Assembly: GCA_001778235.1 (NCBI GenBank) | Contig: MFGJ01000007.1 | Location: 264,331-328,330 of the forward strand | Length of the DNA: 64,000 bases | Direction: 5' to 3' | Source of the DNA: Candidatus Falkowbacteria bacterium RIFOXYC2_FULL_36_12 | GTDB taxonomy: Bacteria > Patescibacteriota > Patescibacteriia > UBA11705 | Shown: in pieces, positions 1 to 64,000 of the stretch | Position numbering within the stretch: position 1 is the stretch's first letter | How the letters are laid out: each line of letters begins with the position of its first letter | Position numbers and translations under genes: made by a program | The notes under the pieces: model-generated | What the model saw: only the letters and a program-made list of their open reading frames with translations | Databases searched by the model: none | Told to the model about the DNA's origin: nothing

Positions 1-143
1 AATTTATTTTTCTTCAAAACTAAACCAACTGCCCTCGCTGACCTAGGATAACCTGATAAATCAGCGACTATTTTGTAAGTACTGACTTGGCCGATCGGAA
101 TGGCGCTTACAACTGCCAAAACTTGTTGTGCGAATTTCGTCAT
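1..143 (-). CDS. Methylated-DNA-protein-cysteine methyltransferase family DNA-binding domain protein, partial (3' end off-window)
   Basis: The reverse-complement translation from the ATG at 141-143 reads MTKFAQQVLAVVSAIPIGQVSTYKIVADLSGYPRSARAVGLVLKKNK... This resembles the Ogt/Ada C-terminal DNA-binding domain. The PCHRV active-site region would lie beyond position 1. Confidence 0.45.
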   Translation of the reverse strand, partial: MTKFAQQVLAVVSAIPIGQVSTYKIVADLSGYPRSARAVGLVLKKNK

Positions 144-194
144 ATATATTTCTAAATAAAAAACAGAACTTTAATGGCTCTATTTTTCTAGCAA

Positions 195-566
195 TTATCG
201 TGAGAAAAGAGATTTTATTATATCTGGGTCAACTGCACTGGTACTGCCATTTTTTAGATTTTCAATTTGGTCAAAAATTGCTTGATAAGAACCAAGGAAA
301 TTTTTTATAGCAGCCGGGAGATAAATTATGGCTAAAATTATCGGCAAAACGATTAAAGCAGTTTTTACAATATTCAAAACTTTTAACCACAAAATATATT
401 TCTGAATCTTCTCTGTATTAGCCAAATTCTTGCGGGTTAATTCAAGATTTTGACGGACTAATTGTTCTAAACGATTGAAGCCCTCCTGAGGCATAAAGAT
501 AAAATTTAAATGTAAATTAAAATCTGATGGTAAAATTTTTATCGAACTTTGCAGACCTTGAACCAA
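195..566 (-). CDS. hypothetical small membrane protein
   Basis: 123-aa ORF with a hydrophobic central segment (LIVLPIILAIIYLPAAI). It overlaps the 3' end of nrdG by 28 nt, so the true start may be the internal Met. No recognisable motifs. Confidence 0.3.
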   Translation of the reverse strand: MVQGLQSSIKILPSDFNLHLNFIFMPQEGFNRLEQLVRQNLELTRKNLANTEKIQKYILWLKVLNIVKTALIVLPIILAIIYLPAAIKNFLGSYQAIFDQIENLKNGSTSAVDPDIIKSLFSR

Positions 567-1234
567 CCTTTGATTTGACTGCGGATATCTTCCAATTCTT
601 TTTTACTATAAGTTTTTTTGTTGGTAAATTCTGGGTTGACTAAATTGGCAGCTGATTTGAATTGTTGGAGATGATAAGAGTCAGCGCCTTTGACCTGACG
701 AGCCATTTGAATAATATCAGCAGAAGAATGCAATTCAGGCAAAACTGTTGAACGAAATTCATGCGGAAGACCACTACTTGTTATTATTTTAGCACTTTGC
801 TGGATTTTCGCCAAATCAACTTTGCGACCAACGACTAATTCATACTTTGACCAAGGAGCTTTTATGTCCATAGCAAAGAAATCAACCAATCCTAACTCAA
901 TTAATTTTTGCAAAACCTCTGGTCCACTACCATTGGTATCCAGTTTTATGCTGTAACCGAGAGATTTTACTTCTTTTATAAAAGGAATCAAATCTTTTTG
1001 TAGCGTGGGTTCACCACCAGTGATACAAACAGCATCAATCAACTTGGTTCGAGCACGAAGAAAATTTAAAACTTTTTCCTCAAATTTCTGGTAAGCAGGA
1101 TTCTGCTTCAAGGTAACTAACTCTGGATTGTGACAAAAATGACAACGAAAACCACAACCGACCGTAAAGATGGTGGCGGCTATCTTCCCTGGATAATCAA
1201 TCAGGGTCATTTTTTGTAATCCGCCGATTAACAT
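539..1234 (-). CDS. nrdG: anaerobic ribonucleoside-triphosphate reductase activating protein (radical SAM)
   Basis: CGFRCHFCHN is a CxxxCxxC radical-SAM cluster motif. IDYPGK is the typical class III activase N-terminus. The gene lies next to nrdD. The start may be the Met 8 codons downstream (MTLIDYPGK). Confidence 0.85.
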   Translation of the reverse strand: MLIGGLQKMTLIDYPGKIAATIFTVGCGFRCHFCHNPELVTLKQNPAYQKFEEKVLNFLRARTKLIDAVCITGGEPTLQKDLIPFIKEVKSLGYSIKLDTNGSGPEVLQKLIELGLVDFFAMDIKAPWSKYELVVGRKVDLAKIQQSAKIITSSGLPHEFRSTVLPELHSSADIIQMARQVKGADSYHLQQFKSAANLVNPEFTNKKTYSKKELEDIRSQIKGWFKVCKVR

Positions 1235-1237
1235 ATA

Positions 1238-1330
1238 AGAATAAAGCGAGTAAAGCGAGTACAGCGAGAACAGCCCGCCTACGCTAAAGCTATGGCGGGT
1301 AAACGAGAACAGCGAGAACAGTTAGTGCTT
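1238..1330. repeat. 9-bp tandem array (consensus wAmAGCGAG, about 7 units) interrupted by a cccgcc..ggcggg palindrome
   Basis: The units taaagcgag / tacagcgag / aacagcgag are read directly. The array abuts the nrdG start codon within about 6 nt. An inserted hairpin cccgcctacgctaaagctatggcggg splits the array. Confidence 0.8.
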
Positions 1331-1408
1331 GTATTGCTCGGGCTGACTAAATTCCCCCGACTCTGAAGGTCGAGGGAATTTTATATTAAGAAATTCAGTT
1401 ATAAATTT

Positions 1409-1561
1409 TTATTCCTCACTTACAGTGAGCATTTGATTGAACTCTTGGCGGTCATTCCATTCGGCTTTTTTCCCTTTATTCCAACGATTTACCGGACTTA
1501 GGTAGCCGACTACTCTAGAATAAATTTCACATTTCTGTCGTTCTAGTTTTTTTGATGTCAT
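1409..1561 (-). CDS. stand-alone glycyl-radical domain of class III RNR (NrdD C-terminal module) as a 50-aa micro-ORF
   Basis: The hand translation is MTSKKLERQKCEIYSRVVGYLSPVNRWNKGKKAEWNDRQEFNQMLTVSEE. RVVGY plus N-GK--E---R matches the NrdD glycyl-radical motif (RVCGYLG...NAGKQEE..R). A strong SD (GGAGGGAGG) lies 8 nt upstream of the ATG. The ORF sits between nrdD and nrdG and is not in the ORF track because it is under 60 aa. Confidence 0.6.
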   Translation of the reverse strand: MTSKKLERQKCEIYSRVVGYLSPVNRWNKGKKAEWNDRQEFNQMLTVSEE

Positions 1562-1687
1562 AATATTACGACCTCCCTCCAAGAATAACCTCTTGTTATA
1601 AATTTTTGGGATTTTTATTTTTATTTATTAGTACCTATATTTTATAACTTTTTTTACATTATGTTAAACCAATATTTATCCACAAAA

Positions 1688-3751
1688 TTAGTTTTCTGAA
1701 GCTTTAGCCAAAACATCCGAGCCAGCCTCAATATAACCCATTTCCTCATCACAACGAGGACAATATTCATGCTCGCCAGAGATATAACCATGAACCGGGC
1801 AAATACTAAATGTTGGAGTTATGGTGAAGTATGGCAGACGAAAATTTTCAGCAATTTTCTTGACCAAAGATTTTGTTGAGCCAATTGATGGCATTTTTTC
1901 TCCAACAAAACCATGAAGAACCGTACCGCCTGTATAACGAGTTTGCAAATCATCCTGAAGTCGAAGAGCTTCAAAAATATCATCGGTATAGCCAACTGGA
2001 AGCTGGGAAGAATTGGTATAATAAGGATCAGCTCCTTTTTCAACATAATCTTTTTCATTGGCAACAATAATCTCTGGGTATTTGCTTTTATCAATCTTGG
2101 CAAAACGATATGAAGTACCTTCGGCAGGAGTAGCTTCGAGATTAAACAACTGATTGGTTTCATTTTGGTAATCCATAAGTCTCTCTCGCATAAAATCAAG
2201 GGTCTGACGAGCGAATTTATGACCTTCAACAGTGGTGATATCTTGACCGAGTAAATTAATTGAAGCTTCATTCATACCATTGAGACCAATAGTATTGAAA
2301 TGGTTTTTCCAATATTCACCAAATCTTTCATGGATTGTGCTTAAATAAAATTTACTATAAGGATACAAACCACCTTTGGTGAATTCTTCAAGCGCTTTTC
2401 GCTTTATTTCAAGACTTTGTTTGGCTAAATCCATTAATTCAGCGATACGAGCAAAATATTCTTCTTTATCTTTGGCAATAAAGCCGATCCTTGGCAAATT
2501 AATTGTGACAACACCAATTGAACCGGTCAAAGGATTTGCGCCAAAGAGTCCGCCGCCACGCTTTCTAAGTTCTCGGTTGTCCAAACGCAAACGACAACAC
2601 ATACTACGAGCATCGTCTGGACTCATATCTGAATTTATAAAATTTGAAAAATATGGAATACCGTATTTGGCAGTCATGCCCATAATCTGATCAATAATCG
2701 GATTGTCCCAATCCCAGGTGCTGGTTACATTGTAAGTTGGAATCGGCCAGCTAAGTACACGGCCACTTTTGTCACCTTCGGTCATGACTTCAATAAAGGC
2801 CTTGTTGAACATATCCATTTCTTGTTGATATTCACCGTACTTTTCCTTTTGCGGTTGGCCTCCAATAATTACTGATTCATTGGCCAATATACTTGGGACA
2901 AAAAGATCAAGCGTAACATTGGTAAAAGGTGTTTGAAAACCGACTCTAGTAGGAACATTAATATTATACAAAAACATCTGTACCTGCTGTTTTACACTTT
3001 CAAAATCCAACTTATCATAACGGATAAACGGCGCAACTAAAGTATCAAGCGAGGAAACTGCTTGGGCACCGGCTGCCTCACCCTGAAGGGTATAAAAGAA
3101 ATTTACCAATTGGCTCAAGGCAGTAGCAAAATGCTTTGGTGGTTTACTCTGGACTTTACCCTGAACACCACCAAAACCACGAAGCAAAATATCCTTGAAA
3201 TCCCAGCCACAACAGTATGGTGCAAGTAGTTGTAAATCATGGATATGAAAATCACCGCTAACATGTGTATCTTTTATATTTGGTGGATAAACTTTGTTGA
3301 GCCAATAATGTGAACTGACTGTGGAGGCAACATAGTTATTTAATCCCTGTAAAGAATAATCCATGTTGGAATTTTCTTTTACCCGCCAATCATTTAATTT
3401 CAAATAATCTTCCATCAGCTGATCAGAATTGATCATGGCATCTAAATCACGAATTTTTGCATGCTGGTCGCGATAAATGATATAAGCTTTGGCTGCCTGA
3501 ATAAATTTTTGTTCAATTAGACAGTTTTCAACCATGTCTTGAATTTCTTCAACTGCTGGGATTGTTCGTTCATGAAACTTTTCATTTATCCTTTTCATGA
3601 CAATGTCTGAAATGTTCTCTGCGTCTTCTTGGGTCCCAGTCTCGGTAGCTTGCAAGGCCTTGAAAATAGCTTTGGTTATTTTTTCCTGTTCAAAATCCAC
3701 AATACGGCCATCGCGCTTGCGAATTTGGATGATTTTGTTTCCTGCGTACAT
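1688..3751 (-). CDS. nrdD: anaerobic ribonucleoside-triphosphate reductase, large subunit lacking the glycyl-radical tail
   Basis: 687 aa with an ATP-cone-like N-terminus. The C-terminal Zn ribbon is CPVHGY...CPRC. The protein ends right after the Zn ribbon without the RVxGY glycyl-radical motif. Confidence 0.9.
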   Translation of the reverse strand: MYAGNKIIQIRKRDGRIVDFEQEKITKAIFKALQATETGTQEDAENISDIVMKRINEKFHERTIPAVEEIQDMVENCLIEQKFIQAAKAYIIYRDQHAKIRDLDAMINSDQLMEDYLKLNDWRVKENSNMDYSLQGLNNYVASTVSSHYWLNKVYPPNIKDTHVSGDFHIHDLQLLAPYCCGWDFKDILLRGFGGVQGKVQSKPPKHFATALSQLVNFFYTLQGEAAGAQAVSSLDTLVAPFIRYDKLDFESVKQQVQMFLYNINVPTRVGFQTPFTNVTLDLFVPSILANESVIIGGQPQKEKYGEYQQEMDMFNKAFIEVMTEGDKSGRVLSWPIPTYNVTSTWDWDNPIIDQIMGMTAKYGIPYFSNFINSDMSPDDARSMCCRLRLDNRELRKRGGGLFGANPLTGSIGVVTINLPRIGFIAKDKEEYFARIAELMDLAKQSLEIKRKALEEFTKGGLYPYSKFYLSTIHERFGEYWKNHFNTIGLNGMNEASINLLGQDITTVEGHKFARQTLDFMRERLMDYQNETNQLFNLEATPAEGTSYRFAKIDKSKYPEIIVANEKDYVEKGADPYYTNSSQLPVGYTDDIFEALRLQDDLQTRYTGGTVLHGFVGEKMPSIGSTKSLVKKIAENFRLPYFTITPTFSICPVHGYISGEHEYCPRCDEEMGYIEAGSDVLAKASEN

Positions 3752-3836
3752 AGGGAAAGATATTAGTTAATAGTTGAGAGTTGTGTGTTGAAAGTTGAAA
3801 GATTATAGATTAGAGAATGGGGATGCGAAAATGGAG

Positions 3837-4349
3837 CTAATTGTTTTTGTTGATTTTAGCCAACTCTGATTCAAACTCTTCAGCATCTTTGAAAGATTTA
3901 TAAACTGAAGCAAAACGGATATAAGCGACCTGATCGACTCTTTTCAATTGCTCCATGGCAATCTCACCAATTCTTTGGCTGGAAATTTCAGAGTTGTTTT
4001 TGTTTTTTTTAACTTCAATTTGAATTTCTCTTTCAATATTATTAATCAGTTTTTTTATTTCATTGTCCATGATTGATCTTTTCTCAAGAGAACGGCAAAT
4101 ACCTTTTTCTAATTTAGCTCTAGAATATGCTTCTCTTTGTCCGCTTCTTTTTCTAACCATGAGATCAAGCAACTCAACTGCTTCATAAGTTGAAAAACGA
4201 AAACCGCACTTGCAACATTCACGACGACGACGAATAGCTAGATCATCTGAAGCAGAACGAGAATCAAGTACCTTTGTCTCTGGATTGTAACAAACTGGAC
4301 ACTTCATGGGATTAACTATATTTAGTATATTCAATAACAATTTTACCAC
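3837..4349 (-). CDS. nrdR: transcriptional repressor NrdR
   Basis: N-terminal Zn ribbon MKCPVC...CCKCG followed by an ATP-cone. It lies immediately upstream of nrdD. Confidence 0.9.
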   Translation of the reverse strand: MVKLLLNILNIVNPMKCPVCYNPETKVLDSRSASDDLAIRRRRECCKCGFRFSTYEAVELLDLMVRKRSGQREAYSRAKLEKGICRSLEKRSIMDNEIKKLINNIEREIQIEVKKNKNNSEISSQRIGEIAMEQLKRVDQVAYIRFASVYKSFKDAEEFESELAKINKNN

Positions 4350-4439
4350 AATATGTGCTTTACTCCAAAGTTTAAATACTTTTATAAAAATGATGTTAAA
4401 CTAAAATAAATATTTGTGTCGGGAAATATAAAGTGATTG

Positions 4440-4930
4440 TTATCCACAGAATTTTGTTGTAGTATTTTTGGTTAGTAAAATTATTGTTTCAGCAAAGCTG
4501 TTACTTTTTGACATCCTGCCTACCCTGCCTACCCTGCCTACCGGCAGGCAGGTGGCAGGCAGGCCCCGAGGCTTACCGTGTTCGTGGGGTTGTTGTATTG
4601 CTAAAGTAAGTTTTTTGAGATTGTGTGATTCTTTCGCTTTGCGAGCTACTTTTGACACCAAAAGTAGCCAAAAGTGCTGGGGGGATTCAATGCGAATTGC
4701 ATTGTTCATCCCTAGTGCATTGATTACCCGCAGAATCCCCCCAGACCCCTATGCTTGGCATATTTGTGGGATTTGATATTAAAGTTAGTGATTGGTTTTG
4801 CTAAAGCACGCCCCAGACCTGCCTTCATCAAGATTACGGCAGGCAAGCCCCGAGGAATATCATTCTTGATATTTTTGGATTTGGAGATTTGGCATAAGTG
4901 AATGGGCACAAGTTTTTTAAAAAACAAAAA
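4440..4930. repeat. about 500-bp non-coding region dense in perfect hairpins and dispersed-repeat copies
   Basis: (cctaccctg)x3 followed by ggcaggcagg. A 10-bp stem gctacttttg/caaaagtagc. A 10-bp stem ggggggattc/gaatcccccc enclosing aatgc-gaatt-gcatt. A 41-bp family-A element at 4811-4851. The track ORFs here are low-complexity and repeat-encoded. Confidence 0.6.
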
Positions 4931-4950
4931 ACTGAGAAATATTATCCCAG

Positions 4951-5772
4951 TTAGATTAGAATTAGAGGAGCGATTTCTGCTCGATCAAGAATTTGAATGT
5001 TGCCATTATCAAAGGTATAGGCTACATGAACTCTGTTATCTGAACCAGGTACAGGGTTTGGAGAACTTTGGGTAATGACATCTTTTCTTTCATAAACAAT
5101 TTCCCAGCTATTTTTGATAGCCATTTGATACAAAACAGCATTAGGATTAAAGCAAATTGACAGACCAATACATGAGGCGCCAAGCATAGCTCTATCACTT
5201 TCAGTATCACCCACTGCCCAAATATTGCACTTTGGAATTTTATCTTCAGAATTAATTTCAGCTAGAACTCGTGTAACAAAATCAGCTTTACGAGAATTGA
5301 AGACTACATCCCTTACTCCTGAATAAAAACCATCTTTTACTTCCATAGTGGTACCATAGGCTCTATTTGCTCCCCACTTATCGGCAAACAATTTCACTGC
5401 ATACTCTGGTGAGGCACTAATAAAACAAATGTACCACCCAGCAGCTTGTTTACGCTGAAGCAATTCACGAGTAAAGCGATAAACCCGATTGTGGTACTTT
5501 TCTACCACTTGACCAAGAACAGCTTCAACCGCTGACTGATTCAATCCCTTAAGATTGCTTTCAAGCAATTGGATAGCATAGCTAAGATAGTTATCAAAAG
5601 TATCCTGACGGTTTTCCCAGAGTTTACGATAGTTATCAAGAACATGACGATATTTATCATTCAGAATGCCAGTATTTAGCATGGCATAAACCCAATCGAG
5701 GAAAATCTGCCAACGATAGAGTGTACCATCGATATCAAAGAAAATCACTCCCTTGTATTGAGATTTTCTCAT
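4951..5772 (-). CDS. HAD-superfamily hydrolase
   Basis: The N-terminal FFDIDGTL is a DxDxT motif. 273 aa. Confidence 0.5.
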   Translation of the reverse strand: MRKSQYKGVIFFDIDGTLYRWQIFLDWVYAMLNTGILNDKYRHVLDNYRKLWENRQDTFDNYLSYAIQLLESNLKGLNQSAVEAVLGQVVEKYHNRVYRFTRELLQRKQAAGWYICFISASPEYAVKLFADKWGANRAYGTTMEVKDGFYSGVRDVVFNSRKADFVTRVLAEINSEDKIPKCNIWAVGDTESDRAMLGASCIGLSICFNPNAVLYQMAIKNSWEIVYERKDVITQSSPNPVPGSDNRVHVAYTFDNGNIQILDRAEIAPLILI

Positions 5773-5936
5773 GCTTTCCGCCCCCTGTCGGTCGTCTGTT
5801 TTTCAGAAAGGAACTATGGATACTACTCAACTTGCGAAATCATTTTTAGGATAAAATTGACTGATTCAGAAATACTGATTTTGGGGACGATGAATATATT
5901 TCTTAGCATAGATAAGTAATTTTGTCAAAGCAAAAC

Positions 5937-5960
5937 CAGCGAACTGCTTCGCTGATTTTT
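5937..5960. terminator. hairpin with T-runs downstream of ftsZ
   Basis: cagcgaa-ctgc-ttcgctg, flanked by A/T runs. Confidence 0.4.
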
Positions 5961-5985
5961 ATTTTTAATTTTACTATAATCTTTC

Positions 5986-7215
5986 TCACATCATTTTCTT
6001 CCGAATAAATGCGGGGATATCCAATTCATCATCATCAGAATCTGTGCTCTCTGGTTCACGCTGAATAGGTTTAGCAGATGGTCGAACTTGACTAGGCTCG
6101 CGCATTGAGCGAGAAGAAGAAACCGGAACTTCGCTAATAGCTGGTGCAGAAAAAGGATTATTGGTAACATCATCATCATGTTTGACATCATCGTCTTCGG
6201 GCCTTGCTTGGAAATAATTTACGGGTTCGTGATTTACCTTTAATAAATTGTCTTTGGTAATTTTCTCATCAAAACCTGTGGCAACAACTGTAATTTTTAT
6301 ATTATCTTTTAATTTTTCATCGTTGACTGCACCAAAAATAATCTTGGCATCTGGATCAACTGATTCAGTAATTATTTTGGCAGCTTCACTAACTTCATAC
6401 ATGGTTAGATTTTCACCACCTGCGATTGTAAACAATATTCCTTTTGCGCCTTCAACGGAAATTTCAAGTAGTGGACTAGAAACGGCTGCCTTAGCGGCTT
6501 CAATCGCGCGATTATCGCCAGATGCTATCCCCATACCCATAAGCGCTGAACCACTAGATTTCATGATTGCTCGCACATCGGCAAAATCGACATTAATCAA
6601 ACCCGGTAAAGTAATCAACTCGGAAATACCCTGGACCCCCTGACGCAATACTTCATCAACAACTCTAAAGGCTTCAATAAGTGGGGTTTTTTTATCAATA
6701 ATCTGCCAGATTCGATCATTTGGAATTGTTATCAGGGTATCAACCTTGCTACTAAGATCTTTCAACCCCTCTTCGGCAATACGCCGTCTTGGACCACCCT
6801 CAAAAGAAAATGGTTTGGTAACAACGGCAATAGTTAAAATACCCATTTCGCGTGAAATTTCAGCAATAACAGGAGAAACTCCAGTACCTGTGCCTCCACC
6901 CAAACCACAAGTAATGAAAAGTAAATCCGTACCTTTTAGCATTTCCCTGATTTCATTTTGAGACTCTTCAGCTGATTTTCGGCCAAGTGATGGATCCATA
7001 CCTGCGCCCAAACCGCGTGTAGTAGTGCGACCAACATGAATTTTCTGTTGAGCCAGACTGTTTTGCAGGGCCTGGAGATCAGTATTGACAGCGATATACT
7101 CAACACCCTTGACCTCTGATGCGATCATACGATTTATTGCCGCTCCCCCTCCACCACCGACACCAACTACTTTTATTTTGGCAAAGGTTTCTATTTCCGG
7201 TTTAAATTCTGGCAT
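5986..7215 (-). CDS. ftsZ: cell division protein FtsZ
   Basis: GGGTGTG tubulin signature. The N-terminus is VGVGGGGGAAINRM. The acidic C-terminal tail ends DIPAFIRKK. Confidence 0.95.
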   Translation of the reverse strand: MPEFKPEIETFAKIKVVGVGGGGGAAINRMIASEVKGVEYIAVNTDLQALQNSLAQQKIHVGRTTTRGLGAGMDPSLGRKSAEESQNEIREMLKGTDLLFITCGLGGGTGTGVSPVIAEISREMGILTIAVVTKPFSFEGGPRRRIAEEGLKDLSSKVDTLITIPNDRIWQIIDKKTPLIEAFRVVDEVLRQGVQGISELITLPGLINVDFADVRAIMKSSGSALMGMGIASGDNRAIEAAKAAVSSPLLEISVEGAKGILFTIAGGENLTMYEVSEAAKIITESVDPDAKIIFGAVNDEKLKDNIKITVVATGFDEKITKDNLLKVNHEPVNYFQARPEDDDVKHDDDVTNNPFSAPAISEVPVSSSRSMREPSQVRPSAKPIQREPESTDSDDDELDIPAFIRKKMM

Positions 7216-7272
7216 ATTATTTGATTAAGATTAAAACCCCTCCGCCTAAATTATGTAATTTTATAAATTTTA

Positions 7273-8523
7273 TTATGAAATTAAAGATTTGAACCATTTT
7301 TTTGCTCCAGAAACAACATCTTTCATTGAACTAAGTTTTCCGCTAAGATCAAATTTGCTCTTACCTTTTTGGTCAAGCATTTGGTAACCCCAGAGGACTA
7401 AACCAAGCGGATTGACAAAGGAAACATCATTGACCTTATCTATGGCTGTTTGGAAACTTTGAACGCTGCCAACTGAAACAGGCAACATTGTTTTTCTCTT
7501 GGCAATTTCATTAATTCCTTTTAATTTTGCGCCACCGCCAACTAGAACTATTCCAGCCGGCAATAACCCTGCTCGACCAATTTTCTGTAACTCATTATCA
7601 ATTTTCTCAAAAATTTCTTCTGCCCGCGCCATTATTATCTCGGTAATATATCTTCTGCTAAATTTTTGGTCGTCACCACCTAAATCTTTTAAATTTATTT
7701 CATCTGTTTTTTCTATCCCATCAAAATTTGCCTGACCAAATTCCAGTTTGACTCTCTCGGCAACTTCAACTGATGTCTGCAAACCAATAGCCAAATCAGC
7801 TGTAATGTGATCAGAGCCAATGGGAAGAACTATAGAATGGATAACATCACCTTCTTCAAAAACCAATAAGTTGGAGGTGGAAGCGCCAATATCTACCAAA
7901 GCTACACCTAATTCTTTTTGTCGAACTGACAAAACTGCTTCTGAAGCGGCGAGCATTGATAAAACTAAATCATTTATATCCAAACCTGTACGATAAACAC
8001 ACTTGGTTAAATTTTTAATCTGGGAACTAAGGCCTCGGATAACTTGGGTTGTAACTTCAAGGCGTATCCCGGTCATGCCGATAGGATCCTTTATTCCAGC
8101 CTGACTATCAACAGAAAATGTTTTTGGTATTACATGAAGAACCTCATGATTTACTGGTGCAGCAACTGAACGAGCGGCATCGATTACACGCTCAATATCA
8201 TCTTCCTGAATTTCACCATTGGTTCGTGAAATAGCAATCACGCCATTGCTTTCCTGCGATGAAATATGAGTACCACCAATACTCACCCAGACATTTTCAA
8301 TTGGCAAACCAATCATTCGTTCAGCTTTTTCAAGACAAGTGGAAATACTGGAAACAGCGTCCTCAATGCTAACAATAGAACCCTTACTTATGCCTGCAGA
8401 GGGAACTTCAACTACGCCAATTATATTCAATTGTTGATTTTCCTGGCCACGCGCATATTGTCCTATGACAATTCTAATATTAGCAGAACCAATATCCAAG
8501 CCAGCGATTATTTCGTCAGACAT
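7273..8523 (-). CDS. ftsA: cell division protein FtsA
   Basis: Actin-like ATPase with N-terminal GLDIGSANIRIVIGQ. It sits directly upstream of ftsZ. Confidence 0.9.
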   Translation of the reverse strand: MSDEIIAGLDIGSANIRIVIGQYARGQENQQLNIIGVVEVPSAGISKGSIVSIEDAVSSISTCLEKAERMIGLPIENVWVSIGGTHISSQESNGVIAISRTNGEIQEDDIERVIDAARSVAAPVNHEVLHVIPKTFSVDSQAGIKDPIGMTGIRLEVTTQVIRGLSSQIKNLTKCVYRTGLDINDLVLSMLAASEAVLSVRQKELGVALVDIGASTSNLLVFEEGDVIHSIVLPIGSDHITADLAIGLQTSVEVAERVKLEFGQANFDGIEKTDEINLKDLGGDDQKFSRRYITEIIMARAEEIFEKIDNELQKIGRAGLLPAGIVLVGGGAKLKGINEIAKRKTMLPVSVGSVQSFQTAIDKVNDVSFVNPLGLVLWGYQMLDQKGKSKFDLSGKLSSMKDVVSGAKKWFKSLIS

Positions 8524-8620
8524 AATTTTACAAACTAGTTTGTGTATTAATAATTATAATGGAAAACTCAATATTTATAAAGGCTGATGAACACTTTTTT
8601 AATTCAGCAGCTAATTATTT

Positions 8621-8983
8621 TTAAAATAATGCAATTATTCTCGGCAAGAAAATCAAAAGACCTATAATTAGTGCTGAAAATGCGGTAATTAGAACAACTG
8701 AAGAAGTGATGTTTTTTATATCGTGAGCGTACAAATGAACTCTTGGTTTCAACATATCCACAAGCCGTTCAAAAACCGTATTCAGCATTTCCAAAACCAG
8801 AACAAATAATATGAGGAGTATTATGATAATCCACTCCCAGACTTTAAGTTCAAAGATAAAGCCCGAAATAATAATTGCTAAAGCAATCAGAAGCTGAATC
8901 CGGAAATTTTGTTCACTGCGGAAAACTGTGTAAAAGCCTTTGAAGGCAAATTTGAAGCTTTTTAACAAGCGATTTAGTTGCAT
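8621..8983 (-). CDS. dgkA: diacylglycerol/undecaprenol kinase family (DgkA-like)
   Basis: 120 aa with 3 TM helices. FRSEQNFRIQ and LEMLNTVFERLVD match DgkA motifs (E..NTA.E). Confidence 0.6.
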   Translation of the reverse strand: MQLNRLLKSFKFAFKGFYTVFRSEQNFRIQLLIALAIIISGFIFELKVWEWIIIILLILFVLVLEMLNTVFERLVDMLKPRVHLYAHDIKNITSSVVLITAFSALIIGLLIFLPRIIALF

Positions 8984-8991
8984 AAAAAAAT

Positions 8992-9417
8992 TTAATAAAT
9001 CTGATTTAATATTTTTTGTTCAAGCGTCTCCATCATCTCTGCTTCAGCTTTTTTTAGGTGGTCATAGCCGAATAAATGAAGCAACCCATGTAGATATAAT
9101 GTAATAAATTCTTGCTGAACTGAATGTTTTTTTTCTTTTGCTTGTTTTTTGGCCTGAACAAGGCAAATCAAAATTTCTCCTATAAAAATCGCTTTATTAA
9201 TTTTGTCATTGTCTTCAAATGACAAAACATCGGTGACATAATCCTTTTTCCGATATATTCGATTGAATTGTCTTATTTTAGCCGGGGAAACAATAGCAAG
9301 AGAAAGGTTGAAATTTCCTTTCAATGATAATTTCTTCTGGACAATTTTATTAATTTTTTCAACTAGCTTTTTGGGATAAACAAAAACAACTTGTTTATTC
9401 AACTCAACAATAATCAT
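8992..9417 (-). CDS. ybeY: rRNA maturation endoribonuclease YbeY
   Basis: The HGLLHLFGYDH motif is H..H....H. 141 aa. Confidence 0.85.
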   Translation of the reverse strand: MIIVELNKQVVFVYPKKLVEKINKIVQKKLSLKGNFNLSLAIVSPAKIRQFNRIYRKKDYVTDVLSFEDNDKINKAIFIGEILICLVQAKKQAKEKKHSVQQEFITLYLHGLLHLFGYDHLKKAEAEMMETLEQKILNQIY

Positions 9418-9420
9418 ATA

Positions 9421-10368
9421 TTATTCAGTAAAAATAAAGCTCTGGGCAATCAAGGCAAAAAGATTTGGATAGCTGGCTTTCTGTTTCAAACCAATGTTGT
9501 AGGAAACCACATAAACCTGGTTTGCTTTGGAAAAATAGTAACGAAATCCGTCTGGACTGATAATACCTTTTACACCTTGCTTATTGTCGAAATCAACCAA
9601 TTGTGCAATATCGGCCTCTGAATCCTGCGACAAATACCATTGTTTTAGATCCTGTAAAGACTCATTTTGCACCACAAGAATATTAACAAATTCTCCGGTT
9701 GGTGAAGTAAAAACAACTTCACGATTATCACGCTCTACTGCCCGAGCAAACCAAGCTTTTGGATAAAAAACATCATAATCATAATTTGGATTAACAAAGG
9801 TTGCTACCAGGTCAGAAAATTCCAATTTTTCACCAACCTCAAGCGGAGTGTATAAATTTAATAATTCATCACCATCGAGATAACTATCAGCATCAGTGTC
9901 TGGTTTATTCATATCTGTATTGATTAGCAATTCTTCAGCGTCGGTAAGACCATCTGCGTCAGCATCTGCATCATGAATATCAGCTAATTTTATCATGACC
10001 GGAACAATTGGAATGATTGGGACAACTGGCTCATCTGGCTGTTCAACTATAGGAATATCAACAATTGGTTTAGGATTTTCGACAACTGGAACCTCAATAA
10101 TTGTTGAGTTAGATGTAGTGTCAGCATAATTCAAATAAACCAAATAGGATAATAAGCAAATTATTATAAGCAAGCTAAAAACAACCACGACAGTCATTGC
10201 CTTATTGCGTTTTTTGGGAAAAGGTTTCCCTGGTTTTGTTACAATTTTTTCTACAATTCGGGTTTCTATCTTTGTCTGTTTTTCCTCGGGGTTAACGCCA
10301 TAAAACTCTAGTGGCATAACATGAATTGTGTCAGGACTATTTTGTTTTTCTGTCTTAGTTTGAACCAT
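9421..10368 (-). CDS. single-pass membrane protein with an Asp-rich Ca-binding-like segment
   Basis: A TM segment (VVVVFSLLIIICLLSYLVYL) followed by a Pro-rich stretch. DADADADGLTDAEELLINTDMNKPDTDADSYLDGDE resembles TSP3-like repeats. Confidence 0.45.
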   Translation of the reverse strand: MVQTKTEKQNSPDTIHVMPLEFYGVNPEEKQTKIETRIVEKIVTKPGKPFPKKRNKAMTVVVVFSLLIIICLLSYLVYLNYADTTSNSTIIEVPVVENPKPIVDIPIVEQPDEPVVPIIPIVPVMIKLADIHDADADADGLTDAEELLINTDMNKPDTDADSYLDGDELLNLYTPLEVGEKLEFSDLVATFVNPNYDYDVFYPKAWFARAVERDNREVVFTSPTGEFVNILVVQNESLQDLKQWYLSQDSEADIAQLVDFDNKQGVKGIISPDGFRYYFSKANQVYVVSYNIGLKQKASYPNLFALIAQSFIFTE

Positions 10369-10374
10369 AACTAT

Positions 10375-10986
10375 TTATAAATTTAATAACTTACCTGGTC
10401 CATTTGGATTGTAGCCATTTTTTACTTCTTCACCATCGGGATAAGTATCACCGTCAGTATCAACTTTTAGCGGATTGGTCTCGTAAAGCTGTATTTCCTG
10501 ATAATCGGACAAACCATCATCATCAGTATCTGCTTTCAGAGGATTAGTGTTAAATAAAGTTTCTTCATTGTCCTTCAGACCATCTCCATCTGTGTCAAGG
10601 TCTACATCAACTTGGGTATCGTCTGTAGCAGGAATGGTCACGGATAAATCAGAATCTGTTGGTGTGGTTGCTTCAATGTCAGAATTGTTTGCAGTATTTG
10701 TATCATCAATGGGATCAGAGTTATCAGAAACAAATAAACCAGTACCAAAAACAGAAAAAGCCCCGGCTGCGACTACAAGAAATAGAAAAATTAAGACCAC
10801 AATCAAAATAATTTTGCTACTACTCTTTTTGGTTATAGGTGCCTGATAGTCAAACTGCTGTTCAGGTTGTGCCAGTGGCTCTGCACCAACAACTGGTTGT
10901 AAATTCTCGGACTGTGGTTTCACCTCCTCATTATTAGTGACTGGAGCTTGCTGCAAATTTTGCTCGGATTTTGGATCATCAAACAT
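10375..10986 (-). CDS. single-pass membrane protein with three thrombospondin-type-3-like Ca-binding repeats
   Basis: A TM segment (IILIVVLIFLFLVVAAGAF). The repeats DTDGDGLKDNEE / DTDDDGLSDYQE / DTDGDTYPDGEE follow the DxDxDGxxDxxE pattern. Confidence 0.5.
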   Translation of the reverse strand: MFDDPKSEQNLQQAPVTNNEEVKPQSENLQPVVGAEPLAQPEQQFDYQAPITKKSSSKIILIVVLIFLFLVVAAGAFSVFGTGLFVSDNSDPIDDTNTANNSDIEATTPTDSDLSVTIPATDDTQVDVDLDTDGDGLKDNEETLFNTNPLKADTDDDGLSDYQEIQLYETNPLKVDTDGDTYPDGEEVKNGYNPNGPGKLLNL

Positions 10987-10989
10987 ATA

Positions 10990-11062
10990 TTAAGCGAGAT
11001 AAGCGAGAACAGCGAGGTCAGCGAGTAAAGCGAGTACAGCGAGGTCAGCGAGTAAAGTAATA
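10990..11062. repeat. 9-bp tandem array (NNNAGCGAG, 8 units)
   Basis: Units taagcgag ataagcgag aacagcgag gtcagcgag taaagcgag tacagcgag gtcagcgag. The array begins about 4 nt upstream of the 10986 start codon. Confidence 0.85.
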
Positions 11063-11117
11063 CTTTCTTCTGAACTTGCTGTCTTCGGTACTTGCTGTCT
11101 TCTGTTCTGGCTATTTA

Positions 11118-14100
11118 TTAAAATGAAATATTTATATCTGGGTTGTTACTAAATGAATCATAATAACCTTTCAATATTCCTTCTAGTTTATAATCTAACT
11201 GGGCTGAATTGAAAGAATTAAAGGTATACCAATAAACATAGTCTCGGCCAGAGAAAGGATGGGAACTTCTAAATGAATTTGATTGGTATTCTTGAGTTTC
11301 AGAATTAAAACAAGTTTTTGGATCGGTTCCAGTACGACAAAGAGAACAAATTGATTGATTATTTACTGTGAAACAAGAATCTGAACTGGTAAAACATTTT
11401 CTTCCATTATTGGTGTTATCACAGCTAACACCATTATATTCAGGCAATGAACTTGGCTCATAACTAGCAAATGAATTTACTGGGTCAACAGAAAGTGCCC
11501 GACCTAATACATTGGCAAATTCAGCCTGCCAACTAGGCCAAGGACTATAAACATTGCTTCGCAAATAAGTCCCTGATTCAAGTTTTGGCAAAGTTGAATG
11601 TTGAGTATAGTAACTGGATAACAATTGTCGAATTGAAACTATATCATTGACGCGTTTAATATCTCTTTTTATAGCCCAGAGTTCATCAGAAGTCGAGACA
11701 TTGGTGTTTAAACTAATATTATCAACTAATTGAGAAAATATATTGATGGTATTTGGACTGGCTTGTTGATTGTAGCCGAGTACATATATATTGTTGAAAA
11801 GTCTGCGATTGATTGTTCCTTGAGTTTCAACAGAAGCTTTATTACCACCAGAAATATAAATTGTATTACCATCCTGAACTCCATAATAACATATTTCAGT
11901 TTGATAGAGAGGATCTGTGGCACAATCAACTTTTATTTCAGTAACCACGGTTTTGGCATTTGGAACATTAGTCAAATACCAGTCCCTGGCTGATAAATTT
12001 CCAGGATTAGAATACACACGAAGAGAAATAGCATCGCTTGAAAAATCATTGGTGATATCTGCTTGGCGCAACAAGAAATATTGATGTAATAAATTTTGTT
12101 CATTTGCAGCTTGACCAGCTGGAATAACGCTAATAGCAGGAAGATCATCATCCAGGACATTTGACTGTCCGGCATCTCGGCAATATGGCATTTGGAGGTT
12201 GTCAAAAGGAAAATCAAGTGTCTGTGGATTTTCACAAAGAAAAGTTGTAACTATTCCAGAACCTTCAATAGTTCGACCTGATTCACCATAAAATTGATCC
12301 CGAGCAATATGAGCTTTGGCAGTAATGGTGGCTGTGCCATTTTGGGTACCGGCTGAAGCTTCAAACTCATCTGGGGCAGGATTAGTGATACTGACAATAT
12401 TTAAGCCACCATCATCTATGCGCCAATTGTCCCAAGTCCAAGAATAATCTGCTGTTGAGAAAAGAATATTTGAGCCTGCTTTGGCGAAACGATGAACTGA
12501 CCAAGTTTCATTTACTGTTGTGGCATATTTTTCCGCAGGATCAACACCAACAGAATCAAAATGACAAATATCAGTACTGACATCAAAGGTGAACTCCTGT
12601 TTAGGGATGCTCATCCTACAATTATTTTTCAAGTCTTTTAAGATTATCTTATACCTAGTTGATTTTAATATTTCATTTGGTTGAATAAATATACTTGTTT
12701 GTGTCTTGTCTGAAATTGGTCTGATGGTTATTTGATATTGTCCTTTATCAAGCTTGCACCAATCTAAGGCACTGGCTGAAGAAATAAATATTTTTCTAAA
12801 CCAATCCTTTATTTGACCAATAAATGACAATGATCCTGTAGTACAGTTTTCAGCTTGATATTCGATCTCAACATGTGAAGATGCGGTAGAAGTGCCTGTC
12901 AACAAATCATCAAGTAAAAGATCATAACTGACAAAGATGGCACTGTTACGGCAAACTGGATTAGCTAAATCAGGGCTGACCATAGTAGCTCTAGGTGGAT
13001 TGTTCGGATCGCAACCAGGAGGTGTTGGACCGGCCTGCCCTGAATAAATGTATTTTAATTCACCAGAATCCTGCAAACTAATGCCGGTAGCTCCAGCTGT
13101 TTTTTCTTCAGCAGTAACATTTTCAGTTAAGGTTGCCCTGACCATGGCAGTTTCTTCACTCGTAGCAATGCTCAAATAACCCAAAACAGTAATTAGAGAT
13201 TTTGGACTGCCAAAACTGGCACCAGAATCATCACCTTCGCATTGATAATCTTCACCTGGATCAACTGAACCATCATTGCAGGATGTACCAGCAATAATGG
13301 CTGAACCATTGTTCAGACATTCAGAGGTACACCAGCTTGGGGCAATGCAACTACAACCAGCTGAACCATAACTGCAAGATTTTCCAGCATCTTGACAAAT
13401 ATACTCACATTCTTCCTCGTAGCCATCATATGTTTCACCCAAACCATTGCCACAACAATTTCTGGTTGTTGACTGATCGCAAGCTGGAAAACCTGACAAT
13501 AAACAAGTATTACTACAAATAGCATCACTGTATTGCTCGCAAGAACATCGGGAATCTCGAGTAGGATTACAAGTACTACCATTTGAATCAAGACAATTGA
13601 CTGAAATTGGCTCACATTCTTCACCAGATTCAATAGTACCATTACCACAAATAGCAACGCGATCTGATGATTTTATATTGCTACCACTATATAAACATTT
13701 ATTATTTAATCCAAATTTTTGGTTTAATTGACCAAAATCATCATCCTCACCAAGTTCTTTCAAACTATTACCACAGGTGAATCCACTAGCGGTCGAACCT
13801 TCATTTAGACAAACTGCACTGCAACCATCACCTGAAGCATTGTTACCATCGTCACAATCTTCTGAAAAATTGATTGTGCCATTGCCACAACAAATTGCAC
13901 CTGAATCCAAAACTGAATCGCCAAAACAAGCTGTGGTGCCGGAATATAAACATATATCAGTACAGCCATCATTATTATTTACATTACCATCATCACATTC
14001 CTCACCAACTTCAACCAATGAGTTGCCACAAACAGCTTGATACGGCTCTGAACCGAGATTCAAGCAATTTTCGGTACAACCTGGATTTATTTGTTGTAAA

Positions 14101-17100
14101 TATATTGATTCAAATATAGATATTAATTTCCTGTGGGCCGGATTGTTGGCATCATAACTAACTGAAGAATTCAAATTTATGGCTTTGGTTGGATTTGAAA
14201 ATTCATCCCAACGCCAATTATAATCATAGGGATTTAAACGCTGACCAGCTGCGCTACAAATGTCTGGGGCTCCATAGGATGAAGCACTATAAACGATTTC
14301 ATCGCCTGCTCGCACGGAGGTATATTGACCTGGATTTACATCCACTCGATCAGGGCGACAATAAGCCTCTCCATCACGAACTTTGAAAACAAAACTATAG
14401 GCATCAAAAGCTGTAATCTGGTCAGTTGATTCAGTCTGGGTAACACAGCTTGAACAGCCTGAAGGAAAACTACAAATACAATCTGGATCACCGGCAGTAC
14501 AGGTGCTTCGTTTGGAGATACTGCATTCAGTCTGACAAATCTGGCGTTCAGATGGACAGCTATAATTCGGGATACTGGTAATCGGAGAACAAGTACAAGC
14601 TGAAATATTACCAGTACAAACTTGAGCTGGATTTTCTGCACAATGAGCGACTTTTATACAATTTCCTTTGACTGGATCAGGACTGAAACATTGTTCAGTT
14701 GGCATTTTTTCAAAAGTACCAACTTCCAAACAATTACATCCAACCGAAGAAGTGGTACAAGCTAAACCGATTGAGCCATCGGCCAATTGACAAGCTTTTT
14801 GTGCTTGGCAAGTACAAGCAGGAGCATCAGCGGAACAGAACTTTGTAGTATCTTGAGTACAGACTTTTGGTTCAATACAAGTGCAATTTAAAGAATCTTG
14901 GGTACATGTCTGACTAATATTTTCCTTGCAATATGACGCGCAAACAGGAGAGTCACAGGTCTTTGGGTCAGAACAAGAACAAGCAGTACTTATAATATCA
15001 TCGGTCGTGGTATCTAAATATTGATTACAAGTAGACAGAGCCTGACTACCGGTAAAAATCACTCTATCAACCTTCGAACAATTGGTTGCTTCGCATTGTT
15101 CAGATAAACTAAGTGTCGGGTAAGTTTCGAGTACTCCATTGCCACAACAAGCACCAAATTCAGAGTTATCACAATCCGGGAAACCTACTAAACGACAATC
15201 ATTTGAACAAACTGGGTTGTTGCCGAGTGAACAAACACAACCATCTGCACCAAAATCACATGAATTACCAGCTGTATTTTTACAAATTGCTTCGCATTGT
15301 TCTCCAGCATCTGCCTCAAGTACACCATTGCCACAAGTGCCGATTTCAGCTTGAGTATTGAAATTTAAACCAGTTAAATTCTTATTGCTAATGCTCAAAA
15401 TATTATCTTTTATAACCAAACGATAGTAAACTGATGGTTCAAGTGCAGTATTAGGGGAAACGGTTAAACGGTTACAGACATTAGTGCCAGCAATCGTTGT
15501 TTCTCCGGTTGTACTGTCACAAAGTATTTCAGGCGAAGCAGAATTATTTGACAGAAGATTGTCCTGACCAACTACAGAAAGACAGTTTTGATCATTACAA
15601 CGATATAAACTTATATTTGTATTGTTATTAAATAAAGACTCTTTTTTTATAAAAGTATTAAATTCAGCACCAAGTTCAGCGTTGCGACAAGCCTGATCAC
15701 AATTTGGCCAGAAATCAATTACCTTTGGGTCAAGAAGCTGAACTGATAAATTGGCTGAATCTGAAACTGTGTTACTGGAAAGGACAGCAGAAGCGGTGAT
15801 ATCAACTGGGTCATTGGCTGGGGTTTCAGGGTTTGTAACTCCAGACAATAAACCGAATAATGCTTCGTCACCATTTAATCCAGCAGAAGAAAGTCTCTCA
15901 ATAAGTCCCAGATATTTTGACTCTATTGACCAACTCCAATCGTATAATGAAACATTGATTATAGAACAATTCTGACCTTGACCATTAACAACATATTTTT
16001 GCGTATCCGCAATTGAATCAAGAACTCCATCTGAAGGATTTACCACAACAGAATTAATAGAACAGTCTTGTGATCCAGTATGAAAACGCCAAACATAATC
16101 ATTGCTCATCTGCTGAACCTCTCCATTTAGAGGAGAACTGCTAAGACCGGCTGGCACTTTTACCTGATACCAAAAGTCAGCACCAAGAGTTCCATAATTT
16201 TTTAGAGAAACTTCAGTGATTTCTTCGCCTTCAAAATTACTATTTGATAATTCATAAATATCTGGTTCACCTTCAACAACTCCTCGGACACTAAAACTGT
16301 AGGTGGAAGATTCACAACGATCAGCTTCGCAGGTATCAAGATTGCATTGGACTCCTGGTAAAATACATTTTCTAACCTCAATTTGATTACCCTCTTCGAG
16401 AAACGAACTTGGAGCCATTTCCATATTAAAAGAAAAAGCAATAACAGAATTTGGACAAGCACTGCCACTGTTTTTGGTTGGTGAAGGAGATTCATTGTAT
16501 TCTCCAGCTGAACAAGTTCTTTCAATAATTTTCGGCACTCGAGGAATTCTACCAGTGCTAAAGTACCAACCATATTCACAAGAAGTAACCTCGGCCTGAC
16601 ATTCAGAAGTAAGAGAACAATAATTGTCATTACAACAAACCTGACCAGCACCACAACTTCCAGCACTGCAACGCCCAACAGTAAATTGGGCTGGATTACT
16701 GTCCGCACCATTGCGAGAAACATAAACATTGCCTGTCTTGGCTAGAGCCGGGACAACCACTCCCTCAATTGATGCGTCGGTCCATTCAACATCGGTTAAA
16801 GCAAAACCTTCAACAATTTCATAAACACCATCTGATTTAAAGAATTTTATTTGTGCAGGACTGTTGCCAAAGCCAGTACCGACAATATTTATCTTTGTGC
16901 CGGGAGATCCATTGTTGGGACTAAGCGAACAAATTCCAGGAGAAACAGGTAAATCATTATTGACTACAAAATCTTTGGAATCCACACCTTTGACACCTGA
17001 AACTTGTAACACAAATGAACCATTGTCTAATTGTTCTGGAATTTTTATTTTTAGTTGATTATCTGACCAGAAATTTTGACAAACGCTGTCAGCTAAAAAG

Positions 17101-19127
17101 CTATCTGTACCTGACAAAAAGTTGACTGTTCCTGAACTGCCAAAATTTTTGCCTTCAATGGTAATTAATTGTCCGGAAGGTGCTGGGTTTTGGGAAATTG
17201 AAATTATTTCTAGGGCATCGGCTGATTTTTCAACCCTAAAATTGACAGGGTTACTGTATAAGCCAGGGAAGTTGTCCCTGCCAACTTGGACAGGAACATT
17301 GCCTGGAGCTAAATTTGGAATACGAATACCAGTAATAGTGGTGTTAGTTCGAGAAACTTCTGAAGTTGTAAATTGGTTGAAATAAACTTCACCAGTTGAA
17401 CCAAAGTTTTCGCCAACTGCATTGGCTAGAGAAGTAACTTCACCTGAAGGTAAATTTGATTGCTGATTGACAACAGAACATAAACCAATCCAATTGCTAT
17501 TATCAGCATTAATACTATAATTCCCTTTCCACCCCGGAGACTCAAGGTCTGAAGTGTTATTATAATTTCCATTTTTATCGGTTAAGATAATCGGACCATT
17601 GCCATTTTCAGGTACACGAACCACAACCTGTGTATCAAGCCATGAGCCTGTACGGCCACAAGCCAACTGTGCCTCCTGACCATTAAAAGTAATTTGGCTC
17701 TGATCACTAAATGATCTGAAATTTTTTCCTCGGAGAGTAACAAAAGAACCAACTGGACCAGAAGCTGGCAGGACACTTTCAATCACGGGATAAGGCCAAA
17801 GCTGACAAGATGTTTCACAAGTTGTAACTCCATTTAATTCAGTACAATTTATACCTTCTTGACAAACATAATCACAGCCCTCTGGATTAGTACATGCTGG
17901 ACACTGGTCAACTTCACAATCAGGCAAGGTGCAATCAAAATCATTAGCATCATTAAAGCAACTAGATGAAGCGACCAAAAATCGTTTAGTTGTTTGGCCA
18001 GAGTTGTCACTAAGATCAAGAGCAGAAAAAGTCGAAGTATGCCAACCGAGTTCGAAACCGGTGGTTTGAGAATTTATAATAGATAAATATTCAGACTGAC
18101 TATCTCCAGAAAGTGAAAATAGCTGGCAACTATCTGCTAAATCTGTTTGCTTGGTCGGGCATAGTTCAACACTTTGCAAGCCACCAACATCATTGGCGCT
18201 GACATCAGCGGCAATATCAAAATTTTGCTGTACAGGACTTGGCGACAGAGAATTAATAGAAACCTCTGGATTGTCAGTGTCACAGAAGCTACTGGTAGTA
18301 AATGCTGAACTCTGACAATAACCCTCAAGCTGTGAGGCACAATTTATTGTCTCACCTGTCTGATCTTGGAGATTTAAAACCTTTACAATATATGATGATC
18401 CTGAATCAAAACAATTTGGTTTGTTACAGCCTTCTGGGCAAACTGTATCTGGGGTAAAGGTTATAATACGGTTTAAAACTGAAATTTGACCGGCTACTGC
18501 CTGCTCTTCCCCATCAACAAGTTTGTAAACCTTTATATTGTCTTTGGCGTTTTGATAATCATTGTCTGATAACGGAACCCGACCAAATGGATAGGTGACT
18601 TTTACCAGTGAAGTAATTGGACGATCATTTCCTCGGGGAGAAATACTGACTGAAAAAACCACACCAGTTCCTCCACTTCCGCCGGCATTGTCAATCGGAG
18701 TAGACTGCTGACCTGAACCAGTAGCCTCTGATAATCTATTTATAATAAAACTTGTTAGGGCAAAGGCTGATAAAATAATTGCTAGACCAATAACACCATT
18801 AATAATCCACTGTTTGGCTTTGTCAACACCAGCTTCACTACCACCAGAGATCATGTAAAGAAATCCGCCATATAAAATTACGGCAATAGTTACTACGCCT
18901 AAAAAGCCTAGAAATATTCTAATTACGCGACCAACAATTATCCGAGGATCTTCAGCTCCCAGTACGGTGGCTTCACCAACCAACTGTGTACCTTCAACAA
19001 TGCTATTTTGGGCATGGGCAATAACGGGAAAAACAAAAAAGATTGCAACTACCATAAACATTAGCGCAACTAACAAACCTGAAAGTGTTTTTTGTTTTAT
19101 CATTTTATTTTTATTTAATATGGGCAA
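11118..19127 (-). CDS. giant (2669-aa) Cys-rich secreted/surface protein with a pilin-like N-terminal anchor, IPT/TIG domains and Myxococcus-type Cys-rich repeats
   Basis: Single 8-kb ORF. The N-terminus has a signal/TM segment, then GRVIRIFLGFLGVVTIAVILYGGFLYMISGGSEAGVDKAKQWIINGVIGLAIILSAFALTSFIINRL, a two-helix hairpin like VirB2/TrbC pilins. There are multiple IPT/TIG-like modules (PVIESVLPASGPVGSFVTLRGKNF, ISISQNPAPSGQLITIEGKNFG, CSLSPNNGSPGTKINIVGTGFG). Many CGNG..E.GE.CDDGN repeats of the TIGR02232 type are present. Confidence 0.8.
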   Translation of the reverse strand: MPILNKNKMIKQKTLSGLLVALMFMVVAIFFVFPVIAHAQNSIVEGTQLVGEATVLGAEDPRIIVGRVIRIFLGFLGVVTIAVILYGGFLYMISGGSEAGVDKAKQWIINGVIGLAIILSAFALTSFIINRLSEATGSGQQSTPIDNAGGSGGTGVVFSVSISPRGNDRPITSLVKVTYPFGRVPLSDNDYQNAKDNIKVYKLVDGEEQAVAGQISVLNRIITFTPDTVCPEGCNKPNCFDSGSSYIVKVLNLQDQTGETINCASQLEGYCQSSAFTTSSFCDTDNPEVSINSLSPSPVQQNFDIAADVSANDVGGLQSVELCPTKQTDLADSCQLFSLSGDSQSEYLSIINSQTTGFELGWHTSTFSALDLSDNSGQTTKRFLVASSSCFNDANDFDCTLPDCEVDQCPACTNPEGCDYVCQEGINCTELNGVTTCETSCQLWPYPVIESVLPASGPVGSFVTLRGKNFRSFSDQSQITFNGQEAQLACGRTGSWLDTQVVVRVPENGNGPIILTDKNGNYNNTSDLESPGWKGNYSINADNSNWIGLCSVVNQQSNLPSGEVTSLANAVGENFGSTGEVYFNQFTTSEVSRTNTTITGIRIPNLAPGNVPVQVGRDNFPGLYSNPVNFRVEKSADALEIISISQNPAPSGQLITIEGKNFGSSGTVNFLSGTDSFLADSVCQNFWSDNQLKIKIPEQLDNGSFVLQVSGVKGVDSKDFVVNNDLPVSPGICSLSPNNGSPGTKINIVGTGFGNSPAQIKFFKSDGVYEIVEGFALTDVEWTDASIEGVVVPALAKTGNVYVSRNGADSNPAQFTVGRCSAGSCGAGQVCCNDNYCSLTSECQAEVTSCEYGWYFSTGRIPRVPKIIERTCSAGEYNESPSPTKNSGSACPNSVIAFSFNMEMAPSSFLEEGNQIEVRKCILPGVQCNLDTCEADRCESSTYSFSVRGVVEGEPDIYELSNSNFEGEEITEVSLKNYGTLGADFWYQVKVPAGLSSSPLNGEVQQMSNDYVWRFHTGSQDCSINSVVVNPSDGVLDSIADTQKYVVNGQGQNCSIINVSLYDWSWSIESKYLGLIERLSSAGLNGDEALFGLLSGVTNPETPANDPVDITASAVLSSNTVSDSANLSVQLLDPKVIDFWPNCDQACRNAELGAEFNTFIKKESLFNNNTNISLYRCNDQNCLSVVGQDNLLSNNSASPEILCDSTTGETTIAGTNVCNRLTVSPNTALEPSVYYRLVIKDNILSISNKNLTGLNFNTQAEIGTCGNGVLEADAGEQCEAICKNTAGNSCDFGADGCVCSLGNNPVCSNDCRLVGFPDCDNSEFGACCGNGVLETYPTLSLSEQCEATNCSKVDRVIFTGSQALSTCNQYLDTTTDDIISTACSCSDPKTCDSPVCASYCKENISQTCTQDSLNCTCIEPKVCTQDTTKFCSADAPACTCQAQKACQLADGSIGLACTTSSVGCNCLEVGTFEKMPTEQCFSPDPVKGNCIKVAHCAENPAQVCTGNISACTCSPITSIPNYSCPSERQICQTECSISKRSTCTAGDPDCICSFPSGCSSCVTQTESTDQITAFDAYSFVFKVRDGEAYCRPDRVDVNPGQYTSVRAGDEIVYSASSYGAPDICSAAGQRLNPYDYNWRWDEFSNPTKAINLNSSVSYDANNPAHRKLISIFESIYLQQINPGCTENCLNLGSEPYQAVCGNSLVEVGEECDDGNVNNNDGCTDICLYSGTTACFGDSVLDSGAICCGNGTINFSEDCDDGNNASGDGCSAVCLNEGSTASGFTCGNSLKELGEDDDFGQLNQKFGLNNKCLYSGSNIKSSDRVAICGNGTIESGEECEPISVNCLDSNGSTCNPTRDSRCSCEQYSDAICSNTCLLSGFPACDQSTTRNCCGNGLGETYDGYEEECEYICQDAGKSCSYGSAGCSCIAPSWCTSECLNNGSAIIAGTSCNDGSVDPGEDYQCEGDDSGASFGSPKSLITVLGYLSIATSEETAMVRATLTENVTAEEKTAGATGISLQDSGELKYIYSGQAGPTPPGCDPNNPPRATMVSPDLANPVCRNSAIFVSYDLLLDDLLTGTSTASSHVEIEYQAENCTTGSLSFIGQIKDWFRKIFISSASALDWCKLDKGQYQITIRPISDKTQTSIFIQPNEILKSTRYKIILKDLKNNCRMSIPKQEFTFDVSTDICHFDSVGVDPAEKYATTVNETWSVHRFAKAGSNILFSTADYSWTWDNWRIDDGGLNIVSITNPAPDEFEASAGTQNGTATITAKAHIARDQFYGESGRTIEGSGIVTTFLCENPQTLDFPFDNLQMPYCRDAGQSNVLDDDLPAISVIPAGQAANEQNLLHQYFLLRQADITNDFSSDAISLRVYSNPGNLSARDWYLTNVPNAKTVVTEIKVDCATDPLYQTEICYYGVQDGNTIYISGGNKASVETQGTINRRLFNNIYVLGYNQQASPNTINIFSQLVDNISLNTNVSTSDELWAIKRDIKRVNDIVSIRQLLSSYYTQHSTLPKLESGTYLRSNVYSPWPSWQAEFANVLGRALSVDPVNSFASYEPSSLPEYNGVSCDNTNNGRKCFTSSDSCFTVNNQSICSLCRTGTDPKTCFNSETQEYQSNSFRSSHPFSGRDYVYWYTFNSFNSAQLDYKLEGILKGYYDSFSNNPDINISF

Positions 19128-21163
19128 AATTCACCTTCTTGGACATTTATTCCTTGTTCAACTTCACCACAACAGGCCTGCCCCTTATTCATTGGACCAC
19201 AACCTGGGCCAGAACATGGATTAAAACAATTACCACTCATATCTTGAATACCAGACAATATTTTTGGATAAATAATTGGAACATCAAGATTATCTTTTGC
19301 TTCAGGAAAAGCACCATGATTTATTACTGCCACTTTATCATTGGACAGACAAAAGATACTACCATCGGCAGAAACTTGCTTTGGGCAATATAAACTACCC
19401 ATAAACCAACTATTCCAATCATCAGAAACAATAATTAAATTATCATTGGTAACTGTTGATGGATCCAATGATTTTGAAAAGGTGGCGCTGACCAATGAAT
19501 TTGGTTCAACTCCGCTAGATTTATCAGCTCCATTTTCTGGAGTAACGCTAACAATGGTTGGAGCGACTAAATCAAAAGTATTGGAAGTTGCAAAATTCCA
19601 AGAAAAATTGTCATTATCTCCACTAGTTGATCCATTTGCTTTGCCTAATCGGCCATCTGTATCCAGAGCATTTAAAGCTGCGTCAACAATACCTCCGGCT
19701 GGATACAGCGCAACGGTTGGACCATTGCCAAGGAGATTTGATACTGGAACAGATTTTACCAGGCCTGAAATGGTGGCGTTTGCAGGAAAACAGGTAACTA
19801 CCTCGCCACAAGAGTTGTGCAAAGGAGCCTCATCACCACATGAACCTGAAGGCCTATAAACCAAAGAACGATACTGATTGATTCCAGCAGTAATATTACC
19901 ATTTAGAATCTCGCTTGAAGCTTGATCTAGAATTAAAAATTCTGCACCTGTTGAAGTAGCATCAAGAACTAAACTAACAGGTGGAATAACTGCTTCGCTG
20001 AAATCAACTCTAACTCGGGTATTTCTAGGAAAACCAGCGCCACCAGCATTACTGATTGCAATTGGCTGACCAGAGGCATCCAAATCAACAGGATAAACAG
20101 TAGTAATAAAAGGAGGTGTAACATCAATATTGGTAGTTGTAGTAAATTTCCAACGATAAACAGAGTCAGTCCTACCACTGAAAATACTGGTGTTACCATT
20201 AAAACTTTTGACATTTCCCGTAACCAAAGCAAAATATGAAACATCAGAGAATGGTGAACCTAGATGCGAATCAGCACTATTACCATATGGATTAAAGACT
20301 AATGTTTTGAAATCAGGTGTAAGACTAACAATACCATCGCTAATAAACAAAGAATCGTTTGGCTCATTACCTGTCCAATTGTTACAAATATTAGGCTGGC
20401 TACGATTGGCGTCACTATAATCTGCCGGAGCGCTTGAACCAGCTGGATAAAGGGTATCGCAGGCGCGATAAATCCCAAGAGATGAAATATCTAAATCACC
20501 CTGACAAACACAATTTTGTCCTGGCGCGATGGATGAACAAGCAGCTTGGGTTTCAATATCAATACAACTCATGGAATCATTAGCGATAATACTCTCTGGA
20601 TCAATTGGTTGTTTGAAAGTTACCATGATAACAGTATTGCGAGGTACACTAGCGTTATTGGCAGGATAATGATCTTGGATAACACCACCCAATCCCCCGC
20701 TACCTAGACCCGGTGGATTATAGCCATTTGCACCATAAGATCCGGGTGTACCAGTAGCTTGAGCAAGAGCATTAATAATAAATGAAACAATCGCAAAAGC
20801 TGATGCAATAATCGCAAGACCAATAAAAGCATTGATCAAAATCTGTTTTGCTTTACTAACTTTGGTTGGGTCACCGCCAGAAGTCATGTAAAGAAATCCT
20901 GCATATAAAACCAAAACCAAAGCAATGGTTCCAAGTAAACCCAAGAAAACACGAATAACTCTGGCAACAATAATTCTTGGGTCTACATTGCCCAAACCTG
21001 TTGCCTCACCAACAGCATCGGTGCCTTCAACAATACCAGCTTGACCGGCATGAACAGGAGAAATCAGCAAAAAAAATCCAGCCAGAGCAGAAGCAATGAC
21101 AAGCATTAAAATAACTGTTGTTCCTTTTTTCTTATAATGAGAAAAACTTAAAGATGTTATCAT
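19115..21163 (-). CDS. 682-aa Cys-rich surface protein, paralogous pilin-like N-terminal anchor
   Basis: The N-terminus ARVIRVFLGLLGTIALVLVLYAGFLYMTSGGDPTKVSKAKQILINAFIGLAIIASAFAIVSFIINAL is nearly identical in pattern to the giant protein. The C-terminus is Cys-rich. The gene overlaps the downstream giant gene by 13 nt, which suggests an operon. Confidence 0.75.
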   Translation of the reverse strand: MITSLSFSHYKKKGTTVILMLVIASALAGFFLLISPVHAGQAGIVEGTDAVGEATGLGNVDPRIIVARVIRVFLGLLGTIALVLVLYAGFLYMTSGGDPTKVSKAKQILINAFIGLAIIASAFAIVSFIINALAQATGTPGSYGANGYNPPGLGSGGLGGVIQDHYPANNASVPRNTVIMVTFKQPIDPESIIANDSMSCIDIETQAACSSIAPGQNCVCQGDLDISSLGIYRACDTLYPAGSSAPADYSDANRSQPNICNNWTGNEPNDSLFISDGIVSLTPDFKTLVFNPYGNSADSHLGSPFSDVSYFALVTGNVKSFNGNTSIFSGRTDSVYRWKFTTTTNIDVTPPFITTVYPVDLDASGQPIAISNAGGAGFPRNTRVRVDFSEAVIPPVSLVLDATSTGAEFLILDQASSEILNGNITAGINQYRSLVYRPSGSCGDEAPLHNSCGEVVTCFPANATISGLVKSVPVSNLLGNGPTVALYPAGGIVDAALNALDTDGRLGKANGSTSGDNDNFSWNFATSNTFDLVAPTIVSVTPENGADKSSGVEPNSLVSATFSKSLDPSTVTNDNLIIVSDDWNSWFMGSLYCPKQVSADGSIFCLSNDKVAVINHGAFPEAKDNLDVPIIYPKILSGIQDMSGNCFNPCSGPGCGPMNKGQACCGEVEQGINVQEGEFCPY

Positions 21164-21189
21164 CTCTTTGGCTGTTTATATCTAAAATA

Positions 21190-21636
21190 TTATTGACCTA
21201 AAAATTCTTTTACCAATCTACTAACTGTTTGCCCATCAGAGCTTCCTTTCAGGGCTTGCATCACGGCTCTCATGACAAGACCAAAATTTTGTTTTTTGTC
21301 ATTGTCCAAAGTTTCAACCGTACTAGCAATAATGGTTTTTATTTCTTGCTCTGACATCTGGGCAGGGAGGTAAATCTGCAAAAAATTAATTTCTCGCTGT
21401 TCTTTGTCAGCCAATTCTTGGCGGCCACCAGAAACATAGGCCTCAATTGATTCCCGTCTTTTCTTTACTTCAGATTTAATCAACTGAATGACCTGATCCT
21501 GGCTGATGTCAGCACCAAGCTCAATACTTTTATTTTTTATAGCTGATTTCAAAAGACGGAGCAGACTCAATTGCTCTGTATTTTTTTCTTTTAATGATTT
21601 TATAAAGTCTTGTTCAATTTGTTTTAGTAGGCTCAT
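21190..21636 (-). CDS. GatB/YqeY domain protein
   Basis: 148 aa with a YqeY-like helical domain (LKSAIKNK...QVIQLIKSEVKKRRESIEAY). Confidence 0.65.
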   Translation of the reverse strand: MSLLKQIEQDFIKSLKEKNTEQLSLLRLLKSAIKNKSIELGADISQDQVIQLIKSEVKKRRESIEAYVSGGRQELADKEQREINFLQIYLPAQMSEQEIKTIIASTVETLDNDKKQNFGLVMRAVMQALKGSSDGQTVSRLVKEFLGQ

Positions 21637-21719
21637 ATTAAATCAAATTTATTATAACATTTTTTTTATTATGTTCCAAATAGTTTTACACAATTTCTAG
21701 TTAAAAAAACAACAGACGT

Positions 21720-21962
21720 CTAGTGACGTCTGTTGTGAGTATCTTCTTCTGGTAGTCGACCAACTTTTTTCAAATATTCTCGTCGGTCACGGACTTCCAT
21801 TTTGCGCAAAGCAGATGTTTTCTGCAAATTCTTTGTGGTTTTTTTCTTGAAATACTGAACCTTTTTGAACTGCAAGATTTTTCCGCTCTGGATTAAACGC
21901 TTGTTGAAACGTCGAAGAAACGATTCAAATGTTTCACCTTTTTTGCGTTTAACTTCTAGCAT
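21720..21962 (-). CDS. rpsU: 30S ribosomal protein S21
   Basis: The very basic 80-aa protein MLEVKRKKGETFESFLRRFNKRL is an S21 signature. Confidence 0.85.
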   Translation of the reverse strand: MLEVKRKKGETFESFLRRFNKRLIQSGKILQFKKVQYFKKKTTKNLQKTSALRKMEVRDRREYLKKVGRLPEEDTHNRRH

Positions 21963-22085
21963 ACTTTTCCACCTTCCTTCTAATTTATAGATAAATAAAA
22001 GATAAAAAGGAATAACTCCCTATTATCACTAATAAATGATATACTAAATAATTATTTTTGTCAATATAAAGAAAAAATTCGTGCT

Positions 22086-23492
22086 TTACCTATTTTTTAA
22101 CTGTTTTTCAGCTAATCTTTTTTTAACCTCCTCAATTATTTTTTTCTGACTGACTACTTCCTGGATGCCACTTTCAACATCTCTCATCAAAATTGTGCCG
22201 TCAACAACTTCTCTCTGACCTAAAATCAAAATAATTTTTGCACCTTTTTTAGTGGCAGTATCAAGCTGACTCTTCAGATTGTCTTTGGAGAAGTTAGCAA
22301 CAACACGGAGATCTTCACGCCTAAGTTCATCAAGAAAACTCATGGCTTTCCTCTTGGCCTGTTCACTGATTTGAGCCAAATAAACATGTGGCGCTCTAAC
22401 TGGAGCGAGTTCTACTTTTCGTCTTTTAATTTCTGAAATTAATTTTTCAACAAACAATTTGATCCCTGCAACGGGCACTTCAGGACCACTAAGCATTTCA
22501 CAAAGATAATTCATTCGGCCACCTTCAGCCAAAACAAAATCTCCCTCTTCGGCAGTTGCCTCTTTGTTATCTTTTTCTACCTCTACCTCCACCTCCACAT
22601 CAGCCTCAACCGTTTCCTTTGAGATAGGTAGCTGACTGACAATAGAATATATGGTGCTGTTGTAATAAGCAAAATCACTAATAAAGCGTGAGTCCAAGAC
22701 ATAACTTACCCCCACTTCATCCAATGACTCAAGGAATTTGAATAAATGATTGTGACAATTTTCACAAAGATAATCAACCACTTGCGGAGCATCTTCGTAA
22801 ACTTTCTGGCATTTTTGACTAGCGCATTGAAGAAATTTTATTGGATCACGGCCAGCATTTGACCGACAATCAGTACAGACAGCTGATCTTTTACTTTTTA
22901 TAAAACCGGTAAGCGCTTTTAAATATTCATTGCGACAGACTGGACAACCCAAACTATTTACCCGGACAATGGGGTTTAAATTAATTTGAACAAAATATTG
23001 ATAAAGCATGACCACAAGTTCAGCATCAACTCCATGTGAGGGAGCATTGTAGACATTGAACCCAACCTGCTGTAATTCTCGTGTTTTACTATTATAATAT
23101 TTTCCCTGCGAAAAAATTTTACTACTGAACCAAAATTTTAATGGCCCAGGTTGATTAAAAAGACTGTGTTCTATAAATGATCTAGCTACTCCAGGAGTCA
23201 TGTCAGGACGCAAAGCTAACTTTTCATTTTTATCTTGAAAGACTAGCATATCTCGAGAAATTAATTCTGTTTTTCGGCCAATTGTATGGGAGAACAACTC
23301 TGGTTTTTCAAACAAAGGAGTTTCAATCCAAGAATAATTAAAATCAATTGCTAGCTGATATAAATCATCAAGAATCTTAAGCCAGTATTTATTGTCACTT
23401 GGCAAAATGTCTTTCAAGCCTTTTATTATCTGTGGAGTTTTTATTTTTCTTATTTGTTCTGACGGTTGATCTATTTTTTTGCGTCTTGGCAT
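22086..23492 (-). CDS. hisS: histidyl-tRNA synthetase (class IIa) with a Cys-rich insertion
   Basis: The N-terminus TPLFEKPELF...LALRPDMTPGVARS matches the HisRS LRPEGT block. The C-terminus has a class IIa anticodon-binding domain (KIILILGQREVVDGTILMRDVESG). The insertion carries CPVC..CTDC..CASQKC..CENCHNH. Confidence 0.65.
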   Translation of the reverse strand: MPRRKKIDQPSEQIRKIKTPQIIKGLKDILPSDNKYWLKILDDLYQLAIDFNYSWIETPLFEKPELFSHTIGRKTELISRDMLVFQDKNEKLALRPDMTPGVARSFIEHSLFNQPGPLKFWFSSKIFSQGKYYNSKTRELQQVGFNVYNAPSHGVDAELVVMLYQYFVQINLNPIVRVNSLGCPVCRNEYLKALTGFIKSKRSAVCTDCRSNAGRDPIKFLQCASQKCQKVYEDAPQVVDYLCENCHNHLFKFLESLDEVGVSYVLDSRFISDFAYYNSTIYSIVSQLPISKETVEADVEVEVEVEKDNKEATAEEGDFVLAEGGRMNYLCEMLSGPEVPVAGIKLFVEKLISEIKRRKVELAPVRAPHVYLAQISEQAKRKAMSFLDELRREDLRVVANFSKDNLKSQLDTATKKGAKIILILGQREVVDGTILMRDVESGIQEVVSQKKIIEEVKKRLAEKQLKNR

Positions 23493-23577
23493 AATATTTA
23501 TTGGTTTAGATTATACGCTGATAGAAAAATTGTTCTCTGATAGCGTAAAGTATAATATGTAAATATATTTTTATTTA

Positions 23578-24210
23578 TTATTTATTTTCAGAAAATTGCT
23601 CATAGCTTATTGGACTAAAAATCTTTACCCGAGTCAACGGCCAACCACGAAGCCAAACCTTGCCAACAATATTGCCTCGGCCAACAGGTCCGAACACCCT
23701 TGAATCCAAACTGTGTTCCCGATTGTCGCCTAAAACATAATACTCATCAGCTTCAAGATTCCAAACTTTATCACCTAATGTTCTGGTAGAATTATCAAGA
23801 TAATCCATTTCATCCAATAAATATTTTTTTTCTCCTTCATCAGTGTATACAAAGACAAAACCATCCCTAACTTCAACTTTTTCTCCAGGTAAGGCAATAA
23901 CACGCTTTATAAAAAATTGGGACGGATCCTTTGGGTAGCGAAAAACAATAATATCACCTCTTTCAGGCTGACTAATACGATAAGACAACTCATCAATAAT
24001 CAAATATTCATCATCATAAAAACTTGGTTCCATTGACGCACCTTTTACATAAAATGGTTGAATTAAGAAGTATCGAACAGGAATAATAATAGCAAGAGCA
24101 ATGCAAACCACCTTGACTAGGTCCCAAAAAAAGTATGCTACCTTTTTCCCTGGGCTAATATCTTCATCATAATCCTGGAATTTATATTTATCGGGGTTTT
24201 TGCTTAACAT
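23578..24210 (-). CDS. lepB: signal peptidase I
   Basis: GASMEPS (Ser box), IKRVIALPGE (Lys box) and GDNREHSLDSR. Confidence 0.85.
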   Translation of the reverse strand: MLSKNPDKYKFQDYDEDISPGKKVAYFFWDLVKVVCIALAIIIPVRYFLIQPFYVKGASMEPSFYDDEYLIIDELSYRISQPERGDIIVFRYPKDPSQFFIKRVIALPGEKVEVRDGFVFVYTDEGEKKYLLDEMDYLDNSTRTLGDKVWNLEADEYYVLGDNREHSLDSRVFGPVGRGNIVGKVWLRGWPLTRVKIFSPISYEQFSENK

Positions 24211-24391
24211 TATGATAAAATTATTAATAAAATAGGTCTAAACATGGCTATTATAACATATATCCAAGCTCAATGCAAACCCTAAGATTTTAGCTTAATT
24301 TACATTCTTGCAGTAAGGTTAATAGTGTAGTATAATAAACATGCTATTTACTAAATATTGAAATATTTAGTAAAAATTTTTATTTTCTATC

Positions 24392-25825
24392 GTGGCTGGT
24401 ATTATGAATCAAAATTTGCCAAACAACCGAAATATAAATCTGCTAGAAAACAGCATCAGACAACCAAAGGGTAAGAGTATTTTCAAAGTCAGCAAATTTG
24501 TTATTTATTTTTTTGTTTCTTTAATTATTGCTTTCTTCTTTTTTTCATATCAAGTTTTATTTACAGATACGAGCCTAAGTGAATCACTTGGAGGAAAAGT
24601 CAATATTTTCCACCAACTAACTACCATGGCCAAAGGTGGATCGGAATTAAAAGCTGACAATGGACGAGTGAATGTTCTGCTTCTAGGTGTTGGCGGTGAA
24701 GGACACGATGGCCCGAACCTGACTGACACAATCATTGTCGCCAGCATTGAACTTGAAACAAACAAAATTGCCATGATATCAATCCCTCGAGACTTGGTGG
24801 TGGAGATAGAAGACAAAGGATTTTGGAAAATAAATAATGCGAACCATTTTGGAGAACAAAAAAATCCCGGGCATGGAGGAGAATTAGTAAAAAATGTTGT
24901 CAGTCAAGTAATAGGCGTACCAATTCATTACTATATCCGAGTTGATTTTTCAGGATTTGAAAAATTGATTGATGATTTGGGTGGAGTAAAAGTTGAAGTT
25001 GATAACAGTTTTATTGACTATCAATTTCCAGCTGCGAACTATAAATATCAAGTTGTGTCTTTTGATAAGGGTTGGCAAACAATGGATGGTGAAACAGCAC
25101 TGCAATTTGTCAGGAGTCGACACGGAAATAATGGCGAGGGTTCTGATTTTTCCAGAAGCAAGCGTCAACAAAAAGTTATTACAGCGGTCAAGGAACGAGC
25201 ACTATCATACAGAACATTGTTCAGTCCTGGAAAATTGTCAAAACTACTCAAAGCCTTTGGGAAACATGTAAGCACGGACATGGAGATAAATGAAATACTT
25301 GAACTTTATAAACTATCAAAATTAATTGATCTTAACCAAACCAAAAATATTGTACTCGATGATAGTCCTGGAGGATATTTAGTGGCAGGAAAAATGAATG
25401 AAGCATATGTCTTGCAACCGCGAAGCGGAAATTTTGGAGAAATACAATTCTTGGCACAAAATGTATTTGCTGGGAACCCAGTACTTGAAGCCAAAAGCGA
25501 CATAACTTCCACTGTTCTAGAAATCCAAAACGGAACACCAACAAATGGTCTAGCTTTCAACTCATCACAAAAATTGAAACAACTCGGCTTCAAAGTAGTT
25601 AAGATTGGCAATGCACCAACCCAAGATTATACCAAGACGGTCATGTACAAATTAACAGATAAGACCATTGACCAGGAAGTGATAGAAACACTTGAAACAA
25701 AACTCGGAGCTGAACTGATTGAACAAATACCCGCTTGGGTCCGTGAAGATGCAGAAATAACCACTGACTTTTATATTATCCTTGGTGAACAAAATACGGG
25801 AATTAATCAAGATACTGCTGAATAA
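24392..25825 (+). CDS. LytR-CpsA-Psr (LCP) family cell-envelope phosphotransferase
   Basis: An N-terminal TM segment, then VNVLLLGVGGEG...DTIIVASI...ISIPRD, the LCP core, plus a C-terminal LytR_C-like domain. Confidence 0.8.
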   Translation: MAGIMNQNLPNNRNINLLENSIRQPKGKSIFKVSKFVIYFFVSLIIAFFFFSYQVLFTDTSLSESLGGKVNIFHQLTTMAKGGSELKADNGRVNVLLLGVGGEGHDGPNLTDTIIVASIELETNKIAMISIPRDLVVEIEDKGFWKINNANHFGEQKNPGHGGELVKNVVSQVIGVPIHYYIRVDFSGFEKLIDDLGGVKVEVDNSFIDYQFPAANYKYQVVSFDKGWQTMDGETALQFVRSRHGNNGEGSDFSRSKRQQKVITAVKERALSYRTLFSPGKLSKLLKAFGKHVSTDMEINEILELYKLSKLIDLNQTKNIVLDDSPGGYLVAGKMNEAYVLQPRSGNFGEIQFLAQNVFAGNPVLEAKSDITSTVLEIQNGTPTNGLAFNSSQKLKQLGFKVVKIGNAPTQDYTKTVMYKLTDKTIDQEVIETLETKLGAELIEQIPAWVREDAEITTDFYIILGEQNTGINQDTAE

Positions 25826-25849
25826 TCCAGTAAGTTAATAAATAATAAT

Positions 25850-27229
25850 GTGACTGATTTCAAACAACTAAAATATTTACCGAAAGTTGCCCTAATAGGT
25901 AGAACTAATGTTGGTAAATCAACGATTTTCAATAAATTTACAGAGACCAGCAGAGCCATTATCTCTGATATCCCAGGAACAACCAGAGATTTAAATTATG
26001 GACTTTGTGAATGGGACAACAAGGCTTTTGTTTTAATTGATACTGCTGGCCTTGATGTTTCTACCGAGAAAAAAATTGATCAAGAATCAATAAGATTTGT
26101 TGAAAAAGCTGCGCATGAAGCTGATGTGCTTCTTTTGGTTGTTGATGCCAAAAGTGGGCTATTACCTCAAGACAAAGAATATGCTAAACAAATAAAAAAA
26201 TATAACAAGCCTATTGTATTGGTAATAAATAAAGCTGACGGACATAAAGATCTTTCGGAAACGGCTGAATTTGAAAAACTTGGGATTGAACAAAATGAAA
26301 AAATTTCAGCTGCCAGTGGAGCAGGTACTGGCGACTTGCTGGATAAGGTTATAAAACTGATTCCGATGAAAAGCGTACAAGCTGTTGGTAAAAACATTAT
26401 TAATGTCGCCATAGTGGGGAAACCAAATGTTGGGAAATCTTCTCTCATCAACAAGATTGCTGGTGAAGAGAGATCGATTGTCAGCGAAGTCGCTCATACC
26501 ACCAGAGACACAAAAGACTTTGCGATTGAGGTTGAATTCGGAGACAAAAAAGCAACCTTGAATTTCGTTGATACTGCTGGTATTAGAAAAAAAAGAAAAA
26601 TCGACGATGAAATAGAAAAGGAAAGTGTGAAACAAAGCATAAATGCAATTTATCGCGCTGATATTGTTTTATTAGTCATTGATGCAAGCAAGGAAATCAC
26701 TGCCCAGGATAAAAGCATTACAAAAGAAATTCTTGATACCAATAAAAGTCTGATCTTTGTTGTAAACAAATGGGATCTTGTCGAAGATAAAGATGAGCAC
26801 GCTGATAAAAAATATCTTGATTTCTTACATAAATCATTTCCCTATCTTACTTGGGCACCAGTAGTATTTCTTTCAGCCAAAACTGGATTCAAAGTTCAAA
26901 GATTAATAAATGTTGTTTTGGAAGTGTTTGAAAAACAATGTTTAGAAATTTCTGATAAGAGTCTGGACAATCTGCTGTCATACCTGATAAAAAAACAAAC
27001 TCCAAGAAAAACAAAGGGCACAAAGCGACCATATATTTATGCGATGAAACAAGTGAGAGTAAATCCGCAGGCCTTTGAGATCGAAGTTGATCAACCGAAA
27101 AATATTCATTTTTCCTATATTAGATTTATAAAAAATAAACTTCGAGACAAATACGATCTAATCGGAGTGGGAATAAAACTGTATACGATTTTGTACAAAC
27201 CTGAAAAGAAAAAAGATTATAAAAAATAA
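25850..27229 (+). CDS. der: GTPase Der (EngA)
   Basis: Two G-domains (GRTNVGKST, GKPNVGKSS, DTAG x2, NKxD x2) plus a C-terminal KH-like domain. Confidence 0.9.
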   Translation: MTDFKQLKYLPKVALIGRTNVGKSTIFNKFTETSRAIISDIPGTTRDLNYGLCEWDNKAFVLIDTAGLDVSTEKKIDQESIRFVEKAAHEADVLLLVVDAKSGLLPQDKEYAKQIKKYNKPIVLVINKADGHKDLSETAEFEKLGIEQNEKISAASGAGTGDLLDKVIKLIPMKSVQAVGKNIINVAIVGKPNVGKSSLINKIAGEERSIVSEVAHTTRDTKDFAIEVEFGDKKATLNFVDTAGIRKKRKIDDEIEKESVKQSINAIYRADIVLLVIDASKEITAQDKSITKEILDTNKSLIFVVNKWDLVEDKDEHADKKYLDFLHKSFPYLTWAPVVFLSAKTGFKVQRLINVVLEVFEKQCLEISDKSLDNLLSYLIKKQTPRKTKGTKRPYIYAMKQVRVNPQAFEIEVDQPKNIHFSYIRFIKNKLRDKYDLIGVGIKLYTILYKPEKKKDYKK

Positions 27230-27230
27230 T

Positions 27231-27600
27231 TTGAATTTTGAAGAATTATACCCTGAACCAAGTTCAGGGTGACAAGTTGGGAGATCCTGAAATCCATCTT
27301 CGTTAAAACTTCCGACTACGCTCTTTTGGGAGCTTCGACGGACAAGTCGATGGACAAGCAAGTTCAGGATGACGAGTGTAGGGTTCGGGGTGACGAGTGT
27401 AGGGTTCAGGGTGACGAGTGTAGGGTTCAGGATGACGAGTGAGGGGCGTAGAATCATACCCTGAAATCCATCTTCGTTAAAACTTCGATGGACAAGCAAG
27501 TTCAGGGTGACAAGTTGGGAGATCCTGAATTGACATTAGAGGAAGGAATGGAAAAATTAATTTGAATTTTGAAGAATTATACCCTGAAACTACGCACTAT
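27231..27600. repeat. composite non-coding repeat island (accctgaa/ttcagggtgaca family)
   Basis: 30-bp direct repeats aatttgaattttgaagaattataccctgaa at 27231 and 27559. About 55-bp segments are repeated at 27263 and 27469. A central about 21-bp tandem (gggtgacgagtgtagggttca) occurs about 4 times. Confidence 0.8.
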
Positions 27601-27616
27601 AAACAAGTTTAAGTGA

Positions 27617-28201
27617 ATGGCGAGTAAGTTCACTGCGGGCGGAGTTCAGAGTGAAAATAATATTTATATGAAATTATATATTGGACTGGGAAATCCAGGA
27701 GAAAAATATCGAAATACTCGTCATAACATTGGATTTATGATGTTGGATTATATTTTTGATAAATTGACTGAAGCAAAGTTTAGTAATTGGTCAAAAAATA
27801 AAAAATTTCAAGCCGAGATCTCTGAAGGGAACTTGCATGGAGAAAAAATTATCTTAGCAAAGCCTTACACTTTTATGAATGAATCTGGAATTTCGGCTCA
27901 AGCTTTGATGCATTTTTACAAGATAGCTCCGCTTGACTTAACGGTATTACATGATGATCTTGATATTGAATTTGGGTTGTTCAAGCTCCAAACTGATAGA
28001 TCAAGCGCTGGACACAATGGAATAAAATCAATTATTGAGAAAATTAACACACAACAATTCAATAGAGTACGACTTGGGATTGCCAAAAAAGGCAAGAATA
28101 AACAAGCTGATGCGGCAAAATATGTGTTAAAAAAATTTAACTTTCTAGAAAAGATAAAGTTAAACTCAATTTTTGAACAGGTTTATAAGTCAATGTTTTA
28201 A
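27617..28201 (+). CDS. pth: peptidyl-tRNA hydrolase
   Basis: LYIGLGNPGEKYRNTRHNIGF. The likely true start is the Met at 27668 (MKLYIGLGNPG). Confidence 0.85.
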   Translation: MASKFTAGGVQSENNIYMKLYIGLGNPGEKYRNTRHNIGFMMLDYIFDKLTEAKFSNWSKNKKFQAEISEGNLHGEKIILAKPYTFMNESGISAQALMHFYKIAPLDLTVLHDDLDIEFGLFKLQTDRSSAGHNGIKSIIEKINTQQFNRVRLGIAKKGKNKQADAAKYVLKKFNFLEKIKLNSIFEQVYKSMF

Positions 28202-28227
28202 ATTAGTAAATATTATTCCTATAAAAA

Positions 28228-28250
28228 GACTGCCTAATTGGCAGTTTTGT
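28228..28250 (+). terminator. intrinsic terminator after pth
   Basis: gactgcc-taat-tggcagt followed by tttt. Confidence 0.6.
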
Positions 28251-28526
28251 TGTACTATTATTTATGTTTTGAAATAAAATAATGCTGTCCAAATTTATGC
28301 TCATGAGTGTAAAATTAGCTGGACGAGCCAGTTAATCTTAACTTGATGGGTATGAGGCAAGCACAGGAGGGGTTTGCTCGCATCTGCCCGACTCATAAGC
28401 ACAAATCTAAACAACACTACTAAACTACTTTAACAAAGAACGGATAAATGTCAAGGGATAAAGAGAATAAAAAATTTATTCAGGAGAATTTTACCTAAGA
28501 TTTGCTTATTTTAAAAATTTTAATCA

Positions 28527-29654
28527 TTGACATTTTGCTGTATTAATTTAAAATTAAATAATATGAATACTGACATAAAATACTGGCTTGCCTTTAATCA
28601 GGTCAAACATCTGGGGCCGATCAATTTCCACAAGATAATTCGTGGATTTCCTGATCTTGAAACTGCATGGAAACTTGGTCAAAGGCAAGATTTTCTTGAT
28701 GTTGGGTTAAATGAAAAACAGATTGAGGAAATAATACAAGCAAAAAGGCAGATTTCGCCCAATGACCTTGAAGAAAGGCTTTACAAAGAAGAAATCAAGG
28801 TTGTAACCGTACTTGATAATGATTATCCGATTTTACTCAAAGAAATCTATGGCTGTCCCCCGCTGATTTATTACAAGGGAATGATTGAACAATTATCAGG
28901 GCCAACGATTGCAATTGTCGGTACCAGAAGAATGAGCTCATACGGGAAACTAATGACTGAAAAAATAGCTAGGGAATTGGTAGAAAATCAAATTTGTATT
29001 GTCAGTGGATTAGCTGTCGGTGTTGATGCAATTGCACATATTACAAGTCTAAATTTTAATGGGATAACGGCTGCGGTTCTCGGCTCCGGACTAAGCTCGT
29101 ACAATATCTATCCGAGTATAAATCGTAAGTTGGCTCACAACATTCTTGAAAAAAATGGTGTTTTAATTTCAGAATATCCGCCGGAAATGCTACCGCTCAA
29201 ACATAATTTTCCTTTGCGCAACAGAATAATCGCAGGTCTAAGTCTAGCGACAATTGTGGTAGAGGCTGGTGAGAGTTCGGGAGCTTTAATTACGGCAAAA
29301 TATGCCCTGGAATTTAATCGTGAAATATTCGCTGTACCGGGGAATGCAAATAGCCTGACTTCAGCTGGACCAAATAATTTAATAAAACAAGGTGCAAACC
29401 TGATTACCTCGGCAGAAGATATTTTTCTCAATCTAAATTTGCAATACACTACAAATCGACGAGAAAAAATTTCAGCTGATTCTCCCATACAGCAGATTAT
29501 CCTTGACCAACTAAGTTTTGAGCCAATTCATATAAATAACCTGCAAAAACAGACCAACTTATCGGCTGCAGAATTAAATGCCAGCTTGACAATCATGGAA
29601 CTCCAAGGTAAAGTTAGGAATCTTGGGAATATGCATTATACAAAAAATATATGA
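28527..29654 (+). CDS. dprA: DNA processing protein DprA
   Basis: VGTRRMSSYG...SGLAVGVDAIAH Rossmann-like DprA core. The likely start is the Met at 28563. Confidence 0.85.
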   Translation: MTFCCINLKLNNMNTDIKYWLAFNQVKHLGPINFHKIIRGFPDLETAWKLGQRQDFLDVGLNEKQIEEIIQAKRQISPNDLEERLYKEEIKVVTVLDNDYPILLKEIYGCPPLIYYKGMIEQLSGPTIAIVGTRRMSSYGKLMTEKIARELVENQICIVSGLAVGVDAIAHITSLNFNGITAAVLGSGLSSYNIYPSINRKLAHNILEKNGVLISEYPPEMLPLKHNFPLRNRIIAGLSLATIVVEAGESSGALITAKYALEFNREIFAVPGNANSLTSAGPNNLIKQGANLITSAEDIFLNLNLQYTTNRREKISADSPIQQIILDQLSFEPIHINNLQKQTNLSAAELNASLTIMELQGKVRNLGNMHYTKNI

Positions 29655-30916
29655 ACACAATACTTTTCAAAAAATACAAACAAGCTGAACAATTTATTGA
29701 GTCAATACAAAATCTAACTCCAGAAAATTTCTTCACTGGCAAAGTTGATCAAGACTTTTTATTCAAAAGAGCTAAGTATCTATTAGCTTTGGCGGGAAAC
29801 CCAGATAAAGCATATAAAATTATTCATATTGCAGGGACCAGTGGCAAAGGTTCAACGGTGAATTATATTTCTAAAATCTTACAAAAAGCTGGCTACAAAG
29901 TCGGAACTCATTATTCCCCCTTTGTTTCAGTTGCAACGGAAAAAATTCAAATCAACCAAATATTTATATCAATGAAAGAATTTGTTGATTTGGTTGAAGA
30001 AATGAAACCAATAATAAACAAATGTTATGAAAAAATTGGAATACCCAGTTATTTTGAAGTTTGGATGATAATGACTCTGCTGTATTTCAATAAAAAGAAA
30101 GTTGACTATGTTATTCTCGAGACAGGTTGTGGTGGAAGGTATGATGCCTCAAACGCAGTTAGCAAAACCGCTCTTTCTATTATTACAAATATTGGTCTCG
30201 ATCATACATTTATCTTGGGAGATACCATTGAAAAAATTGCTTGGCAAAAGGCTGGTATCATCCGATCAAGAGGCAAAGTTTTAACCGGCGCGGAGCAGCA
30301 AAGTGTATTAAATATTTTCAAAAAAATATGCAAAGAAAAGAATGCTAAACTGGAGATTATAAGATCTGAAGATATGAATAAAGCTTTGGCGCTTCGAGTT
30401 GGAGAAATATTGAAAATTGATGATCTAATTATCCAAAAAGCCTTGGCTGAAGAAACTTCTGTTCCAGCCAGATTTGAAATTGTGCAAAATAATCCACTAA
30501 TTATCTTTGATGGTGCTCATAACCCAGATAAAATAAAATATTTAAGTGAAAAATTAAAAACTTTAAAGACTAAGTCAAAAATAGGAAAAACTTATCTAAT
30601 TTGCGCATTGGCAGATAAAAAAAATCCAAAAGATGTTTTTCAAGCCATAAAACCACTAGCTGATAATATTTATATCACAAAATTTAGTAATCCTTTCAGA
30701 AAAAGCTGTGATTTATTGGAATTGAAGCAAGCATTCAAGGGAAAAGCAACAACAATCTTTCTTGATCCGCAGGATGCACTAAAACAAGCGCGGAAGTTAG
30801 CTAAAACAAATGATTTGATTTTAATCACCGGTTCTTTTTTCCTATGTTCAGATCTACGAAAAAACTGGATTAGTGAAGAAAAGCAACTGGAACAAAAAAC
30901 TAATTTTCCTAAATAA
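29651..30916 (+). CDS. folC: Mur-ligase family protein, folylpolyglutamate synthase-like
   Basis: HIAGTSGKGST P-loop. Mur ligase middle and C-terminal domains. A 4-nt ATGA overlap with dprA. Confidence 0.65.
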   Translation: MNTILFKKYKQAEQFIESIQNLTPENFFTGKVDQDFLFKRAKYLLALAGNPDKAYKIIHIAGTSGKGSTVNYISKILQKAGYKVGTHYSPFVSVATEKIQINQIFISMKEFVDLVEEMKPIINKCYEKIGIPSYFEVWMIMTLLYFNKKKVDYVILETGCGGRYDASNAVSKTALSIITNIGLDHTFILGDTIEKIAWQKAGIIRSRGKVLTGAEQQSVLNIFKKICKEKNAKLEIIRSEDMNKALALRVGEILKIDDLIIQKALAEETSVPARFEIVQNNPLIIFDGAHNPDKIKYLSEKLKTLKTKSKIGKTYLICALADKKNPKDVFQAIKPLADNIYITKFSNPFRKSCDLLELKQAFKGKATTIFLDPQDALKQARKLAKTNDLILITGSFFLCSDLRKNWISEEKQLEQKTNFPK

Positions 30917-31312
30917 ATTTTTCATTAAAAAAACACTGATGATTTAATCGGTGTTTTATAATTATTTTGTGCAAGGCATGAAGATCAACTAATGCCTAGC
31001 CCAGAAAAAACACCAAGAGTCGGTGCAAGATAGCTGAAGCCTATTGGCACTGGGCTATTTTCAGTATTAATGCATAATAAAAATCTTCAACACTCTGACT
31101 TTGTTTTGTCAACAGTCTAAACTTTTATGTGTTATAATGAATTTGACATGTTTGCATGGTTCTGATAGTTTTAGTATTTGTAAAGAAAAAAATATTGATG
31201 CTGGTCAAAGATTACTAAATTTCTGAAGGAATATTCTGAATTATAAAAAAACATTTGAGCTGTGATTCAGGAGAAAATTTAGCTTTATATCATATCTATT
31301 AATTACTTCATT

Positions 31313-33514
31313 ATGAAAAACTTAGTTATAGTAGAGTCACCGACAAAAGCAAAAACCATTACTAAATTTTTGGGCAAAGACTACAAAGTCGAGTCCTCTT
31401 ATGGTCATGTACGCGACTTGCCACCGAAAGACCTTGGCATTGATGTAGAAAATAATTTCAAACCAAAATATCAAGTTATTGAAAAAGCCAAAAAGCAAGT
31501 CAGCAAATTAAAAGAATTAGCCAGTAAAGCGGATAATATTATTCTAGCGACTGATGAAGATCGAGAAGGAGAAGCGATTTCTTGGCATTTAAAATATCTG
31601 CTAAAACCAAAAAAATACCAGCGAATTACTTTTCATGAAATTACCAAGAAAGCAATTGAAGACGCACTTGAACATCCTCGAGACATTGATGAAAACTTGG
31701 TTGATGCTCAACAAGCTCGTCGAGTACTTGATCGGCTGGTTGGTTTCAAATTATCACCATTTCTCTGGAATAAAGTGGCTCGAGGCCTATCAGCGGGGAG
31801 AGTCCAATCTGTGGCTGTACGATTAATCGTTGAAAGAGAAAGAGAGCGAGAAGCCTTTAAGATGGATGAATATTGGACAATCGAAGGAATTTTTGACAAG
31901 GCCAAACAAGAATTCCCAGGCAGACTCAATGCGATTGACAATAAAACATTAAAAAAATTAGCAATAAAAAATAAAGAGTCAGCTGATAAAATTCTGGCTG
32001 AACTCAAAGATAAAAATTTTAAAATATCAAAAGTTGAAAAAAAGGAAACCTTGAAAAATCCACCAACACCTTTTACCACCTCTACCCTACAACAAGCAGC
32101 CAATAATAAGTTGAACATGTCTGCCAAACAGACAATGATGCTGGCTCAACAATTGTACGAAGGAATGAAACTTGGTTCTGACTCTGTTGGTCTGATTACC
32201 TACATGAGAACTGACTCCCAAAATTTGTCAGAAATGTTTTTGGAAGCGACTCATGATTATTTGAAAAATACTTTAGGCAAAGAATATGTGCCAGCAAAAC
32301 CAAAAAAATATAAATCAAAATCAAAGGGTGCGCAAGAAGCACATGAAGCAATCAGACCGACTGACCCGACTCGCACACCAGAATCAATAAAAAGTCATCT
32401 AGATGAAAAACAATACAAACTTTATAATTTGATTTGGTCAAGAACATTGGCAACACAGATGACTCCAGCCAAACTGGATGCAACTGTGGTAGATATTAAT
32501 GACGAGACTGATAAATATACTTTTCGCGCAAATGGTCAGACAATTAAATTTGATGGGTTCCTGAAAATTTATAAAGAAATAACTAAAGAGTCTATACTAC
32601 CTGAATTGAACGAGAAAGACTCTGTTCATGGTAAAAATATTAAGGGTGATCAGCACTTCACACAACCTCCAGCAAGATATACTGAAGCGACCTTGGTAAA
32701 AGCCCTTGAAGAATATGGTATTGGTCGACCTTCAACCTATGCACCGACAATTGCCACAGTACAAGATAGAAATTATGTGGAGAAAGAAGGAAAAGCACTG
32801 AAACCAACAGAAATGGGAACCTTGGTAAATGATATTTTGGTGGAACATTTTGCTGATATTGTTGATTATGATTTTACAGCGGATATTGAAAAGAAATTTG
32901 ATTTGATTGAAGAAGGTAAACAGGAATGGCAACCAATTATAAAGGCTTTTTATGGTCCGTTTGCGAAAAATTTAAAAGAAAAAACCAAAGATCTGACCAA
33001 GAAAGAATTAACAGAAGAAACAACGGATGAAAAATGTGATAAATGCGGATCTGCCATGGTAATCAAAACTGGTAGATATGGTAAATTCATGGCTTGCTCA
33101 AACTATCCTGATTGTAAGAATACTAAAAATATTAACGAGGAAACTGGTGAAGCAGAAGACAAACCTGAACTAAAAAAACTTGATGAAAAATGTCCGGAGT
33201 GCGGAGAAGCATTGGTAGAAAGAGTTGGCAGATTTGGACCTTTTATTGGTTGTTCAAACTATCCTGATTGTAAATACATAAAAAAACAACAACAAGGAAC
33301 TGGTGTAAAATGTCCAAAGTGTGAAAAAGGTGAAATTGTCACCAAGAGAACTAGAGGCGGGAAAATATTTTTTGCTTGTAATAAATATCCAAAATGCGAT
33401 TACGCGCTATGGCAAAAACCAACTGGAGAAAAATGTGAAAAATGCGGATCACTGATTATTGAAACACCAAAAGGAGAAAAAAAATGCTCAAACCTAGAAT
33501 GTCATCACAAATAA
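31313..33514 (+). CDS. topA: DNA topoisomerase I
   Basis: TOPRIM N-terminus (MKNLVIVESPTKAK..., DEDREGE). A C-terminal array of four C4 Zn ribbons (CDKCGS..CSNYPDC, etc.). Confidence 0.9.
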   Translation: MKNLVIVESPTKAKTITKFLGKDYKVESSYGHVRDLPPKDLGIDVENNFKPKYQVIEKAKKQVSKLKELASKADNIILATDEDREGEAISWHLKYLLKPKKYQRITFHEITKKAIEDALEHPRDIDENLVDAQQARRVLDRLVGFKLSPFLWNKVARGLSAGRVQSVAVRLIVEREREREAFKMDEYWTIEGIFDKAKQEFPGRLNAIDNKTLKKLAIKNKESADKILAELKDKNFKISKVEKKETLKNPPTPFTTSTLQQAANNKLNMSAKQTMMLAQQLYEGMKLGSDSVGLITYMRTDSQNLSEMFLEATHDYLKNTLGKEYVPAKPKKYKSKSKGAQEAHEAIRPTDPTRTPESIKSHLDEKQYKLYNLIWSRTLATQMTPAKLDATVVDINDETDKYTFRANGQTIKFDGFLKIYKEITKESILPELNEKDSVHGKNIKGDQHFTQPPARYTEATLVKALEEYGIGRPSTYAPTIATVQDRNYVEKEGKALKPTEMGTLVNDILVEHFADIVDYDFTADIEKKFDLIEEGKQEWQPIIKAFYGPFAKNLKEKTKDLTKKELTEETTDEKCDKCGSAMVIKTGRYGKFMACSNYPDCKNTKNINEETGEAEDKPELKKLDEKCPECGEALVERVGRFGPFIGCSNYPDCKYIKKQQQGTGVKCPKCEKGEIVTKRTRGGKIFFACNKYPKCDYALWQKPTGEKCEKCGSLIIETPKGEKKCSNLECHHK

Positions 33515-33520
33515 TATTAA

Positions 33521-33552
33521 TATAAAAAAGGAACCTTCAAAGGTTTCTTTTT
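33521..33552 (+). terminator. intrinsic terminator after topA
   Basis: ggaaccttcaaaggtttc hairpin followed by tttttt. Confidence 0.5.
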
Positions 33553-33861
33553 TAGTGCAGGAGTCAGGATTTTAACCCCGATTAAAGTTGATGATAGGGT
33601 ATCACTGAACCCCTGCAATTATAATTATAACTAATATTGTTGGTTAAACAAAATTTATTGCCCTTTTTTCAAAAAAACAAAAAGTCCTCGGAACAATCCA
33701 AGAACTTTTCGTAGATCGGGATATCCCCTATCATCAACATCAATATAATAGCAAAGTTTAGATGATTTGTCAAGACTTAAAGCTGAAATGGCGTTGCCTT
33801 GATAAAAACTGGATTTTTTGTCATAATACAATATAATATAAATATAAAGATAAAAGAGGAT

Positions 33862-35505
33862 ATGCAAACTAGGTTTGAAAAAATTTTGCAAAATCTTGAA
33901 AAAAACTCCATTAAATCAACACCTGAAATACTTCAGAGAGCTTTTAATTTTTTACAAAGCCAGGAACCTACAATGTCTGAACAGGAGAAACAAGAGTTGA
34001 TACTAAAACCACTGGATGTGGCTCATAACTACTCGCTCCAGGCAATTACGCCTGAACTTGTAGCGGTCTTCATGCTGGCTCCAATTTCAAGAAAAAATCA
34101 GCAAATAGAACAAGAAATCAATAAACTTTTTGATAAGAAATTTACTCAAATACTAAAAGCTTATAATTTGGCTGAAACAAATCTAAAAACAAAGATTGAC
34201 GATCGTTGCTCTTTTGCACATACGCTGAATACCACATTGCAGATTGATCCGCTAAATCTCGGCTATGAAGTTATTTGCGCATCATTATTAAAACATGTAC
34301 CAGAATTTTCCAATATAACCATAGATGAAATCAAAAATGAGTTCGGCGATGATATTGCGGAAATTATTATCAATGTAAATAAGTTAAAATCTCTAAGGTC
34401 ATTGCCTCACAAAGCAAATACAATTGATTTGCAACAGATGTTTCTGTCTTTATCAAAAGATATTAGAGTCATATTGATAAAAATGTGCTCATTGATTGAT
34501 ATGTTAATAAATCTGCATGAGATAAAGGAATCACACAGAACAAGAATAGCAACAGAAGCAATGCATATCTACGCACCAATCGCTGATATCCTAGGTATCT
34601 GGCGGATAAAATGGCAACTGGAAGATTATTCTTTTAAACATTTAAATCCAACTGAATATGATAAAATCAGCCAAAGGTTTAATGTGGATGAGAAAAAAAA
34701 TCGTGAAAAATATATTGAAAAAACAAAACAAGTAATTTTTAAAAAGGCGCAGGAACAAGGGATTGAATGTCAGCTTGATGGAAGATTTAAACACTTCTAT
34801 AGTATTTACAAAAAAATGAATAATTACCAGAAGGACTTTAATGAGGTTTATGATGTATTTGCACTAAGAGTAATTGTCAACAATATTGAAGACTGCTATC
34901 GAATGCTTGGTTTAATCCATCAAACATGGAAACCGAAATCTGAAAGAATAAAAGATTATATTGCTGCACCAAAAAAAAATAGCTATCAGAGTTTACATAC
35001 TACGGTATATGGTATTAATGGTAGGATGACAGAATTTCAAATTAGAACAAAAGAGATGGATGACTCGGCTAAATTTGGAGTTGCCTCCCACTGGCTGTAT
35101 AAACACAATAATCCAAAACTACCAAAATGGGTCAATCACTTTTTATCTTATGCCAGCCAAAATCCACTTGAGCAAATAAATTCAGAATTCCTTTTTGATC
35201 AAATTTTTGTTTATACCCCCAAGAGAGACATTATTTCCTTACCAAAAGGTTCAAATGCAATTGATTTTGCCTACCACATACATACTGATCTTGGCCATAA
35301 ATTTAATGGCGTTAAGATAAATGGACAACTAGCAAATGAATGGCAAAAGTTAAAAAATGAAGATGTGGTTGAGATAATTACCAATCCAAAACAGTCTTTA
35401 CCAAAGGCTGAATGGCTAAAAATGGTTAAGAGTCCACTGGCAATCAAAGTTATAAAAACAGCACTTAATCAAGACGATGAACCAAAAAGACCAGCCTTGA
35501 TGTAA
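33862..35505 (+). CDS. RelA/SpoT homolog, short form: degenerate HD + synthetase + TGS (RelA-like)
   Basis: Synthetase block YDVFALRVIV...YQSLHTTVYG...EFQIRTKEMDDSAKFGVASHWLYK. TGS FVYTPKRDIISLPKGSNAIDFAYHIHTDLGHKF. The HD motif is absent from the N-terminal domain. There is no ACT/RRM C-terminus. The track ORF begins at 33799; RBS agagga precedes the Met at 33862. Confidence 0.7.
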   Translation: MQTRFEKILQNLEKNSIKSTPEILQRAFNFLQSQEPTMSEQEKQELILKPLDVAHNYSLQAITPELVAVFMLAPISRKNQQIEQEINKLFDKKFTQILKAYNLAETNLKTKIDDRCSFAHTLNTTLQIDPLNLGYEVICASLLKHVPEFSNITIDEIKNEFGDDIAEIIINVNKLKSLRSLPHKANTIDLQQMFLSLSKDIRVILIKMCSLIDMLINLHEIKESHRTRIATEAMHIYAPIADILGIWRIKWQLEDYSFKHLNPTEYDKISQRFNVDEKKNREKYIEKTKQVIFKKAQEQGIECQLDGRFKHFYSIYKKMNNYQKDFNEVYDVFALRVIVNNIEDCYRMLGLIHQTWKPKSERIKDYIAAPKKNSYQSLHTTVYGINGRMTEFQIRTKEMDDSAKFGVASHWLYKHNNPKLPKWVNHFLSYASQNPLEQINSEFLFDQIFVYTPKRDIISLPKGSNAIDFAYHIHTDLGHKFNGVKINGQLANEWQKLKNEDVVEIITNPKQSLPKAEWLKMVKSPLAIKVIKTALNQDDEPKRPALM

Positions 35506-35541
35506 TAATTGTGTTATAATCAATATTATTGAGATAAAAAA

Positions 35542-37005
35542 ATGTCTATAAGAAAATTAATCTCAACAATTAAAAAATTTCATCCTGAAGCAGACACTTC
35601 TATGGTCGAGCTGGCTTATGATTTTGCGAAGACTGCTCATGCAGGACAAAAAAGAGCAACAGGAAATGAATATATAAATCATTCACTCGCCACAGCACAA
35701 ATATTGGCAGAACTAAAATTATCCCCAACAATTATTATTGCTGGACTGCTTCATGATGTTCCAGAAGATACAGAATATACACTGGAAGATGTGAAAAAAA
35801 ACTTTGGAGCTGAAGTTGCCAGTATTGTAAAAGGGATTACTAAACTTAGTAATATTAAATATCGTGGCATGGATCGCTATGTTGAGAATCTGCGTAAAAT
35901 GTTTGTGGCCATGGCCGAAGATATCAGAGTCATAATCGTAAAATTTGCTGATAGACTTCACAACTTAAATACTCTTTATGCTCTACCAGCCAACAAACAA
36001 AAAAGAATTGCCATGGAATCTCTGGAAATCTATGTCCCGATTGCAAATAGACTTGGTATTGGAGAACTGCAGTCAAGACTTGAAGACAATGCTTTTAAAT
36101 ATGCCTATCCTGATGAGTTCATGTGGGTTGAGCAATTGATAAAAAAGCAGGTGCCAATAAAAACGAAAACTCTGAACCAGATGAAAACAAAATTATCAAA
36201 TGAACTGAAAAAAGAAAGCATAAATTTTGAGGAAATTTATGGTAGGAATAAACATTATTATAGTTTGTTCCGAAAACTTTTGAGATTTAATCGTGATATC
36301 AGTAAAATTTATGACATAGTGGCAATCAGAGTAATTGTGAAAAATATTGCTGATTGTTATGCTGTACTTGGAGTGGTCCATAATCTATGGAAACCAGTAA
36401 AAGGACGAATAAAAGATTATATTGCCCAGCCAAAACCAAATGGTTATCAGTCTTTGCACACAACTGTTTTCGGTGATAACAAAGAAATTGTTGAATTTCA
36501 AATTCGTACCAAGAAAATGCATGAACAAGCAGAGTTTGGTATTGCTGCACACTGGGAATATAAAGAAGGTAAAAATGGACCAGAAAAAATAAAAAAAGAA
36601 GTTGCCTGGGTGCAAGATCTAGCAAAATGGTTAAAAGAAGTTCGAGACAATGAAAGTTTTCTCGAAGGAGCAAAAATTGATGTTTTCCAAAATAGAATTT
36701 TTGTTTTTACTCCCCAGGGTGAAGTCATTGACCTACCAGATGGAGCAACTCCAGTAGATTTTGCTTATCATATTCATACAGACCTTGGCAACAAATGTGA
36801 ACGAGCATATATTAATGACCAACAAATAAGTCTGGATACGAGATTGAAAAACGGCGATGTGGTCCAGATTGTAACGGCTAAAAAACGCAAGGGGCCAAAC
36901 CCTGAATGGCTAAAATTTGTTAAGACTAGAACTGCGCGCCAACATATTATGAATTTTCGCAATAAAAGTTGGAGAAATATTATTTCAAAATTTTCAAAAA
37001 AATAA
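35542..37005 (+). CDS. RelA/SpoT homolog, short form: intact HD hydrolase + synthetase + TGS (SpoT-like)
   Basis: HD: HSLATAQILAEL...GLLHDVPEDT. Synthetase: YDIVAIRVIV...YQSLHTTVFG...EFQIRTKKMHEQAEFGIAAHWEYKEG. TGS: FVFTPQGEVIDLPDGATPVDFAYHIHTDLGNKC. 487 aa with no ACT domain. Confidence 0.75.
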   Translation: MSIRKLISTIKKFHPEADTSMVELAYDFAKTAHAGQKRATGNEYINHSLATAQILAELKLSPTIIIAGLLHDVPEDTEYTLEDVKKNFGAEVASIVKGITKLSNIKYRGMDRYVENLRKMFVAMAEDIRVIIVKFADRLHNLNTLYALPANKQKRIAMESLEIYVPIANRLGIGELQSRLEDNAFKYAYPDEFMWVEQLIKKQVPIKTKTLNQMKTKLSNELKKESINFEEIYGRNKHYYSLFRKLLRFNRDISKIYDIVAIRVIVKNIADCYAVLGVVHNLWKPVKGRIKDYIAQPKPNGYQSLHTTVFGDNKEIVEFQIRTKKMHEQAEFGIAAHWEYKEGKNGPEKIKKEVAWVQDLAKWLKEVRDNESFLEGAKIDVFQNRIFVFTPQGEVIDLPDGATPVDFAYHIHTDLGNKCERAYINDQQISLDTRLKNGDVVQIVTAKKRKGPNPEWLKFVKTRTARQHIMNFRNKSWRNIISKFSKK

Positions 37006-37077
37006 ATACAATCTTAATTCAAATTATTGATTATACTGATTTCTGATATAATATTAGTAGATTAGTAGTAATTTGTA

Positions 37078-37881
37078 ATGTGTAATCTTATGAAAAAAGT
37101 TTTTTTGGCATTGATAGTATTGTTGTCTTTAATTATTGCGCCGAGTCAAGTACTAGCAGTCAGTGCAGGAAACGCCTGTACCGGCGGACCTGGGAATGGA
37201 AATTGTGATGCAGGTTTATTTTGTGGAGTACTGAATGAATGTGAACCAAAAATAATTACCGGCGGAAGCTTAAATTGTTTTGAAAATTTTGAATGCCAAT
37301 CAAATAACTGCAATCCGGAGTCTAATGAATGTGAAGCCGCTACAACACCAACTCCAACTGATGTCTGTACTGCTGACACGGATTGTCCAAGTAATAAATA
37401 TTGTCTGATCGCTGGAGACGGGACAACATCCTGCGTAAATAAATTAGCCAATGGTGCGACTGGTTGCTTTCGAAATAGTAATTGTGTGTCAAACAATTGC
37501 GATCTTGCAACTGCAACTTGCCAAGCGGCAACAGGTGCTCCCACTCCACCCGTTGGATCAACTACACCGCTGGGGGCAGAGACAACGCCAGCGATCGAAG
37601 CAGAAACTGAAACTGAAACAACTAGACTGGTGAATCCGCTTGGGACTGATTCTCTACAAGTGATTATTGGTCGAGTAATTAGATTTTTCATTGGAATTGC
37701 TGGGACTACTGCTTTGGCGGTTTTGGTCTATGGTGGTATTATTTTATTAATCTCTGGCGGTCGAGATACTTATATAAAAAAAGGTAGAAATGCAGTAATT
37801 TACTCGGTTTTGGGCTTAGCAATTATTTTCTCAAGCTATATTTTAGTTAAATTTATTATTGCGGCCTTATCACAAGCATAA
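37078..37881 (+). CDS. secreted Cys-rich protein with a C-terminal pilin-like (VirB2/TrbC-type) hairpin
   Basis: A signal peptide, then 4 Cys-rich modules (C..C......C, e.g. CFENFECQSNNCNPESNECE). The C-terminus IGRVIRFFIGIAGTTALAVLVYGGIILLISGGRDTYIKKGRNAVIYSVLGLAIIFSSYILVKFIIAAL matches the N-terminal module of the 2669-aa and 682-aa proteins. Confidence 0.6.
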   Translation: MCNLMKKVFLALIVLLSLIIAPSQVLAVSAGNACTGGPGNGNCDAGLFCGVLNECEPKIITGGSLNCFENFECQSNNCNPESNECEAATTPTPTDVCTADTDCPSNKYCLIAGDGTTSCVNKLANGATGCFRNSNCVSNNCDLATATCQAATGAPTPPVGSTTPLGAETTPAIEAETETETTRLVNPLGTDSLQVIIGRVIRFFIGIAGTTALAVLVYGGIILLISGGRDTYIKKGRNAVIYSVLGLAIIFSSYILVKFIIAALSQA

Positions 37882-38023
37882 TTTAGAATAGCCCAAGATT
37901 AAAATCTTACCCTATTGACTTTTTTCGTAGTTTATGGTAAGATTTTTTATTAAGAACCTTGAAAACCAGAAAAAACAACACCCATGAAGTTAACGAGTTG
38001 AACTTCAGGGAAGAGGAGGCTCC

Positions 38024-39217
38024 ATGCTATTTTGGGGTATTGTAGGAACACTTCTATGCCTGGCAATCTTAATAACATATTTTTCTTCAGTCAGAGTAGA
38101 GAAACCAAATATTTCCTTGGTAATGCACCTAGGAAAATTGAGTAGAATCATGCGTGAAGGCTGGAACTTTTATATTCCATATATTCAAAGACTAATCAAT
38201 GAAAGCACAGAAATTCACACCTTGGAAAACATTACCCAGGAATTACAGACGAAAAAAGATATCAAAGTTGTTCCTCTGTATAGCTTGGTCTGGCAAATTG
38301 AATTGTTGCCTGAAACAGAAATTTATGAAGTTAAAATTAAAAAGCGTAATGGCAGATATGTTACCAAATCTCTCACAGGTAAAGAGATGAATCTGCGAAG
38401 AATGAATAAATTCCTGGAAACTGTAAAAATCAATCCAGATGGCACAATTGATTATTCAAAAATTGACCAAGAGGCTACTGAAATCTCCTTGTCTTTGTTT
38501 GGCCAAGTACTTAGATCTTTTGAATGGTCTGTAATCAGAGAATATAAGGAAATGATTACCCGACTGTTTATCGCACAGGTACTGAAGCTAATGAATGAAG
38601 AAAACAATGCTGATGAACTGGTCAATGGCGATGAAAAAAGATTGGCTGAATTACTAAAAATCGCTCTAATGCCAAGACTTTCACTGGCGGAAAAACAAGT
38701 GTTGATCACCCTAGAAAACGATCAATCAAAATCAGTGTCAGATGTTATTGTTTATTTGGATCAGATTTATGAACAAAGAGTCCCGACTGAAGAACGATCA
38801 ATGGAAATTGAGATTTTCCGAAAGATTAAAATCACTGCCAGTATGCTTGAAGCCAATACTTCTCTAACTGAAATCGCTGGTGTACGAGTAGTCAGAATTA
38901 ACATGAGAGACCTTGATCCAGCCAAAGAAGTACTTGATCAGATTAATGCTACGGTTGTGGCTGAAGAAGCGGTCAAGGCGGCTGAACAAGAAGGTAAAGC
39001 ACTTGCAAAAAGAGCAGCTGGTCAAGCAAATGCGACACGAATCATTGCTGCGGCCGAAGCTGAAGCGATTGAAGTTCGTGGACGGGCGGCGGCTGCGGCC
39101 AGAGCGGCTGATCTTGAAGCACTAACAAATGCTGGTGTATCGCCTACTGGTAAAACAATTGTTCAAGCTGCGGCTGAATTTGCGAAAGCACTTGCAAACA
39201 AAGGTAATAAAGGCTGA
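38024..39217 (+). CDS. SPFH/band-7 (flotillin-like) membrane protein
   Basis: N-terminal TM plus an SPFH-like block (VRVEKPNISLVMHLGKLSRIMREGWNFYIPYIQRL). The C-terminal Ala/Glu-rich coiled coil (AEAEAIEVRGRAAAAARAADLEAL) is typical of flotillins. Confidence 0.45.
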   Translation: MLFWGIVGTLLCLAILITYFSSVRVEKPNISLVMHLGKLSRIMREGWNFYIPYIQRLINESTEIHTLENITQELQTKKDIKVVPLYSLVWQIELLPETEIYEVKIKKRNGRYVTKSLTGKEMNLRRMNKFLETVKINPDGTIDYSKIDQEATEISLSLFGQVLRSFEWSVIREYKEMITRLFIAQVLKLMNEENNADELVNGDEKRLAELLKIALMPRLSLAEKQVLITLENDQSKSVSDVIVYLDQIYEQRVPTEERSMEIEIFRKIKITASMLEANTSLTEIAGVRVVRINMRDLDPAKEVLDQINATVVAEEAVKAAEQEGKALAKRAAGQANATRIIAAAEAEAIEVRGRAAAAARAADLEALTNAGVSPTGKTIVQAAAEFAKALANKGNKG

Positions 39218-39222
39218 AAACA

Positions 39223-39873
39223 ATGAAACCAAACGGACTGATTGGCTTGGTATTAATCCTTCTTGGAGTTTTCATGGGAATGATTATTCTAGGAACGGTG
39301 GAAGATGATACGACAAAATATATTAGTGCAAGTGTTGTCTTTGTCTTTTTTACAATTATTGGGATTAATCTGATTAACAATCGCACAACAGCTACAACTA
39401 CAACGACTACGACGCCTGCGACTACGACTCAAACTCCAAAAGATGTTGTGTCTCAAGTTGTTGGTATGATTATTTTATTGGCACTCCTTGTGGCCACCCT
39501 ATTTGCCTTCAAGGATATTATCGGTTGTATGAGAGATAAAGTAATCCCGGCAACTCAAGAATTTAATAGTTCTCCCTATCCCAACACATTTAGTAAAACG
39601 ATTTGGTATGGGCAAATCCCTGCATATGGTAAAATTGTCAACATAAAATCAAACATTGTTGCCTCCCAAACTGACCCATTTAAATTCTCTGTCACCCAAA
39701 TGGATCAAGCTATTTATGCTAGAATGGAAAAAACTGATGGGACTTTCTCTGACTGGATACCGATCAAGAAAAACAATGCAATTTATAAGATTTTCCAAAG
39801 TGGAACTCTGCAAGCAAAACTACCTGATTGTGCAAGCGCACCAATGAAAACCAGATTTTTAATCATTTATTAA
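39223..39873 (+). CDS. hypothetical membrane protein with a poly-Thr linker
   Basis: Two TM helices flank TTATTTTTTTPATTTQTP. No known motifs. Confidence 0.4.
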   Translation: MKPNGLIGLVLILLGVFMGMIILGTVEDDTTKYISASVVFVFFTIIGINLINNRTTATTTTTTTPATTTQTPKDVVSQVVGMIILLALLVATLFAFKDIIGCMRDKVIPATQEFNSSPYPNTFSKTIWYGQIPAYGKIVNIKSNIVASQTDPFKFSVTQMDQAIYARMEKTDGTFSDWIPIKKNNAIYKIFQSGTLQAKLPDCASAPMKTRFLIIY

Positions 39874-39928
39874 CAAAAAAACCGAAGGTCTCATCCATCG
39901 GTTATTTTTTTTGAAAAATTTTATAGAA

Positions 39929-40579
39929 TTATTCTGCTGGTGCGTATTCAACTTCAATATTGGCATTGTCTGCCTGCTCGGCATCCCTGGCAGCCTCTGT
40001 CTCCGTACGAGGAGGTTGCTGGTTGTCATAAAAATTGAAGCTATTAAAAGCAATTCTGGCATTATCCAAATCATCAATAAGGTGAATTTCAACAATCCTA
40101 TCCCATAATTCAAAAATTACAAGGTCAACAGCTTTACCACTATACAAAGTATCAACATTCTTATATCTTCTGCCCTTGAAGTCTTTGACAATAATTTCTT
40201 CTGAATCAAATTTACTCAATTGCAAGTCCTGCAATTCATTTTCAATATATTCATCTACGGTGTAGTCAGTATTCCAATTGACAAAACCCTTTATAACCAT
40301 ATTACCAATATATGAATCAGACAATTCCTTGGATTTGGTATAAAAAACAATATAGTCTGATCCTTCAGTTCCTATCGGGAAAGTCCAATTTTGCGGAAGA
40401 CGAAATTCATAACGAAATTGGGGATTTGTGTGAACAACCCAGCCATTGACTGCGGTAGAAACATCAGATTGATCCATTATAATTTCGGTATAAGCCTGTT
40501 TCTTGCATCCAGCAAGAGAAAAAATTAAGACTACTGTGACAAGACTGATTAAAACTTTTTTCATAACTTGATAATTCAA
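39929..40579 (-). CDS. putative lipoprotein
   Basis: Signal peptide with lipobox LAGC (MKKVLISLVTVVLIFSLAGCKK). Confidence 0.45.
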   Translation of the reverse strand: MNYQVMKKVLISLVTVVLIFSLAGCKKQAYTEIIMDQSDVSTAVNGWVVHTNPQFRYEFRLPQNWTFPIGTEGSDYIVFYTKSKELSDSYIGNMVIKGFVNWNTDYTVDEYIENELQDLQLSKFDSEEIIVKDFKGRRYKNVDTLYSGKAVDLVIFELWDRIVEIHLIDDLDNARIAFNSFNFYDNQQPPRTETEAARDAEQADNANIEVEYAPAE

Positions 40580-40640
40580 TACAGATTAATGATTGTATAG
40601 TTATAGTGACAAACAAGAAATCTGTATTAGATTAGAATTT

Positions 40641-41516
40641 TTACTTAATTATCCTCCTGATAATATCATTATATTCCTCCTCTGAATAAAAATTTATAAT
40701 AATTTGACCTTTGCCAGCTTTTTTTCTAACATCGACTCGAGTGGATAAAGCTTCTCGGAGTTGCTCCTTGATTGATTCGGTTTCAGGGTCAAATGAACGC
40801 CTGTGACCGGTCTTATTGCGGAGTTGTCTACTCTGCTTTTCAGCATCTCGAACCGTGAAATTGTAATTTGAAATCTGCTCTAAAAATCGAAGCTGTTCTT
40901 CTTCGGAATCAAAACCTGCAATCACTCTAGCATGGCCTTCGGTAATTTTCTTGTCAATCAAAGCCTTCTGGACCGCTTCTGGCAGAGATAAAACCCTAAC
41001 CATATTGGCGATAGTTGATCTTGACTTGCCTACTTTATCAGCCACATCTTCTTGTGTCAAATTAAATTCATTTATCAATTTTTCATAAGCCAGAGCTTCT
41101 TCAATTGGATTCAAGTTGGACCGTTGGATATTTTCAATCAAGGCTAATTCTAATTTTTCTAATTCATCAGCCTCACGGACTATACAGGGGACGGTTTTTA
41201 ATTCAAGAATCTTGGCTGAACGCAACCGCCTTTCACCAGCAATCAGCTCAAACTGGTTGTCTTTTTTTGTAACAACCAAGGGCTGAATAATACCATATCG
41301 TTTGATAGAATTTATTAATTCTTCTAATTGTTCATGGTCAAAAGTTTGACGAGGTTGCATTGGGTTTAAATCAATTTGCCCAACAGGAATATTTAAAATT
41401 CTGTCAGAGTCCTCGACTAAGAATTCTTTGTGCTCATGTGAGACAGCTTCTTCGGCAACTTTTCGATTTGGGATAAGAGATCCTAAACCTCGACCTAAAC
41501 CACTCATTTTTGACAT
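40641..41516 (-). CDS. parB: chromosome partitioning protein ParB
   Basis: ParB box LIAGERRLRSAK plus an HTH. It lies adjacent to parA. Confidence 0.85.
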   Translation of the reverse strand: MSKMSGLGRGLGSLIPNRKVAEEAVSHEHKEFLVEDSDRILNIPVGQIDLNPMQPRQTFDHEQLEELINSIKRYGIIQPLVVTKKDNQFELIAGERRLRSAKILELKTVPCIVREADELEKLELALIENIQRSNLNPIEEALAYEKLINEFNLTQEDVADKVGKSRSTIANMVRVLSLPEAVQKALIDKKITEGHARVIAGFDSEEEQLRFLEQISNYNFTVRDAEKQSRQLRNKTGHRRSFDPETESIKEQLREALSTRVDVRKKAGKGQIIINFYSEEEYNDIIRRIIK

Positions 41517-41534
41517 AACTATTTTTTTAATATT

Positions 41535-42311
41535 TTATATTTCTTTTTGTAAAAAAATTTCAATTACTTCACGGGCTAGCTTGCTATAAGCTTTGGCGCC
41601 TTTTGAACTAGGATCGTACTTGGAAATCGGCATTCCATGACTAGGAGCTTCAGATAACCTGACATTACGAGGAACAATGGAACGAAAAATTTTATCTGGG
41701 AAATATTTGTATAATTCCTCCATTACTTGACCAGAAAGTTTTGTACGCTTATCAAACATAGTAATAATTGCGCCCAATATATTTAATTCTGGTTTGATAT
41801 TATCTCTTACCAACCCAATAGTATTAATTAACTGACTCAAACCTTCAAGCGCATAGTATTCGGCTTGAACAGGAATTAAAATATGATCAGCTGCGACTAA
41901 CCCATTGATAGTCAAAATGCCAAGAGATGGCGGACAATCAATTAAAATGATATCATAATCAGCTTTTACCTCAAGTAAAGCATCACTTAGCCTAAATTCC
42001 CGTCTAGCAATGTCAACTAGTTCAATATTGGCACCAGCCAAAGATGGTGTGGCAGGTGCAACTCGATAACCATGAATTCCTGTTGGCATAACAATTTCCC
42101 GAACCAAGTGAGTACCGATCAATGCTTGATAAATACCCTTATCTAAATCAGTATAATTTACGCCAAGACCAGAAGAAGCATTCGCCTGTGGATCAAGGTC
42201 AACCAAAAGTACAAATTTACCATGTTCAGCCAAATATGCCCCCAAATTTACAGCTGTGGTGGTTTTACCAACTCCGCCTTTTTGATTAACAATACTAATA
42301 ATTTCAGCCAT
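41535..42311 (-). CDS. parA: chromosome partitioning ATPase ParA
   Basis: Deviant Walker A NQKGGVGKTTTAVNLG. Confidence 0.9.
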   Translation of the reverse strand: MAEIISIVNQKGGVGKTTTAVNLGAYLAEHGKFVLLVDLDPQANASSGLGVNYTDLDKGIYQALIGTHLVREIVMPTGIHGYRVAPATPSLAGANIELVDIARREFRLSDALLEVKADYDIILIDCPPSLGILTINGLVAADHILIPVQAEYYALEGLSQLINTIGLVRDNIKPELNILGAIITMFDKRTKLSGQVMEELYKYFPDKIFRSIVPRNVRLSEAPSHGMPISKYDPSSKGAKAYSKLAREVIEIFLQKEI

Positions 42312-42530
42312 AAATTTGAATGACTTGTTTATAATTTATTCTGTTATAATTATACATAAAGATGCAACTTTTGACAATATTGATTTTTTGTATTATAATC
42401 CAATTGTTTTTAGCGTAATTTAGAGAATTGTCGATGATGCCGAGGTGACTGATTACTCTTCATCAAAACAAGCGGAGGTTTGGCTGTAGATTGAATTACT
42501 ATTGCTATACCTTATTTACAATTGATTTAA

Positions 42531-42722
42531 GCCGAAGTGCCCGCCTACGCAGGTGGCTACGGCGGACAGGGCGGTAATTAGTAGAGAGATTTAACTTTCT
42601 ACCAGTTCCGCCACATTTACAATCATGCCGAAGTGCCCGCCTACGCAGGTGGCTACGGCGGACAGGGCGGTAATTAGTAGGGAGATTTAACTTTCTACCA
42701 GTTCCGCCACATTTACAATCAT
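42531..42722 (+). repeat. two 96-bp tandem direct repeats derived from the 5' part of the adjacent tRNA-Leu
   Basis: Each unit starts with gccgaagtg, which equals tRNA-Leu nt 1-9. Each unit contains ctaccagttccgccac, the reverse complement of tRNA-Leu nt 7-21, and ends acatttacaatcat. The units differ by 1 nt (gtagag vs gtaggg). The third unit is the tRNA itself. Confidence 0.85.
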
Positions 42723-42809
42723 GCCGAAGTGGCGGAACTGGTAGACGCGCTGGACTCAAAATCCAGTGGTGGCAACATCGTGAGAGTTCGAGTCTCTCCT
42801 TCGGCACCA
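42723..42809 (+). tRNA. tRNA-Leu (anticodon CAA), CCA encoded
   Basis: Hand fold: acceptor GCCGAAG/CTTCGGC. Anticodon stem CTGGA/TCCAG with loop CTCAAAA. Long variable arm. T-arm GAGAG-TTCGAGT-CTCTC. Discriminator A followed by CCA. Confidence 0.85.
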
Positions 42810-42895
42810 TACAAAATTAAAAGATTATAATAAACTATAGACTTAGCTTGATGTTTTTCTAAATTTAAGCTATAATATACAACAATACTAATTAG

Positions 42896-42970
42896 CGCGG
42901 GGTAGAGCAGTGGCAGCTCGCTAGGCCCATAACCTAGAGGTCGGGGGTTCGAATCCCCCCCCCGCAACCA
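42896..42970 (+). tRNA. tRNA-Met (anticodon CAU), initiator-like with a C1xA72 mismatch, CCA encoded
   Basis: Hand fold: acceptor CGCGGGG/CCCCGCA with unpaired C1-A72. D-stem GAGC/GCTC. Anticodon stem CTAGG/CCTAG with loop CCCATAA (C at position 33). T-arm GGGGG-TTCGAAT-CCCCC. Confidence 0.75.
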
Positions 42971-43106
42971 AGGTGTATTCATTACAGTGTTGGTAGAAAT
43001 TCTTGGCAAGTCAAGTTAAACCGTGGATTGTCAAGAAATTTTACGAACAAACATTGCTTCACTTGTAATTGGGCTTGTTCCGAAGTGAACCATAGCCACT
43101 ACTTCG

Positions 43107-43183
43107 GGGCAGGGTAGCTCAGCTGGTTAGAGCGAGGGAATCATAACCCCTAGGTCGGCGGTTCAATTCCGCCCCCTGTCACC
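43107..43183 (+). tRNA. tRNA with CAU anticodon (elongator Met or Ile2/lysidine), CCA encoded
   Basis: Acceptor GGCAGGG/CCCTGTC with a G-U at 2:71. D-stem GCTC/GAGC. Anticodon loop ATCATAA. T-arm GGCGG-TTCAATT-CCGCC. Confidence 0.75.
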
Positions 43184-43190
43184 ATTATTT

Positions 43191-44213
43191 TTGACAAAAA
43201 TAAAAGAACCTTTCTGGTTCAAAACAAAAAAAATGCTACAATTCATCTGGGATTATCAAATTTTTTCATATATTTTATTTTGTTCAATCTTTGCATATTT
43301 AGTTTTTAAAAATTACAAGAGAACAAAGATCTTGGATTCAAAAAAGAAAAGAATTTCCAAACTGACGGTCGGATCTTTTTTTATTTTAGGTGTATTAATA
43401 TTAATTTATGGTAGCATTATTGAACCTAGATTAATGAAAATTACTAATATTGATATAAACCTACGGCAAACTCAAAAACACGAACAACTTAAAATCGTCC
43501 ACATTTCTGATATTCATGTTGGGACTTATAAAAAAGAACAGTATATTAGGCGTTTGGCTGATGAAATTAACAAAATAAGACCTGACCTTGTTGTAATGAC
43601 AGGTGATTTTATTTTGAATAATCAAGAAGATGCAGAATATCTACGACCGCTTGAAAAAATAAGTCGAATTTATCCAACATATGCTGTTACAGGGAATCAT
43701 GAATACAATCTTGGCGACTGGAATAACTCCAGCTTCAGCAGTCTGAATGATAAAACGACGACTCTAAGAAAAGTTTTCGATGAAATCGGAGTTACACTGC
43801 TAGAAAATCAAACAAAATTAATTGCTGACAACCAAGGACCATTTTATTTGATTGGGATTGAAGATATTTGGAAACAAAACGAAGAATTGAAAAATAATTT
43901 AGAGAAAATAACAGCCAATCTCAACCGTGAATATCCAACAATACTTTTATCTCATAATCCTGATATTATAATACAAGATACTTCTGCTTTTGATCTAATC
44001 TTGTCCGGACATACTCATGGCGGTCAAATTCGTTTGCCTTTTATCGGTTCAGTGATGAAATTACCAACAGAAATAAGCGACTCATATGACAAAGGATTAT
44101 TCTCACTTGAAAACGGTAACCAATTATTTATAACTAGTGGTGTTGGAGAATCAAGTCCAAGATCCCGTTTGTTTTGCCTGCCAGAAATAGTAGTCATTAA
44201 CTTGGACTTATAA
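43191..44213 (+). CDS. membrane-anchored calcineurin-like metallophosphoesterase
   Basis: Two N-terminal TM helices. HISDIHVG, VMTGDF, GNHE and GHTHGG phosphoesterase motifs. Confidence 0.7.
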   Translation: MTKIKEPFWFKTKKMLQFIWDYQIFSYILFCSIFAYLVFKNYKRTKILDSKKKRISKLTVGSFFILGVLILIYGSIIEPRLMKITNIDINLRQTQKHEQLKIVHISDIHVGTYKKEQYIRRLADEINKIRPDLVVMTGDFILNNQEDAEYLRPLEKISRIYPTYAVTGNHEYNLGDWNNSSFSSLNDKTTTLRKVFDEIGVTLLENQTKLIADNQGPFYLIGIEDIWKQNEELKNNLEKITANLNREYPTILLSHNPDIIIQDTSAFDLILSGHTHGGQIRLPFIGSVMKLPTEISDSYDKGLFSLENGNQLFITSGVGESSPRSRLFCLPEIVVINLDL

Positions 44214-44243
44214 AAAACACTATAAATATAAACTATTTTATAT

Positions 44244-44705
44244 ATGATGATGGTGACACATGGAGCAATAGGAGCACTAATTGGGGAACAAACTGCAAGT
44301 GCTGGTCTGGCATTTATTTTGGGGCTAGTCTCTCATTATTTTTTGGATATAATCCCACATGGAGATGATGATAGCGTAGAAACATTCAAGACTGAAAGCA
44401 ATTTTCGGAAAGTCCTAGGTGCAATTATGATGGATTCTGTACTTGGGATAATTTTTCTACTGCTTTATTTCACGAACACAACAAAATCAGGCGTTGAACT
44501 ATGGCCGGTGGTGGCTGGGATCGCTGGTGCAGTTATACCAGACTTACTTGTTGGTTTTTATTATGTTAACAAAAAATATTTTTTTAGACATAATTTTTTT
44601 CATTTAAAAATACATGACTTGATAAAGGTTCATGTACCATTTAGGGTTGCTTTTGCGGTTCAAATTGTTGTTATAATATTATTATGGAATTTTTATAAAT
44701 TCTAA
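44244..44705 (+). CDS. hypothetical small membrane protein (possible membrane-bound metal-dependent hydrolase fold)
   Basis: 153 aa with 3-4 TM helices and conserved His residues (MMMVTHGAIG, IIPHGDDD). Weak evidence. Confidence 0.3.
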   Translation: MMMVTHGAIGALIGEQTASAGLAFILGLVSHYFLDIIPHGDDDSVETFKTESNFRKVLGAIMMDSVLGIIFLLLYFTNTTKSGVELWPVVAGIAGAVIPDLLVGFYYVNKKYFFRHNFFHLKIHDLIKVHVPFRVAFAVQIVVIILLWNFYKF

Positions 44706-45815
44706 AATTTGGTCGGCGGTTTTGTCCCAAGTAAATGTTTTGGCATATTGACTTCCCTTCTCAATCAAATCTTCTCGTAGCTTTTTGTCTTGGAGGATTT
44801 TTTTTATGGCTAAATATAATTCAATACTGTCTTTGGGATCAATTTTTATTGCCTGATCAGTAATAATTTCTCCGGTTGCACCGGTATTTGAAGTAATCAC
44901 TGGACAACTATTTATCATGGCTTCAAGCACTGGCAAACCAAAACCTTCAAAATATGATGGAAAAACAAAACATTCAGCTTTCTGCATCAAAATATTGCGT
45001 TCTTTGTCTGAAACCTTTCCTATGTACCTGATAGCTTCTGTTCCTAACAGCTGATTTTTTTCATTCAAGCGATTAAAAAAATTTTTATATTTCCAGCCTT
45101 TGGCTCCAGCGATAATCAGTTCAATCTCTGTCTTTGTTTCTTTTTTGTACTGATAAAAAGCGTTTATCAAGCAATTCAAATTTTTTCTTGGTTCAATTGT
45201 CCCGACAAACAATAAAAAAGGCTTGGTGATTCTATGCTCTTTCATTACTTCTTCAACGGCTAATTGACCATAATCTCGAGTGGGGGTAATTCCAGAATAA
45301 ATAACTCTAATATCCTTGTCTTGCCGAAATTTAAATAAATATAAAAGTGTTTTCTTGGTGGCTTCGGAAATTGTAACTATTTTTGAAGCTTTGGTCACAC
45401 TGGCGGGGACAACTAAAAGCTTGGAAAACCATTGCTTGTTCGGAAACCAATGAGGTTGGGTATAAATAATCAGATCGTGGATAATCAGCAAACTTTTTCC
45501 TAAATAAAAAAATGGCATGCTTCCACTCGGGAAAATCGTCCAATCAAGAAATTCACGCCAAACCTGTAGTGTAAAGAAAAAATGGGCGCTGAAAAAAGGA
45601 ACTTGGTTTTTTACTTTGATAATTTTAAAATTTCTTTCCACTTTCAATGAATCAATAGTCTGCTGACTGATTTTTTCATCAAAAAATAAAACAAAATCGG
45701 ACTGTTTGTCCTGCGATAAGATATTTTTCACCAAATGAAAAATATAACGGGGAATGCCAGCGCCGATATTTTTTTCTATATCATAAATTTGTCGACAATC
45801 AATACCAATTTTCAT
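44682..45815 (-). CDS. glycosyltransferase family 4 (GT-B)
   Basis: EGFGLPVLEAM motif plus a Rossmann pair. Confidence 0.8.
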   Translation of the reverse strand: MKIGIDCRQIYDIEKNIGAGIPRYIFHLVKNILSQDKQSDFVLFFDEKISQQTIDSLKVERNFKIIKVKNQVPFFSAHFFFTLQVWREFLDWTIFPSGSMPFFYLGKSLLIIHDLIIYTQPHWFPNKQWFSKLLVVPASVTKASKIVTISEATKKTLLYLFKFRQDKDIRVIYSGITPTRDYGQLAVEEVMKEHRITKPFLLFVGTIEPRKNLNCLINAFYQYKKETKTEIELIIAGAKGWKYKNFFNRLNEKNQLLGTEAIRYIGKVSDKERNILMQKAECFVFPSYFEGFGLPVLEAMINSCPVITSNTGATGEIITDQAIKIDPKDSIELYLAIKKILQDKKLREDLIEKGSQYAKTFTWDKTADQILEFIKIP

Positions 45816-45818
45816 ATT

Positions 45819-46304
45819 TTATTTAAAAGCAAGAACGCCTATGTAGGTTAAGACAGAAACAATTATTCCAGCAATTAAGGTGCCCAATGAGATTAACAAA
45901 ACTGACCGCATACGATCAATGCCAAAAAGAAAGGCGGCAACTGAACCGGTCCATACGCCAGTAATGGGCAATGGAATGGCAACAAAAATAACTAAGGCAA
46001 TTTCACCATACTTCAGATACTTACCCTCAAATTTTCTGCGAGTTCGGGCAAAGAGCCAAGTGAAAAACTTTAAGCCTAATTTAAATTTCATCAGTTGTTT
46101 TGAGACAATATCGATGAGGTAAACCAAGACTAGCGTAATAAAAATACTGCCTAAAACAGACCAGAAAAACGCTTGTAAAATTGGTAAATTAAACCAACCT
46201 ACAGCAATAGGGATTGAGGCTCTAAGTTCAGTAACAGGGATTAGGGCTAAAAGAAAAGTTGCTAATTCAGCTGGTAAATTTTTTACTAATTCTAGAAAAA
46301 ACAT
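45819..46304 (-). CDS. small multi-TM protein (small multidrug-export-like, COG2426-type)
   Basis: 161 aa with 4 TM helices. The ELRASIPIAVGW motif is characteristic of that family. Confidence 0.4.
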   Translation of the reverse strand: MFFLELVKNLPAELATFLLALIPVTELRASIPIAVGWFNLPILQAFFWSVLGSIFITLVLVYLIDIVSKQLMKFKLGLKFFTWLFARTRRKFEGKYLKYGEIALVIFVAIPLPITGVWTGSVAAFLFGIDRMRSVLLISLGTLIAGIIVSVLTYIGVLAFK

Positions 46305-46321
46305 AAGTTTTGATTAATTAA

Positions 46322-46350
46322 TTCTTGACGAATTGTTTTTGATATGATAA
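46322..46350 (+). promoter_or_regulatory. sigma-70-type promoter (TTGACG-17-TAATAT)
   Basis: Read directly from the sequence. It drives the hairpin RNA below. Confidence 0.5.
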
Positions 46351-46356
46351 TATATT

Positions 46357-46462
46357 TTTGTTGAAAGTTCAATGGTAGGTTTCCTGGTGGCTGGCGGTAT
46401 GAGGAATCCCCCCCAGGAGTGCAGTAGTCAACGATGATCTACTGCCAGCCACCTTTTTTTCA
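46357..46462 (+). ncRNA. about 100-nt candidate sRNA: a long hairpin with a terminator
   Basis: ggtggctggc...gccagccacc is a perfect 10-bp stem enclosing a C-rich internal loop (aatcccccccaggagtgcagtag), followed by ttttttt. The region is GC-rich relative to its AT-rich surroundings. Confidence 0.3.
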
Positions 46463-46487
46463 ACAAACTAATTTATGTTATAATACT

Positions 46488-46791
46488 GAAGTTCCCAGAC
46501 GGTGGCCAACGGCCATGCTACCTGATGGGACGACTGCCCTCTAGCGTTCTGGCCAAATTGCTAAAGGGCGACCATCCCCCCATTCCCGTTGTCCTGGGTG
46601 CGCTGACTGAAGATCTTCCCCTGCTTTCAGGAAGAGGCTGAAGTAGCGTAGCCCCTTAACCTTAACCTGCCACCAGAAAGCTAGCTCTGTGTAGTGTGAG
46701 CTCCACTCCAGAGCGAATCAACCGAGCTCAAACCGCCGGATGCCTAAACGCACCTGGCTGCCCATCGCGATTCACGATCGTGATGGGCATT
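46488..46791 (+). ncRNA. about 300-nt GC-rich structured RNA candidate, unidentified
   Basis: Preceded by a -10 tataat at about 46476. It ends with hairpin gcccatcgcgat-tcac-gatcgtgatgggc followed by ttttt at about 46786. There is no ORF. The GC content is far above the genome background. It matches none of the RNase P, tmRNA or SRP consensus blocks I checked by eye. Confidence 0.35.
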
Positions 46792-46806
46792 TTTTATTAT
46801 AGACAA

Positions 46807-47715
46807 TTATTTTTCCCATTGATAATTATTAAAAACCCAATCAGCCAAAACCTTGGTATCTTGAAATCGAGAATCAATTGTATTACTATTTAATACTACA
46901 AAAATAACTGGCTTATTTTCATGAGTAATCTCAACAGCCAAACAATAACCAGCTTCTGGCAGATAACCGGTTTTACCACCAATTAATTCATAACCATAGA
47001 TCTGACTATTTAAAAAACTGTCAATAAGAATATCTGTGCTGGTAATCTGACGGTTATTTTTTTTATTTAAAATATCAATTTCATATTTTGGCTGAATTAC
47101 TGTTTCCCGAATTTGGTTTTTCTGCAAAGCAAGATAAATTAATCTAGCAATATCTGAAGCGGTTGAAACATTGCCAGCTGAAAGACCGGTAGGATCGCTA
47201 AAATCAGTATTGTACAAACCTAATTCTTCGGCTTTATAATTCATCAGTTCAGTAAATTCCAAATTGGATAAACCAAGAGCTCGAACCAGGGCCATAATTG
47301 AATTATTATCCGAACTGATCAGAGCTGATTTCCACAAATCAATAAACTTCACCTGTTCTCCACGATAAATATGCGGATAAGCTCCGACTGTTTCATCAGA
47401 GGACATGAGTGTCACTTGTTTTTGCCAATCTGGATTTAAATCCAAAATAACCAAAGCAGTCATAATCTTTGTTATGCTGGCAATTGGTTGTTCCTCATTT
47501 GCATGTCTGCCGGCTAGGACTTTACCACTAGCAACATCGACGACTAAATATTTATTGGCAGTAATCTCTACACCAATGTTTTCAGGATTAATTCTCGCGG
47601 GCGTTGATACGACTGATTGATTTTCGGCAAGTGAAAGAAACTCTGTATTTTCTACAGAGTAAACATTATTTACAGAATGAATTAAGAGTAAACTAAGGAT
47701 TATATTGAGAAACAT
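46807..47715 (-). CDS. dacA: D-alanyl-D-alanine carboxypeptidase (S11, PBP5-like)
   Basis: Signal peptide, then SITK (SxxK), SDN and KTG motifs. Confidence 0.8.
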   Translation of the reverse strand: MFLNIILSLLLIHSVNNVYSVENTEFLSLAENQSVVSTPARINPENIGVEITANKYLVVDVASGKVLAGRHANEEQPIASITKIMTALVILDLNPDWQKQVTLMSSDETVGAYPHIYRGEQVKFIDLWKSALISSDNNSIMALVRALGLSNLEFTELMNYKAEELGLYNTDFSDPTGLSAGNVSTASDIARLIYLALQKNQIRETVIQPKYEIDILNKKNNRQITSTDILIDSFLNSQIYGYELIGGKTGYLPEAGYCLAVEITHENKPVIFVVLNSNTIDSRFQDTKVLADWVFNNYQWEK

Positions 47716-47835
47716 AGAGGTAACATGGGTTAAAATGGTTAAATGGGATGTTTGAGCTTGAAGGGATTATCAAGAATTATTACTTATATTCAGGTCTTAT
47801 TTTCCCTTAAAATATGCACAATATCTCACCACCTC

Positions 47836-47864
47836 TTGACAACAAATGGCACATGTGATATAAT
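47836..47864 (+). promoter_or_regulatory. consensus sigma-70 promoter TTGACA-17-TATAAT
   Basis: TTGACA at 47836-47841, a 17-nt spacer, and TATAAT at 47859-47864. Confidence 0.6.
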
Positions 47865-47870
47865 GTAATA

Positions 47871-48072
47871 GTTAAATGAGTTTTCTTTGGGTTCGCCCAG
47901 AGAAAAGGGTTCGAAGCTAGGTCCGACTAATTCGGATAGGGAGAGTAATCTCCTAAAGATCCTAGTGGAGGCGTCCCTGACCGCAAGGTCAAAAAACAGC
48001 AGAGGCACGGTAAACAACCCGTGTCACTACCCCCAGAACGTGTTCGCATGTTCTGGGGGTCTTATTTTTTTA
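47871..48072 (+). ncRNA. about 200-nt structured ncRNA candidate (6S- or SRP-like size), unidentified
   Basis: Hairpins cuuuggg-UUCG-cccagag, uccga-cuaau-ucgga, ggag-aguaau-cucc and gacc-GCAA-gguc. Terminator cccccagaacgtgttcgcatgttctggggg followed by ttattttttt. No ORF. Confidence 0.45.
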
Positions 48073-48634
48073 GTTCTTGTACTTCTTCGGCTTGTCTGTT
48101 GTCTAAAAACTGCTCCAGATTTTCCACAACATGAAGTTTTTCATAATCAGGAAGTTCCTTGACTGAAACAATTCCTAGATATTTTAAAAATTCTGGAGTA
48201 ACACTAAAAAACAATTCAGGTTCTTCACCATCGGCCTGAACTAAACCACGGATTAACAAATTTCTTAAAATTAAACTGCAATTTACTCCTCGAATTTGTT
48301 CAATCACTGGCTTTGAGACTGGCCCGCGGTAAGCGATAATGGTCAAGGTCTCGAGTGAAGGCTGGGTTAATTCTCCGCTTCTATCGTCTTTTAAAAATTG
48401 TTTAATTAAATCAGAATTGTCAGCTGAAGTTGTAAACTGGTATTGGCCTTCGCTTTCAATCAGGACTATTCCCCTACTGGATTCGGAATATTCAACAAAC
48501 AGATTTTTTAATTCTTGTTCAACTGTTTCAAATTTTAATTCTGGTTGGGATTTTTTTAAAACATTAAAAATCGATCTTGAAGCAAGAGGCTTGATTGAAG
48601 CAAATAATAAACTTTCAATTTGAGAACGCAACAT
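48062..48634 (-). CDS. scpB: segregation and condensation protein B
   Basis: Winged-helix N-terminus IESLLFASIKPLASRSIFNVL. Adjacent to scpA. Confidence 0.8.
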   Translation of the reverse strand: MLRSQIESLLFASIKPLASRSIFNVLKKSQPELKFETVEQELKNLFVEYSESSRGIVLIESEGQYQFTTSADNSDLIKQFLKDDRSGELTQPSLETLTIIAYRGPVSKPVIEQIRGVNCSLILRNLLIRGLVQADGEEPELFFSVTPEFLKYLGIVSVKELPDYEKLHVVENLEQFLDNRQAEEVQELKK

Positions 48635-48637
48635 AAA

Positions 48638-49330
48638 TTATTTATTTTTTTCAAAAATTATATCGTCAAACAATTTGCTTTGTCTGACTATTAATTGTTT
48701 TTGTTTTACTAATTCAAGCATGGCGAGAAAACTGACAATAATATCAGATTTTGATTTGGCATCTTTTAATAATTCTTTTAAACTTGATTTTTCGGCGTGG
48801 GAAATAAAAGCTTGGAGATGCAGAATTTTCTGTTGTAGGCTTATGGTTTTGTCGAATAATTTTTGGGGGATTTTTACAAGGGGATCCAGTTTTTTCAAGA
48901 GATACATAAAAGACTGTTTTAAATTCTCTGCCGTAATATTGTCCGAAGGTGAAAATTCGACTGACAAATCTATTGCTGGCTTTATCCTGGAATACAAAAA
49001 CTTTTCTAGCTTAATCATTTCTGCTATTTTTCGGCTAGCATCAAGAAATTCCTTATAAATCTTCAATTGGGCTTCTAAATCATCAAAAATTTCCTCTTCT
49101 TCAAATATTGGCAAAATGGCTTTTGATTTCATTACCAGCAATCGTGCGGCCATGACTAAAAAATCTGATAACTCTTCAGGATCTTTGTCTTGGAGTTGCT
49201 CAAGATGTGAGATGTAACTGTCGGTAACTTGAGCAATGGAGATCTCTGTGATATCCAACTGCTGCTGATCAATTAATTGGAGTAATAAATCAAGCGGGCC
49301 ACTGAATTTTTCTGTTTTTATTTTGAACAT
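48638..49330 (-). CDS. scpA: segregation and condensation protein A
   Basis: The N-terminus FSGPLDLLLQLIDQQQLDITEISIAQVTDSY is typical of ScpA. Confidence 0.8.
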   Translation of the reverse strand: MFKIKTEKFSGPLDLLLQLIDQQQLDITEISIAQVTDSYISHLEQLQDKDPEELSDFLVMAARLLVMKSKAILPIFEEEEIFDDLEAQLKIYKEFLDASRKIAEMIKLEKFLYSRIKPAIDLSVEFSPSDNITAENLKQSFMYLLKKLDPLVKIPQKLFDKTISLQQKILHLQAFISHAEKSSLKELLKDAKSKSDIIVSFLAMLELVKQKQLIVRQSKLFDDIIFEKNK

Positions 49331-49335
49331 AATTA

Positions 49336-50763
49336 TTATTCACTAAGCTTCATGCCACGACTCTTGCTCTCTTCCCAGCCAGCAGAAGTAATGCGAATAA
49401 ATTCAGCATTTATCTGCATTTCTCGAATATTTCTAGCACCGCAGTAGCTAATACCGCTTCGCAACCCCTTGATCATGGACTGAATAATGTCACTAACAGG
49501 ACCCTTGTATTCAACTAAATTGCTAACTCCCTCGACATGAATATCTAATTTTTGTTTGTAACGCTTGCCATCAAGGTTTTCTTTTCGTTCATGATTGTTT
49601 TCATAAGAAGCACTGCCCATGTATCTTTTATATCGACGGCCATCCTTAAACATAATTATACCAGGAGATTCAGTAGTACCAGAAAAAATACTGCCACAGT
49701 AACCAGTACTTGCACCAGCAGCAATAGCCTTGGATAAATCACCAGAATATTTTATTCCACCATCAGCGCTAACAGGAATATTATATTCCTTGGCGACCCT
49801 TACAACATCCATGATGGCAGTCAACTGCGGAACTCCACTGCCAGAAATTATTCGTGTAGTACAAACAGGAGAAGGACCAATGCCAACTTTTAATCCATCT
49901 GCGCCAGCTAAAATCAAATCTTTGGCTGCGTCTGCAGTTGCAATATTACCGGCTACAACATCAATAGGAAAATTGGACTTTAATTCTTTTAATTTCTCAA
50001 TTGTTAAATCAGAATGGGCGTGCGCAATATCAAGGACAAGAACATCAACGCCAGCATTGACCAAGGCTCGAGCACGCTCAAGACAATCTTTTACGCCTAC
50101 GGCTGCGCCAACCATTAAACGGCCAAGGGAATCACGGCTAGAACTTGGCCAAGCTTCATGTTTCTTTATATCAATGGTTGTAATCAGTCCTTTGAGTTGA
50201 TTGTTTTCAAGTAATGGTAATTTTTCCACTCGATTTTTCTTCAAAATTTCTTTGGCATCTTCGAAACTGATGCCATATTCTGCGGTGATTAATCTTTCCC
50301 TCGGTGTCATCATGCTAGAAACAAGTTTCTGCATGTTAGTTTCAAATTGGTAATCCCGAGCAGTCAAAATTCCAATAACTTCGATGCCATCAACGACGAT
50401 CAAACTGGTTATATTGTGAGTACTCATTATGCCAAGCGCTGACTGCAAATCAATATTGGAATTGCAAGTAACTGGGTGATCAACAACAAAGCTGGTACTC
50501 TTTTTAACTTTTTTTACTTCTTCAACTTGCTCCTCAATGGTATTGAATTGGTGGATAATACCAAGACCGCCTTCACGGGCAAGGGAAATAGCCATCTCAT
50601 GTTCGGTAACTGTAGCCATGTTTGAACTGACAAGAGGAATATTCAGAGGAATATTTTTGGTAAAAAATGTCTTGACATCAGCTTCAGAGCGAGAATTAAG
50701 TGGTGTTTTTTTTGGCACGAGTAAAACGTCTGCATAGGTGTAGCCTGTGCGAATTTTTTCCAT
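49336..50763 (-). CDS. guaB: inosine-5'-monophosphate dehydrogenase
   Basis: A CBS pair inserted in a TIM barrel. Active-site loop [11 protein letters not shown] and GSASYE. Confidence 0.9.
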
Positions 50764-50793
50764 ATAATTTTTATATATAGCAATTTATTTTTC

Positions 50794-51162
50794 TTATTTT
50801 AAAGGTAGCTTTTTTTGCTCCCCCAACAATTTTTGTGTTTGTGTAAAGCCTTTTGCGGTTAATTTTACTTCTTCAATAAACCATTTATGTGGAGTTCGAC
50901 GACCATAGCCAATCAGCAATTCTTTGTTTATCAAGGTTTCAATTGAGCCAGTAATAATCTTCTGTTGAAGATATTTTTTGGCTTTTGAATTATTTTTGTA
51001 AAATTCAATGAATTTATCGCGCTTCAAACGACTGTTCTTGCGGTAATAACATTTTAGTAAAATGTATTTTTGCAATTGAGATAAACGCATATAATTTTTA
51101 GCAACACATAACTTGTCATGATGAGGCTCTCGAAGCATAGACCAAGGATTTACTTCTACCAT
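50794..51162 (-). CDS. hypothetical basic protein
   Basis: 122 aa, Lys/Arg-rich, no recognised motif. Confidence 0.3.
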   Translation of the reverse strand: MVEVNPWSMLREPHHDKLCVAKNYMRLSQLQKYILLKCYYRKNSRLKRDKFIEFYKNNSKAKKYLQQKIITGSIETLINKELLIGYGRRTPHKWFIEEVKLTAKGFTQTQKLLGEQKKLPLK

Positions 51163-51191
51163 TCAAACAGCATCAGGCTGACAACGGAAAA

Positions 51192-52550
51192 TTACTTTTT
51201 CTTTTCACCTTGTAATTTTGATAATGGTAAATCAATTCGTACTTGATCGCGAGGAAGAAAAGTTGCTTGTTTAATATTATTCAATCCAAGTAGGCTCATA
51301 GTCACTCTTTCAAGTCCCATACCGATTCCGCCGTGAGGTGGCATGCCGTATTTGAATGGTATTAGATAAAATTCAAAATCATCAGGATTCAAACCCCATT
51401 TGGTAATGTTGGCTTTTAATTTTTCATAATTATGAATACGCTGTCCGCCAGTAACCATTTCTTGTCCGCGGAATAGTAAATCAAAACTTTTTGTATAGCC
51501 TTTATCTTCTTCGTCTTCGGAAGTGTACATTGGACGCTTGGCAACTGGATAATGAGTGACAAAAAGAAAATCTGAATTCCAAGTTTTCTTGGTATACTCC
51601 CCTATTAATTTCTCCTGATGAGGTTCAAAATCTGGTTCGCCAAGACAATCTTCACCATATTCATCATGAAGAATCTGAAGAGCTTCATTTAACTTCATAT
51701 GTGGAAATTGTTCTGGCATTTCCGGCAAGGTAGCCTGCAAAGTTTTCAATTCTGCAGTATTATTTTCAGCCACTTTGCCAATCATGGCACGAACTGCTCC
51801 TTCGATCATTTGCATGATGTCATGATGGTCATGGATAAAGCCCATTTCAAAATCAAGTGAGGTATATTCGTTAATATGGCGATTGGTATCATGTTCTTCG
51901 GCTCGATAAACCTGCCCAACAGTAAAAGCCCGTTCAAAAACTCCGACTGCCATTTGTTTGTAAAATTGTGGACTCTGGGCGAGATAAGCTTTATAGCCAA
52001 AATAATCCAAAGTAAAAAAGTTTGCTCCACCCTCGGTTGCTCCGGCGACTAATTTGGAACATTGGAACTCGGTAAAATCTTTTTGTTTCATATAGGCACG
52101 AAAACCATCAAGTAATGATTCCTGAACTTTGAAAATAGCTTTTTCATCTTCCCGACGAAGATTTAATGGCAAATAATCAAGTAATGTGTCAGTTTTCAAT
52201 TCTGCATCATTTAAATCATACGGCAAAGTTTCAGCTTCAGCTAAAATTTCAAAACTCTTTGCCAAGACTTCGACTGTACCTGTTGGCAAGTCAGTATTGG
52301 TTTGTTTGGCACCTCGATTATTAATGATTCCTTTGATTGACAAGACAAATTCTGGACGGAGTTTGGTCAGTAACTCTTTGGAAGTTTCATCAAGCTCTGA
52401 TGGCACCATTACAACCTGAAGCACAGCGCTACGATCACGCAAATCAATAAAAACGATCTTGCCCATGTTGCGCCGAGCAGCTACCCAGCCTTCAACAAGA
52501 ACTTCCTCCCCGATTTTTCCCACTGTTTGTAAATTTAGTGTTCGTTCCAT
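51192..52550 (-). CDS. aspS: aspartyl-tRNA synthetase, archaeal/eukaryal-type short form (likely non-discriminating)
   Basis: Class IIb: OB-fold N-terminus, motif 2 YRAEEHDTNRHINEYTSLDFEMGF, motif 3 GGIGMGLERV. The C-terminus ATFLPRD is AspRS-like. Confidence 0.65.
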   Translation of the reverse strand: MERTLNLQTVGKIGEEVLVEGWVAARRNMGKIVFIDLRDRSAVLQVVMVPSELDETSKELLTKLRPEFVLSIKGIINNRGAKQTNTDLPTGTVEVLAKSFEILAEAETLPYDLNDAELKTDTLLDYLPLNLRREDEKAIFKVQESLLDGFRAYMKQKDFTEFQCSKLVAGATEGGANFFTLDYFGYKAYLAQSPQFYKQMAVGVFERAFTVGQVYRAEEHDTNRHINEYTSLDFEMGFIHDHHDIMQMIEGAVRAMIGKVAENNTAELKTLQATLPEMPEQFPHMKLNEALQILHDEYGEDCLGEPDFEPHQEKLIGEYTKKTWNSDFLFVTHYPVAKRPMYTSEDEEDKGYTKSFDLLFRGQEMVTGGQRIHNYEKLKANITKWGLNPDDFEFYLIPFKYGMPPHGGIGMGLERVTMSLLGLNNIKQATFLPRDQVRIDLPLSKLQGEKKK

Positions 52551-52559
52551 ATTTTTAAG

Positions 52560-52684
52560 TCAACATCTTCACTTGTCATCCTGAACTTGTTTCAGGATAT
52601 AATTGAATAGCTGATTTATTTTTCTAAATACCCTGAAATATCTGCCTGTCGGCAGACAGGAATTCAGGGTGACAAAATTATTAT
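52560..52684. repeat. palindromic repeats of the accctgaa/ttcagggtgaca family
   Basis: atcctgaac-ttg-tttcaggat and accctgaaatatctgcctgtcggcagacaggaattcagggtgacaa. Confidence 0.75.
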
Positions 52685-53980
52685 TTAAGGATTTAAACGA
52701 TTTATCATTCTTGGAAATGGAATAGTTTCACGGACATGGTGAATCCCTGCCATCCAACGGGTCAATCGTTCAATCCCCATACCAAATCCGCAATGTGGTA
52801 CGCTACCATATTTTCGTAAATCCAAATACCATTCAAAATCTTCCATTGGTAATTTTGCCTCTACCATTCTTTGTTTCAAAATTTCATAATCGTCCTCTCT
52901 TTGTGACCCACCAACAATCTCACCAAAACCTCGAGCTGCGAGAATGTCGGCATTCAAAACCAGCTCTGGATTTTCAGGATGACGCTTCATGTAGAATGGT
53001 TTGATATCTTTTGGCCAGTTCTTTACAATCACAGGCACCGCAGAATCATTGGTCAATAATTCTTCATCATCCGCTCCAAGATCATCACCGTATTTAATGT
53101 CTGAACCGCGTTTTTGAAGCTCTTCAATGGCCGCGCCGTATTCGTAATGAATAAAAGGCTGATCAACTATGGCTTGGAGTTCTGTGGTATCGCGATCCAA
53201 CATCTTCAATTCTTCCAGACCGTACTCCAAAACATATTTCGCTAAATATTTCACCGCTGCTTCTTGAATTTTCAAACTGTCTTCATGCTCGCAAAAAGCG
53301 ATTTCAGGATTGAGTGACCAGAATTCTGTTAAATGCTTTCTGGTTTTTGATTTTTCCGCTCGAAAATTGGGACAGAGATCATAAACCCTGCCGAATGACA
53401 TGACCAAGGCTTCCAAATACAGCTGTCCGTTTTGAGTTAGATAAGCTTTGCGGTCAAAATATTCCACTTCAAACAAATCCGAAGTCCCCTCACAGCTGGT
53501 TGGCGTAAATGTTGGAGTATCCAATTCCTGGTATCCATTTTGATTAAAAAATTCCTGTAGCCCCATTTTGACCAAATGTCTAATTCTAAGCACTGCCCAC
53601 TGACTCTGGGATCTGAGCCACAAATGTCTGTTGTTGAGCAGAAAATCTGGGCCGTGTTCTTTTTTTCCGATTGGATATTCTTCAGCCAACTGGATGATTT
53701 TAATTGTTTTGACTTGTAATTCAAAAACTTCAGGATTTTTTGGATGCTGTGATACCGTGCTACTAATCTCAACTGAAGATTCAATGGTCAATCTTTCAAT
53801 TTCAAACCAAACATTGTCATCAACCTCATCTTTGCTGGCAACGGCCTGGCAAAAACCAGAGCCATCTCGTAGCTGAAGAAAGGCAATTGAACCTGATGAG
53901 CGGAAATTATAAACCCAACCTTTAAGTGTGATCTCCTGATCTTTGTAATTTTTTAAATCTTTAATATAACAGTTTTGCAT
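52685..53980 (-). CDS. asnS: asparaginyl-tRNA synthetase
   Basis: FRAEKSKTRKHLTEFWSLNPEIAF (AsnRS-specific TEFW..EPE.AF). The C-terminus VRETIPFPR is AsnRS-like. Confidence 0.7.
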   Translation of the reverse strand: MQNCYIKDLKNYKDQEITLKGWVYNFRSSGSIAFLQLRDGSGFCQAVASKDEVDDNVWFEIERLTIESSVEISSTVSQHPKNPEVFELQVKTIKIIQLAEEYPIGKKEHGPDFLLNNRHLWLRSQSQWAVLRIRHLVKMGLQEFFNQNGYQELDTPTFTPTSCEGTSDLFEVEYFDRKAYLTQNGQLYLEALVMSFGRVYDLCPNFRAEKSKTRKHLTEFWSLNPEIAFCEHEDSLKIQEAAVKYLAKYVLEYGLEELKMLDRDTTELQAIVDQPFIHYEYGAAIEELQKRGSDIKYGDDLGADDEELLTNDSAVPVIVKNWPKDIKPFYMKRHPENPELVLNADILAARGFGEIVGGSQREDDYEILKQRMVEAKLPMEDFEWYLDLRKYGSVPHCGFGMGIERLTRWMAGIHHVRETIPFPRMINRLNP

Positions 53981-54119
53981 AAAATTCTAGTTAATTTACA
54001 TACAAAATTATAACTTAATTTGTTTGAATTGTAAAATATTTCTTGACTTTTAAGGTAAATAATTTGATAATATATTATTAATTGCTTTTATTTTGACTTT
54101 TTGATTTAGATAGCATAAA

Positions 54120-55052
54120 TTGAAGAATAAGTTCCTTGACCCAGCGCGGAGGAAGGCCATGAACGGAGAAAAATTTACAACTTTAAAAGTAAGAAAAGTT
54201 AGACCTGATGCAAAAATTCCGATTAGAGCTAGTGATGGAGCGATTGGATATGATGTTTATGCTTCAATTGTCTTTCATTCATATGACAAAAAACAAACAG
54301 CTGAACTTCCTATTGTCATTAACCCAGGGGAAAAAGCTCTTATTGGTATTGGTGTAGCCATGGCAATTCCCTGGCCGTTTCAGGCTGAGGTCAGACCTCG
54401 AAGCGGTATTGCAACTAAATTCAAAGTTCAACTACTTAATTCTCCGGGGACAATTGATCCTGATTTTCGCGGTGAAGCTGGCTGTTTGCTACACAATGTT
54501 GGAGACACGCCATTTACTGTGGAGAAAGATATGCGGATTGCACAACTTATTTTTACTAGAGTAGAAATTCCAGAGATTGTAGAAGTTGACGAATTACTTG
54601 ACACGAAAAGATCTGCTGGCGGATTTGGACATACTGGTTTAATAGGTGAAGGTCTTGGGACGGAACAATATGATAATGAAATTGAAGCAATTGACAGAAC
54701 TTATTTGGAAATTGCCCAAGCAATTGGGAAAAGAACACCTGCCCAACAAGGTTGCGTGATTGTACAAGACGATACGATTATTTCCCAAGGTTATTGTCTC
54801 GTCAACCAAGAAGATGAAGTGCTTATTTCAGCAGAAATGGATGCAGTGTTTCGTTCAGCAAAACTGGGTCATTCGACTAAAAATGCTACCATGTATTTAG
54901 CAACTAAATTGGTTATGGATGTCGACTCAATTATTAAGGCCGGAATCACAACTGTAGTTGTATTTAGCTTTGTGAACACTGGGGAATGGTGTGATCAACT
55001 ACAGAGTAATAATGTTCAGGTAAGATTTGTTAAAAATCTTAAATCAACTTAA
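54120..55052 (+). CDS. dut: dUTPase fused to a dCMP-deaminase-like domain lacking zinc ligands
   Basis: N-terminal half has dUTPase motifs IGYDVYAS, GTIDPDFRGE, RIAQLIF and RSAGGFGHTG. The C-terminal half (GCVIVQDDTIISQGYC...SAEMDAVFRSAKLGHSTKNATMYLATKLVMDVDSIIKAGITTVV) aligns with ComEB-type dCMP deaminase, but HAE is SAE and PCxxC is KLVMD. The start may be the Met at 54159. Confidence 0.7.
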   Translation: MKNKFLDPARRKAMNGEKFTTLKVRKVRPDAKIPIRASDGAIGYDVYASIVFHSYDKKQTAELPIVINPGEKALIGIGVAMAIPWPFQAEVRPRSGIATKFKVQLLNSPGTIDPDFRGEAGCLLHNVGDTPFTVEKDMRIAQLIFTRVEIPEIVEVDELLDTKRSAGGFGHTGLIGEGLGTEQYDNEIEAIDRTYLEIAQAIGKRTPAQQGCVIVQDDTIISQGYCLVNQEDEVLISAEMDAVFRSAKLGHSTKNATMYLATKLVMDVDSIIKAGITTVVVFSFVNTGEWCDQLQSNNVQVRFVKNLKST

Positions 55053-55109
55053 AAATAACGCTAAACAACGTTATTTTTTATTATCCACAACTGACAATAA
55101 AGACAGCGT

Positions 55110-55517
55110 GTGTTAAGATATTGTTGTATGGAAAATAGTCAAACTACAATTGAAGATGTTCTAAATGCTGTAAATACATCCGCGGAGCTAATGCAACAGC
55201 AAATAAATGAAATAAAGAGCACGATGGCAACCAAGGATGATATTGCAAACATGGCAACCAAGGATGATATTGCAAACATGGCGACCAAGGATGATATTGC
55301 AAACATGGCGACCAAAGATGATTTGGCTAATTTGGTGACCAAAGATTATCTTGATGAAAAACTGGCTGATCTGCGAGGTGATTTGGTTGTACTTACCCGC
55401 AAAGAAGACACGAAGCTAAAACGGCTAGTCAATATTATGACTAATAAAAATATGCTTTCCTCTGAAGAAAAAGCAGAAATTTTTGCTTTGGAACCTTTTC
55501 CAGAAACACGGTTGTAA
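55110..55517 (+). CDS. small coiled-coil protein with 4 tandem 8-aa repeats
   Basis: (MATKDDIAN)x4 encoded by perfect 24-bp DNA repeats (55242-55337). The start is probably MENSQT at 55128. Confidence 0.4.
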   Translation: MLRYCCMENSQTTIEDVLNAVNTSAELMQQQINEIKSTMATKDDIANMATKDDIANMATKDDIANMATKDDLANLVTKDYLDEKLADLRGDLVVLTRKEDTKLKRLVNIMTNKNMLSSEEKAEIFALEPFPETRL

Positions 55518-55539
55518 AACTTTATTAAATTATAAATAC

Positions 55540-55612
55540 AAACATGACTCTTACGAGTCAGGTTTTTTTATTATAAAAAAATCGTACATCAGCGTACGAC
55601 TTTTGATTTAGA
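55540..55612. terminator. two hairpins between convergent genes (bidirectional terminator region)
   Basis: gactcttacgagtc followed by ttttttt, and tcgtacatcagcgtacga followed by ttttga. Confidence 0.55.
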
Positions 55613-55640
55613 TTGCTTTCAATAAATACTTTTAGGGATA

Positions 55641-57317
55641 TTAATAATTTCTTTTTGCTTTTAATTTATCAAGCGCCTGACAATATCTCATATATGGTTC
55701 AGTAAACCCACTATCGAGTTCCTCGATCGTAATATCAAAATCCTTTAACAATAAATCAACTGATTCCCGATAATGAGTTAAATTCTTGATATAGACTGTA
55801 AAATTGGAGATGCTCCATACATTTGCGGTAGCTTGATTTATTTGCTTTATTAATCTATCCAAAAAATCAAGGTCGTCTTCTAATTTTAACATAAATGACT
55901 CTACTACTTCTGTTTTACTGACCAAGGCTTTTAAAATTTTTCTTGCATTCTCTTCTTGAAGTGTATATTCTCTCAAACAATTACCAATAAATTCAAACTT
56001 GTCTTGTTTTTCAATGTTGCCAGAATACTTTTTTATATCATCAAGAAGTTCTTTTTGTTCAGATGGTGTCTCGGCTAAATCTATATGACCAATCTCTCCG
56101 TCAGCTTCAAACCTACCAAAACCGTATACTTCCCCCTCATCACGAACGAATCTATTGCCATCACCAATAAAATAACCAAAAATAATACCTGATCTTTTCC
56201 CCCCGATTGTATATGGATACTTTTTATCAACAGGTACAATCAATTTTTGTCTAAGTTCAAAGGAGGGAACTGTTTCACCTGTTTTCAATTTGTAAACTGG
56301 ATATGCTATTGCTTTTCGTAGATCTTTCTTTTTTTGTTCTGCAATCTTTTTAACATCATATCGATTGGCGATAGCACGATAAACAGCCAACTGTGCCTTT
56401 TTACGATTATTGCTGGCTCTAATATACATCAAGTCACGCATAGCTTGCGTATCAAGATCACCTAATTCCTTTTCCTCCTTTTCTTGTTGATAAACTGTTT
56501 CTATTGGTGTAAATTTACCAAGCTCATAATCAAACCAAGAACGACTAACTAAATCTGCAATATCTCGAGCAGAGAAACCAACTGCATACAAACCACTTAT
56601 TGCTTCGAGAGCAGAGAGGACTTCGTCGGCGGAAGATAATTTCATAATTCCACCATAATTTCTCTGCAGAGTTTCTGCGATTGCACGCAAACTATACTTA
56701 CTTCCAACATGGAAATAACCTTCAACATAGGCCTGTGCTTCAGTCAACAATGCTGATGGGAACCTATTTTTTTTATAATGTAAAAAATGTATTAGTTCAT
56801 GTATTAAAGTATAAACGGAGTCTGGCAAAGCTCCATTCCTAATAATATAAACTAACTGTTTACGCAATTCTGGCATTGGAGAACCGATATGGACCTCTTT
56901 CTGTTGTGGTTCATACTGACCTCTAAATTCGATTTTGGGGCCATGGTGCTGAAGATTTAGACCAAACACTTGTTCTGAATCAAAAATAATTTTACCTCCA
57001 ACATTTGGTTGTTGAGTCAAATCTCGCTTCAAAATTTCTATACCAAGCGAATTTAAAGTTTGAAAAAAAGTAGAATTTGCTTCCAGTTGAGTCTTTACCT
57101 CGTCGGCTATTTCGTCTAAAACGGTTTCAGGCATTATTTCTTTGTCAACCAAAATATTATTATAGAGAATAAAATTATATTTTTTTAGTTCCCGATCCAG
57201 TTTTTTTCTCTCGGCTAATAACTCGGTATATCGCTTACCTAAAATAGTTTCCCATTTTTTGGTTGGACTTTTCTCTGTTTCAGGCATTATTTCATTGACA
57301 AAATGTTTTTCCGACAT
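55641..57317 (-). CDS. putative HExxH zinc metallopeptidase (ImmA/IrrE-like motif), large hypothetical protein
   Basis: 558 aa. LIHELIHFLH is HExxHxxH. No signal peptide. No other recognisable domains. Confidence 0.45.
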   Translation of the reverse strand: MSEKHFVNEIMPETEKSPTKKWETILGKRYTELLAERKKLDRELKKYNFILYNNILVDKEIMPETVLDEIADEVKTQLEANSTFFQTLNSLGIEILKRDLTQQPNVGGKIIFDSEQVFGLNLQHHGPKIEFRGQYEPQQKEVHIGSPMPELRKQLVYIIRNGALPDSVYTLIHELIHFLHYKKNRFPSALLTEAQAYVEGYFHVGSKYSLRAIAETLQRNYGGIMKLSSADEVLSALEAISGLYAVGFSARDIADLVSRSWFDYELGKFTPIETVYQQEKEEKELGDLDTQAMRDLMYIRASNNRKKAQLAVYRAIANRYDVKKIAEQKKKDLRKAIAYPVYKLKTGETVPSFELRQKLIVPVDKKYPYTIGGKRSGIIFGYFIGDGNRFVRDEGEVYGFGRFEADGEIGHIDLAETPSEQKELLDDIKKYSGNIEKQDKFEFIGNCLREYTLQEENARKILKALVSKTEVVESFMLKLEDDLDFLDRLIKQINQATANVWSISNFTVYIKNLTHYRESVDLLLKDFDITIEELDSGFTEPYMRYCQALDKLKAKRNY

Positions 57318-57338
57318 AAAATATCTTTATTATCTAAA

Positions 57339-58448
57339 TTACCTAATTGATTTATATCCGCCCTCAACGCCGTTTGGCGATAAGACAATCTGCCAAAGCT
57401 GATTTTTGCGACAACGAAATGAGGCGGCACAACTTAGCAAATAAAATTCCCACATTTTGAAAAACTTTGGTGGATAATTGTCTTTTATTGCATCCCAATT
57501 ATTTGTGAAGTTATTGTACCAAGCCATCAATGTTTTGTCATAATAAATACCAAAATTGTGCCAATCCTCCATAACGAATAAACCTTCGAATGATTTGGCT
57601 AATTGTTTAATCCCAGGAAGCATTGAATTGGGGAAAATATATTTTTCAATCCAAGCATTGGTGCTAGTAACAGATTTATTACCACCAATTGTATGCAAGA
57701 GAAATAAACCATTATCTTTCAGACAACGACTTACCATTTGCATATATGTCCTGTAATTTTTGTAACCAACATGCTCAATCATGCCAAGTGAAATAATGTG
57801 ATCAAATTTTTCATTGACTTCACGATAATCCTGCAGTCTAATTTCAACCGGTAAGCCAGCACAATTTTCCTCGGCTAATTGTTTTTGCTCTTTGGAAATA
57901 GTGATGCCTACAACTTCAGCTCCATATTTTTCAGCTGCAAACTTGGCAAAGCTACCCCAGCCACAACCAATGTCAAGAATTCTGTCTCCGGATTTTAAAT
58001 TTATTTTTTTACAGACTAAGTCTAATTTATTTTCCTGCGCTTGGTCTAAATTGTCTGTGTCTTTCCAATAACCACAGGTGTAAACCATGCTTTGGCCCAA
58101 CATACGATGATACAAATCATTACCAATATCATAGTGATGCTCACCTACCTTGAGAGAACGAGCCTGGGTCTGTAGATTCATAACAAATGATTTTACCACA
58201 GGAAAAATAAATTTCCATGGTTGAATTTTTTTGTCTAAATTAGAGGACAAAAGCTTTGTCAGTAATTGATCAAGTTGCCCAGAGCTCCACCAACCGTCCA
58301 TATAGGCTTCACCAAAGCCCAATGAACCCCTAGATAAAACTCGGTCATATAAACGAGTATCTAAAACCTGGAGATCAAATGGACGGGAGCCATTTATTTC
58401 AATGTCAGCATGATTTAATAATTGTGCGATTTTTTCTTGAGTGGTCAT
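57339..58448 (-). CDS. cfa: cyclopropane-fatty-acyl-phospholipid synthase family SAM methyltransferase
   Basis: VLDIGCGWGSFA SAM motif I. CMAS-family layout and length. Confidence 0.8.
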   Translation of the reverse strand: MTTQEKIAQLLNHADIEINGSRPFDLQVLDTRLYDRVLSRGSLGFGEAYMDGWWSSGQLDQLLTKLLSSNLDKKIQPWKFIFPVVKSFVMNLQTQARSLKVGEHHYDIGNDLYHRMLGQSMVYTCGYWKDTDNLDQAQENKLDLVCKKINLKSGDRILDIGCGWGSFAKFAAEKYGAEVVGITISKEQKQLAEENCAGLPVEIRLQDYREVNEKFDHIISLGMIEHVGYKNYRTYMQMVSRCLKDNGLFLLHTIGGNKSVTSTNAWIEKYIFPNSMLPGIKQLAKSFEGLFVMEDWHNFGIYYDKTLMAWYNNFTNNWDAIKDNYPPKFFKMWEFYLLSCAASFRCRKNQLWQIVLSPNGVEGGYKSIR

Positions 58449-58571
58449 ATAATTTATTTAATTCCATACTACCAGTTTATCTAATTTTTGCCAAAAAGAC
58501 AAAAGTATGGGATGATTGCAGGTCAAATCGATTAATTAGACGATTCAACTACTTTGATAAATGCCTAAAAA

Positions 58572-59519
58572 GTGGTAAAATTACATTATATGAAAAATTT
58601 TATAATAAGAAAAAACTTTATTGGAGAAAGACTGGACAAGTATTTAACTGTAAGAATGGAGATAACACGGTCTCAAATCAAAAAATTAATCAATAGCAAC
58701 GGAGTTCTAGTCAATAAGAAAGTTCCGAGTACTCACCAATTCCTAAAACCTGGGGATCGAATAGCCATTTTAGGTGAAGAACAAAGAACTGAACCAGAAA
58801 AACTAGCCAGTAATACAAGGAAAATTCTCGAACCTCAAATTATCTATGATTGCGAGGATTATTTTATTATTAATAAACCTGCGGGCATGCTGGTTCATCC
58901 GACAAGACGACAAGAAAAGAACACTTTGATTGACTGGTTACTGAAAAAATACCCAGCACTAGCAAAAGTTGGCGAAGACCCTGCTCGTCCAGCTCTAGTA
59001 CATCGATTAGATAAAGAAGTTTCAGGACTGATGATAATACCACGAAATTTAAATTCTTTTGATTTTTTCAAAGCGCAATTCAAACAAAGAACAATCAAAA
59101 AAGAATACCTGGCTTTGGTTCACGGAGTACTGGCCAATGAAGCTGGGGAGCTAACTTTCCCGATTGCCAGATCAAAGGATGGAAAATTTATTGCTCAACC
59201 AATCGGCTCTGAAGATGGAAAAAGTGCCATAACAAATTATAAAATTAAAAAAAGATTCTTGCACTATACTTTACTTCATGTTCAACCAAAAACTGGTAGA
59301 ACCAACCAAATCAGAATTCATTTAAATGCAATCACCCACCCGATTGTCGGGGATACTCTATATACTTCAAGAAAAGTTGAACAAAGAAGTAAATTAAAAT
59401 TAAATAGAGTTTTCCTGCATGCAAGTAGATTAATTTTTATTGACATGAATGGTCAGGAAAAAGTTTTTGAAGCCTCATTACCGAAACAATTAACTGAATT
59501 ATTGAATAATTTAACCTAA
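58572..59519 (+). CDS. rluD: 23S rRNA pseudouridine synthase, RluA/RluD family with S4 domain
   Basis: S4-like N-terminus (GERLDKYL). Catalytic HRLDKEVSGLMII (HRLD..TSG). Confidence 0.85.
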   Translation: MVKLHYMKNFIIRKNFIGERLDKYLTVRMEITRSQIKKLINSNGVLVNKKVPSTHQFLKPGDRIAILGEEQRTEPEKLASNTRKILEPQIIYDCEDYFIINKPAGMLVHPTRRQEKNTLIDWLLKKYPALAKVGEDPARPALVHRLDKEVSGLMIIPRNLNSFDFFKAQFKQRTIKKEYLALVHGVLANEAGELTFPIARSKDGKFIAQPIGSEDGKSAITNYKIKKRFLHYTLLHVQPKTGRTNQIRIHLNAITHPIVGDTLYTSRKVEQRSKLKLNRVFLHASRLIFIDMNGQEKVFEASLPKQLTELLNNLT

Positions 59520-59524
59520 CTGAT

Positions 59525-60394
59525 ATGGTATTAGCTGAACAATTTAATGAAGCAAACCAATTAAGATCAAGAAAAGAAGAAAAAAAGGAGACTTTTTTAT
59601 CTAACTTACAAGCACGCGAGGCGATGATCAATCAAACGATAAACCATGAACTTGTCAGCAACCATTTGCCGTTTACAACCGAGAAAAGAGATGATCAATT
59701 TGATTTGATGAGATTAGAATTTTCTTTTTGCCAACATAGATTGCTGGAAGATAAAGCCTCATATATAAAAAGACCAGAACAGGATGATGATGTTATAAAG
59801 ATAAGCTTTGAAATTGATAGTGGAGAAAAACTAAGAATGATTCAAGTGACTTCAAATGAAGACCTACTTGGCAAGAGTCTAGCCAGACGACTGAACATGT
59901 CAGAAAATAAAAGCCAAATTCAAAAAATCCTCAAGTCAAACCCAAATGAATTGGCTGGATTTATAGCCAATTTGTTCCGCGATGATTTTATTACAAAACA
60001 AATGATAAAAGCTTTTGAGGTCGAAACCATTGACCAAGCAAGAACATATCTGACTAATAGTATCTTTGACCTTGGTAAAAGAAAGTTAATCAGCAACTTA
60101 CTGTTAGCGACTATTAACTCAATGCTAGAAAAAGCGACTCAAAATTATATACAAAAAAATAAAAATAGTCTGTCAGTACCTGAACTTGAATCAGAGTTGG
60201 ATCAAATCATAGATGAATTTTCTGAACTAGAAATCACCAAGACTGAAGTAGCTGAAATCCAAGTAAATGTGCTCAAATATTTAATAGACGGAAAAACACC
60301 AGAGCAAAGACAGAAAAATTTGCCTGAATTTAAGCATCGAGAAAGAAAGAAATACCTTGACCATCTAAGGCGTCAAATGATTAAAGCAGTTTAA
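59525..60394 (+). CDS. hypothetical protein
   Basis: 289 aa, helical and charged, no recognised motif. Confidence 0.3.
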   Translation: MVLAEQFNEANQLRSRKEEKKETFLSNLQAREAMINQTINHELVSNHLPFTTEKRDDQFDLMRLEFSFCQHRLLEDKASYIKRPEQDDDVIKISFEIDSGEKLRMIQVTSNEDLLGKSLARRLNMSENKSQIQKILKSNPNELAGFIANLFRDDFITKQMIKAFEVETIDQARTYLTNSIFDLGKRKLISNLLLATINSMLEKATQNYIQKNKNSLSVPELESELDQIIDEFSELEITKTEVAEIQVNVLKYLIDGKTPEQRQKNLPEFKHRERKKYLDHLRRQMIKAV

Positions 60395-60402
60395 GATGCA
60401 TT

Positions 60403-62280
60403 ATGGGGTTAAAAATTTTTCGACCAGAAAACTTGATAGCTGAAAAAAAATTAACTAAAAAATTCATATCACGACTGGGGGATGACCCCAGTTTAGGTTT
60501 TATTTCAAAACTTTTTGAACAGTTGCCTGAACTTCAGCTTTATCTCGTAGGCGGAATGGTCAGAGATATGATAACGGATTACCCTATTACCAAGGACTAT
60601 GATTTTGTGGCCAGAGGTGTGCCAATGAAAACACTAGTGACTGAATTACAACGACACGGCACATTGAGCTATGTTGGCAAGAATTTTGGAGTGATAAAAT
60701 TTGTTCCAGAAAATAGCCCCAGGCCAGACCCAATTGATATTGCCCTACCACGAACTGAATTGCCACAAGGGACTGGCGGTTATCGCGATGTAAAAATTGC
60801 CTCAAACCACAAGCTATTGATCGAAGATGATTTGGCGAGAAGAGATTTGACTATAAATGCGATGGCTTGGGATATCAGAAATCAGAGTTTAATAGATCCT
60901 TTTAACGGACAAAAAGATTTGGCTGACAAACAAATTCGTGCAGTTGGTAATCCTGAACAAAGATTTCAAGAAGATTATTCTCGTATGCTTAGAGCAATTA
61001 GATTTGCTTGTAAATTGGATTTTGAAATTGAAGAAAAAACTTTTCAGGCAATAAAAAAATTAATGCCTCACATAAATGACCAAAAAAAAGTTCGGCTAAT
61101 TGATACACTTGAAAGACAATCAGATATGGCAACGGATGAGCAATTAATCGGAAAATTAAAACAAAAACTTAAAGAACAAAAAATAACAAACCAAGAAGAA
61201 ACTAGACTTGAATATTTAGTTGCCAGAGAAACAGTTGGGTCTGAATTATTAAAATCACTAGAAGCAAATCCGAGAAAAGCGATTAGCCTTTTTGAGAACT
61301 GCCTGGCCATAGACAGACTACTTCCAGAAGTTCTGGAAATGAAGGGGTGCAAACAACCAACTGAATTTCATGCTGAAGGAGATGTTTGGCAACATACTAT
61401 GTTACTTTTAGAAAAAATTGAGTCAGCAGAATTTCAAGAATATTTTTCAGGGGAAACAATTTCTGGAGAATTTGTTCTCGGGGCCATTTTACATGACGCG
61501 GGCAAACCATTAACAATAAAAATGCCTACCAAAGATAAGCTAGATCGAATCAGATTTGATGGCCATGATGTTGTCGGAGCTGAAATTGTTGATCAAGTTT
61601 GTGAGAGATTCAAGTTTGCAGAATCGCAGAGAGAATTACTACGATTCATGATAAAAAATAATATGTTGGCAATGTCAGCAAAAAATATTTTTGATATACG
61701 AACCAATAAATTTTCAGAGAGGTTCATTGATAGCCCATATTCTAGAGAATTATTGATGCTGTTATTCCTAGACTGCGCCTCCAGTTTACGGTCAGATGGC
61801 AGTGTATCGATGGATAATTTTGCTGATACAGTTCAAAGGATTAAACAAATCAAGGAAATCAGAATGAGTCAACCTGATGTAATTATTTCAGGAAAAAAAT
61901 TACTCCAAACTTTAGGCCTAAAAAAAGGCGGACCACTGATGTGGTATGTGACACAAATTATTAAAGAGCTGGCTGATCAGGGAAAAATTAATTCTGAAGA
62001 TGGGGCTATTAATTTTGTAGAAAAAAATAAAAGTTATTTTCTGATTTTTATCCCAAGGGTTGATGATTTGGCACTTTTAATCAGGCTTGCAGTAAAAATG
62101 AAAAAAGCTTCGGGAAAAAGTCTCGAGAAATTGTGCGGAGAGGCCAAACAACTAAAAAATTTGAATTTTATTGATTGGGAGAAACCAAAACAAGCACTCG
62201 ATTTATTACTTAGGACAGCGATTATTACTGATGAAAGAGAACAAATCCTGCAAGAAATACAGGAAAATATACAATTTTAA
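60403..62280 (+). CDS. cca: tRNA nucleotidyltransferase / poly(A) polymerase family enzyme with HD domain and about 200-aa C-terminal extension
   Basis: LYLVGGMVRDMI...DYDF Pol-beta head. DLTINAMAWD. HD domain (ILHDAGK). 625 aa. Confidence 0.75.
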   Translation: MGLKIFRPENLIAEKKLTKKFISRLGDDPSLGFISKLFEQLPELQLYLVGGMVRDMITDYPITKDYDFVARGVPMKTLVTELQRHGTLSYVGKNFGVIKFVPENSPRPDPIDIALPRTELPQGTGGYRDVKIASNHKLLIEDDLARRDLTINAMAWDIRNQSLIDPFNGQKDLADKQIRAVGNPEQRFQEDYSRMLRAIRFACKLDFEIEEKTFQAIKKLMPHINDQKKVRLIDTLERQSDMATDEQLIGKLKQKLKEQKITNQEETRLEYLVARETVGSELLKSLEANPRKAISLFENCLAIDRLLPEVLEMKGCKQPTEFHAEGDVWQHTMLLLEKIESAEFQEYFSGETISGEFVLGAILHDAGKPLTIKMPTKDKLDRIRFDGHDVVGAEIVDQVCERFKFAESQRELLRFMIKNNMLAMSAKNIFDIRTNKFSERFIDSPYSRELLMLLFLDCASSLRSDGSVSMDNFADTVQRIKQIKEIRMSQPDVIISGKKLLQTLGLKKGGPLMWYVTQIIKELADQGKINSEDGAINFVEKNKSYFLIFIPRVDDLALLIRLAVKMKKASGKSLEKLCGEAKQLKNLNFIDWEKPKQALDLLLRTAIITDEREQILQEIQENIQF

Positions 62281-62444
62281 ATATTTATACCATTCTTGAC
62301 ATAATTTTATAAATAAGTTATCATATTGTCATCGTGTAATTTAACTAAAGCTAGATAAAAAAGTAAATAAAACAAGAACAGAATAAAGTGAGTACAGTAG
62401 ACATACAAATATTCTCTGATCTCTCTTTACTGGTATAAAAATAT

Positions 62445-62819
62445 ATGGCTGAAGAAAAGAAACAAGCTGAACAAACTGAAGTTCCAGCTCTAACAATCGA
62501 ATCAAAACAATACCCTGATGTTGTACCAGGAACGGTTGTTCGTGTTCACGAAAAAATCGTTGAAGTAAACCCAAAAGGTGAAGAGAAAAAAAGAGTTCAG
62601 ATTTTTGAAGGGACTGTACTTGAAAGAAGACATGGCAAAGGAATCAGTGCCACTATTACGGTTCGAAAAACCAGTAAAGGTTTCGGAGTAGAAAAGATTT
62701 TCCCTATAAGCTCACCGATAATTGAAAAAATTGAAGTAGTAAAAAGATATGAAGTACGCAGAGCAAATCTAGGATATTTGAGAGACTATTTCAAGAGATT
62801 AAAAGAAGTAATAAAATAA
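62445..62819 (+). CDS. rplS: 50S ribosomal protein L19
   Basis: VRVHEKIVE...[27 protein letters not shown]19 signature. Confidence 0.9.
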
Positions 62820-62959
62820 TTTAATAGCGACATAAGCCTTTGTAATAAGGGTTTTTGTTTTGACAATACAGGAGAGATTAATCCATTAGCTGATTGACGC
62901 TTCCATTTGGAAGCGCCGGCTTTTTGACCGCGACAATAATGGCGGGAGGAAAGGAGGGA

Positions 62960-63370
62960 ATGATGAAAATTTTGCTGGTTGATCATGATAAAATATTTCT
63001 TCAAACTCTGAAAGAAAATCTAGAGCAAACACTGGATGCTGATAGTCGAACAAAAGGTAAAACTGAAATCCTTGTAGCTTATAATGGGAAAGATGGACAA
63101 AAAATGTTTGGAGAACATCATCCTGATGTGGTAATCAGTGCAATTATGTTGCCAGTCTGCAATGGTTGGGAAATGATGAGAAATATCAGAGCGATGGAAG
63201 CAGGTAATGGCGGGACAAGATGTTTGGCTGTGACCATTACAGCAATTGGTCCTAATTTGAATGAAATCACTTCCCCACTTTATGGGTTTGATGATTTTGT
63301 TGATAAACCAATTTGTGGTACTGAAGTTACTTGGTTAGCTGAAAAAATCCGTGTAAAAATGTTCCAATAA
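62960..63370 (+). CDS. stand-alone CheY-like receiver domain protein (atypical DH acid pocket)
   Basis: MKILLVDHD...DVVISAIMLPVCNGWEMMRNIR. RBS ggaggaaaggaggg precedes the ATG at 62960. The track ORF starts earlier at 62894. Confidence 0.5.
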   Translation: MMKILLVDHDKIFLQTLKENLEQTLDADSRTKGKTEILVAYNGKDGQKMFGEHHPDVVISAIMLPVCNGWEMMRNIRAMEAGNGGTRCLAVTITAIGPNLNEITSPLYGFDDFVDKPICGTEVTWLAEKIRVKMFQ

Positions 63371-63458
63371 AAATACCTTCGCAAACTACGAAGGATTTTT
63401 TTATTTAATAAGATTAGGTGAAAAACTGCTACTTATGAAAATTATTTTGTGTTTTGAA

Positions 63459-63604
63459 CCCCAGACCTGCCTTCATCAAGATTACGGCAGGCAAGCCCCA
63501 GAGATGTTCATGTTCGATGGTTTAAATATATAGACTTGGTGGTGGTGTTGACGGCAAGAAAGCCCCCAGACCTGCCTTCATCAAGATTACGGCAGGCAAG
63601 CCCC
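63459..63604. repeat. two copies of the 41-bp dispersed element ccccagacctgccttcatcaagattacggcaggcaagcccc
   Basis: Copies at 63459-63499 and 63564-63604. A third identical copy is at 4811-4851. Internal inverted repeat cctgcc/ggcagg. Confidence 0.85.
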
Positions 63605-63725
63605 GATGCTATAAAACTTACTTCCGTGGAAAATGAATCGCAGGCGATTAAATTATTTAGAGATGTGAAGGCTATGGCTTGCAAAATTAAAACCACCAGC
63701 ATTTATGCTGATGGTTTTAATTTGA

Positions 63726-64000
63726 TTATTTTAGTTCTTTAATAAGATATTTCGCGGTCAAAGACTTTTTATTTTTTATAATATCTTTTGGAGTGCCCTC
63801 GGCAACAACAAACCCACCTTCATCTCCCCCACCTGGCCCTAAATCAACCACCCAGTCAGCATTTTTTATGACATCCATATTGTGCTCAATAACTAAAACT
63901 GTGTTCCCCTTCTCAACCAAACGATTTAAAATTAATAACAATTTATTTATATCATCAAAATGTAACCCAGTTGTTGGTTCGTCCAATATATAAAGAGTTT
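63726..64000 (-). CDS. uvrA: excinuclease ABC subunit A, C-terminal end (5' part off-window)
   Basis: [17 protein letters not shown]...[31 protein letters not shown] is the UvrA C-terminal ABC signature. The reading frame is open to the window edge. Confidence 0.85.

What the first reader, a model, noticed from the sequence alone, without database searches (positions are those of the whole stretch)
33862..37005. Two tandem short RelA/SpoT homologs: one with a degenerate HD, one SpoT-like, both lacking C-terminal regulatory domains
Adjacent same-strand genes encode 548- and 487-aa RSH proteins, each with a synthetase domain (DxxAxRxIV, YQSLHTTV, EFQIRT..H..AE.G.A.HW.YK) and a TGS domain. Both stop before the ACT/RRM region. 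The first lacks the HD dyad and the second keeps it (HSLATAQ...LLHDVPED). The pair therefore resembles a RelA (synthetase-only) plus SpoT (bifunctional) split, but in truncated form. A tandem duplicate with a dead hydrolase suggests subfunctionalised (p)ppGpp or pppApp control in a reduced genome. Stand-alone synthetase-active RSHs can also act as toxins in toxSAS-type modules.
Basis: partly seen in the sequence, partly recalled or inferred. Interest (0 to 1): 0.55.

Follow-up and report, generated by a model that had tools for sequence, protein, structure and literature searches.

The report
Paired minimal alarmone enzymes in CPR bacterium
A groundwater ultra-small (CPR) bacterium carries two adjacent, shortened stress-alarmone (ppGpp) enzymes, one that has lost its degrading site and one that keeps both activities; this repeats the well-known RelA/SpoT division of labour independently, in a stripped-down form.

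Summary
g1 (33862-35505, 547 aa) and g2 (35542-37005, 487 aa) are both HD–synthetase–TGS proteins that end about 40 residues after TGS. They are separate, complete genes from Candidatus Falkowbacteria. g2 keeps every hydrolase and synthetase catalytic residue. g1 keeps every synthetase residue and the tRNA-sensing TGS histidine. It has lost R44, Y50, D78, D82, D144 and N148 of the hydrolase site.

The RelA-plus-SpoT-like reading holds as an analogy, not as family membership.

- The pair is not a recent tandem duplicate. g2 is the resident single-copy Rel of the TopA–ParB locus. g1 descends from a different CPR Rel lineage ("A") that elsewhere sits 12 kb away.
- An intermediate exists: an upstream copy with the HD dyad kept and the site half-decayed.
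- g1's extra ~60 residues are an internal duplication of the first HD helices.

The pair is co-inherited in at least 30 genomes, and g1-type proteins evolve 1.65 times faster. A toxSAS-like module is not supported. Lineage-specific second long RSHs (RshB) and truncation after TGS (RshC) are already known, so this is a new variant of a known kind. All catalytic activities are inferred from sequence.

The parts
33799..33842 (+). Promoter-like region upstream of g1. It contains TTGATA-17-CATAAT with an upstream TG, and a second TATAAT at 33837-33842 that aligns with a conserved block.
   Evidence: Consensus scan. A conserved TTGATT...TATAAT block lies at the 3' end of the TopA-RSH spacer alignment. 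It is also present in front of the single Rel gene in B-only loci. The promoter is inferred, not shown.
33862..35505 (+). g1 ('T1'): a 547-aa truncated long RSH with a pseudo-hydrolase domain, an intact synthetase domain and a TGS domain.
   Evidence: ORF. Pfam HD_4 / RelA_SpoT / TGS. 100% identical to OGF30704.1 of Cand. Falkowbacteria bacterium RIFOXYA2_FULL_35_8.
33862..34116 (+). g1 N-terminal extension (aa 1-85): a degenerate internal duplicate of the first four helices of the HD domain.
   Evidence: hhalign of the T1 N-terminus against T2 residues 1-75 gives Prob 97.4%, E 1.4e-11. Against T1's own residues ~91-151 it gives Prob 95%, E 2e-8. The AF2 model is helical here, with pLDDT above 90 in most 10-residue blocks (one block at 73). 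Mean pairwise identity within the family is only 27%.
34117..34611 (+). g1 pseudo-HD domain (aa 86-250). H120 (=H53) is kept. The other key sites read K144-H145 (=H77-D78), E148-F149 (=E81-D82), S210 (=D144), D213 (=H147) and M214 (=N148). The R44/K45 loop is deleted.
   Evidence: Residue-by-residue alignment to B. subtilis Rel 6YXA and the family tables. The T1-specific motif K-M-C-S-x-I-D is conserved (C209, S210 and D213 at 90% or more).
34780..35112 (+). g1 synthetase domain (aa 307-417). It contains G307-R308-x-K310-H311, D331 (=D264), R362-I-K364-D365 (the RxKD motif), Y375 (=Y308), H379, E391 (=E323), Q393 and R395.
   Evidence: Pfam RelA_SpoT, E 7.7e-41. These residues are 97-100% conserved in 59 T1 proteins. 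Mean pairwise identity is 71%, against 76% in T2.
35203..35382 (+). g1 TGS domain (aa 448-507), including H474, the equivalent of B. subtilis Rel H420 and E. coli RelA H432.
   Evidence: Pfam TGS, E 1.3e-19. H474 is invariant. The role of this histidine in stacking on the tRNA 3' CCA end comes from PMC7797070.
35506..35541 (+). 36-nt spacer between g1 and g2, holding an extended -10 element TGTTATAAT at 35512-35520. This is a probable internal promoter for g2.
   Evidence: Sequence. TGnTATAAT also lies in the spacers of L084, L086 and L087. The motif occurs 12 times in the window against 4.2 expected, and other copies precede topA and the pilin-like gene. No terminator was detected between the genes. 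The promoter is inferred.
35542..37005 (+). g2 ('T2', clade B): a 487-aa truncated Rel with intact hydrolase and synthetase sites and a TGS domain.
   Evidence: ORF. Pfam HD_4, HD, RelA_SpoT and TGS. TIGR00691 scores 606 bits against a cut-off of 499.
35614..36060 (+). g2 HD (hydrolase) domain (aa 25-173). It contains R38, Y44, H47, H71-D72, E75-D76, D137 and N141, which correspond to R44, Y50, H53, H77-D78, E81-D82, D144 and N148.
   Evidence: These residues are 100% conserved in 64 partner T2 proteins.
36241..36573 (+). g2 synthetase domain (aa 234-344). It contains D258, R289-I-K291-D292, Y302, H306, E318, Q320 and R322.
36697..36876 (+). g2 TGS domain (aa 386-445, with H412). It is followed by a conserved ~40-aa basic stub (aa 447-487) that corresponds to the start of the helical domain.
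   Evidence: The stub is 69% identical among T2 proteins.
21164..21189 (.). Empty 'slot A': a 26-nt gap between the pilin/Big_5 gene and yqeY. In related genomes a single clade-A truncated Rel sits here.
   Evidence: Window ORFs compared with L088, L089 and L112.

Best explanation
The locus is a conserved two-gene alarmone module of a Falkowbacteria-related clade of Patescibacteria (CPR). Both products are minimal long RSH enzymes (HD–SYNTH–TGS plus a short stub). They lack the helical, zinc-finger and RRM domains that dock Rel/RelA on the ribosome.

g2 is the resident housekeeping Rel of the TopA–ParB locus. From its intact sites it is predicted to be bifunctional, supplying Mn-dependent (p)ppGpp hydrolysis plus synthesis.

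g1 is predicted to be a synthetase-only enzyme. Its synthetase site and its tRNA-sensing TGS histidine are under strong constraint. Its hydrolase site has been dismantled and remodelled into a conserved pseudo-HD. A duplicated four-helix N-terminal segment has been added in front of it.

g1 is not a copy of g2. It comes from a second CPR Rel lineage (clade A) that in other genomes is the sole Rel, located 12 kb away. Once an A-type gene sat directly upstream of the B-type gene, its hydrolase became redundant and decayed. P0078 represents a half-decayed stage.

The genes are co-transcribed or translationally coupled (spacers from -4 to 92 nt). g2 usually also has its own extended -10 promoter, so the hydrolase-bearing enzyme can be made without g1 as well as with it.

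Shown: gene structure, residue states, conservation, synteny and co-inheritance. Inferred: all enzymatic activities, regulation by deacylated tRNA, and promoter use.
For: Domains and truncation.

Catalytic inventory across 59 T1 and 64 partner T2 proteins:
- T2 keeps the metal-binding and catalytic hydrolase residues at 100% (two flanking positions, H147 and T151, at 86-94%) and the synthetase residues at 95-100%.
- T1 keeps the synthetase residues at 97-100%.
- T1 shows D144 to S in 97%, D78 kept in only 8%, and R44, Y50, E81, D82 and N148 lost.

Domain-wise constraint in T1 against T2: SYN 71% vs 76%, TGS 60% vs 77%, HD 43% vs 77%, N-extension 27%. The TGS histidine is 100% conserved in all groups.

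Tandem order T1 then T2 was seen directly in the window, L084-L087 and L109/L134. It was also seen through consecutive accessions for P0029/P0137 and P0059/P0244.

Pairwise distances of 33 T1/T2 pairs correlate (Mantel r 0.73, 0 of 2000 permutations reached it), and T1 evolves 1.65 times faster.

B-type Rel is alone in the same DprA–TopA–[Rel]–ParB–ParA slot in L092, L093, L099, L106, L115 and L118. A-type Rel is alone in the pilin–[Rel]–YqeY–S21–HisRS slot in L088, L089 and L112. That slot is empty in the window.

T1 shares derived states with clade A in 11 of 25 informative columns, against 3 with its partner clade. NJ bootstrap support is 100% for T1+P0078 and 0% for T1+B1.

The intermediate P0078 is 489 aa with no N-extension. 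It keeps the HD dyad, but ED has become EE and ADRLHN has become VERLDI. It lies upstream of a B-type gene and of ParB/ParA.

N-terminal duplication. AF2 model: pLDDT 87, pTM 0.83. Fold matches to Rel, RelA and SpoT. Spacers and promoter motif.
Against: - No activity was measured. Sequence-intact synthetase sites can be weak or silent, as in E. coli SpoT.
- A B. subtilis Rel truncation lacking ZFD and RRM (residues 1-583, which still keeps most of the helical domain) has raised hydrolysis and compromised synthesis (PMC7797070). Either enzyme might therefore behave differently from the prediction.
- Most T1 proteins keep H53, H77, an E at position 78 and a new D at position 147. These could still bind a metal. 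g1 itself has K-H at positions 77-78.
- The phylogeny is neighbour-joining on fast-evolving sequences. The T1+clade A grouping has only 62% bootstrap support.
- Most pairings rest on a proxy (equal contig length).
- Only one locus (L112) shows both slots in an A-type genome. 'A and B are mutually exclusive outside the tandem' therefore rests on very few cases.
Confidence: 0.7

Rival explanations
1. Recent tandem duplication with subfunctionalisation: g1 is a copy of g2 that lost its hydrolase.
For: The genes are adjacent on the same strand, share the same truncated architecture and are 39% identical.
Against: g1 is more similar to clade-A Rels (up to 46% identity, 414 bits) than to g2. Signature columns favour clade A over the partner clade by 11 to 3. 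NJ bootstrap support for T1+B1 is 0%. The B-type gene is the syntenic single-copy resident in relatives.
Confidence: 0.1
2. Toxin–antitoxin-like module (toxSAS logic): g1 is a growth-arresting alarmone synthetase, and g2 is its hydrolase antidote.
For: A hydrolase-dead synthetase lies next to a hydrolase-competent gene. One ortholog pair overlaps by 4 nt. Known toxSAS systems include hydrolase antitoxins (PMC7229694).
Against: g1 has three domains including TGS, whereas toxSAS toxins are single-domain. The locus lies in a conserved ~25-kb housekeeping syntenic block with no mobile-element genes. The pair is vertically co-inherited. g2 is the sole housekeeping Rel in relatives. PADLOC gives only a partial synthetase-domain hit to PDC-S33.
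Confidence: 0.07
3. g1 is a non-catalytic regulatory pseudoenzyme, for example a partner that modulates g2, rather than an active synthetase.
For: g1 evolves faster. It scores below the TIGR00691 cut-off, 450 bits against 499. It carries an extra N-terminal module.
Against: All synthetase catalytic and substrate residues are 97-100% conserved over 59 diverged sequences. The SYN domain is nearly as constrained as in T2.
Confidence: 0.08
4. The remodelled HD of T1 proteins is still an enzyme, with a changed metal site (H53, H77, E78, D147) and a different substrate.
For: The T1-specific motif is conserved: S144 in 97%, D147 in 93%, H53 in 100% and H77 in 75%.
Against: The substrate-binding R44/K45 loop is deleted, and Y50, E81/D82 and N148 are lost. 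g1 itself has K and H at positions 77-78. The HD domain is the least constrained catalytic domain, at 43% identity.
Confidence: 0.05

Closest known systems
RelA + SpoT of Beta/Gammaproteobacteria (subfunctionalised long RSH pair; Atkinson 2011, PMC3153485)
   Same: One paralogue has an inactive HD and an active-looking synthetase. The other has an intact HD. The HD domain of the synthetase-only copy diverges fast.
   Different: The origin is independent, within CPR. Both proteins carry RxKD, not RelA's ExDD. Both lack the helical, ZFD and RRM domains. The genes are adjacent and co-inherited. The two copies come from two distinct Rel lineages rather than from one duplication. Scores are far below the RelA and SpoT equivalog cut-offs.
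RshB of Bacteroidetes (lineage-specific second long RSH with RelA-like HD divergence; Atkinson 2011)
   Same: It is a clade-restricted second long RSH whose HD domain has diverged strongly while its synthetase domain has not.
   Different: RshB has the full-length architecture and is reported as nested within its own phylum's Rel. Here the protein is truncated, has an internal HD-helix duplication, and sits in tandem with the resident Rel.
RshC of some Bacillus strains (long RSH truncated within the helical domain; Atkinson 2011)
   Same: The architecture is the same: HD–SYNTH–TGS, ending inside the helical domain, with no CC/ZFD and no ACT/RRM.
   Different: RshC is a rare second copy in six Bacillus strains. 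In CPR the truncated form is the main, and usually the only, Rel: all 8 CPR loci and all 240 proteins. No relationship between the two was tested.
B. subtilis Rel (PDB 6YXA, residues 1-556) and engineered C-terminal truncations (PMC7797070)
   Same: It is the best sequence and structure match (E 5e-94; Foldseek E 1e-30). The catalytic residue numbering transfers directly, and the TGS H420 equivalent is conserved.
   Different: In B. subtilis the truncations are artificial and mis-regulated. Here a still shorter form is the natural, conserved state.
toxSAS toxin–antitoxin modules (Jimmy 2020, PMC7229694)
   Same: The layout is bicistronic, with a synthetase next to a potential hydrolase.
   Different: toxSAS toxins are single-domain SAS enzymes in patchy, mobile contexts. 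g1 is a three-domain long RSH in a conserved core-genome block.

Membership tests
Long RSH (Rel/RelA/SpoT-type) of the RelA/SpoT homologue superfamily | N-terminal HD-fold domain followed by a RelA_SpoT synthetase domain | tested here: met
   Pfam HD_4 and RelA_SpoT hit both proteins. The AF2 model matches Rel, RelA and SpoT structures.
Long RSH (Rel/RelA/SpoT-type) of the RelA/SpoT homologue superfamily | TGS domain after the synthetase domain | tested here: met
   PF02824 hits at E 1e-19 and 8e-24. The CCA-sensing histidine is conserved.
Long RSH (Rel/RelA/SpoT-type) of the RelA/SpoT homologue superfamily | Helical, ZFD/CC and RRM/ACT domains (the full six-domain architecture) | tested here: not met
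   Both proteins end about 40 aa after TGS. TIGR00691 is matched only to position ~454 of 687. No ACT or RIS Pfam hits were found. Atkinson 2011 still classes such truncated forms (RshC) as long RSHs.
Long RSH (Rel/RelA/SpoT-type) of the RelA/SpoT homologue superfamily | NCBIfam TIGR00691 spoT_relA whole-protein cut-off (499.2 bits) | tested here: inconclusive
   g2 scores 606 bits and passes. g1 scores 450 bits and fails.
RelA (monofunctional synthetase of Beta/Gammaproteobacteria) | Catalytically inactive HD domain | tested here: met
   g1 has lost R44, Y50, H77, D78, D82, D144 and N148. The loss of activity is inferred from sequence only.
RelA (monofunctional synthetase of Beta/Gammaproteobacteria) | Acidic ExDD motif in place of the RxKD motif of bifunctional enzymes | tested here: not met
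   g1 has R362-I-K364-D365. RxKD is present in 100% of T1 proteins.
RelA (monofunctional synthetase of Beta/Gammaproteobacteria) | Equivalog-level sequence membership (NF008124, cut-off 728 bits) | tested here: not met
   g1 scores 300 bits and g2 scores 362 bits.
SpoT (Beta/Gammaproteobacteria) | Equivalog-level sequence membership (NF008303, cut-off 947 bits) | tested here: not met
   g2 scores 452 bits and g1 scores 331 bits.
SpoT (Beta/Gammaproteobacteria) | Intact HD metal and catalytic residues (H53, H77, D78, E81, D82, D144, N148) | tested here: met
   All are present in g2 and 100% conserved in its orthologues.
toxSAS toxin–antitoxin system | The toxin is a single-domain small alarmone synthetase without HD or C-terminal domains | tested here: not met
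   g1 has a pseudo-HD, a synthetase domain and a TGS domain.
toxSAS toxin–antitoxin system | Conserved bicistronic arrangement with a neutralising partner | tested here: inconclusive
   The bicistronic arrangement is conserved. However, the partner is the housekeeping Rel, which occurs alone in relatives.
toxSAS toxin–antitoxin system | Toxicity of the synthetase, with rescue by the neighbouring gene | not testable with these tools
   This needs expression experiments.

The most novel reading that the evidence does not exclude
The pseudo-HD of g1-type proteins, together with the duplicated four-helix N-terminal segment, is a newly evolved sensory or regulatory module. It would replace the missing ribosome-binding C-terminal domains. 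CPR bacteria would then run a ribosome-independent alarmone circuit: a ligand-, tRNA- or partner-gated dedicated synthetase (g1) working against, or in complex with, a minimal bifunctional Rel (g2). The remodelled H/H/E/D site would bind a metal or a nucleotide effector.
Probability: 0.2. Interest if true: 0.6.

Novelty: new variant of a known kind. Interest (0 to 1): 0.42.

Why it matters
The work bears on three questions.

- **How CPR bacteria trigger the stringent response.** In this sample, CPR bacteria carry only a minimal Rel that lacks the domains known to dock stringent factors on starved ribosomes. It still keeps the histidine that reads the uncharged tRNA end. How starvation is sensed in these organisms is therefore an open and testable question.
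- **A natural replay of the RelA/SpoT split.** This clade offers an independent replay with a preserved intermediate: an HD-dyad-retaining, half-decayed upstream copy. That allows the order of events in hydrolase loss to be reconstructed.
- **Annotation.** g1-type proteins are labelled 'bifunctional (p)ppGpp synthetase/hydrolase' in public records. That label is probably wrong.

The truncated enzymes are also compact natural constructs for structural work on HD–SYNTH–TGS coupling.

Tried and rejected
- **Frameshift or split gene.** Rejected. Each gene has a full domain set, g1 ends in a double stop, and the pair is identical in 15 contigs.
- **Longer TTG start for g1 (33799).** Rejected in favour of the ATG at 33862, which has a Shine-Dalgarno sequence and matches homologue N-termini and gene calls.
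- **Genome-contig scan with the T1 alignment.** The patterns chosen were universal synthetase motifs. The scan was useful only to show that all CPR hits are ~480-497 aa while most non-CPR hits are ~700-800 aa (a few ~576-667 aa, several of them from truncated ORF calls).
- **First midpoint-rooted NJ tree.** It put T1 outside everything, a long-branch effect. It was replaced by signature columns, outgroup rooting and bootstraps.
- **Representative-library search with g1 residues 1-250.** Only about five cluster representatives cover the N-extension, so the family is small. No new relatives were found that changed the picture.
- **PADLOC.** Only a domain-level hit.
- **Rfam and ARAGORN on the upstream spacer.** No known family.
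- **Literature searches for CPR or Patescibacteria RSH.** Nothing specific was found.
- **Model coordinates.** The geometry of the remodelled HD pocket and the packing of the N-extension could not be measured.


Full report
**What is there.** The window comes from Candidatus Falkowbacteria bacterium RIFOXYA2_FULL_35_8, a member of the Patescibacteria/CPR from Rifle groundwater. g1 is 100% identical to OGF30704.1 and g2 to OGF30705.1. g1 runs from 33862 to 35505 and encodes 547 aa. Its ATG follows AAGAGG. g2 runs from 35542 to 37005 and encodes 487 aa. Pfam finds HD_4, RelA_SpoT and TGS in both. Only g2 also hits the catalytic HD model PF01966. The proteins are 39% identical over 422 residues. 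No third RSH is in the window. Each gene has a full domain set, g1 ends TAA TAA, and the same pair occurs on 15 contigs from independent assemblies. A split gene is therefore excluded.

**Architecture.** Both proteins stop about 40 residues after TGS, inside the first helix of the helical domain. TIGR00691 is matched only to position ~454 of 687. The alignment to B. subtilis Rel (6YXA) ends near residue 475. This is not peculiar to the window.
- All 240 relatives returned by two searches carry only HD_4, RelA_SpoT and TGS, with or without HD. One is fused to a pilin domain.
- In a species-level genome scan, every CPR-type locus had a 477-497-aa gene, while most non-CPR hits were ~700-800 aa (a few ~576-667 aa, several of them from truncated ORF calls).
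- Atkinson et al. 2011 describe the same truncation only for RshC of six Bacillus strains.

**Catalytic inventory.** I used B. subtilis / RelSeq numbering, transferred through the 6YXA alignment. I compared 59 g1-type (T1) proteins, 64 partner g2-type (B1) proteins, and related and outgroup Rels.
- g2-type proteins keep R44, Y50, H53, H77, D78, E81, D82, D144 and N148 at 100%, and all synthetase residues (R241-type R, K, D264, RxKD, K304, N306, Y308, H312, E323, Q325, R327) at 95-100%.
- T1 proteins keep the synthetase residues at 97-100%.
- In the T1 HD domain the R44/K45 loop is deleted. Y50 has become L/I. D78 has become E (54%) or H (20%). E81 and D82 are lost. D144 has become S (97%) and N148 has become R/L. 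H53 stays at 100% and a new D appears at position 147 (93%).
- g1 itself reads H120, K144-H145, E148-F149, S210, D213 and M214.
- Both paralogues have RxKD, not RelA's ExDD.
- The TGS histidine that stacks on the 3' CCA of uncharged tRNA (H420 in B. subtilis, H432 in E. coli; PMC7797070) is invariant in all groups.
- Mean pairwise identity by domain, T1 against T2: HD 43% vs 77%, SYN 71% vs 76%, TGS 60% vs 77%. The T1 N-extension is 27%.

This is the pattern expected of a synthetase-only enzyme with a retained but non-hydrolytic HD fold.

**The extra length of g1.** Profile–profile comparison shows that T1 residues 1-77 are homologous to residues 1-75 of g2-type proteins (Prob 97.4%, E 1.4e-11). 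They are also homologous to T1's own residues ~91-151 (Prob 95%, E 2e-8). g1 therefore carries an internal duplication of the first four HD helices. AlphaFold2 with the family alignment gives a confident model (pLDDT 87, pTM 0.83). The extension is helical, with pLDDT above 90 in most 10-residue blocks (one block at 73). The model matches Rel, RelA and SpoT structures.

**Conservation of the pair.** The order T1 then T2 is seen directly in the window, L084, L085, L086, L087 and L109/L134. It is also seen through consecutive protein accessions for P0029/P0137 and P0059/P0244. Spacers are 36, 18, -4, 92 and 24 nt. About 30 further T1/T2 pairs share an identical longest-contig length. For 33 such pairs the two distance matrices correlate (Mantel r 0.73, 0 of 2000 permutations reached it). 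T1 evolves 1.65 times faster. Same-genome comparisons give 41-54% identity for T1 against 62-79% for T2.

**Origin: not a tandem duplicate.** HD-intact truncated CPR Rels fall into two groups.
- Clade B contains g2, its partners and single-copy relatives.
- Clade A contains the proteins that were g1's best non-T1 hits.

T1 agrees with clade A at 11 of 25 clade-discriminating columns and with its own partner clade at 3. These include derived states absent from outgroup Rels: R170L, G174W, the VF of DVFALR, and A274K/R. NJ bootstraps give 0% for T1+B1 and 62% for T1 with clade A.

Synteny sharpens this. A ~25-kb block is conserved: giant TIG/Big_5 protein, pilin/Big_5, [slot A], YqeY, S21, HisRS, signal peptidase, LytR, Der, Pth, DprA, (FolC), TopA, [slot B]..., ParB, ParA.
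- B-type Rel sits alone in slot B in L092, L093, L099, L106, L115 and L118. Slot A is visibly empty in L118.
- A-type Rel sits alone in slot A in L088, L089 and L112. No RSH lies after TopA in L112.
- In the window, slot A is a 26-nt gap (21164-21189), and slot B holds g1+g2.

g2 is therefore the resident gene, and g1 descends from an A-type gene placed between the ancestral promoter block and the B-type gene.

**An intermediate.** In L090/L091 the upstream gene of a tandem pair (P0078, 489 aa, no N-extension) keeps the HD dyad. However, ED has become EE, and ADRLHN has become VERLDI, which corresponds to D144E, H147D and N148I. It is followed by a B-type gene and ParB/ParA. It groups with T1 at 100% bootstrap, and at 86-88% for the HD and SYN+TGS regions taken separately. 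The tandem arrangement therefore came first. Hydrolase decay and the N-terminal duplication came later.

**Expression signals (inferred).** A promoter-like block precedes g1. No terminator was detected between the genes. An extended -10 element (TGnTATAAT) lies in the g1–g2 spacer of the window (35512-35520) and in the spacers of L084, L086 and L087. The motif is enriched in the window, with 12 copies against 4.2 expected, and it precedes other genes. g2 can thus be made with g1 and also independently of it.

**Mechanism proposed.** g2 is the housekeeping bifunctional enzyme and supplies the only (p)ppGpp hydrolase. g1 adds dedicated synthetase capacity. Its pseudo-HD and N-terminal module act as regulatory elements, and its TGS domain is possibly gated by uncharged tRNA. 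A B. subtilis Rel truncation lacking ZFD and RRM is hydrolase-biased, synthetase-poor and defective in ribosome activation. That gives a rationale for why a clade with only minimal Rels might retain a second, synthetase-committed copy. All activities are inferred from sequence.

**Rivals.**
- A recent tandem duplication is contradicted.
- A toxSAS-like module is unlikely, given the multi-domain protein, the core-genome synteny, the vertical co-inheritance and the absence of a PADLOC system hit.
- A fully non-catalytic g1 is unlikely, given the conservation of the synthetase residues.
- A re-purposed HD enzyme cannot be excluded for T1 proteins that keep H/H/E/D, but the substrate loop is deleted.

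**Comparison with known systems.** The pair works like RelA/SpoT but belongs to neither family. Equivalog scores are far below the cut-offs, and the motif is RxKD. Lineage-specific second long RSHs are known (RshA-D), including RshB with RelA-like HD divergence and RshC with this same truncation. The updated classification lists 13 long-RSH subfamilies and does not mention CPR in its main text. Literature searches found no description of CPR RSH architecture or of this pair.

The finding is a new variant of a known kind. It combines a clade-specific paralogue family built from two truncated Rel lineages, an internal HD-helix duplication and a preserved intermediate.

**Side observation.** The TopA–RSH spacer carries two conserved minus-strand small-RNA-like genes with canonical promoters and terminators. 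One of them has a closing helix supported by compensatory changes at 8 of its 9 pairs. Details are in the noticed-in-passing list.

Noticed in passing
window 33515-33790, minus strand (RNA2 core 33550-33618; RNA1 ~33738-33667): Two conserved small-RNA-like genes lie between topA and g1 on the opposite strand. Each has a sigma70-like promoter and a hairpin plus T-run terminator. The RNA2 terminator is bidirectional and shared with topA.

RNA2 is ~62 nt. Its closing helix shows compensatory double changes at 8 of its 9 pairs across 11 sequences. It also has an invariant ACCCU/GGGGU inner helix and an invariant GGGGUUAAAUCC.

The 5' end of RNA1 (GUUGAUGAUAGGG) is complementary to the RNA2 loop, and this complementarity co-varies between clades.

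A covariance model finds RNA2 in 17 loci, all of them B-type, T1+B or Ax+B loci. It finds none in A-only loci. There is no Rfam, tRNA or tmRNA match. The function is unknown.
   Followed up: partly
window 11118-42311; slot A at 21164-21189: A ~25-kb gene order is conserved across related CPR genomes: giant TIG/Big_5 protein, pilin/Big_5, YqeY, S21, HisRS, signal peptidase, LytR, Der, Pth, DprA, FolC, TopA, RSH pair..., ParB, ParA. The place where clade-A genomes carry their single Rel is an empty 26-nt gap in this window.
   Followed up: yes
window 35512-35520, 31130-31138, 37044-37052 and nine other sites: The extended -10 motif TGnTATAAT occurs 12 times against 4.2 expected by shuffling. Several copies lie just upstream of genes (topA, g2, the pilin-like gene). 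This suggests that promoters independent of a -35 element are common in this genome.
   Followed up: partly
P0029, P0034, P0036, P0040 (orthologues of g1 in public records): NCBI names several g1-type proteins 'bifunctional (p)ppGpp synthetase/guanosine-3',5'-bis(diphosphate) 3'-pyrophosphohydrolase', although their hydrolase residues are lost. This is a likely over-annotation.
   Followed up: partly
window 37078-37881 (+); P0204 in another genome: A T4SS_pilin-domain protein with a Cys-rich N-terminal half lies directly downstream of g2, and the same is true in most orthologous loci. In one Falkowbacteria record the g2 orthologue is called as a 704-aa fusion with the pilin domain (P0204). This could be a real fusion or a gene-call artefact.
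   Followed up: no
window 11118-21163 (-): A 2669-aa TIG/Big_5 repeat protein overlaps by 13 nt with a 682-aa T4SS_pilin/Big_5 protein. Homologous giant pairs flank the clade-A Rel in L088 and L089.
   Followed up: no
L006, L031 (labelled Gammaproteobacteria); P0164 (labelled Bipolaricaulota): These records carry CPR-type 484-486-aa truncated Rel genes that are 60-67% identical to g2. They are probably mis-binned or mis-labelled CPR contigs.
   Followed up: no
window 42723-43181 (+); 1688-3751 (-); 60403-62280 (+): Ordinary features seen while reading the window: a cluster of three tRNA genes, an anaerobic ribonucleotide reductase NrdD with an ATP-cone, and a PolyA_pol/HD protein that is a likely CCA-adding enzyme.
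   Followed up: no

Follow-up and report, generated by a model that had tools for sequence, protein, structure and literature searches.

A putative composite non-coding RNA locus inserted antisense in a gene cluster of a Falkowbacteria genome

A 502-nt GC-rich spacer of Candidatus Falkowbacteria bacterium RIFOXYC2_FULL_36_12 may hold one orphan, lineage-specific composite non-coding RNA locus, read from the plus strand and inserted antisense in an operon; we put the prospects of this reading at about even. The spacer lies in a 64,000-nucleotide stretch of DNA that was analysed as a whole (the window). A plus-strand non-coding RNA running from promoter to terminator, as an earlier interpretation of the letters alone (the sequence-only reading) had proposed, is still the best reading because the U-tracts are strand-specific, the stems contain G·U pairs, there is no open reading frame and the island is GC-rich within an AT-rich, compact genome. 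In kind it would be an unconserved stand-alone bacterial small RNA locus, familiar in type but in a poorly studied phylum.

CPR/Patescibacteria have tiny, gene-dense genomes and no axenic culture. To our knowledge almost nothing is known about their regulatory RNA, and a search of the literature on Falkowbacteria sRNAs found nothing. If they are transcribed, the island and a neighbour at 47716-48061 would indicate that tiny CPR genomes are still gaining non-coding RNA genes that split an ancestral operon. The analysis also removes a false lead, the island units not being missing housekeeping RNAs, joins two candidates into one module and provides exact coordinates for mapping Rifle groundwater metatranscriptomes.

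Location and composition of the island

The island fills the spacer (positions 46305-46806) that separates two minus-strand genes. On its left lies the gene for a membrane protein of the small multidrug-export family (Sm_multidrug_ex, PF06695; 45819-46304), and on its right dacA, which encodes a Peptidase_S11 D-Ala-D-Ala carboxypeptidase (46807-47715). The sequence-only reading had placed the island between membrane-protein genes, a description that fits the left neighbour and not the right one; it was correct that both putative units lie on the strand opposite the flanking genes. These genes belong to a Falkowbacteria cluster with the order scpA-scpB-dacA-Sm_multidrug_ex-GT4 that is otherwise tightly packed, and an identical Sm_multidrug_ex protein occurs in Candidatus Falkowbacteria bacterium RIFOXYA2_FULL_35_8. 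With a GC content of 56-57% against 36% in the window, the island is the top GC island of the 64 kb. Neither an ORF of more than 38 aa nor a long stop-free frame was found within it. The only ORFs, of 21, 36 and 38 aa, have no Shine-Dalgarno sequence and no transmembrane-like stretch, and a type I toxin-antitoxin system was rejected on this basis.

No minus-strand terminator was found within the island, between dacA and Sm_multidrug_ex, and transcription of the ancestral operon probably continues across it, so that an operon transcript would be perfectly complementary to the island RNAs. A promoter-like site on the minus strand (46372-46344), back to back with the plus-strand site P1 described below and some 40 nt before the Sm_multidrug_ex start, could serve that gene. 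After the insertions, Sm_multidrug_ex and dacA have no recognisable Shine-Dalgarno sequence before their start codons. Their counterparts in relatives lie against or overlap the gene upstream, and a loss of translational coupling here is suggested.

Transcription signals and folding of the two units

The promoter and the second -10 element named in the sequence-only reading are both present. P1 (46325-46353, plus strand) reads TTGACG-17-TAATAT with a TG before the -10 element and matches the consensus at 9 of 12 positions; P2 (46457-46484, plus strand) reads TTTTCA-16-TG-TATAAT, matches at 10 of 12 with the TG, and sits in an AT-rich linker. Scores of 9-10/12 are commonplace in this AT-rich window, whose two strands contain 54 promoter-like sites with at least 10 matches.

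The short unit, RNA1, spans about 100 nt of the plus strand (46360-46461), its ends being inferred from the positions of promoter and U-tract. The 10-bp perfect stem reported earlier (ggtggctggc/gccagccacc) is the core of a longer closing stem of 14 bp with one G·U pair (46386-46399/46440-46453). The unit further contains a C7 interior loop (46408-46414), an inner hairpin predicted at 46419-46446 and, directly after the closing stem, U7 (T7 in the DNA; 46454-46460). Against dinucleotide shuffles the RNA1 hairpin scored z = -2.8.

The long unit, RNA2, covers about 305 nt of ORF-less plus strand (46491-46795; 56-57% GC, 32% C) and ends in the clean intrinsic terminator that had been described for it (46759-46795). 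Its stem (46759-46789, -22.4 kcal/mol) has 13-14 bp with one G·U pair, is followed by U6, and forms the strongest terminator-like hairpin identified in the window. With the terminator included, RNA2 scored z = -4.0 against dinucleotide shuffles. Taken without the terminator, the RNA2 body folds hardly better than its shuffles: it gave z = -1.76 on the plus strand, where 9 of 200 shuffles folded equally well, and -1.21 on the minus strand, and it falls within the window background (mean -0.4, sd 1.4).

Reading the plus strand is justified because U-tracts follow the stems on this strand only, the terminator having none on the minus strand, and because the G·U pairs of the RNA1 stem and the terminator become C·A mismatches on the opposite strand. 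These same features weigh against a functional minus strand, that is, a structured 5′ UTR or intercistronic element such as a riboswitch that controls the exporter. Exporter genes of the size of Sm_multidrug_ex are often under riboswitch control, total folding energy is similar on the two strands, and the operon probably reads through the island. However, no riboswitch family matched either strand at E≤10, the minus-strand z of the RNA2 body is low, the pairing gain between the segments is only -12.2 kcal/mol on that strand, and relatives need no such leader; we consider a minus-strand element very improbable. A riboswitch or cis-leader for the island signals themselves was also rejected, since these run opposite to both neighbours.

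The plus-strand arrangement resembles sRNA genes with a sigma-70 promoter and an intrinsic terminator, among them orphan sRNAs and RsaE/RoxS of Firmicutes, in being an intergenic unit with -35 and -10 elements and a stem/U-tract 3′ end. Like stand-alone sRNA genes, the island carries, as consensus matches on a single strand of an intergenic region, a promoter and a Rho-independent terminator of its own. With the orphan and C-rich-loop sRNAs (RsaE/RoxS) it further shares the lack of an ORF, unpaired C-runs and a narrow lineage. It differs from RsaE/RoxS-type sRNAs in that there is no sequence or Rfam relation, the long part, at 305-435 nt, is above the typical size, and the host belongs to the CPR. 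The presence of a promoter-like site and a stem/U-tract in each unit would also suit two independent sRNA genes, each with its own targets, as would the rarity of C-rich loops: the plus strand of the window has five runs of at least six C, two of which are in the island. Set against this are the position of P2 in an AT-rich linker, a setting that readily yields such matches, and the way in which the two units fold together.

Complementarity between the two units

When the whole region was folded as one 438-nt molecule (46360-46797), it scored z = -6.45. Both the minimum-energy and the ensemble fold of this molecule drop the 14-bp hairpin of RNA1 for long-range helices, in which RNA1 (pairing span 46378-46457) pairs with RNA2 (partner span 46497-46682) in the same nested order. 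The predicted plus-strand helices comprise 15 bp (46378-46394 with 46666-46682), 8 bp (46396-46404 with 46654-46661), 7 bp (46412-46418, the end of the C-run, with 46592-46598) and 9 bp (46448-46457 with 46497-46506), and sampled pairs of the 15-bp and 9-bp helices have probabilities of about 1.

Pairing of separate molecules was measured as the co-fold gain relative to shuffles, which replaced full-length RNAduplex because the latter was uninformative. Co-folding RNA1 with RNA2 gained -20.3 kcal/mol over the separate folds, compared with -9.8 ± 3.1 when RNA1 was shuffled and -8.3 ± 3.1 when RNA2 was shuffled; in either case none of 80 shuffles reached the real gain. On the minus strand the gain was smaller (-12.2), and control co-folds of RNA1 or RNA2 with RNA3, a neighbouring unit described below, and cross-locus co-folds with units at 33.7 kb were not significant. 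As a thermodynamic prediction from a single sequence, these results indicate that RNA1 and RNA2 are specifically complementary, and the two separate RNAs of the sequence-only reading appear better handled as one module. Two independent sRNAs would not be expected to show mutual complementarity far above that of shuffles and of other local RNAs, nor a joined equilibrium fold in which the RNA1 hairpin gives way to RNA1-RNA2 helices, and we regard such a pair of genes as rather unlikely. In the single-transcript fold the P2 linker is a plain loop, and P2 may therefore not be real.

For a single composite locus, the reading that we prefer, transcription from P1 would run into the stem and U7, a probable stop for many transcripts, and give an RNA of about 100 nt, while read-through from P1 or a start at P2 would yield an RNA of 305-435 nt, with its 3′ end at the strong terminator. 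Three nested segments of the long part are the predicted pairing partners of the 5′ half of the short part, so that the product could be one large RNA with a long-range closing helix or a hybrid of short and long RNAs. During transcription the U7 hairpin would always precede the long-range helices, and a classical antiterminator is therefore not expected. The likeliest role would be regulation by base pairing: the RNAs might exert cis-antisense control or transcriptional interference on the dacA-Sm_multidrug_ex spacer, and exposed C-rich loops could act in trans. Cis-antisense or excludon-type systems are similar in that their units run against a co-directional cluster, are complementary to any read-through mRNA and have no terminator in between. 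In contrast, the island RNAs would overlap only the new spacer, with no coding sequence or native UTR, and read-through is presumed.

Comparison with known RNA families

The sequence-only reading had seen no convincing match to RNase P, tmRNA or SRP RNA and had offered divergent housekeeping RNAs as one interpretation; the former observation was reproduced, and the latter did not survive. At the gathering score, Rfam 15 identified only three tRNAs in the whole window. A search of 601 nt around the island (46250-46850) at E≤10, covering RNase P, tmRNA, SRP and 6S RNA, returned no plus-strand match, and at E≤1 the whole window gave nothing new and no match to these four. The leftovers at low threshold (Srn266, TCL6_2, rli40) are junk, on the minus strand or driven by the terminator. 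In parallel, ARAGORN, which covers permuted tmRNA, found no tmRNA and only the 3 tRNAs in the window.

Several families were also considered one by one. For tmRNA (RF00023 and permuted forms) there was no Rfam match, T-arm/T-loop, CCA end or tag ORF. SRP RNA (RF00169/RF01854) gave no match at E≤10, and its GNRA-capped domain IV hairpin, with conserved symmetric and asymmetric loops, is absent from the sequence. 6S RNA (RF00013, about 180 nt with an end-to-end closing stem, a large central bubble and a terminal stem) had no Rfam match, and the predicted folds of the island are multi-branched where this family has one interrupted hairpin. No covariance-model match to RNase P RNA (RF00010/RF00011) was obtained at E≤10 in the 601 nt or at E≤1 in the window. 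Since diverged RNase P RNAs of the CPR are known to score under the Rfam cut-offs (Lui et al. 2021, PMC8172020), this family was inspected by eye as well. The string GAGGAAUCC, at the GAGGAAUCCCCCCC site (46401), is loosely CR-I-like, and CAGAAAGCU, at the CAGAAAGCUAGCU site (46674), is loosely CR-V-like. The P4 helix was defined as pairing of CR-I (GAGGAAAGUCC...) with CR-V (ACAGAA...GGCUUA) around a bulged U; the UCCCCCC and AGCUAGC found downstream of the two strings are not complementary, and both segments pair with other partners in the predicted fold.

The island thus resembles RNase P RNA, including the CPR forms (PMC8172020), in its joined length, its long-range 5′-3′ closing helix, its GC-richness within an AT-rich genome and its short CR-I- and CR-V-like strings, but it differs in having no P4, no J11/12 or L15 features and no conservation in relatives. 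Two-piece tmRNA, tracrRNA:crRNA and sRNA:sponge pairs are joined by long stretches of base pairing, comparable with the two adjacent same-strand units here, whose nested complementarity exceeds 30 bp. Unlike a two-piece tmRNA, however, the island is negative in ARAGORN and has neither a tRNA-like domain nor a tag reading frame, and neither cas genes nor a CRISPR array lie next to it. Sizes of the right order (about 100 and 305 nt, or 435 nt joined) and two mutually pairing pieces would fit a housekeeping RNA in diverged form (RNase P, tmRNA, SRP or 6S), alone or in two pieces. Nevertheless, in addition to the negative family searches, the island has no SRP domain IV GNRA motif, T-arm or CCA end, and an essential RNA is unlikely to be missing from this locus in every syntenic relative, with no similarity in about 200 kb of related DNA. 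We therefore reject the housekeeping reading as extremely improbable; the locus is not RNase P, tmRNA, SRP or 6S RNA.

Copies, relatives and origin of the island

All 502 nt are 100% identical in 13 other groundwater assemblies from several samples, and the contig L024 holds 318 nt of the island, at the contig end. Two indels aside, the island-bearing contigs match the window at 99.9% identity or more and represent one clone-like population. Because the 14 identical copies come from one population, their identity is uninformative on selection. The sequence-only reading had counted the lack of both an Rfam match and a covariation-supported structure as a refutation; formally both are lacking, but copies without any variation offer nothing in which covariation could show.

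Related loci were collected through the carboxypeptidase (10 GTDB loci) and through homologues of Sm_multidrug_ex (7 loci, 63-94% identity). In 10 of 10 of the related loci, scpB, dacA and Sm_multidrug_ex (or the next gene) abut, overlap or lie no more than about 160 nt apart. In the two closest relatives 6-16 nt separate scpB from dacA, and where both dacA and Sm_multidrug_ex are present they are 2 nt apart, overlap or have only a MazG gene between them; one locus (L001) lacks Sm_multidrug_ex as well as the island. Flanking proteins are 55-73% identical in L025-L030, uniformly so against the two closest syntenic relatives, and less so in L001-L005; the consistency across the cluster indicates its vertical descent. 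Because the same genes are packed tightly in relatives, the 502-nt island and a 346-nt island in the scpB-dacA spacer (47716-48061) are lineage-specific insertions antisense to the operon.

Searches with nhmmer and blastn of about 200 kb of related Patescibacteria DNA found matches in same-species contigs only, and blastn set for distant similarity found nothing in phage and plasmid collections. Five scans of IMG/VR with 17-18-mers gave zero matches or chance matches that did not extend, as did two metagenome pattern scans (zero or chance matches) in a collection without the identical Rifle copies. An 820-aa six-frame peptide query made from both islands joined, aimed at spurious ORFs called on homologous RNA genes, had no match at E≤10 among 5.8 billion predicted proteins. 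There is no further copy of the island within the window, and its edges show no terminal repeats or target duplications, the ends not being inverted repeats. A MITE- or REP-type element was rejected for want of a second copy in the 64 kb and of terminal inverted repeats; other islands of the window do share repeats. A remnant of MazG was likewise dismissed, as the MazG gene at the L025 junction shows no similarity to the island, and a shared GGTGGCY..GGC motif was dropped as evidence because it had been chosen post hoc.

The main rival to the composite locus is a functionless insert, for example a foreign scar, whose AT-rich edge provides a new promoter for Sm_multidrug_ex and whose hairpins are incidental or insulate convergent transcription. 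Absence of the island from all relatives, the lack of a homologue in the collections searched and of a selection signal, the near-background fold of the RNA2 body and the minus-strand promoter-like site close to the Sm_multidrug_ex start are all as expected for such DNA. Yet a GC content of 56-57% has persisted in a gene-dense genome of 36% GC, the transcription signals all share one orientation, and the whole-region z of -6.45 comes with specific internal complementarity. Moreover, the edges lack terminal repeats and target duplications, and a second insertion nearby (47716-48061) has the best promoter of the window and an RNA with z of -7 to -10. We consider a functionless insert possible though doubtful, and count it in favour of the composite RNA locus that a dense genome has kept 502 non-coding bases.

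Other candidate loci in the window

A third plus-strand promoter-to-terminator unit, RNA3, occupies the scpB-dacA spacer (47716-48072, including the 346-nt island). It has the best promoter in the window, a perfect TTGACA-17-TG-TATAAT (47836-47864), and a 14-bp terminator hairpin (48029-48060). The RNA would be about 200 nt long with five perfect hairpins, whose loops include UUCG, CUAAU, GUAA and GCAA, and its z ranges from -7.25 to -10 on the plus strand against -2.9 on the minus strand. RNA3 had no Rfam match at E≤10, the unit is absent in all syntenic relatives, and 28 nt of its terminator are deleted in one assembly (L017). On structural grounds RNA3 appears to be a better non-coding RNA candidate than the 502-nt island.

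Two tandem small units lie on the minus strand at 33515-33798, between topA and an RSH (RelA/SpoT) gene and opposite to both. The first has a strong promoter (TTGACA-17-TG-TATTAT), about 60 nt and a strong 16-bp terminator (33712-33677); the second has TTAACC-18-TATAAT in an AT-rich linker, about 90 nt and a terminator of its own. They share a 13-nt perfect complement (GUUGAUGAUAGGG / CCCUAUCAUCAAC), their co-fold gain was -16.3 against about -5 for shuffles (0 of 80 reaching it), and the whole locus scored z = -6.84. By these predictions the locus follows the same two-part, mutually complementary grammar as the 502-nt island. With two candidates within 1.8 kb and a similar grammar at this third locus (33.5-33.8 kb), it is conceivable, but in our estimate improbable, that they are acquired, self-contained non-coding RNA cassettes placed antisense in conserved operons, some pairing a short terminated RNA with a longer one, and that they form an undescribed, possibly mobile class of regulatory or structured CPR RNA.

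Several repeats were observed elsewhere in the window. On the plus strand at 42531-42731, a 96-nt unit occurs in 2.1 copies (99% identical) immediately 5′ of tRNA-Leu(CAA); the one further 12/12 promoter of the window (42371-42399) lies upstream of them. Each unit opens with the first 9 nt of the tRNA and closes with tRNA nt 8-23 in reverse complement. In relatives this position holds a tRNA-like fragment (L025) and an ORF for a GIY-YIG endonuclease (L025, L027-L029), which suggests that the repeats are a decayed mobile or intron-like insertion.

An element of 41-43 nt occurs in three exact copies in non-coding regions (4811-4853, 63459-63499 and 63564-63606) with the hairpin CCCCAGACCTGCC-TTCATCAAGATTAC-GGCAGGCAAGCCCC, and looks like a REP-like dispersed repeat. 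The 600-nt gene-poor stretch at 4350-4950 contains several GC-rich hairpins, including (CCTGCCTAC)x3 with GGCAGGCAGGTGGCAGGCAGG (about 4516-4562) and CUGGGGGGAUUC...GAAUCCCCCCAG (4678-4745); its CTACCGGCAGGCAGG string is also found beside tRNA-Leu in the relative L025. Finally, two intergenic segments, 10987-11117 and 1235-1687, have in common a tandem repeat motif of about 9 nt, with exact matches of up to 24 nt.

Follow-up and report, generated by a model that had tools for sequence, protein, structure and literature searches.

What does the long spacer between scpB and the D-Ala-D-Ala carboxypeptidase gene of this Falkowbacteria genome encode? Both genes lie on the minus strand of the 64-kb window (the whole stretch of DNA that was analysed), with scpB at 48062-48634 and the carboxypeptidase gene (Peptidase_S11, referred to here as dac) at 46807-47715, and they are separated by a full-length spacer of 346 nt (47716-48061). 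The ScpB protein is 100% identical to that of Candidatus Falkowbacteria RIFOXYD2_FULL_35_9, a CPR/Patescibacteria groundwater metagenome-assembled genome (MAG). The original prediction placed a structured RNA, of a size and architecture fitting 6S or SRP RNA, in this spacer, transcribed towards scpB; we refer to it as RNA c, and ask in turn how it is built, where it came from and what kind of RNA it may be.

Promoter, fold and terminator of RNA c

RNA c is a plus-strand unit of about 198 nt, extending from ~47871 to ~48068, in which a promoter, a series of hairpins and a terminator are all present. The sigma-70 promoter (47836-47864, +) matches the consensus at 12 of 12 positions, with TTGACA as its -35 hexamer (47836-47841, +), a 17-nt spacer read directly from the sequence, and TATAAT as its -10 hexamer (47859-47864, +). 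The perfect promoter of the original prediction is thus confirmed, and it also carries the TG of an extended -10 (47856-47857, +; TGaTATAAT). Transcription probably starts near 47870-47872. There are two such 12/12 promoters in the 64-kb window, compared with 0.17 expected from block shuffles, and the other one (42371, +) is positioned ahead of a tRNA-Leu/Met/Met cluster. Because that second promoter drives tRNAs, the pattern fits a genome in which the perfect consensus may be set aside for stable RNAs of high abundance. The GC content of RNA c (0.50, against a window mean of 0.364) is similar to that of the tRNAs.

The surroundings of the tRNA promoter have two features of their own. ParB and ParA genes (40641-42311, -) are just upstream of the promoter and divergent from it, and their presence may mean that the replication origin is nearby. 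Downstream of the promoter at 42371 is a 96-nt unit present in 2.1 tandem copies (99% identical; 42531-42731, +), which immediately precedes tRNA-Leu(CAA) and continues into it. The unit begins with the first 9 nt of tRNA-Leu, holds the reverse complement of the D-arm region, and has a folding z-score of -5.1.

The minimum free energy (MFE) of a 205-nt stretch containing RNA c is -86 kcal/mol, compared with -54.8 +/- 4.3 kcal/mol for dinucleotide shuffles (z = -7.25), and none of 200 shuffles folds as well; the feature far exceeds chance expectation. Both the MFE and the centroid structure consist of five local hairpins, and distant segments pair only in a weak AU stem that joins the leader to the terminator tail. 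The first hairpin, H1 (47881-47906, +), is an 11 bp stem of the form UUUUCUUUGGG-UUCG-CCCAGAGAAAA with a folding energy of -12.9 kcal/mol (z = -4.2), which falls to only -9.1 kcal/mol on the minus strand. It is followed by a central domain (47907-47978, +; -24.8 kcal/mol, versus -17.4 kcal/mol on the minus strand), the 5' part of which, GGGUUCGAA, is tRNA T-loop-like in sequence. This domain contains a three-way junction with two hairpins (47916-47966, +), in which the outer helix is GCUAGG/CCUAGU, the hairpins are UCCGA-CUAAU-UCGGA and GGGAGA-GUAA-UCUCCU, with CUAAU and GUAA loops, and the junction strands are UA, AAAGAU and GGAGGCGUCCCU. Taken alone, the central domain is not significantly more stable than its shuffles (z = -1.4).

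The 3' half begins with H3 (47979-47990, +), a GNRA-capped mini-hairpin of sequence GACC-GCAA-GGUC (z = -7.2), and an A-rich single-stranded linker, AAAAAACAGCAGA (47991-48003, +), which reads on the minus strand as a U6 tract following the H4 complement. H4 itself (48004-48025, +; -9.5 kcal/mol, z = -3.2) is a 7-bp hairpin with an 8-nt loop, UAAACAAC. The last element, H5 with the intrinsic terminator (48029-48071, +; -25 kcal/mol, z = -6.9), has a 14-bp stem closed by a UUCG loop (48029-48060), and ranks among the strongest terminators in the window. The tail that follows H5 at 48060 is CTTATTTTTTT, or, as the terminator tail, CUUAUUUUUUU. The scpB stop codon (TAA, 48062-48064, -) falls within this tail, and the terminator T-run also specifies the last two Lys codons of scpB. 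The multi-hairpin RNA of about 200 nt with UUCG and GCAA loops, and the strong terminator overlapping the scpB stop, are therefore both as originally described. Two UUCG loops, one GCAA and one GUAA give RNA c an unusual density of hyperstable tetraloops.

Several properties distinguish the two strands. The reverse complement folds less well (-67.2 kcal/mol, z = -4.0), and each hairpin is more stable on the plus strand than on the minus strand. Six of the 66 MFE pairs on the plus strand are G·U, which would become A·C mismatches if the minus strand were folded, and the UUCG and GNRA loops are present on the plus strand only. Since the orientation of promoter and terminator agrees with the fold energies, the G·U pairs and the tetraloops, the plus strand is the functional strand of RNA c.

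The scpB-dac junction in relatives and within the species

The genomic context of RNA c was compared using ScpB and Dac homologues, 18 contigs and 80 GTDB loci, covering about 85 relatives. The gene order IMPDH-scpA-scpB-Peptidase_S11-Sm_multidrug_ex-GT4 is kept in these relatives, and scpB usually directly adjoins the peptidase gene. In the closest contigs (ScpB 58-65% identical) the scpB-dac gap is -4 to +6 nt, it is no more than 40 nt in 56 of the 75 GTDB loci having both genes, and the equivalent gap is -26 to +40 nt in most relatives, compared with 346 nt in this species. RNA c is absent from the scpB-dac junction of all ~85 relatives. The original prediction called for a comparison with relatives; instead of being conserved or structured there, the region is missing altogether.

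Where the junction is larger, relatives contain small protein genes, an RluB-like gene, REP-like repeats or an AT-rich spacer, and never a GC-rich hairpin RNA. The closest Dac relative (L103, 69% identity) has a 185-nt AT-rich spacer without a match to the RNA c model. Five loci (L024, L027, L031, L032 and L104) carry a small ORF of 65-134 aa, encoding a highly charged product, between scpB and the carboxypeptidase gene, and other relatives have an RluB-like pseudouridine synthase gene at the same position. The scpB-dac junction thus appears to be a recurrent insertion site. The idea that the spacer is a decayed gene was considered and set aside, as it has no similarity to either the relatives' small ORFs or MazG.

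Within the species, nine of ten independent assemblies are 100% identical at the locus over the stretches covered, and the apparent differences in L012 are runs of N. The remaining variant is L016 (JGI Ga0208953_1009209, 1266-1257), in which a 28-nt deletion corresponding to window positions 48024-48051 has taken out the 5' arm of the terminator together with its loop. This is either a hairpin-related assembly artefact or a natural variant showing that the unit is dispensable. Because the same-species copies lack sequence variation, they offer no covariation to analyse. The absence of the unit from the relatives' junction, together with its near-identity in the same-species assemblies, indicates on comparative grounds that the RNA c unit is a lineage-specific insertion in a single species of groundwater Falkowbacteria.

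Searches beyond the junction gave the same picture. No match to RNAs a, b or c (RNAs a and b are the neighbouring units described below) was found by nhmmer in 1.24 Mb around scpB of more than 85 relatives, nor by BLASTN (distant mode) in phage and plasmid collections. A covariance model built from RNA c alone recovered only RNA c itself (191.9 bits) from 1.26 Mb of CPR loci; a 19-bit partial match in L044 was rejected, the central domain being missing. Viral contigs gave no match in five pattern scans, exact and R/Y-degenerate. A junction-core pattern had no matches in 596 Gb of species-representative genomes, and a pattern for the T-loop-like segment had four chance matches in JGI metagenomes, with no similarity outside the pattern; neither scan returned the source sequence, and both are weak negatives that tell little about organisms outside these collections. 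A paralogue of RNA c was not found within the 64-kb window.

We favour, at somewhat better than even confidence, the interpretation that RNA c is a genuine orphan, a lineage-specific and free-standing small-RNA gene. In this scenario the perfect extended -10 promoter probably drives strong constitutive transcription from ~47871, the RNA would fold during synthesis into five local hairpins, four of them with very stable UUCG or GNRA caps, and the 14-bp intrinsic terminator would end it near 48068. The resulting compact RNA of ~198 nt would be expected to resist nucleases and to have a long half-life. The whole unit sits on the 346-nt insertion between scpB and the DD-carboxypeptidase gene, and since this insertion splits genes that adjoin in relatives, RNA c is more plausibly a recent acquisition in one Falkowbacteria species than a housekeeping 6S or SRP RNA; a housekeeping role is also unlikely for an RNA restricted to one species. 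With the insertion, hairpins and T/A-runs come to lie between scpB and dac, and the last ~80 nt of RNA c would be antisense to the scpB 3' UTR. From this arrangement we infer that RNA c may act mainly in trans, either by binding protein or by base-pairing through the CUAAU and UAAACAAC loops and the A-rich linker, and that uncoupling of the carboxypeptidase gene from the scpAB operon could be a side effect of the insertion. The expression and stability of RNA c, its partner and any regulatory effect are in this sense all predicted. Counting against a small-RNA gene are the failure to find a homologue, covariation or conservation in the data searched, the z-score of the junction (-1.4), and the deletion in L016.

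As an independent unit of ~200 nt in an intergenic spacer, non-coding and ending in a terminal hairpin with a U-tail, RNA c resembles a generic bacterial sRNA gene; it differs in having no family or conservation beyond one species, and in its unusually perfect promoter and tetraloop density. Several more specialised RNAs were rejected on anatomical grounds. The loops of RNA c lack the GGA motifs of a CsrB-like sponge, a T-box or other riboswitch is argued against by the absence of a downstream gene and of an Rfam match, and RNA c has neither the repeats nor the boxes of a box C/D-like or TIGR array.

The main rival to a free-standing, trans-acting RNA, which we consider a real though minority possibility, is that RNA c is mainly cis-acting, a convergent antisense and terminator module that splits the operon by ending scpAB transcripts, pairing with the scpB 3' UTR or scpB-dac read-through RNA, and resetting dac expression. 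The geometry would fit. In relatives scpB and dac abut and are presumably co-transcribed, and RNA c and scpB converge on a terminator region that they share. On the minus strand, the H4 complement with additional flanking pairs (47990-48030; -14.2 kcal/mol) is followed by GUUUUUU, a terminator-like arrangement ~65 nt past the scpB stop codon that is possibly the intrinsic terminator of scpAB, although it was not picked up by a standard terminator scan. A promoter scan of the spacer found no minus-strand dac promoter matching at least 9 of 12 consensus positions, so any RNA reading through to dac would be fully complementary to RNA c; there is, however, a weaker GATAAT promoter-like site for dac near 47770 (-). 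A further point against a mainly cis function is that a simple antisense or terminator role would require neither a perfect promoter nor a five-hairpin structure rich in hyperstable tetraloops.

There are precedents for such an arrangement. The par(fst) loci have a convergent RNA I/RNA II pair with a shared bidirectional terminator, and GadY, at gadX-gadW, is a cis-encoded antisense sRNA. Like these, RNA c runs towards the upstream gene of an operon junction and overlaps its 3' end, with a terminator region shared by both strands; the terminator overlaps the stop codon, and the transcripts may overlap. Unlike them, RNA c has no toxin ORF (its longest plus-strand ORF is 14 aa) and is far more elaborately structured. 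A type I toxin-antitoxin pair was likewise rejected, as there is no small hydrophobic toxin ORF of ~18-60 aa; the plus-strand ORF has 14 aa, and a 63-aa minus-strand ORF is uncalled and has no homologue in the protein clusters searched.

How the unit arrived bears on a second rival, rather unlikely in our judgement, in which RNA c is neutral or selfish foreign DNA, a recent insert possibly bracketed by GGTCTTATTTT and without a cellular function. This sequence is an exact 11-nt direct repeat (47793-47803 and 48058-48068), and its two copies bracket the whole unit from promoter to terminator. An insertion scar, in the form of a target-site duplication or a microhomology scar, is one possible origin; chance is another, since roughly 0.4-2 exact 11-mers are estimated to occur by chance in the 1.9 kb scanned. 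The repeat would fit a foreign insert, as would the restriction of RNA c to one species, the lack of homologues in the collections searched, the two further GC-rich inserts with promoters and terminators beyond dac, and the terminator deletion in L016. Of the traits of a mobile element (MITE or IS-derived), the direct repeat is the one observed: terminal inverted repeats were not seen, and a second copy of the unit was found neither in the window nor in the collections searched, where phages, plasmids and viral contigs gave no match. The two strands also differ consistently, G·U pairs and UUCG/GNRA loops being confined to the promoter strand, which argues for selection on the RNA.

Neighbouring orphan units and repeats

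Two more GC-rich (0.52-0.61) units lie on the other side of dac, between it and the Sm_multidrug_ex gene (46305-46806, +), each with a terminator and a promoter of the TGnTATAAT type. RNA a (~46352-46460, +) consists of a long hairpin and then U7, and RNA b (~46488-46797, +; -113.5 kcal/mol, z = -3.8) ends in a very strong terminator. Neither is present in relatives, which have MazG or nothing at this position, and no match to either was found in Rfam, in phages or plasmids, or by nhmmer.

It is unusual for a single gene to be flanked by three orphan RNA genes. On this basis it is conceivable, if improbable, that a CPR episymbiont has acquired a new class of abundant, hyperstable RNAs of which RNAs a, b and c are the founders. 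Such RNAs might be lineage-specific parts of ribonucleoproteins, or decoy or effector RNAs in interactions with the host or with phages, and each would be delivered as a self-contained cassette of promoter, RNA and terminator, inserting into operon junctions in antisense orientation.

Repeated elements of other types are also present in intergenic spacers of the window. A REP-like GC-rich hairpin element, CCCCAGACCTGCCTTCATCAAGATTACGGCAGGCAAGCCCC, occurs in at least three copies (~4820-4865, ~63465-63505 and ~63570-63610), and short AGCGAG-based repeat arrays (AGCGAGTAA, AGCGAGAAC and similar) are found at 1235-1330 and 10987-11060.

Coding potential, known RNA families and implications

The only ATG-started ORF inside RNA c on the plus strand, and hence the longest, is 14 aa (MSFLWVRPEKRVRS). 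No ORF is called at the locus in any of the ten same-species assemblies, and a translated search of the plus frame against 1.84 billion protein representatives gave no match.

It is very unlikely that the minus strand is the functional one, with the spacer encoding a 63-aa ORF initiated at TTG (47826-48017, -) or forming a structured 5' leader of the carboxypeptidase mRNA. The small ORFs at the same junction in L024, L027, L031, L032 and L104 offer a parallel, and the minus strand also folds better than its shuffles (z = -4.0). The 63-aa ORF, however, is uncalled in ten of ten assemblies, is unlike the small ORFs of the relatives, gave no match in a search of 5.8 billion protein clusters, and at a GC content of 0.5 is atypical for coding sequence here; all helices are weaker on this strand, and the promoter and terminator are oriented for the other.

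Comparison with structured RNA families leads away from the identity first proposed. At the gathering score and at E <= 1, Rfam 15 matches in the whole window are limited to three tRNAs, no family being assigned to RNA c, and ARAGORN finds the same three tRNAs and no tmRNA. The sub-threshold Rfam matches listed are generic terminator look-alikes. Because RNase P RNAs of CPR bacteria are diverged and needed lowered thresholds for their detection (PMC8172020), Rfam was also scanned at E <= 10 with lax filters, using queries of 501 nt and 207 nt, and gave no match to 6S, SRP, RNase P or tmRNA. This, with the ARAGORN result, argues against RNase P RNA and tmRNA.

Structure separates RNA c from the other two families. 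It shares with 6S RNA (ssrS, RF00013) its length and, given its strong promoter, a plausible abundance and stability, but it has no end-closing stem, central bubble or terminal (apical) stem, no covariance-model match and no conservation near scpB, and it sits on an insertion. Its likeness to SRP RNA (ffs, RF00169/RF01854) is a loose resemblance between strings, AGGUCCG ... GGA.AGG.AG. The segment originally likened to SRP domain IV (aggUCCGa...uCGGAuAGGgAG; 47919-47944) forms a 5-bp stem closed by a CUAAU pentaloop, beside the second hairpin of the three-way junction, and has neither a GNAR tetraloop nor internal loops; helix 8 with its GNAR tetraloop and its symmetric and asymmetric loops is missing, and neither Bacteria_small_SRP nor Bacteria_large_SRP matches at E <= 10. 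The fold thus lacks both the bubble-containing rod of 6S RNA and SRP domain IV, and the 6S or SRP identity originally suggested is not upheld.

A housekeeping RNA is expected to be conserved. That RNA c is nonetheless this bacterium's 6S or SRP (4.5S/ffs) RNA, diverged beyond recognition by Rfam, is extremely improbable: its ~198 nt are of a size fitting 6S, its very strong promoter is as for a stable RNA, and CPR housekeeping RNAs such as RNase P RNA are diverged (PMC8172020), but even the 207-nt query with lax filters found no such family, the fold is one of local hairpins, in which there is neither a long-range closing stem nor a central bubble nor a helix 8 capped by GNAR and carrying internal loops, nothing similar was found in the 1.24 Mb from more than 85 relatives, and the locus is an insertion in a single species. 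RNA c should therefore not be annotated as a 6S or SRP RNA.

As a prediction for a single species, RNA c answers no long-standing question. No member of the Falkowbacteria, a CPR lineage, is known to have been cultured, and there has been almost no work on their RNA biology; if it is transcribed as predicted, RNA c would be among the first candidate regulatory or structural small RNAs in the group. It would also provide a clear case in which a conserved operon junction, that of scpB and dac, has been split by insertion of an antisense RNA gene.

Follow-up and report, generated by a model that had tools for sequence, protein, structure and literature searches.

The gene at positions 54159..55052 (+) of the window, the 64-kb stretch of Falkowbacteria DNA analysed here, encodes a protein that is probably a monofunctional dUTPase in which a pseudo-deaminase domain has been retained in a structural capacity. 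The protein belongs, at the level of an orthologue, to a large and uncharacterised family of Patescibacteria in which a dUTPase (Dut) is fused to a dCMP deaminase. Thymidylate synthesis receives its dUMP from two enzymes, dUTPase and dCMP deaminase, and their natural fusion, common in Patescibacteria and present in none of the papers and PDB entries searched, is a target for biochemistry. The fusion of a dUTPase with a dCMP-deaminase-derived domain in a single chain had been proposed in an earlier note and was confirmed by the occurrence of PF00692 and PF00383 in one ORF and by Foldseek. This ORF is uninterrupted over 54120..55052 (+) and amounts to 310 aa when counted from its TTG codon at 54120; residue numbers throughout refer to the 310-aa form.

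The two halves of the protein

The N-terminal half is a complete, bona fide dUTPase of the homotrimeric type, in which three subunits contribute to each active site, and is predicted to hydrolyse dUTP. Its dUTPase domain (residues 31-173, 54210..54638, +) is recognized by PF00692 (76 bits, E 2.9e-21, cut-off 22), NF001862 (133.3 bits, cut-off 103) and TIGR00576 dut (132.5 bits, cut-off 102.55), and its top PDB match is the Dut of Aquifex aeolicus (8y1q, E 2.4e-28), to which motifs II-V align. All five dUTPase motifs are in place, as the earlier note had read them. Motif I (AIGYDVYA, residues 41-48, 54240..54263, +) contains G43 and D45, invariant in alignments A1 and A2. Motif II (RPRSGIA, residues 92-98, 54393..54413, +), with the invariant R94, S95 and G96, aligns to the PDB dUTPases. 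Motif III (GTIDPDFRGE, residues 110-119, 54447..54476, +), the motif of the catalytic Asp, in which Phe replaces the usual Tyr throughout the fused family, motif IV (RIAQL, residues 139-143, 54534..54548, +) and motif V (RSAGGFGHTG, residues 164-173, 54609..54638, +) are supported by A1, A2 and the PDB alignments. Motif V, which is P-loop-like, corresponds to the flexible C-terminal arm; residues 169-177 have pLDDT values <50 in the full-length model. The Dut half also retains 48 of the 49 positions that are ≥97% conserved among 104 canonical fusions. In Foldseek, the monomer fold of the full-length model matches dUTPases (TMt 0.73-0.85). The top 50 Foldseek matches of this model were all dUTPases, with no deaminase among them, and the second domain was modelled separately.

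The five motifs are common to the monofunctional homotrimeric dUTPases of Aquifex aeolicus (8y1q), Brucella (3mbq) and Mycobacterium tuberculosis (1six), against which the window protein gives E-values from 2e-28 to 1e-23 and 33-40% identity in structural alignment, and the same chemistry is predicted. Yet the solved structures 8y1q and 3mbq end 2 residues past motif V, whereas the window chain runs on into a domain of 125 aa. Membership in the dCTP deaminase/DCD-DUT group was also considered and rejected (TIGR02274, 31 bits against a cut-off of 92.8); a PF22769 match of 38.6 bits over residues 62-147 overlaps the dUTPase match and reflects the common Dut fold.

The linker LIGEGLG (residues 174-180, 54639..54659, +) joins motif V to helix 1 of the second domain, with G180 and T181 invariant at the boundary between linker and helix and G180 found in all fused forms. 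On the evidence of the structural models, the C-terminal half is a folded domain of dCMP-deaminase ancestry. This degenerate dCMP-deaminase-fold domain (residues 181-305, 54660..55034, +) has the topology α1-β1-β2-α2-β3-α3-β4-α4-β5 of the helix-4 division. PF00383 (dCMP_cyt_deam_1) scores just above its threshold of 25 (28 bits with the full protein, 30.4 bits with the domain alone). The AlphaFold model of residues 178-310 has a pLDDT of 92.9, a value to which the canonical sequences dominating the alignment may have contributed in part. The best PDB matches of this model in Foldseek are the dCMP deaminases 2hvw, 5c2o, 1vq2 and 4p9e (TM 0.70-0.75, E 3e-9 to 4.5e-8), so that the different fold that the earlier note had named as a possible refutation was not found. 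That note had described a ComEB-like region of about 150 aa: the dCMP-deaminase fold stands, but the domain is only about 125 aa long and the ComEB equivalog TIGR02571 scores 28.8-31.8 bits against a cut-off of 219.45. The α/β fold with helix 4 is common to the enzymes of Streptococcus mutans (2hvw/5c2o), phage T4 (1vq2) and cyanophage S-TIM5 (4p9e) and to human DCTD (2w4l), with TM values of 0.62-0.75 and 18-22% identity, and the window sequence SAEMDAV...ATMYLAT (helix 2 and strand 3) echoes HAE[LM]NAI...ATMYVTL in the T4 enzyme. Unlike these dCMP deaminases, the window domain is devoid of the catalytic zinc site, the second zinc site, the Asn of G(Y/W)N and the signature Tyr. A profile of three dead C-terminal domains (A5) found zero matches in a set of 5.8 billion proteins, and phmmer with the window domain against 1.84 billion representatives returned only itself, the homologues P0008 and P0003 and an ordinary dCMP deaminase (P0123), matches from which no larger family of the window type could be built.

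All characterised members of the deaminase fold need zinc held by a His or Cys and two Cys (PMC4683357, PMC3239186). In the window protein S237-A238-E239 (54828..54836, +) takes the place of the catalytic H-A-E found in 104 canonical homologues; the zinc-binding His is lost, and Glu239, at the position of the proton-shuttle Glu, is kept. K263-L264-V265-M266-D267 (54906..54920, +) occupies the place of E-P-C-x-x-C, and both zinc-binding Cys are lost. The earlier note had paired HAE with SAE and PCxxC with KLVMD. The loss of all zinc ligands is upheld, but the register of the second pair needs amending, as the counterpart of PCxxC is either L264-V265-M266-D267 or a gap, with no Cys in either case. 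Since the catalytic His and both Cys ligands are gone, the domain cannot be a zinc-dependent deaminase, as had been claimed.

Other parts of the site have been lost as well. G(Y/W)N(A/G) is the allosteric motif of dCMP deaminases (PMC12088426); its Asn is essential for the substrate, and the loop 3 that carries the second zinc site is implicated in allosteric control (PMC4683357). The remnant of this motif in the window protein is G224-Y225-C226 (54789..54797, +), without the Asn, and of the loop 3 insert that follows it only about 10 residues (LVNQEDEVLI) are left; the Cys found there in 100% of the canonical fusions have been deleted or replaced. An insert of about 25 aa after helix 1 is absent. 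The signature Tyr between strand 4 and helix 4, listed in Table 1 of PMC3239186 and present in 99% of the canonical fusions, is replaced by N286 (54975..54977, +). Altogether the deaminase half retains only 10 of 34 family-conserved positions. G180, D192, Y259 and R302 occur in all the members examined, live or dead, the window protein included. R302 (55023..55025, +) is an Arg invariant in all fused forms; through an aligned canonical member, its position corresponds to Phe in the T4 dCMP deaminase and to Glu in the S-TIM5 enzyme. One idea is that it pairs with the equally invariant D192. The positions kept across dead forms are mainly Gly and the strand-3 Tyr, together with D192 and R302; as none of them fits a ligand-binding motif known from dCMP deaminases, a place in the core seems more likely than a part in ligand binding.

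The fusion family and its decay

The fusion of Dut with dCMP deaminase is widespread in Patescibacteria, mostly with intact ligands. A homologue search gave 1668 matches, and about 105 of the best 120 are fusions of 335-350 aa with HAE and PCxxC. Among the GTDB species-representative genomes, 22 of 28 fused loci are intact, all 22 with G[FY]N, and the remaining 6 are degenerate. The window protein aligns to canonical fusions with 40-47% identity over 92% of its length (E down to 6e-76). Canonical members such as P0002, P0015 and P0028, which bear only the database name 'dUTP diphosphatase', have the same domain order and linker as the window protein and essentially identical conserved Dut positions. 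They keep G[FY]N, HAE, PCxxC, the Cys-rich insert of the second zinc site and the insert of about 25 aa after helix 1, whereas the window protein has none of these. The earlier note was not aware of this architecture among characterised dUTPases; it is not a rare one, but searches of the literature and the PDB found no characterised fusion of Dut and dCMP deaminase. A fitting annotation for the window protein would be 'dUTPase with a degenerate deaminase-like domain', and metabolic reconstructions should not list it among the dCMP deaminases.

The genomic context of the family varies. The canonical fusion P0028 is clustered with ThyA, Tmk, SHMT and FolD, and the dead fusion P0116 directly adjoins an intact stand-alone deaminase, Tmk and ThyX; such a thymidylate context was not seen for P0081 and P0037 and is not universal. 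The window gene stands alone among aaRS genes and unrelated genes, and no thymidylate-synthesis cluster (ThyA/ThyX, Tmk, stand-alone deaminase) was found in the window or at the Falkowbacteria locus. In Nealsonbacteria and Staskawiczbacteria, Dut and dCMP deaminase are encoded by split, adjacent genes. The fused forms run from intact fusions through shortened ones with CAE and PCxxC to ligand-less ones, and the series ends in plain Dut: in L025 and L026 the chain stops a few residues past motif V and the deaminase domain is wholly lost. Taken with the split genes, this graded series shows how, in the course of genome reduction, half of a bifunctional enzyme decays to a pseudoenzyme.

In the Dut tree the window protein groups with two other Falkowbacteria proteins, P0006 (PFAP01000011, CG10_big_fil_rev_8_21_14_0_10_39_11) and P0008 (DOZJ01000004, UBA11705), which are likewise ligand-less and answer the earlier suggestion to look for orthologous fusions in related genomes. 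Their orthology is supported by synteny, the loci of all three including aaRS, a CMAS methyltransferase, a pseudouridine synthase, a CCA/polyA polymerase and L19. The Dut halves of the window protein and these orthologues are 56-62% identical and the C-terminal domains only 32-33%; canonical pairs of equal Dut divergence reach 51 ± 5% in the C-terminal domain, against 33% here. P0006 and P0008 have also lost the Glu, with SCI in the place of SAE. In the three-sequence alignment A5, a Ser at the His position is common to all three proteins and is followed by Asp-Ala in helix 2. MAFFT alignments conflict on whether 'SCIFD/SCILD' falls on the HAE helix or on the second-zinc insert, with no His and no Glu either way. 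In place of G(Y/W)N(A/G), the window protein has GYCL and the two orthologues have GYDN and GCEN; other dead lineages lack the motif. P0006 and P0008 retain a longer remnant of loop 3 and a 4-residue insert before helix 4. The loss of the ligands thus appears to be old in the lineage of the window protein, with the domain retained since.

According to the Dut tree, the deaminase half decayed in at least three separate lineages, that of the window protein among them. Purifying selection on the dead or Glu-less domains is relaxed yet present: the C-terminal domains of L001-L004 have a dN of 0.47, a dS of 1.8 and an omega of about 0.25, and in L005-L010 omega is 0.24 for the C-terminal domain versus 0.046 for Dut. 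These values come from other dead or Glu-less lineages, since dS is saturated between the window protein and its orthologues. The persistence of selection on the dead half suggests a structural role.

Readings of the ligand-less domain

There is strong reason to think that the protein would work only as a dUTPase, converting dUTP to dUMP and PPi. The window encodes NrdG, NrdR and the class III ribonucleotide reductase NrdD, which turns UTP straight into dUTP; no second dCMP deaminase, ThyA or ThyX was found in its 64 kb. In an organism with such a reductase the dUTPase would remove the NrdD-derived dUTP and supply dUMP at once, which would make the deaminase route dispensable. The decay of the deaminase half could then be explained by redundancy, with P0116, which lies beside an intact deaminase, as another example.

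The dead domain itself seems, with moderate confidence, to be kept as a non-catalytic structural module. dCMP deaminases are rings of six made of trimers, and dUTPases are trimers; the most likely role of the dead domain would therefore be to stabilise or pair Dut trimers, a scaffold role that rests on analogy with the dCMP-deaminase hexamers and with CDADC1. Holding the motif-V arm, which leads straight into the domain, or docking partner enzymes are further possible functions, and nucleotide sensing is probably not among them. A pseudoenzyme scaffold, raised as an alternative in the earlier note, is thus a viable proposal and the best reading of the domain. Human CDADC1 (PDB 9hfq-9hft) has an inactive DCTD-like domain at its N terminus, to which an architectural part in the assembly of trimers and hexamers has been assigned (PMC12088426). 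As in the window protein, a catalytically dead dCMP-deaminase-derived domain is kept in one chain with an active nucleotide enzyme. The two cases also differ. The CDADC1 domain still binds zinc through H109, C134 and C137 and is inactivated by HAG and a blocking Glu (PMC12088426), whereas the window domain has lost its metal site altogether; moreover, the partner of the CDADC1 domain is another deaminase and not a dUTPase, and there is no direct evolutionary link between both proteins. Against a scaffold, the existence of L025 and L026 implies that the dUTPase can work without a deaminase half.

Several other scenarios may be considered. The domain could be an evolutionary relic without function of its own, which has so far escaped deletion, or whose removal would disturb folding, and which is heading for loss. 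Patescibacteria genomes are known for reductive evolution, and the continuum from intact fusions to plain Dut, the faster evolution of the C-terminal domain than in canonical pairs and the disappearance of 24 of the 34 conserved positions all fit this scenario. Yet the ORF is unbroken in a lineage so deep that its Dut halves have diverged to the identity given above, omega in the dead or Glu-less domains is well away from the value of about 1 that it would predict, the domain is predicted to be well folded, the dead state has been kept in at least three separate lineages and four residues are invariant across live and dead forms, which makes a mere relic rather unlikely. A more elaborate proposal, which we regard as unlikely, is that the dead domain has taken on a new task in regulation or assembly, either tethering motif V and building a hexamer of Dut trimers or docking thymidylate partners, while the intact family would be a zinc-dependent, two-domain analogue of DCD-DUT that channels dCTP/dCMP and dUTP into dUMP. 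DCD-DUT combines the deamination of cytosine nucleotides and the hydrolysis of dUTP in one protein and feeds dUMP to thymidylate synthesis (PMC5519681), but it carries out both reactions in a single dUTPase-fold domain without zinc. The canonical fusions may be its two-domain counterpart, unlike the window protein, which has lost the deaminase activity. If such a repurposing were true, the activity or interactions of a dUTPase would be governed by a built-in pseudoenzyme.

Alternatively, the dead deaminase might bind dCTP, dTTP or dCMP and tune the dUTPase allosterically through the motif-V arm, as the earlier note had suggested. dCMP deaminases do carry an allosteric dCTP/dTTP site (PMC12088426), motif V enters helix 1 through a linker of only 7 residues with the invariant G180 and T181, and Glu239 and the Gly-Tyr of G(Y/W)N survive in the window protein. 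Nevertheless, the allosteric motif is not conserved in the orthologues and is absent from the other dead lineages, loop 3 with the second zinc site (PMC4683357) has been deleted down to a remnant, Glu239 is not conserved in the orthologues and the residues kept in dead forms match no known ligand-binding motif of dCMP deaminases. In CDADC1, too, the inactive domain is without the allosteric motif, and the equivalent site is unoccupied and unresponsive (PMC12088426). The one testable prediction of a nucleotide sensor has thus failed, and we consider this role quite unlikely. That the domain might still be an enzyme, either through non-canonical deamination or through a new catalytic or binding activity of Glu239 and other residues, could be argued from its predicted folding and from the Glu239 kept in a T4-like helix 2 (SAEMDAV). 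However, the domain has none of the three zinc ligands needed by the characterised members of the fold (PMC4683357, PMC3239186), the substrate Asn and the Tyr are lost too, and the three orthologues have no other group of conserved residues in common, all of which renders residual catalysis highly improbable. Finally, an artefact is scarcely credible, whether an error in sequencing or assembly, a frameshift that fused two genes, or a pseudogene, and nothing was found in its favour. Over 1121 bp the window and two independent ENA assemblies, three in all, have 100% identical DNA; an additional sample shows a single SNP in 6.8 kb, a G>T at 54144 that lies in the leader and outside the CDS; and the identical protein has been deposited from four NCBI Falkowbacteria MAGs, each under its own accession. 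The assemblies show neither restored ligands nor a frameshift, the outcomes that the earlier note had proposed as refutations. The architecture is, besides, common to the orthologues, and the restoration of the ligands would take changes in at least three separate codons and two insertions. Relative to these scenarios, we favor a dUTPase with a single activity that has kept its pseudo-deaminase domain in a structural role.

Start codon and flanking signals

The true start is almost certainly the ATG at 54159, which gives a CDS (54159..55052, +) of 297 aa plus stop. This codon is preferred because the Shine-Dalgarno-like GGAGGAAGG (54148..54156, +), as read from the sequence, lies just 5' of it, because the NCBI entry has the 297-aa form, beginning at M14, and because the only variant is located upstream of it. 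Homologues start nearby as well, and the in-frame leader from the TTG (54120..54158, +) is probably a 5' untranslated region and not coding. Downstream, an AT-rich 10-bp hairpin (AAAAATAACG / CGTTATTTTT, 55051..55079, +) was read from the sequence; its 3' arm enters a T tract and it is a possible weak terminator, although its stem has only 2 G-C pairs and the terminator scan did not call it. Upstream, a promoter-like site (TTGACT-17-GATAAT, 54043..54071, +) matches the consensus, and the consensus only, at 10 of 12 positions about 88 nt 5' of the ATG, and a promoter scan placed a divergent promoter-like site for the aaRS gene on the opposite strand (54035-54007, -). The upstream TTG start given by the ORF finder is probably wrong; the fusion is unaffected by this choice.

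The dUTPase and its appended deaminase fold

The fusion is encoded by a single uninterrupted ORF on the forward strand (54120..55052), which gives 310 aa when counted from a TTG codon; residue numbers refer to this form. Since GGAGGAAGG directly precedes ATG 54159 in the window sequence, the NCBI deposit is a 297-aa product starting with the Met encoded there, and the sole variant seen in another sample (one base, 54144) lies 5' of this ATG, we take 54159..55052 as the likely coding sequence. The 1121 bp across the gene are 100% identical between the window and two independent ENA assemblies, and NCBI lists the same protein under four accessions of Falkowbacteria MAGs recovered from the Rifle aquifer, Falkowbacteria being the source of the window. 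These identities exclude a sequencing error, frameshift or misassembly, and the single-ORF fusion described in the earlier note is real. A promoter-like site matching the consensus (TTGACT-17-GATAAT, 54043-54071) is found upstream and an AT-rich hairpin with a T tract can be read just 3' of the stop codon. The gene looks monocistronic and divergent from two adjacent paralogous class IIb aminoacyl-tRNA synthetase genes on the minus strand (51192-53980; 452 and 431 aa), each of which matches PF01336 and PF00152 (Asp/Asn/Lys type).

The N-terminal half is predicted to be an active dUTPase. Residues 31-173 exceed every curated threshold (PF00692, 76 bits; NF001862, 133 bits; TIGR00576, 132.5 bits). 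When they are aligned with solved trimeric dUTPases (E = 2.4e-28), motifs II to V fall in register, and dUTPases are also the structures that the full-length AlphaFold model matches (pLDDT 88; TMt 0.73-0.85). In this half (Dut), 49 positions show at least 97% conservation among 104 canonical homologues, that is, Patescibacteria fusions with intact deaminase ligands, and the window protein keeps 48 of them.

The derivation of the C-terminal half from a dCMP deaminase, also proposed in the earlier note, holds for the fold, and PF00383 matches residues 196-279 just above its cut-off of 25 bits (28 bits when the full-length protein is scanned and 30.4 bits when the domain is scanned by itself), but the ComEB equivalog model stays at 29-32 bits, far below its cut-off of 219. 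Modelled alone with AlphaFold, residues 178-310 (pLDDT 92.9) have the topology a1-b1-b2-a2-b3-a3-b4-a4-b5. A different fold is ruled out because the best PDB matches of this model are the dCMP deaminases of S. mutans, phage T4, cyanophage S-TIM5 and human (TM 0.62-0.75, E down to 3e-9). The reported loss of zinc ligands is borne out, with small corrections, by a column-by-column comparison with the 104 canonical homologues: HAE is replaced by S237-A238-E239, and PCxxC by L264-V265-M266-D267 with a gap in the second Cys column. The Asn of G[FY]N is gone (GYC), an insert of ~25 residues after helix 1 is missing, N286 takes the place of the signature Tyr that follows strand 4 and precedes helix 4, and only 10 of 34 highly conserved positions are kept. 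All characterised enzymes of this fold depend on an essential Asn and on a zinc bound by two Cys plus one His or Cys (PMC4683357, PMC12088426). Judged by its residues, the domain cannot be a canonical deaminase.

The parent family and its repeated decay

A homologue search with the window protein returned 1668 matches. Almost all of the best 120 are proteins with PF00692 and PF00383 from Patescibacteria MAGs, named in their sources only 'dUTP diphosphatase', and about 105 of these 120 are 335-350 aa long and keep HAE and PCxxC. One-genome-per-species contigs yielded 28 fused loci, of which 22 have G[FY]N, H[AS]E and PCxxC and six are degenerate; the labels of the genomes with these 28 loci include Falkowbacteria, Uhrbacteria, Berkelbacteria, Wolfebacteria, Parcubacteria and Paceibacterota. 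Split forms exist as well: on a Nealsonbacteria contig, genes for a 161-aa Dut, a ThyA-like protein and a stand-alone dCMP deaminase are direct neighbours, and on a Staskawiczbacteria contig the gene after a 167-aa Dut encodes a dCMP deaminase. The canonical fusion P0028 overlaps ThyA in a thymidylate cluster (L085, 5001-11038) that continues with a stand-alone ComEB-type dCMP deaminase, Tmk, SHMT and FolD. The intact fusions, the adjacent split genes and the ThyA-cluster location therefore identify the parent family as a gene fusion of both dUMP-supplying enzymes of thymidylate synthesis. Because the P0028 cluster holds two deaminases, the fused one possibly prefers another substrate, such as dCTP, in which case its product dUTP would be hydrolysed by the attached dUTPase.

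No description of this family was found in the literature searched, nor any such fusion among the PDB entries searched. The remark in the earlier note that the architecture is not known from characterised dUTPases thus stands, but the architecture is common in Patescibacteria, and the window protein adds a degenerate form, new in kind, to a fusion family that is widespread but uncharacterised. As side observations, a Berkelbacteria chromosome (OY969116; L086, 5001-10828) carries the intact fusion P0081 and a separate plain 141-aa dUTPase ~4 kb downstream, and on contig L025 (6622-8085) a 487-aa ORF with a long N-terminal extension lies directly 3' of a plain Dut; its C-terminal half looks, by eye, thymidylate-synthase-like.

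In a neighbour-joining tree of the Dut halves, the window protein clusters with the ligand-less Falkowbacteria proteins P0006 and P0008, P0116 and P0117 (SAE or PVE, without PCxxC) adjoin a clade of short CAE/CAG + PCxxC forms, and P0093 stands on its own. The window protein is one of several independent decays of the deaminase half. The short clade (281-289 aa; P0034, P0046, P0049, P0064, P0037; loci L005 and L010) has Cys for the catalytic His; its CAE + PCxxC ligands are those found in tetrameric cytidine deaminases. The second-zinc insert, the insert after helix 1 and the GxN Asn are all missing from this clade, and in some members the Glu is gone as well (CAG, CAV). These proteins may be decay intermediates, or else deaminases whose specificity has changed.

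The window and the P0008 locus share a 431-aa class II aminoacyl-tRNA synthetase, a CMAS-type methyltransferase, a pseudouridine synthase, a PolyA_pol-family (CCA-adding/poly(A) polymerase) protein and L19, and their fusions are orthologues. A three-way alignment gives the orthologues a Ser at the His position followed by Asp-Ala, a segment that the larger alignment puts elsewhere, and the Glu position differs among them (SAE vs SCI). The ligand loss is old in this lineage, since the orthologues are also ligand-less and are 56-62% identical to the window protein in the Dut halves and 32-33% in the C-domains.

Loss of activity and possible roles of the dead domain

The locus of the degenerate P0116 is a clear case of redundancy: the gene directly adjoins one for an intact stand-alone deaminase, which retains HAE and PCxxC and bears the fused-type insert (CLRD..IP.G...E.CR..HAE), and Tmk and ThyX come next. 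The same contig (L087, 1-8273) has an intein in its GyrB gene and a LAGLIDADG-containing insertion in ThyX. The window carries a class III anaerobic ribonucleotide reductase cluster on the minus strand (539-4349), made up of an NrdG-like radical SAM activase (539-1234), NrdD with an ATP-cone (1688-3751) and NrdR (3837-4349). The substrates of class III reductases are nucleoside triphosphates. The cluster is relevant to the fusion because NrdD would yield dUTP straight from UTP, and the dUTPase by itself could supply dUMP without a deaminase. No thymidylate synthase or other deaminase is found within the 64-kb window.

Canonical pairs at a Dut divergence of 60-65% have a C-domain identity of 51 +/- 5%, against 23-33% between the window C-domain and all comparators. 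Omega values come from other lineages, the window pairs being dS-saturated and the population variant lying outside the coding sequence: they are ~0.25 for the C-domain between two Falkowbacteria orthologues (dN 0.47, dS 1.8) and, for two short Glu-less forms at an unsaturated dS of 0.7-1.0, 0.24 in the C-domain vs 0.046 in Dut. Constraint on the window C-domain thus seems relaxed, not absent. G180, D192, Y259 and R302 are invariant across all live and dead fused forms; in alignments of a canonical member, the R302 position corresponds to Phe in the dCMP deaminase of T4 and to Glu in that of S-TIM5, and R302 looks family-specific.

A nucleotide-sensor domain tuning the dUTPase, as put forward in the earlier note, predicts that the allosteric motif G(Y/W)N(A/G) and loop 3, the second-zinc insert, are both conserved. 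Yet the motif reads GYCL in the window protein and GYDN and GCEN in its two orthologues, and loop 3 is shortened, and this role is not supported. What stands of that interpretation is that the domain is dead and that its alternative, a scaffold, is plausible. dCMP deaminases assemble into hexameric rings, a step at the centre of their regulation, and dUTPases are trimers in which the motif-V arm closes over the active site of the neighbouring subunit. In the window protein, this arm runs through a 7-residue linker with an invariant Gly-Thr into helix 1 of the dead domain. In human CDADC1, an inactive DCTD-like domain has an architectural role in forming trimers and hexamers (PMC12088426). Given the deaminase hexamers, the CDADC1 precedent and Dut trimers whose arm enters the dead domain, we favour a structural role, in which the domain could stabilise or pair Dut trimers, position the motif-V arm or dock partner proteins. 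Nevertheless, a slowly decaying relic is a serious rival to this structural role, because some relatives manage without the domain.

Other genes in the window

Just 3' of the fusion gene, a forward-strand ORF (55110-55517) contains four near-perfect tandem MATKDDIAN copies (27-bp repeats) and has no match in a Pfam scan; together with a 558-aa ORF (55641-57317), it is inserted relative to the orthologous Falkowbacteria locus L083. On the minus strand, within 11118-21163, a giant 2669-aa ORF has a TIG/IPT domain as its sole match, and a 682-aa protein with Big_5 and T4SS_pilin (19115-21163) lies directly upstream with a 13-base overlap. These and another T4SS_pilin protein (37078-37881) are probably cell-surface proteins. 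The forward strand also encodes two tandem RelA/SpoT homologues (33799-37005; 568 and 487 aa), both of which combine HD_4, RelA_SpoT and TGS domains, and a cluster of three tRNA genes (42723-43181).
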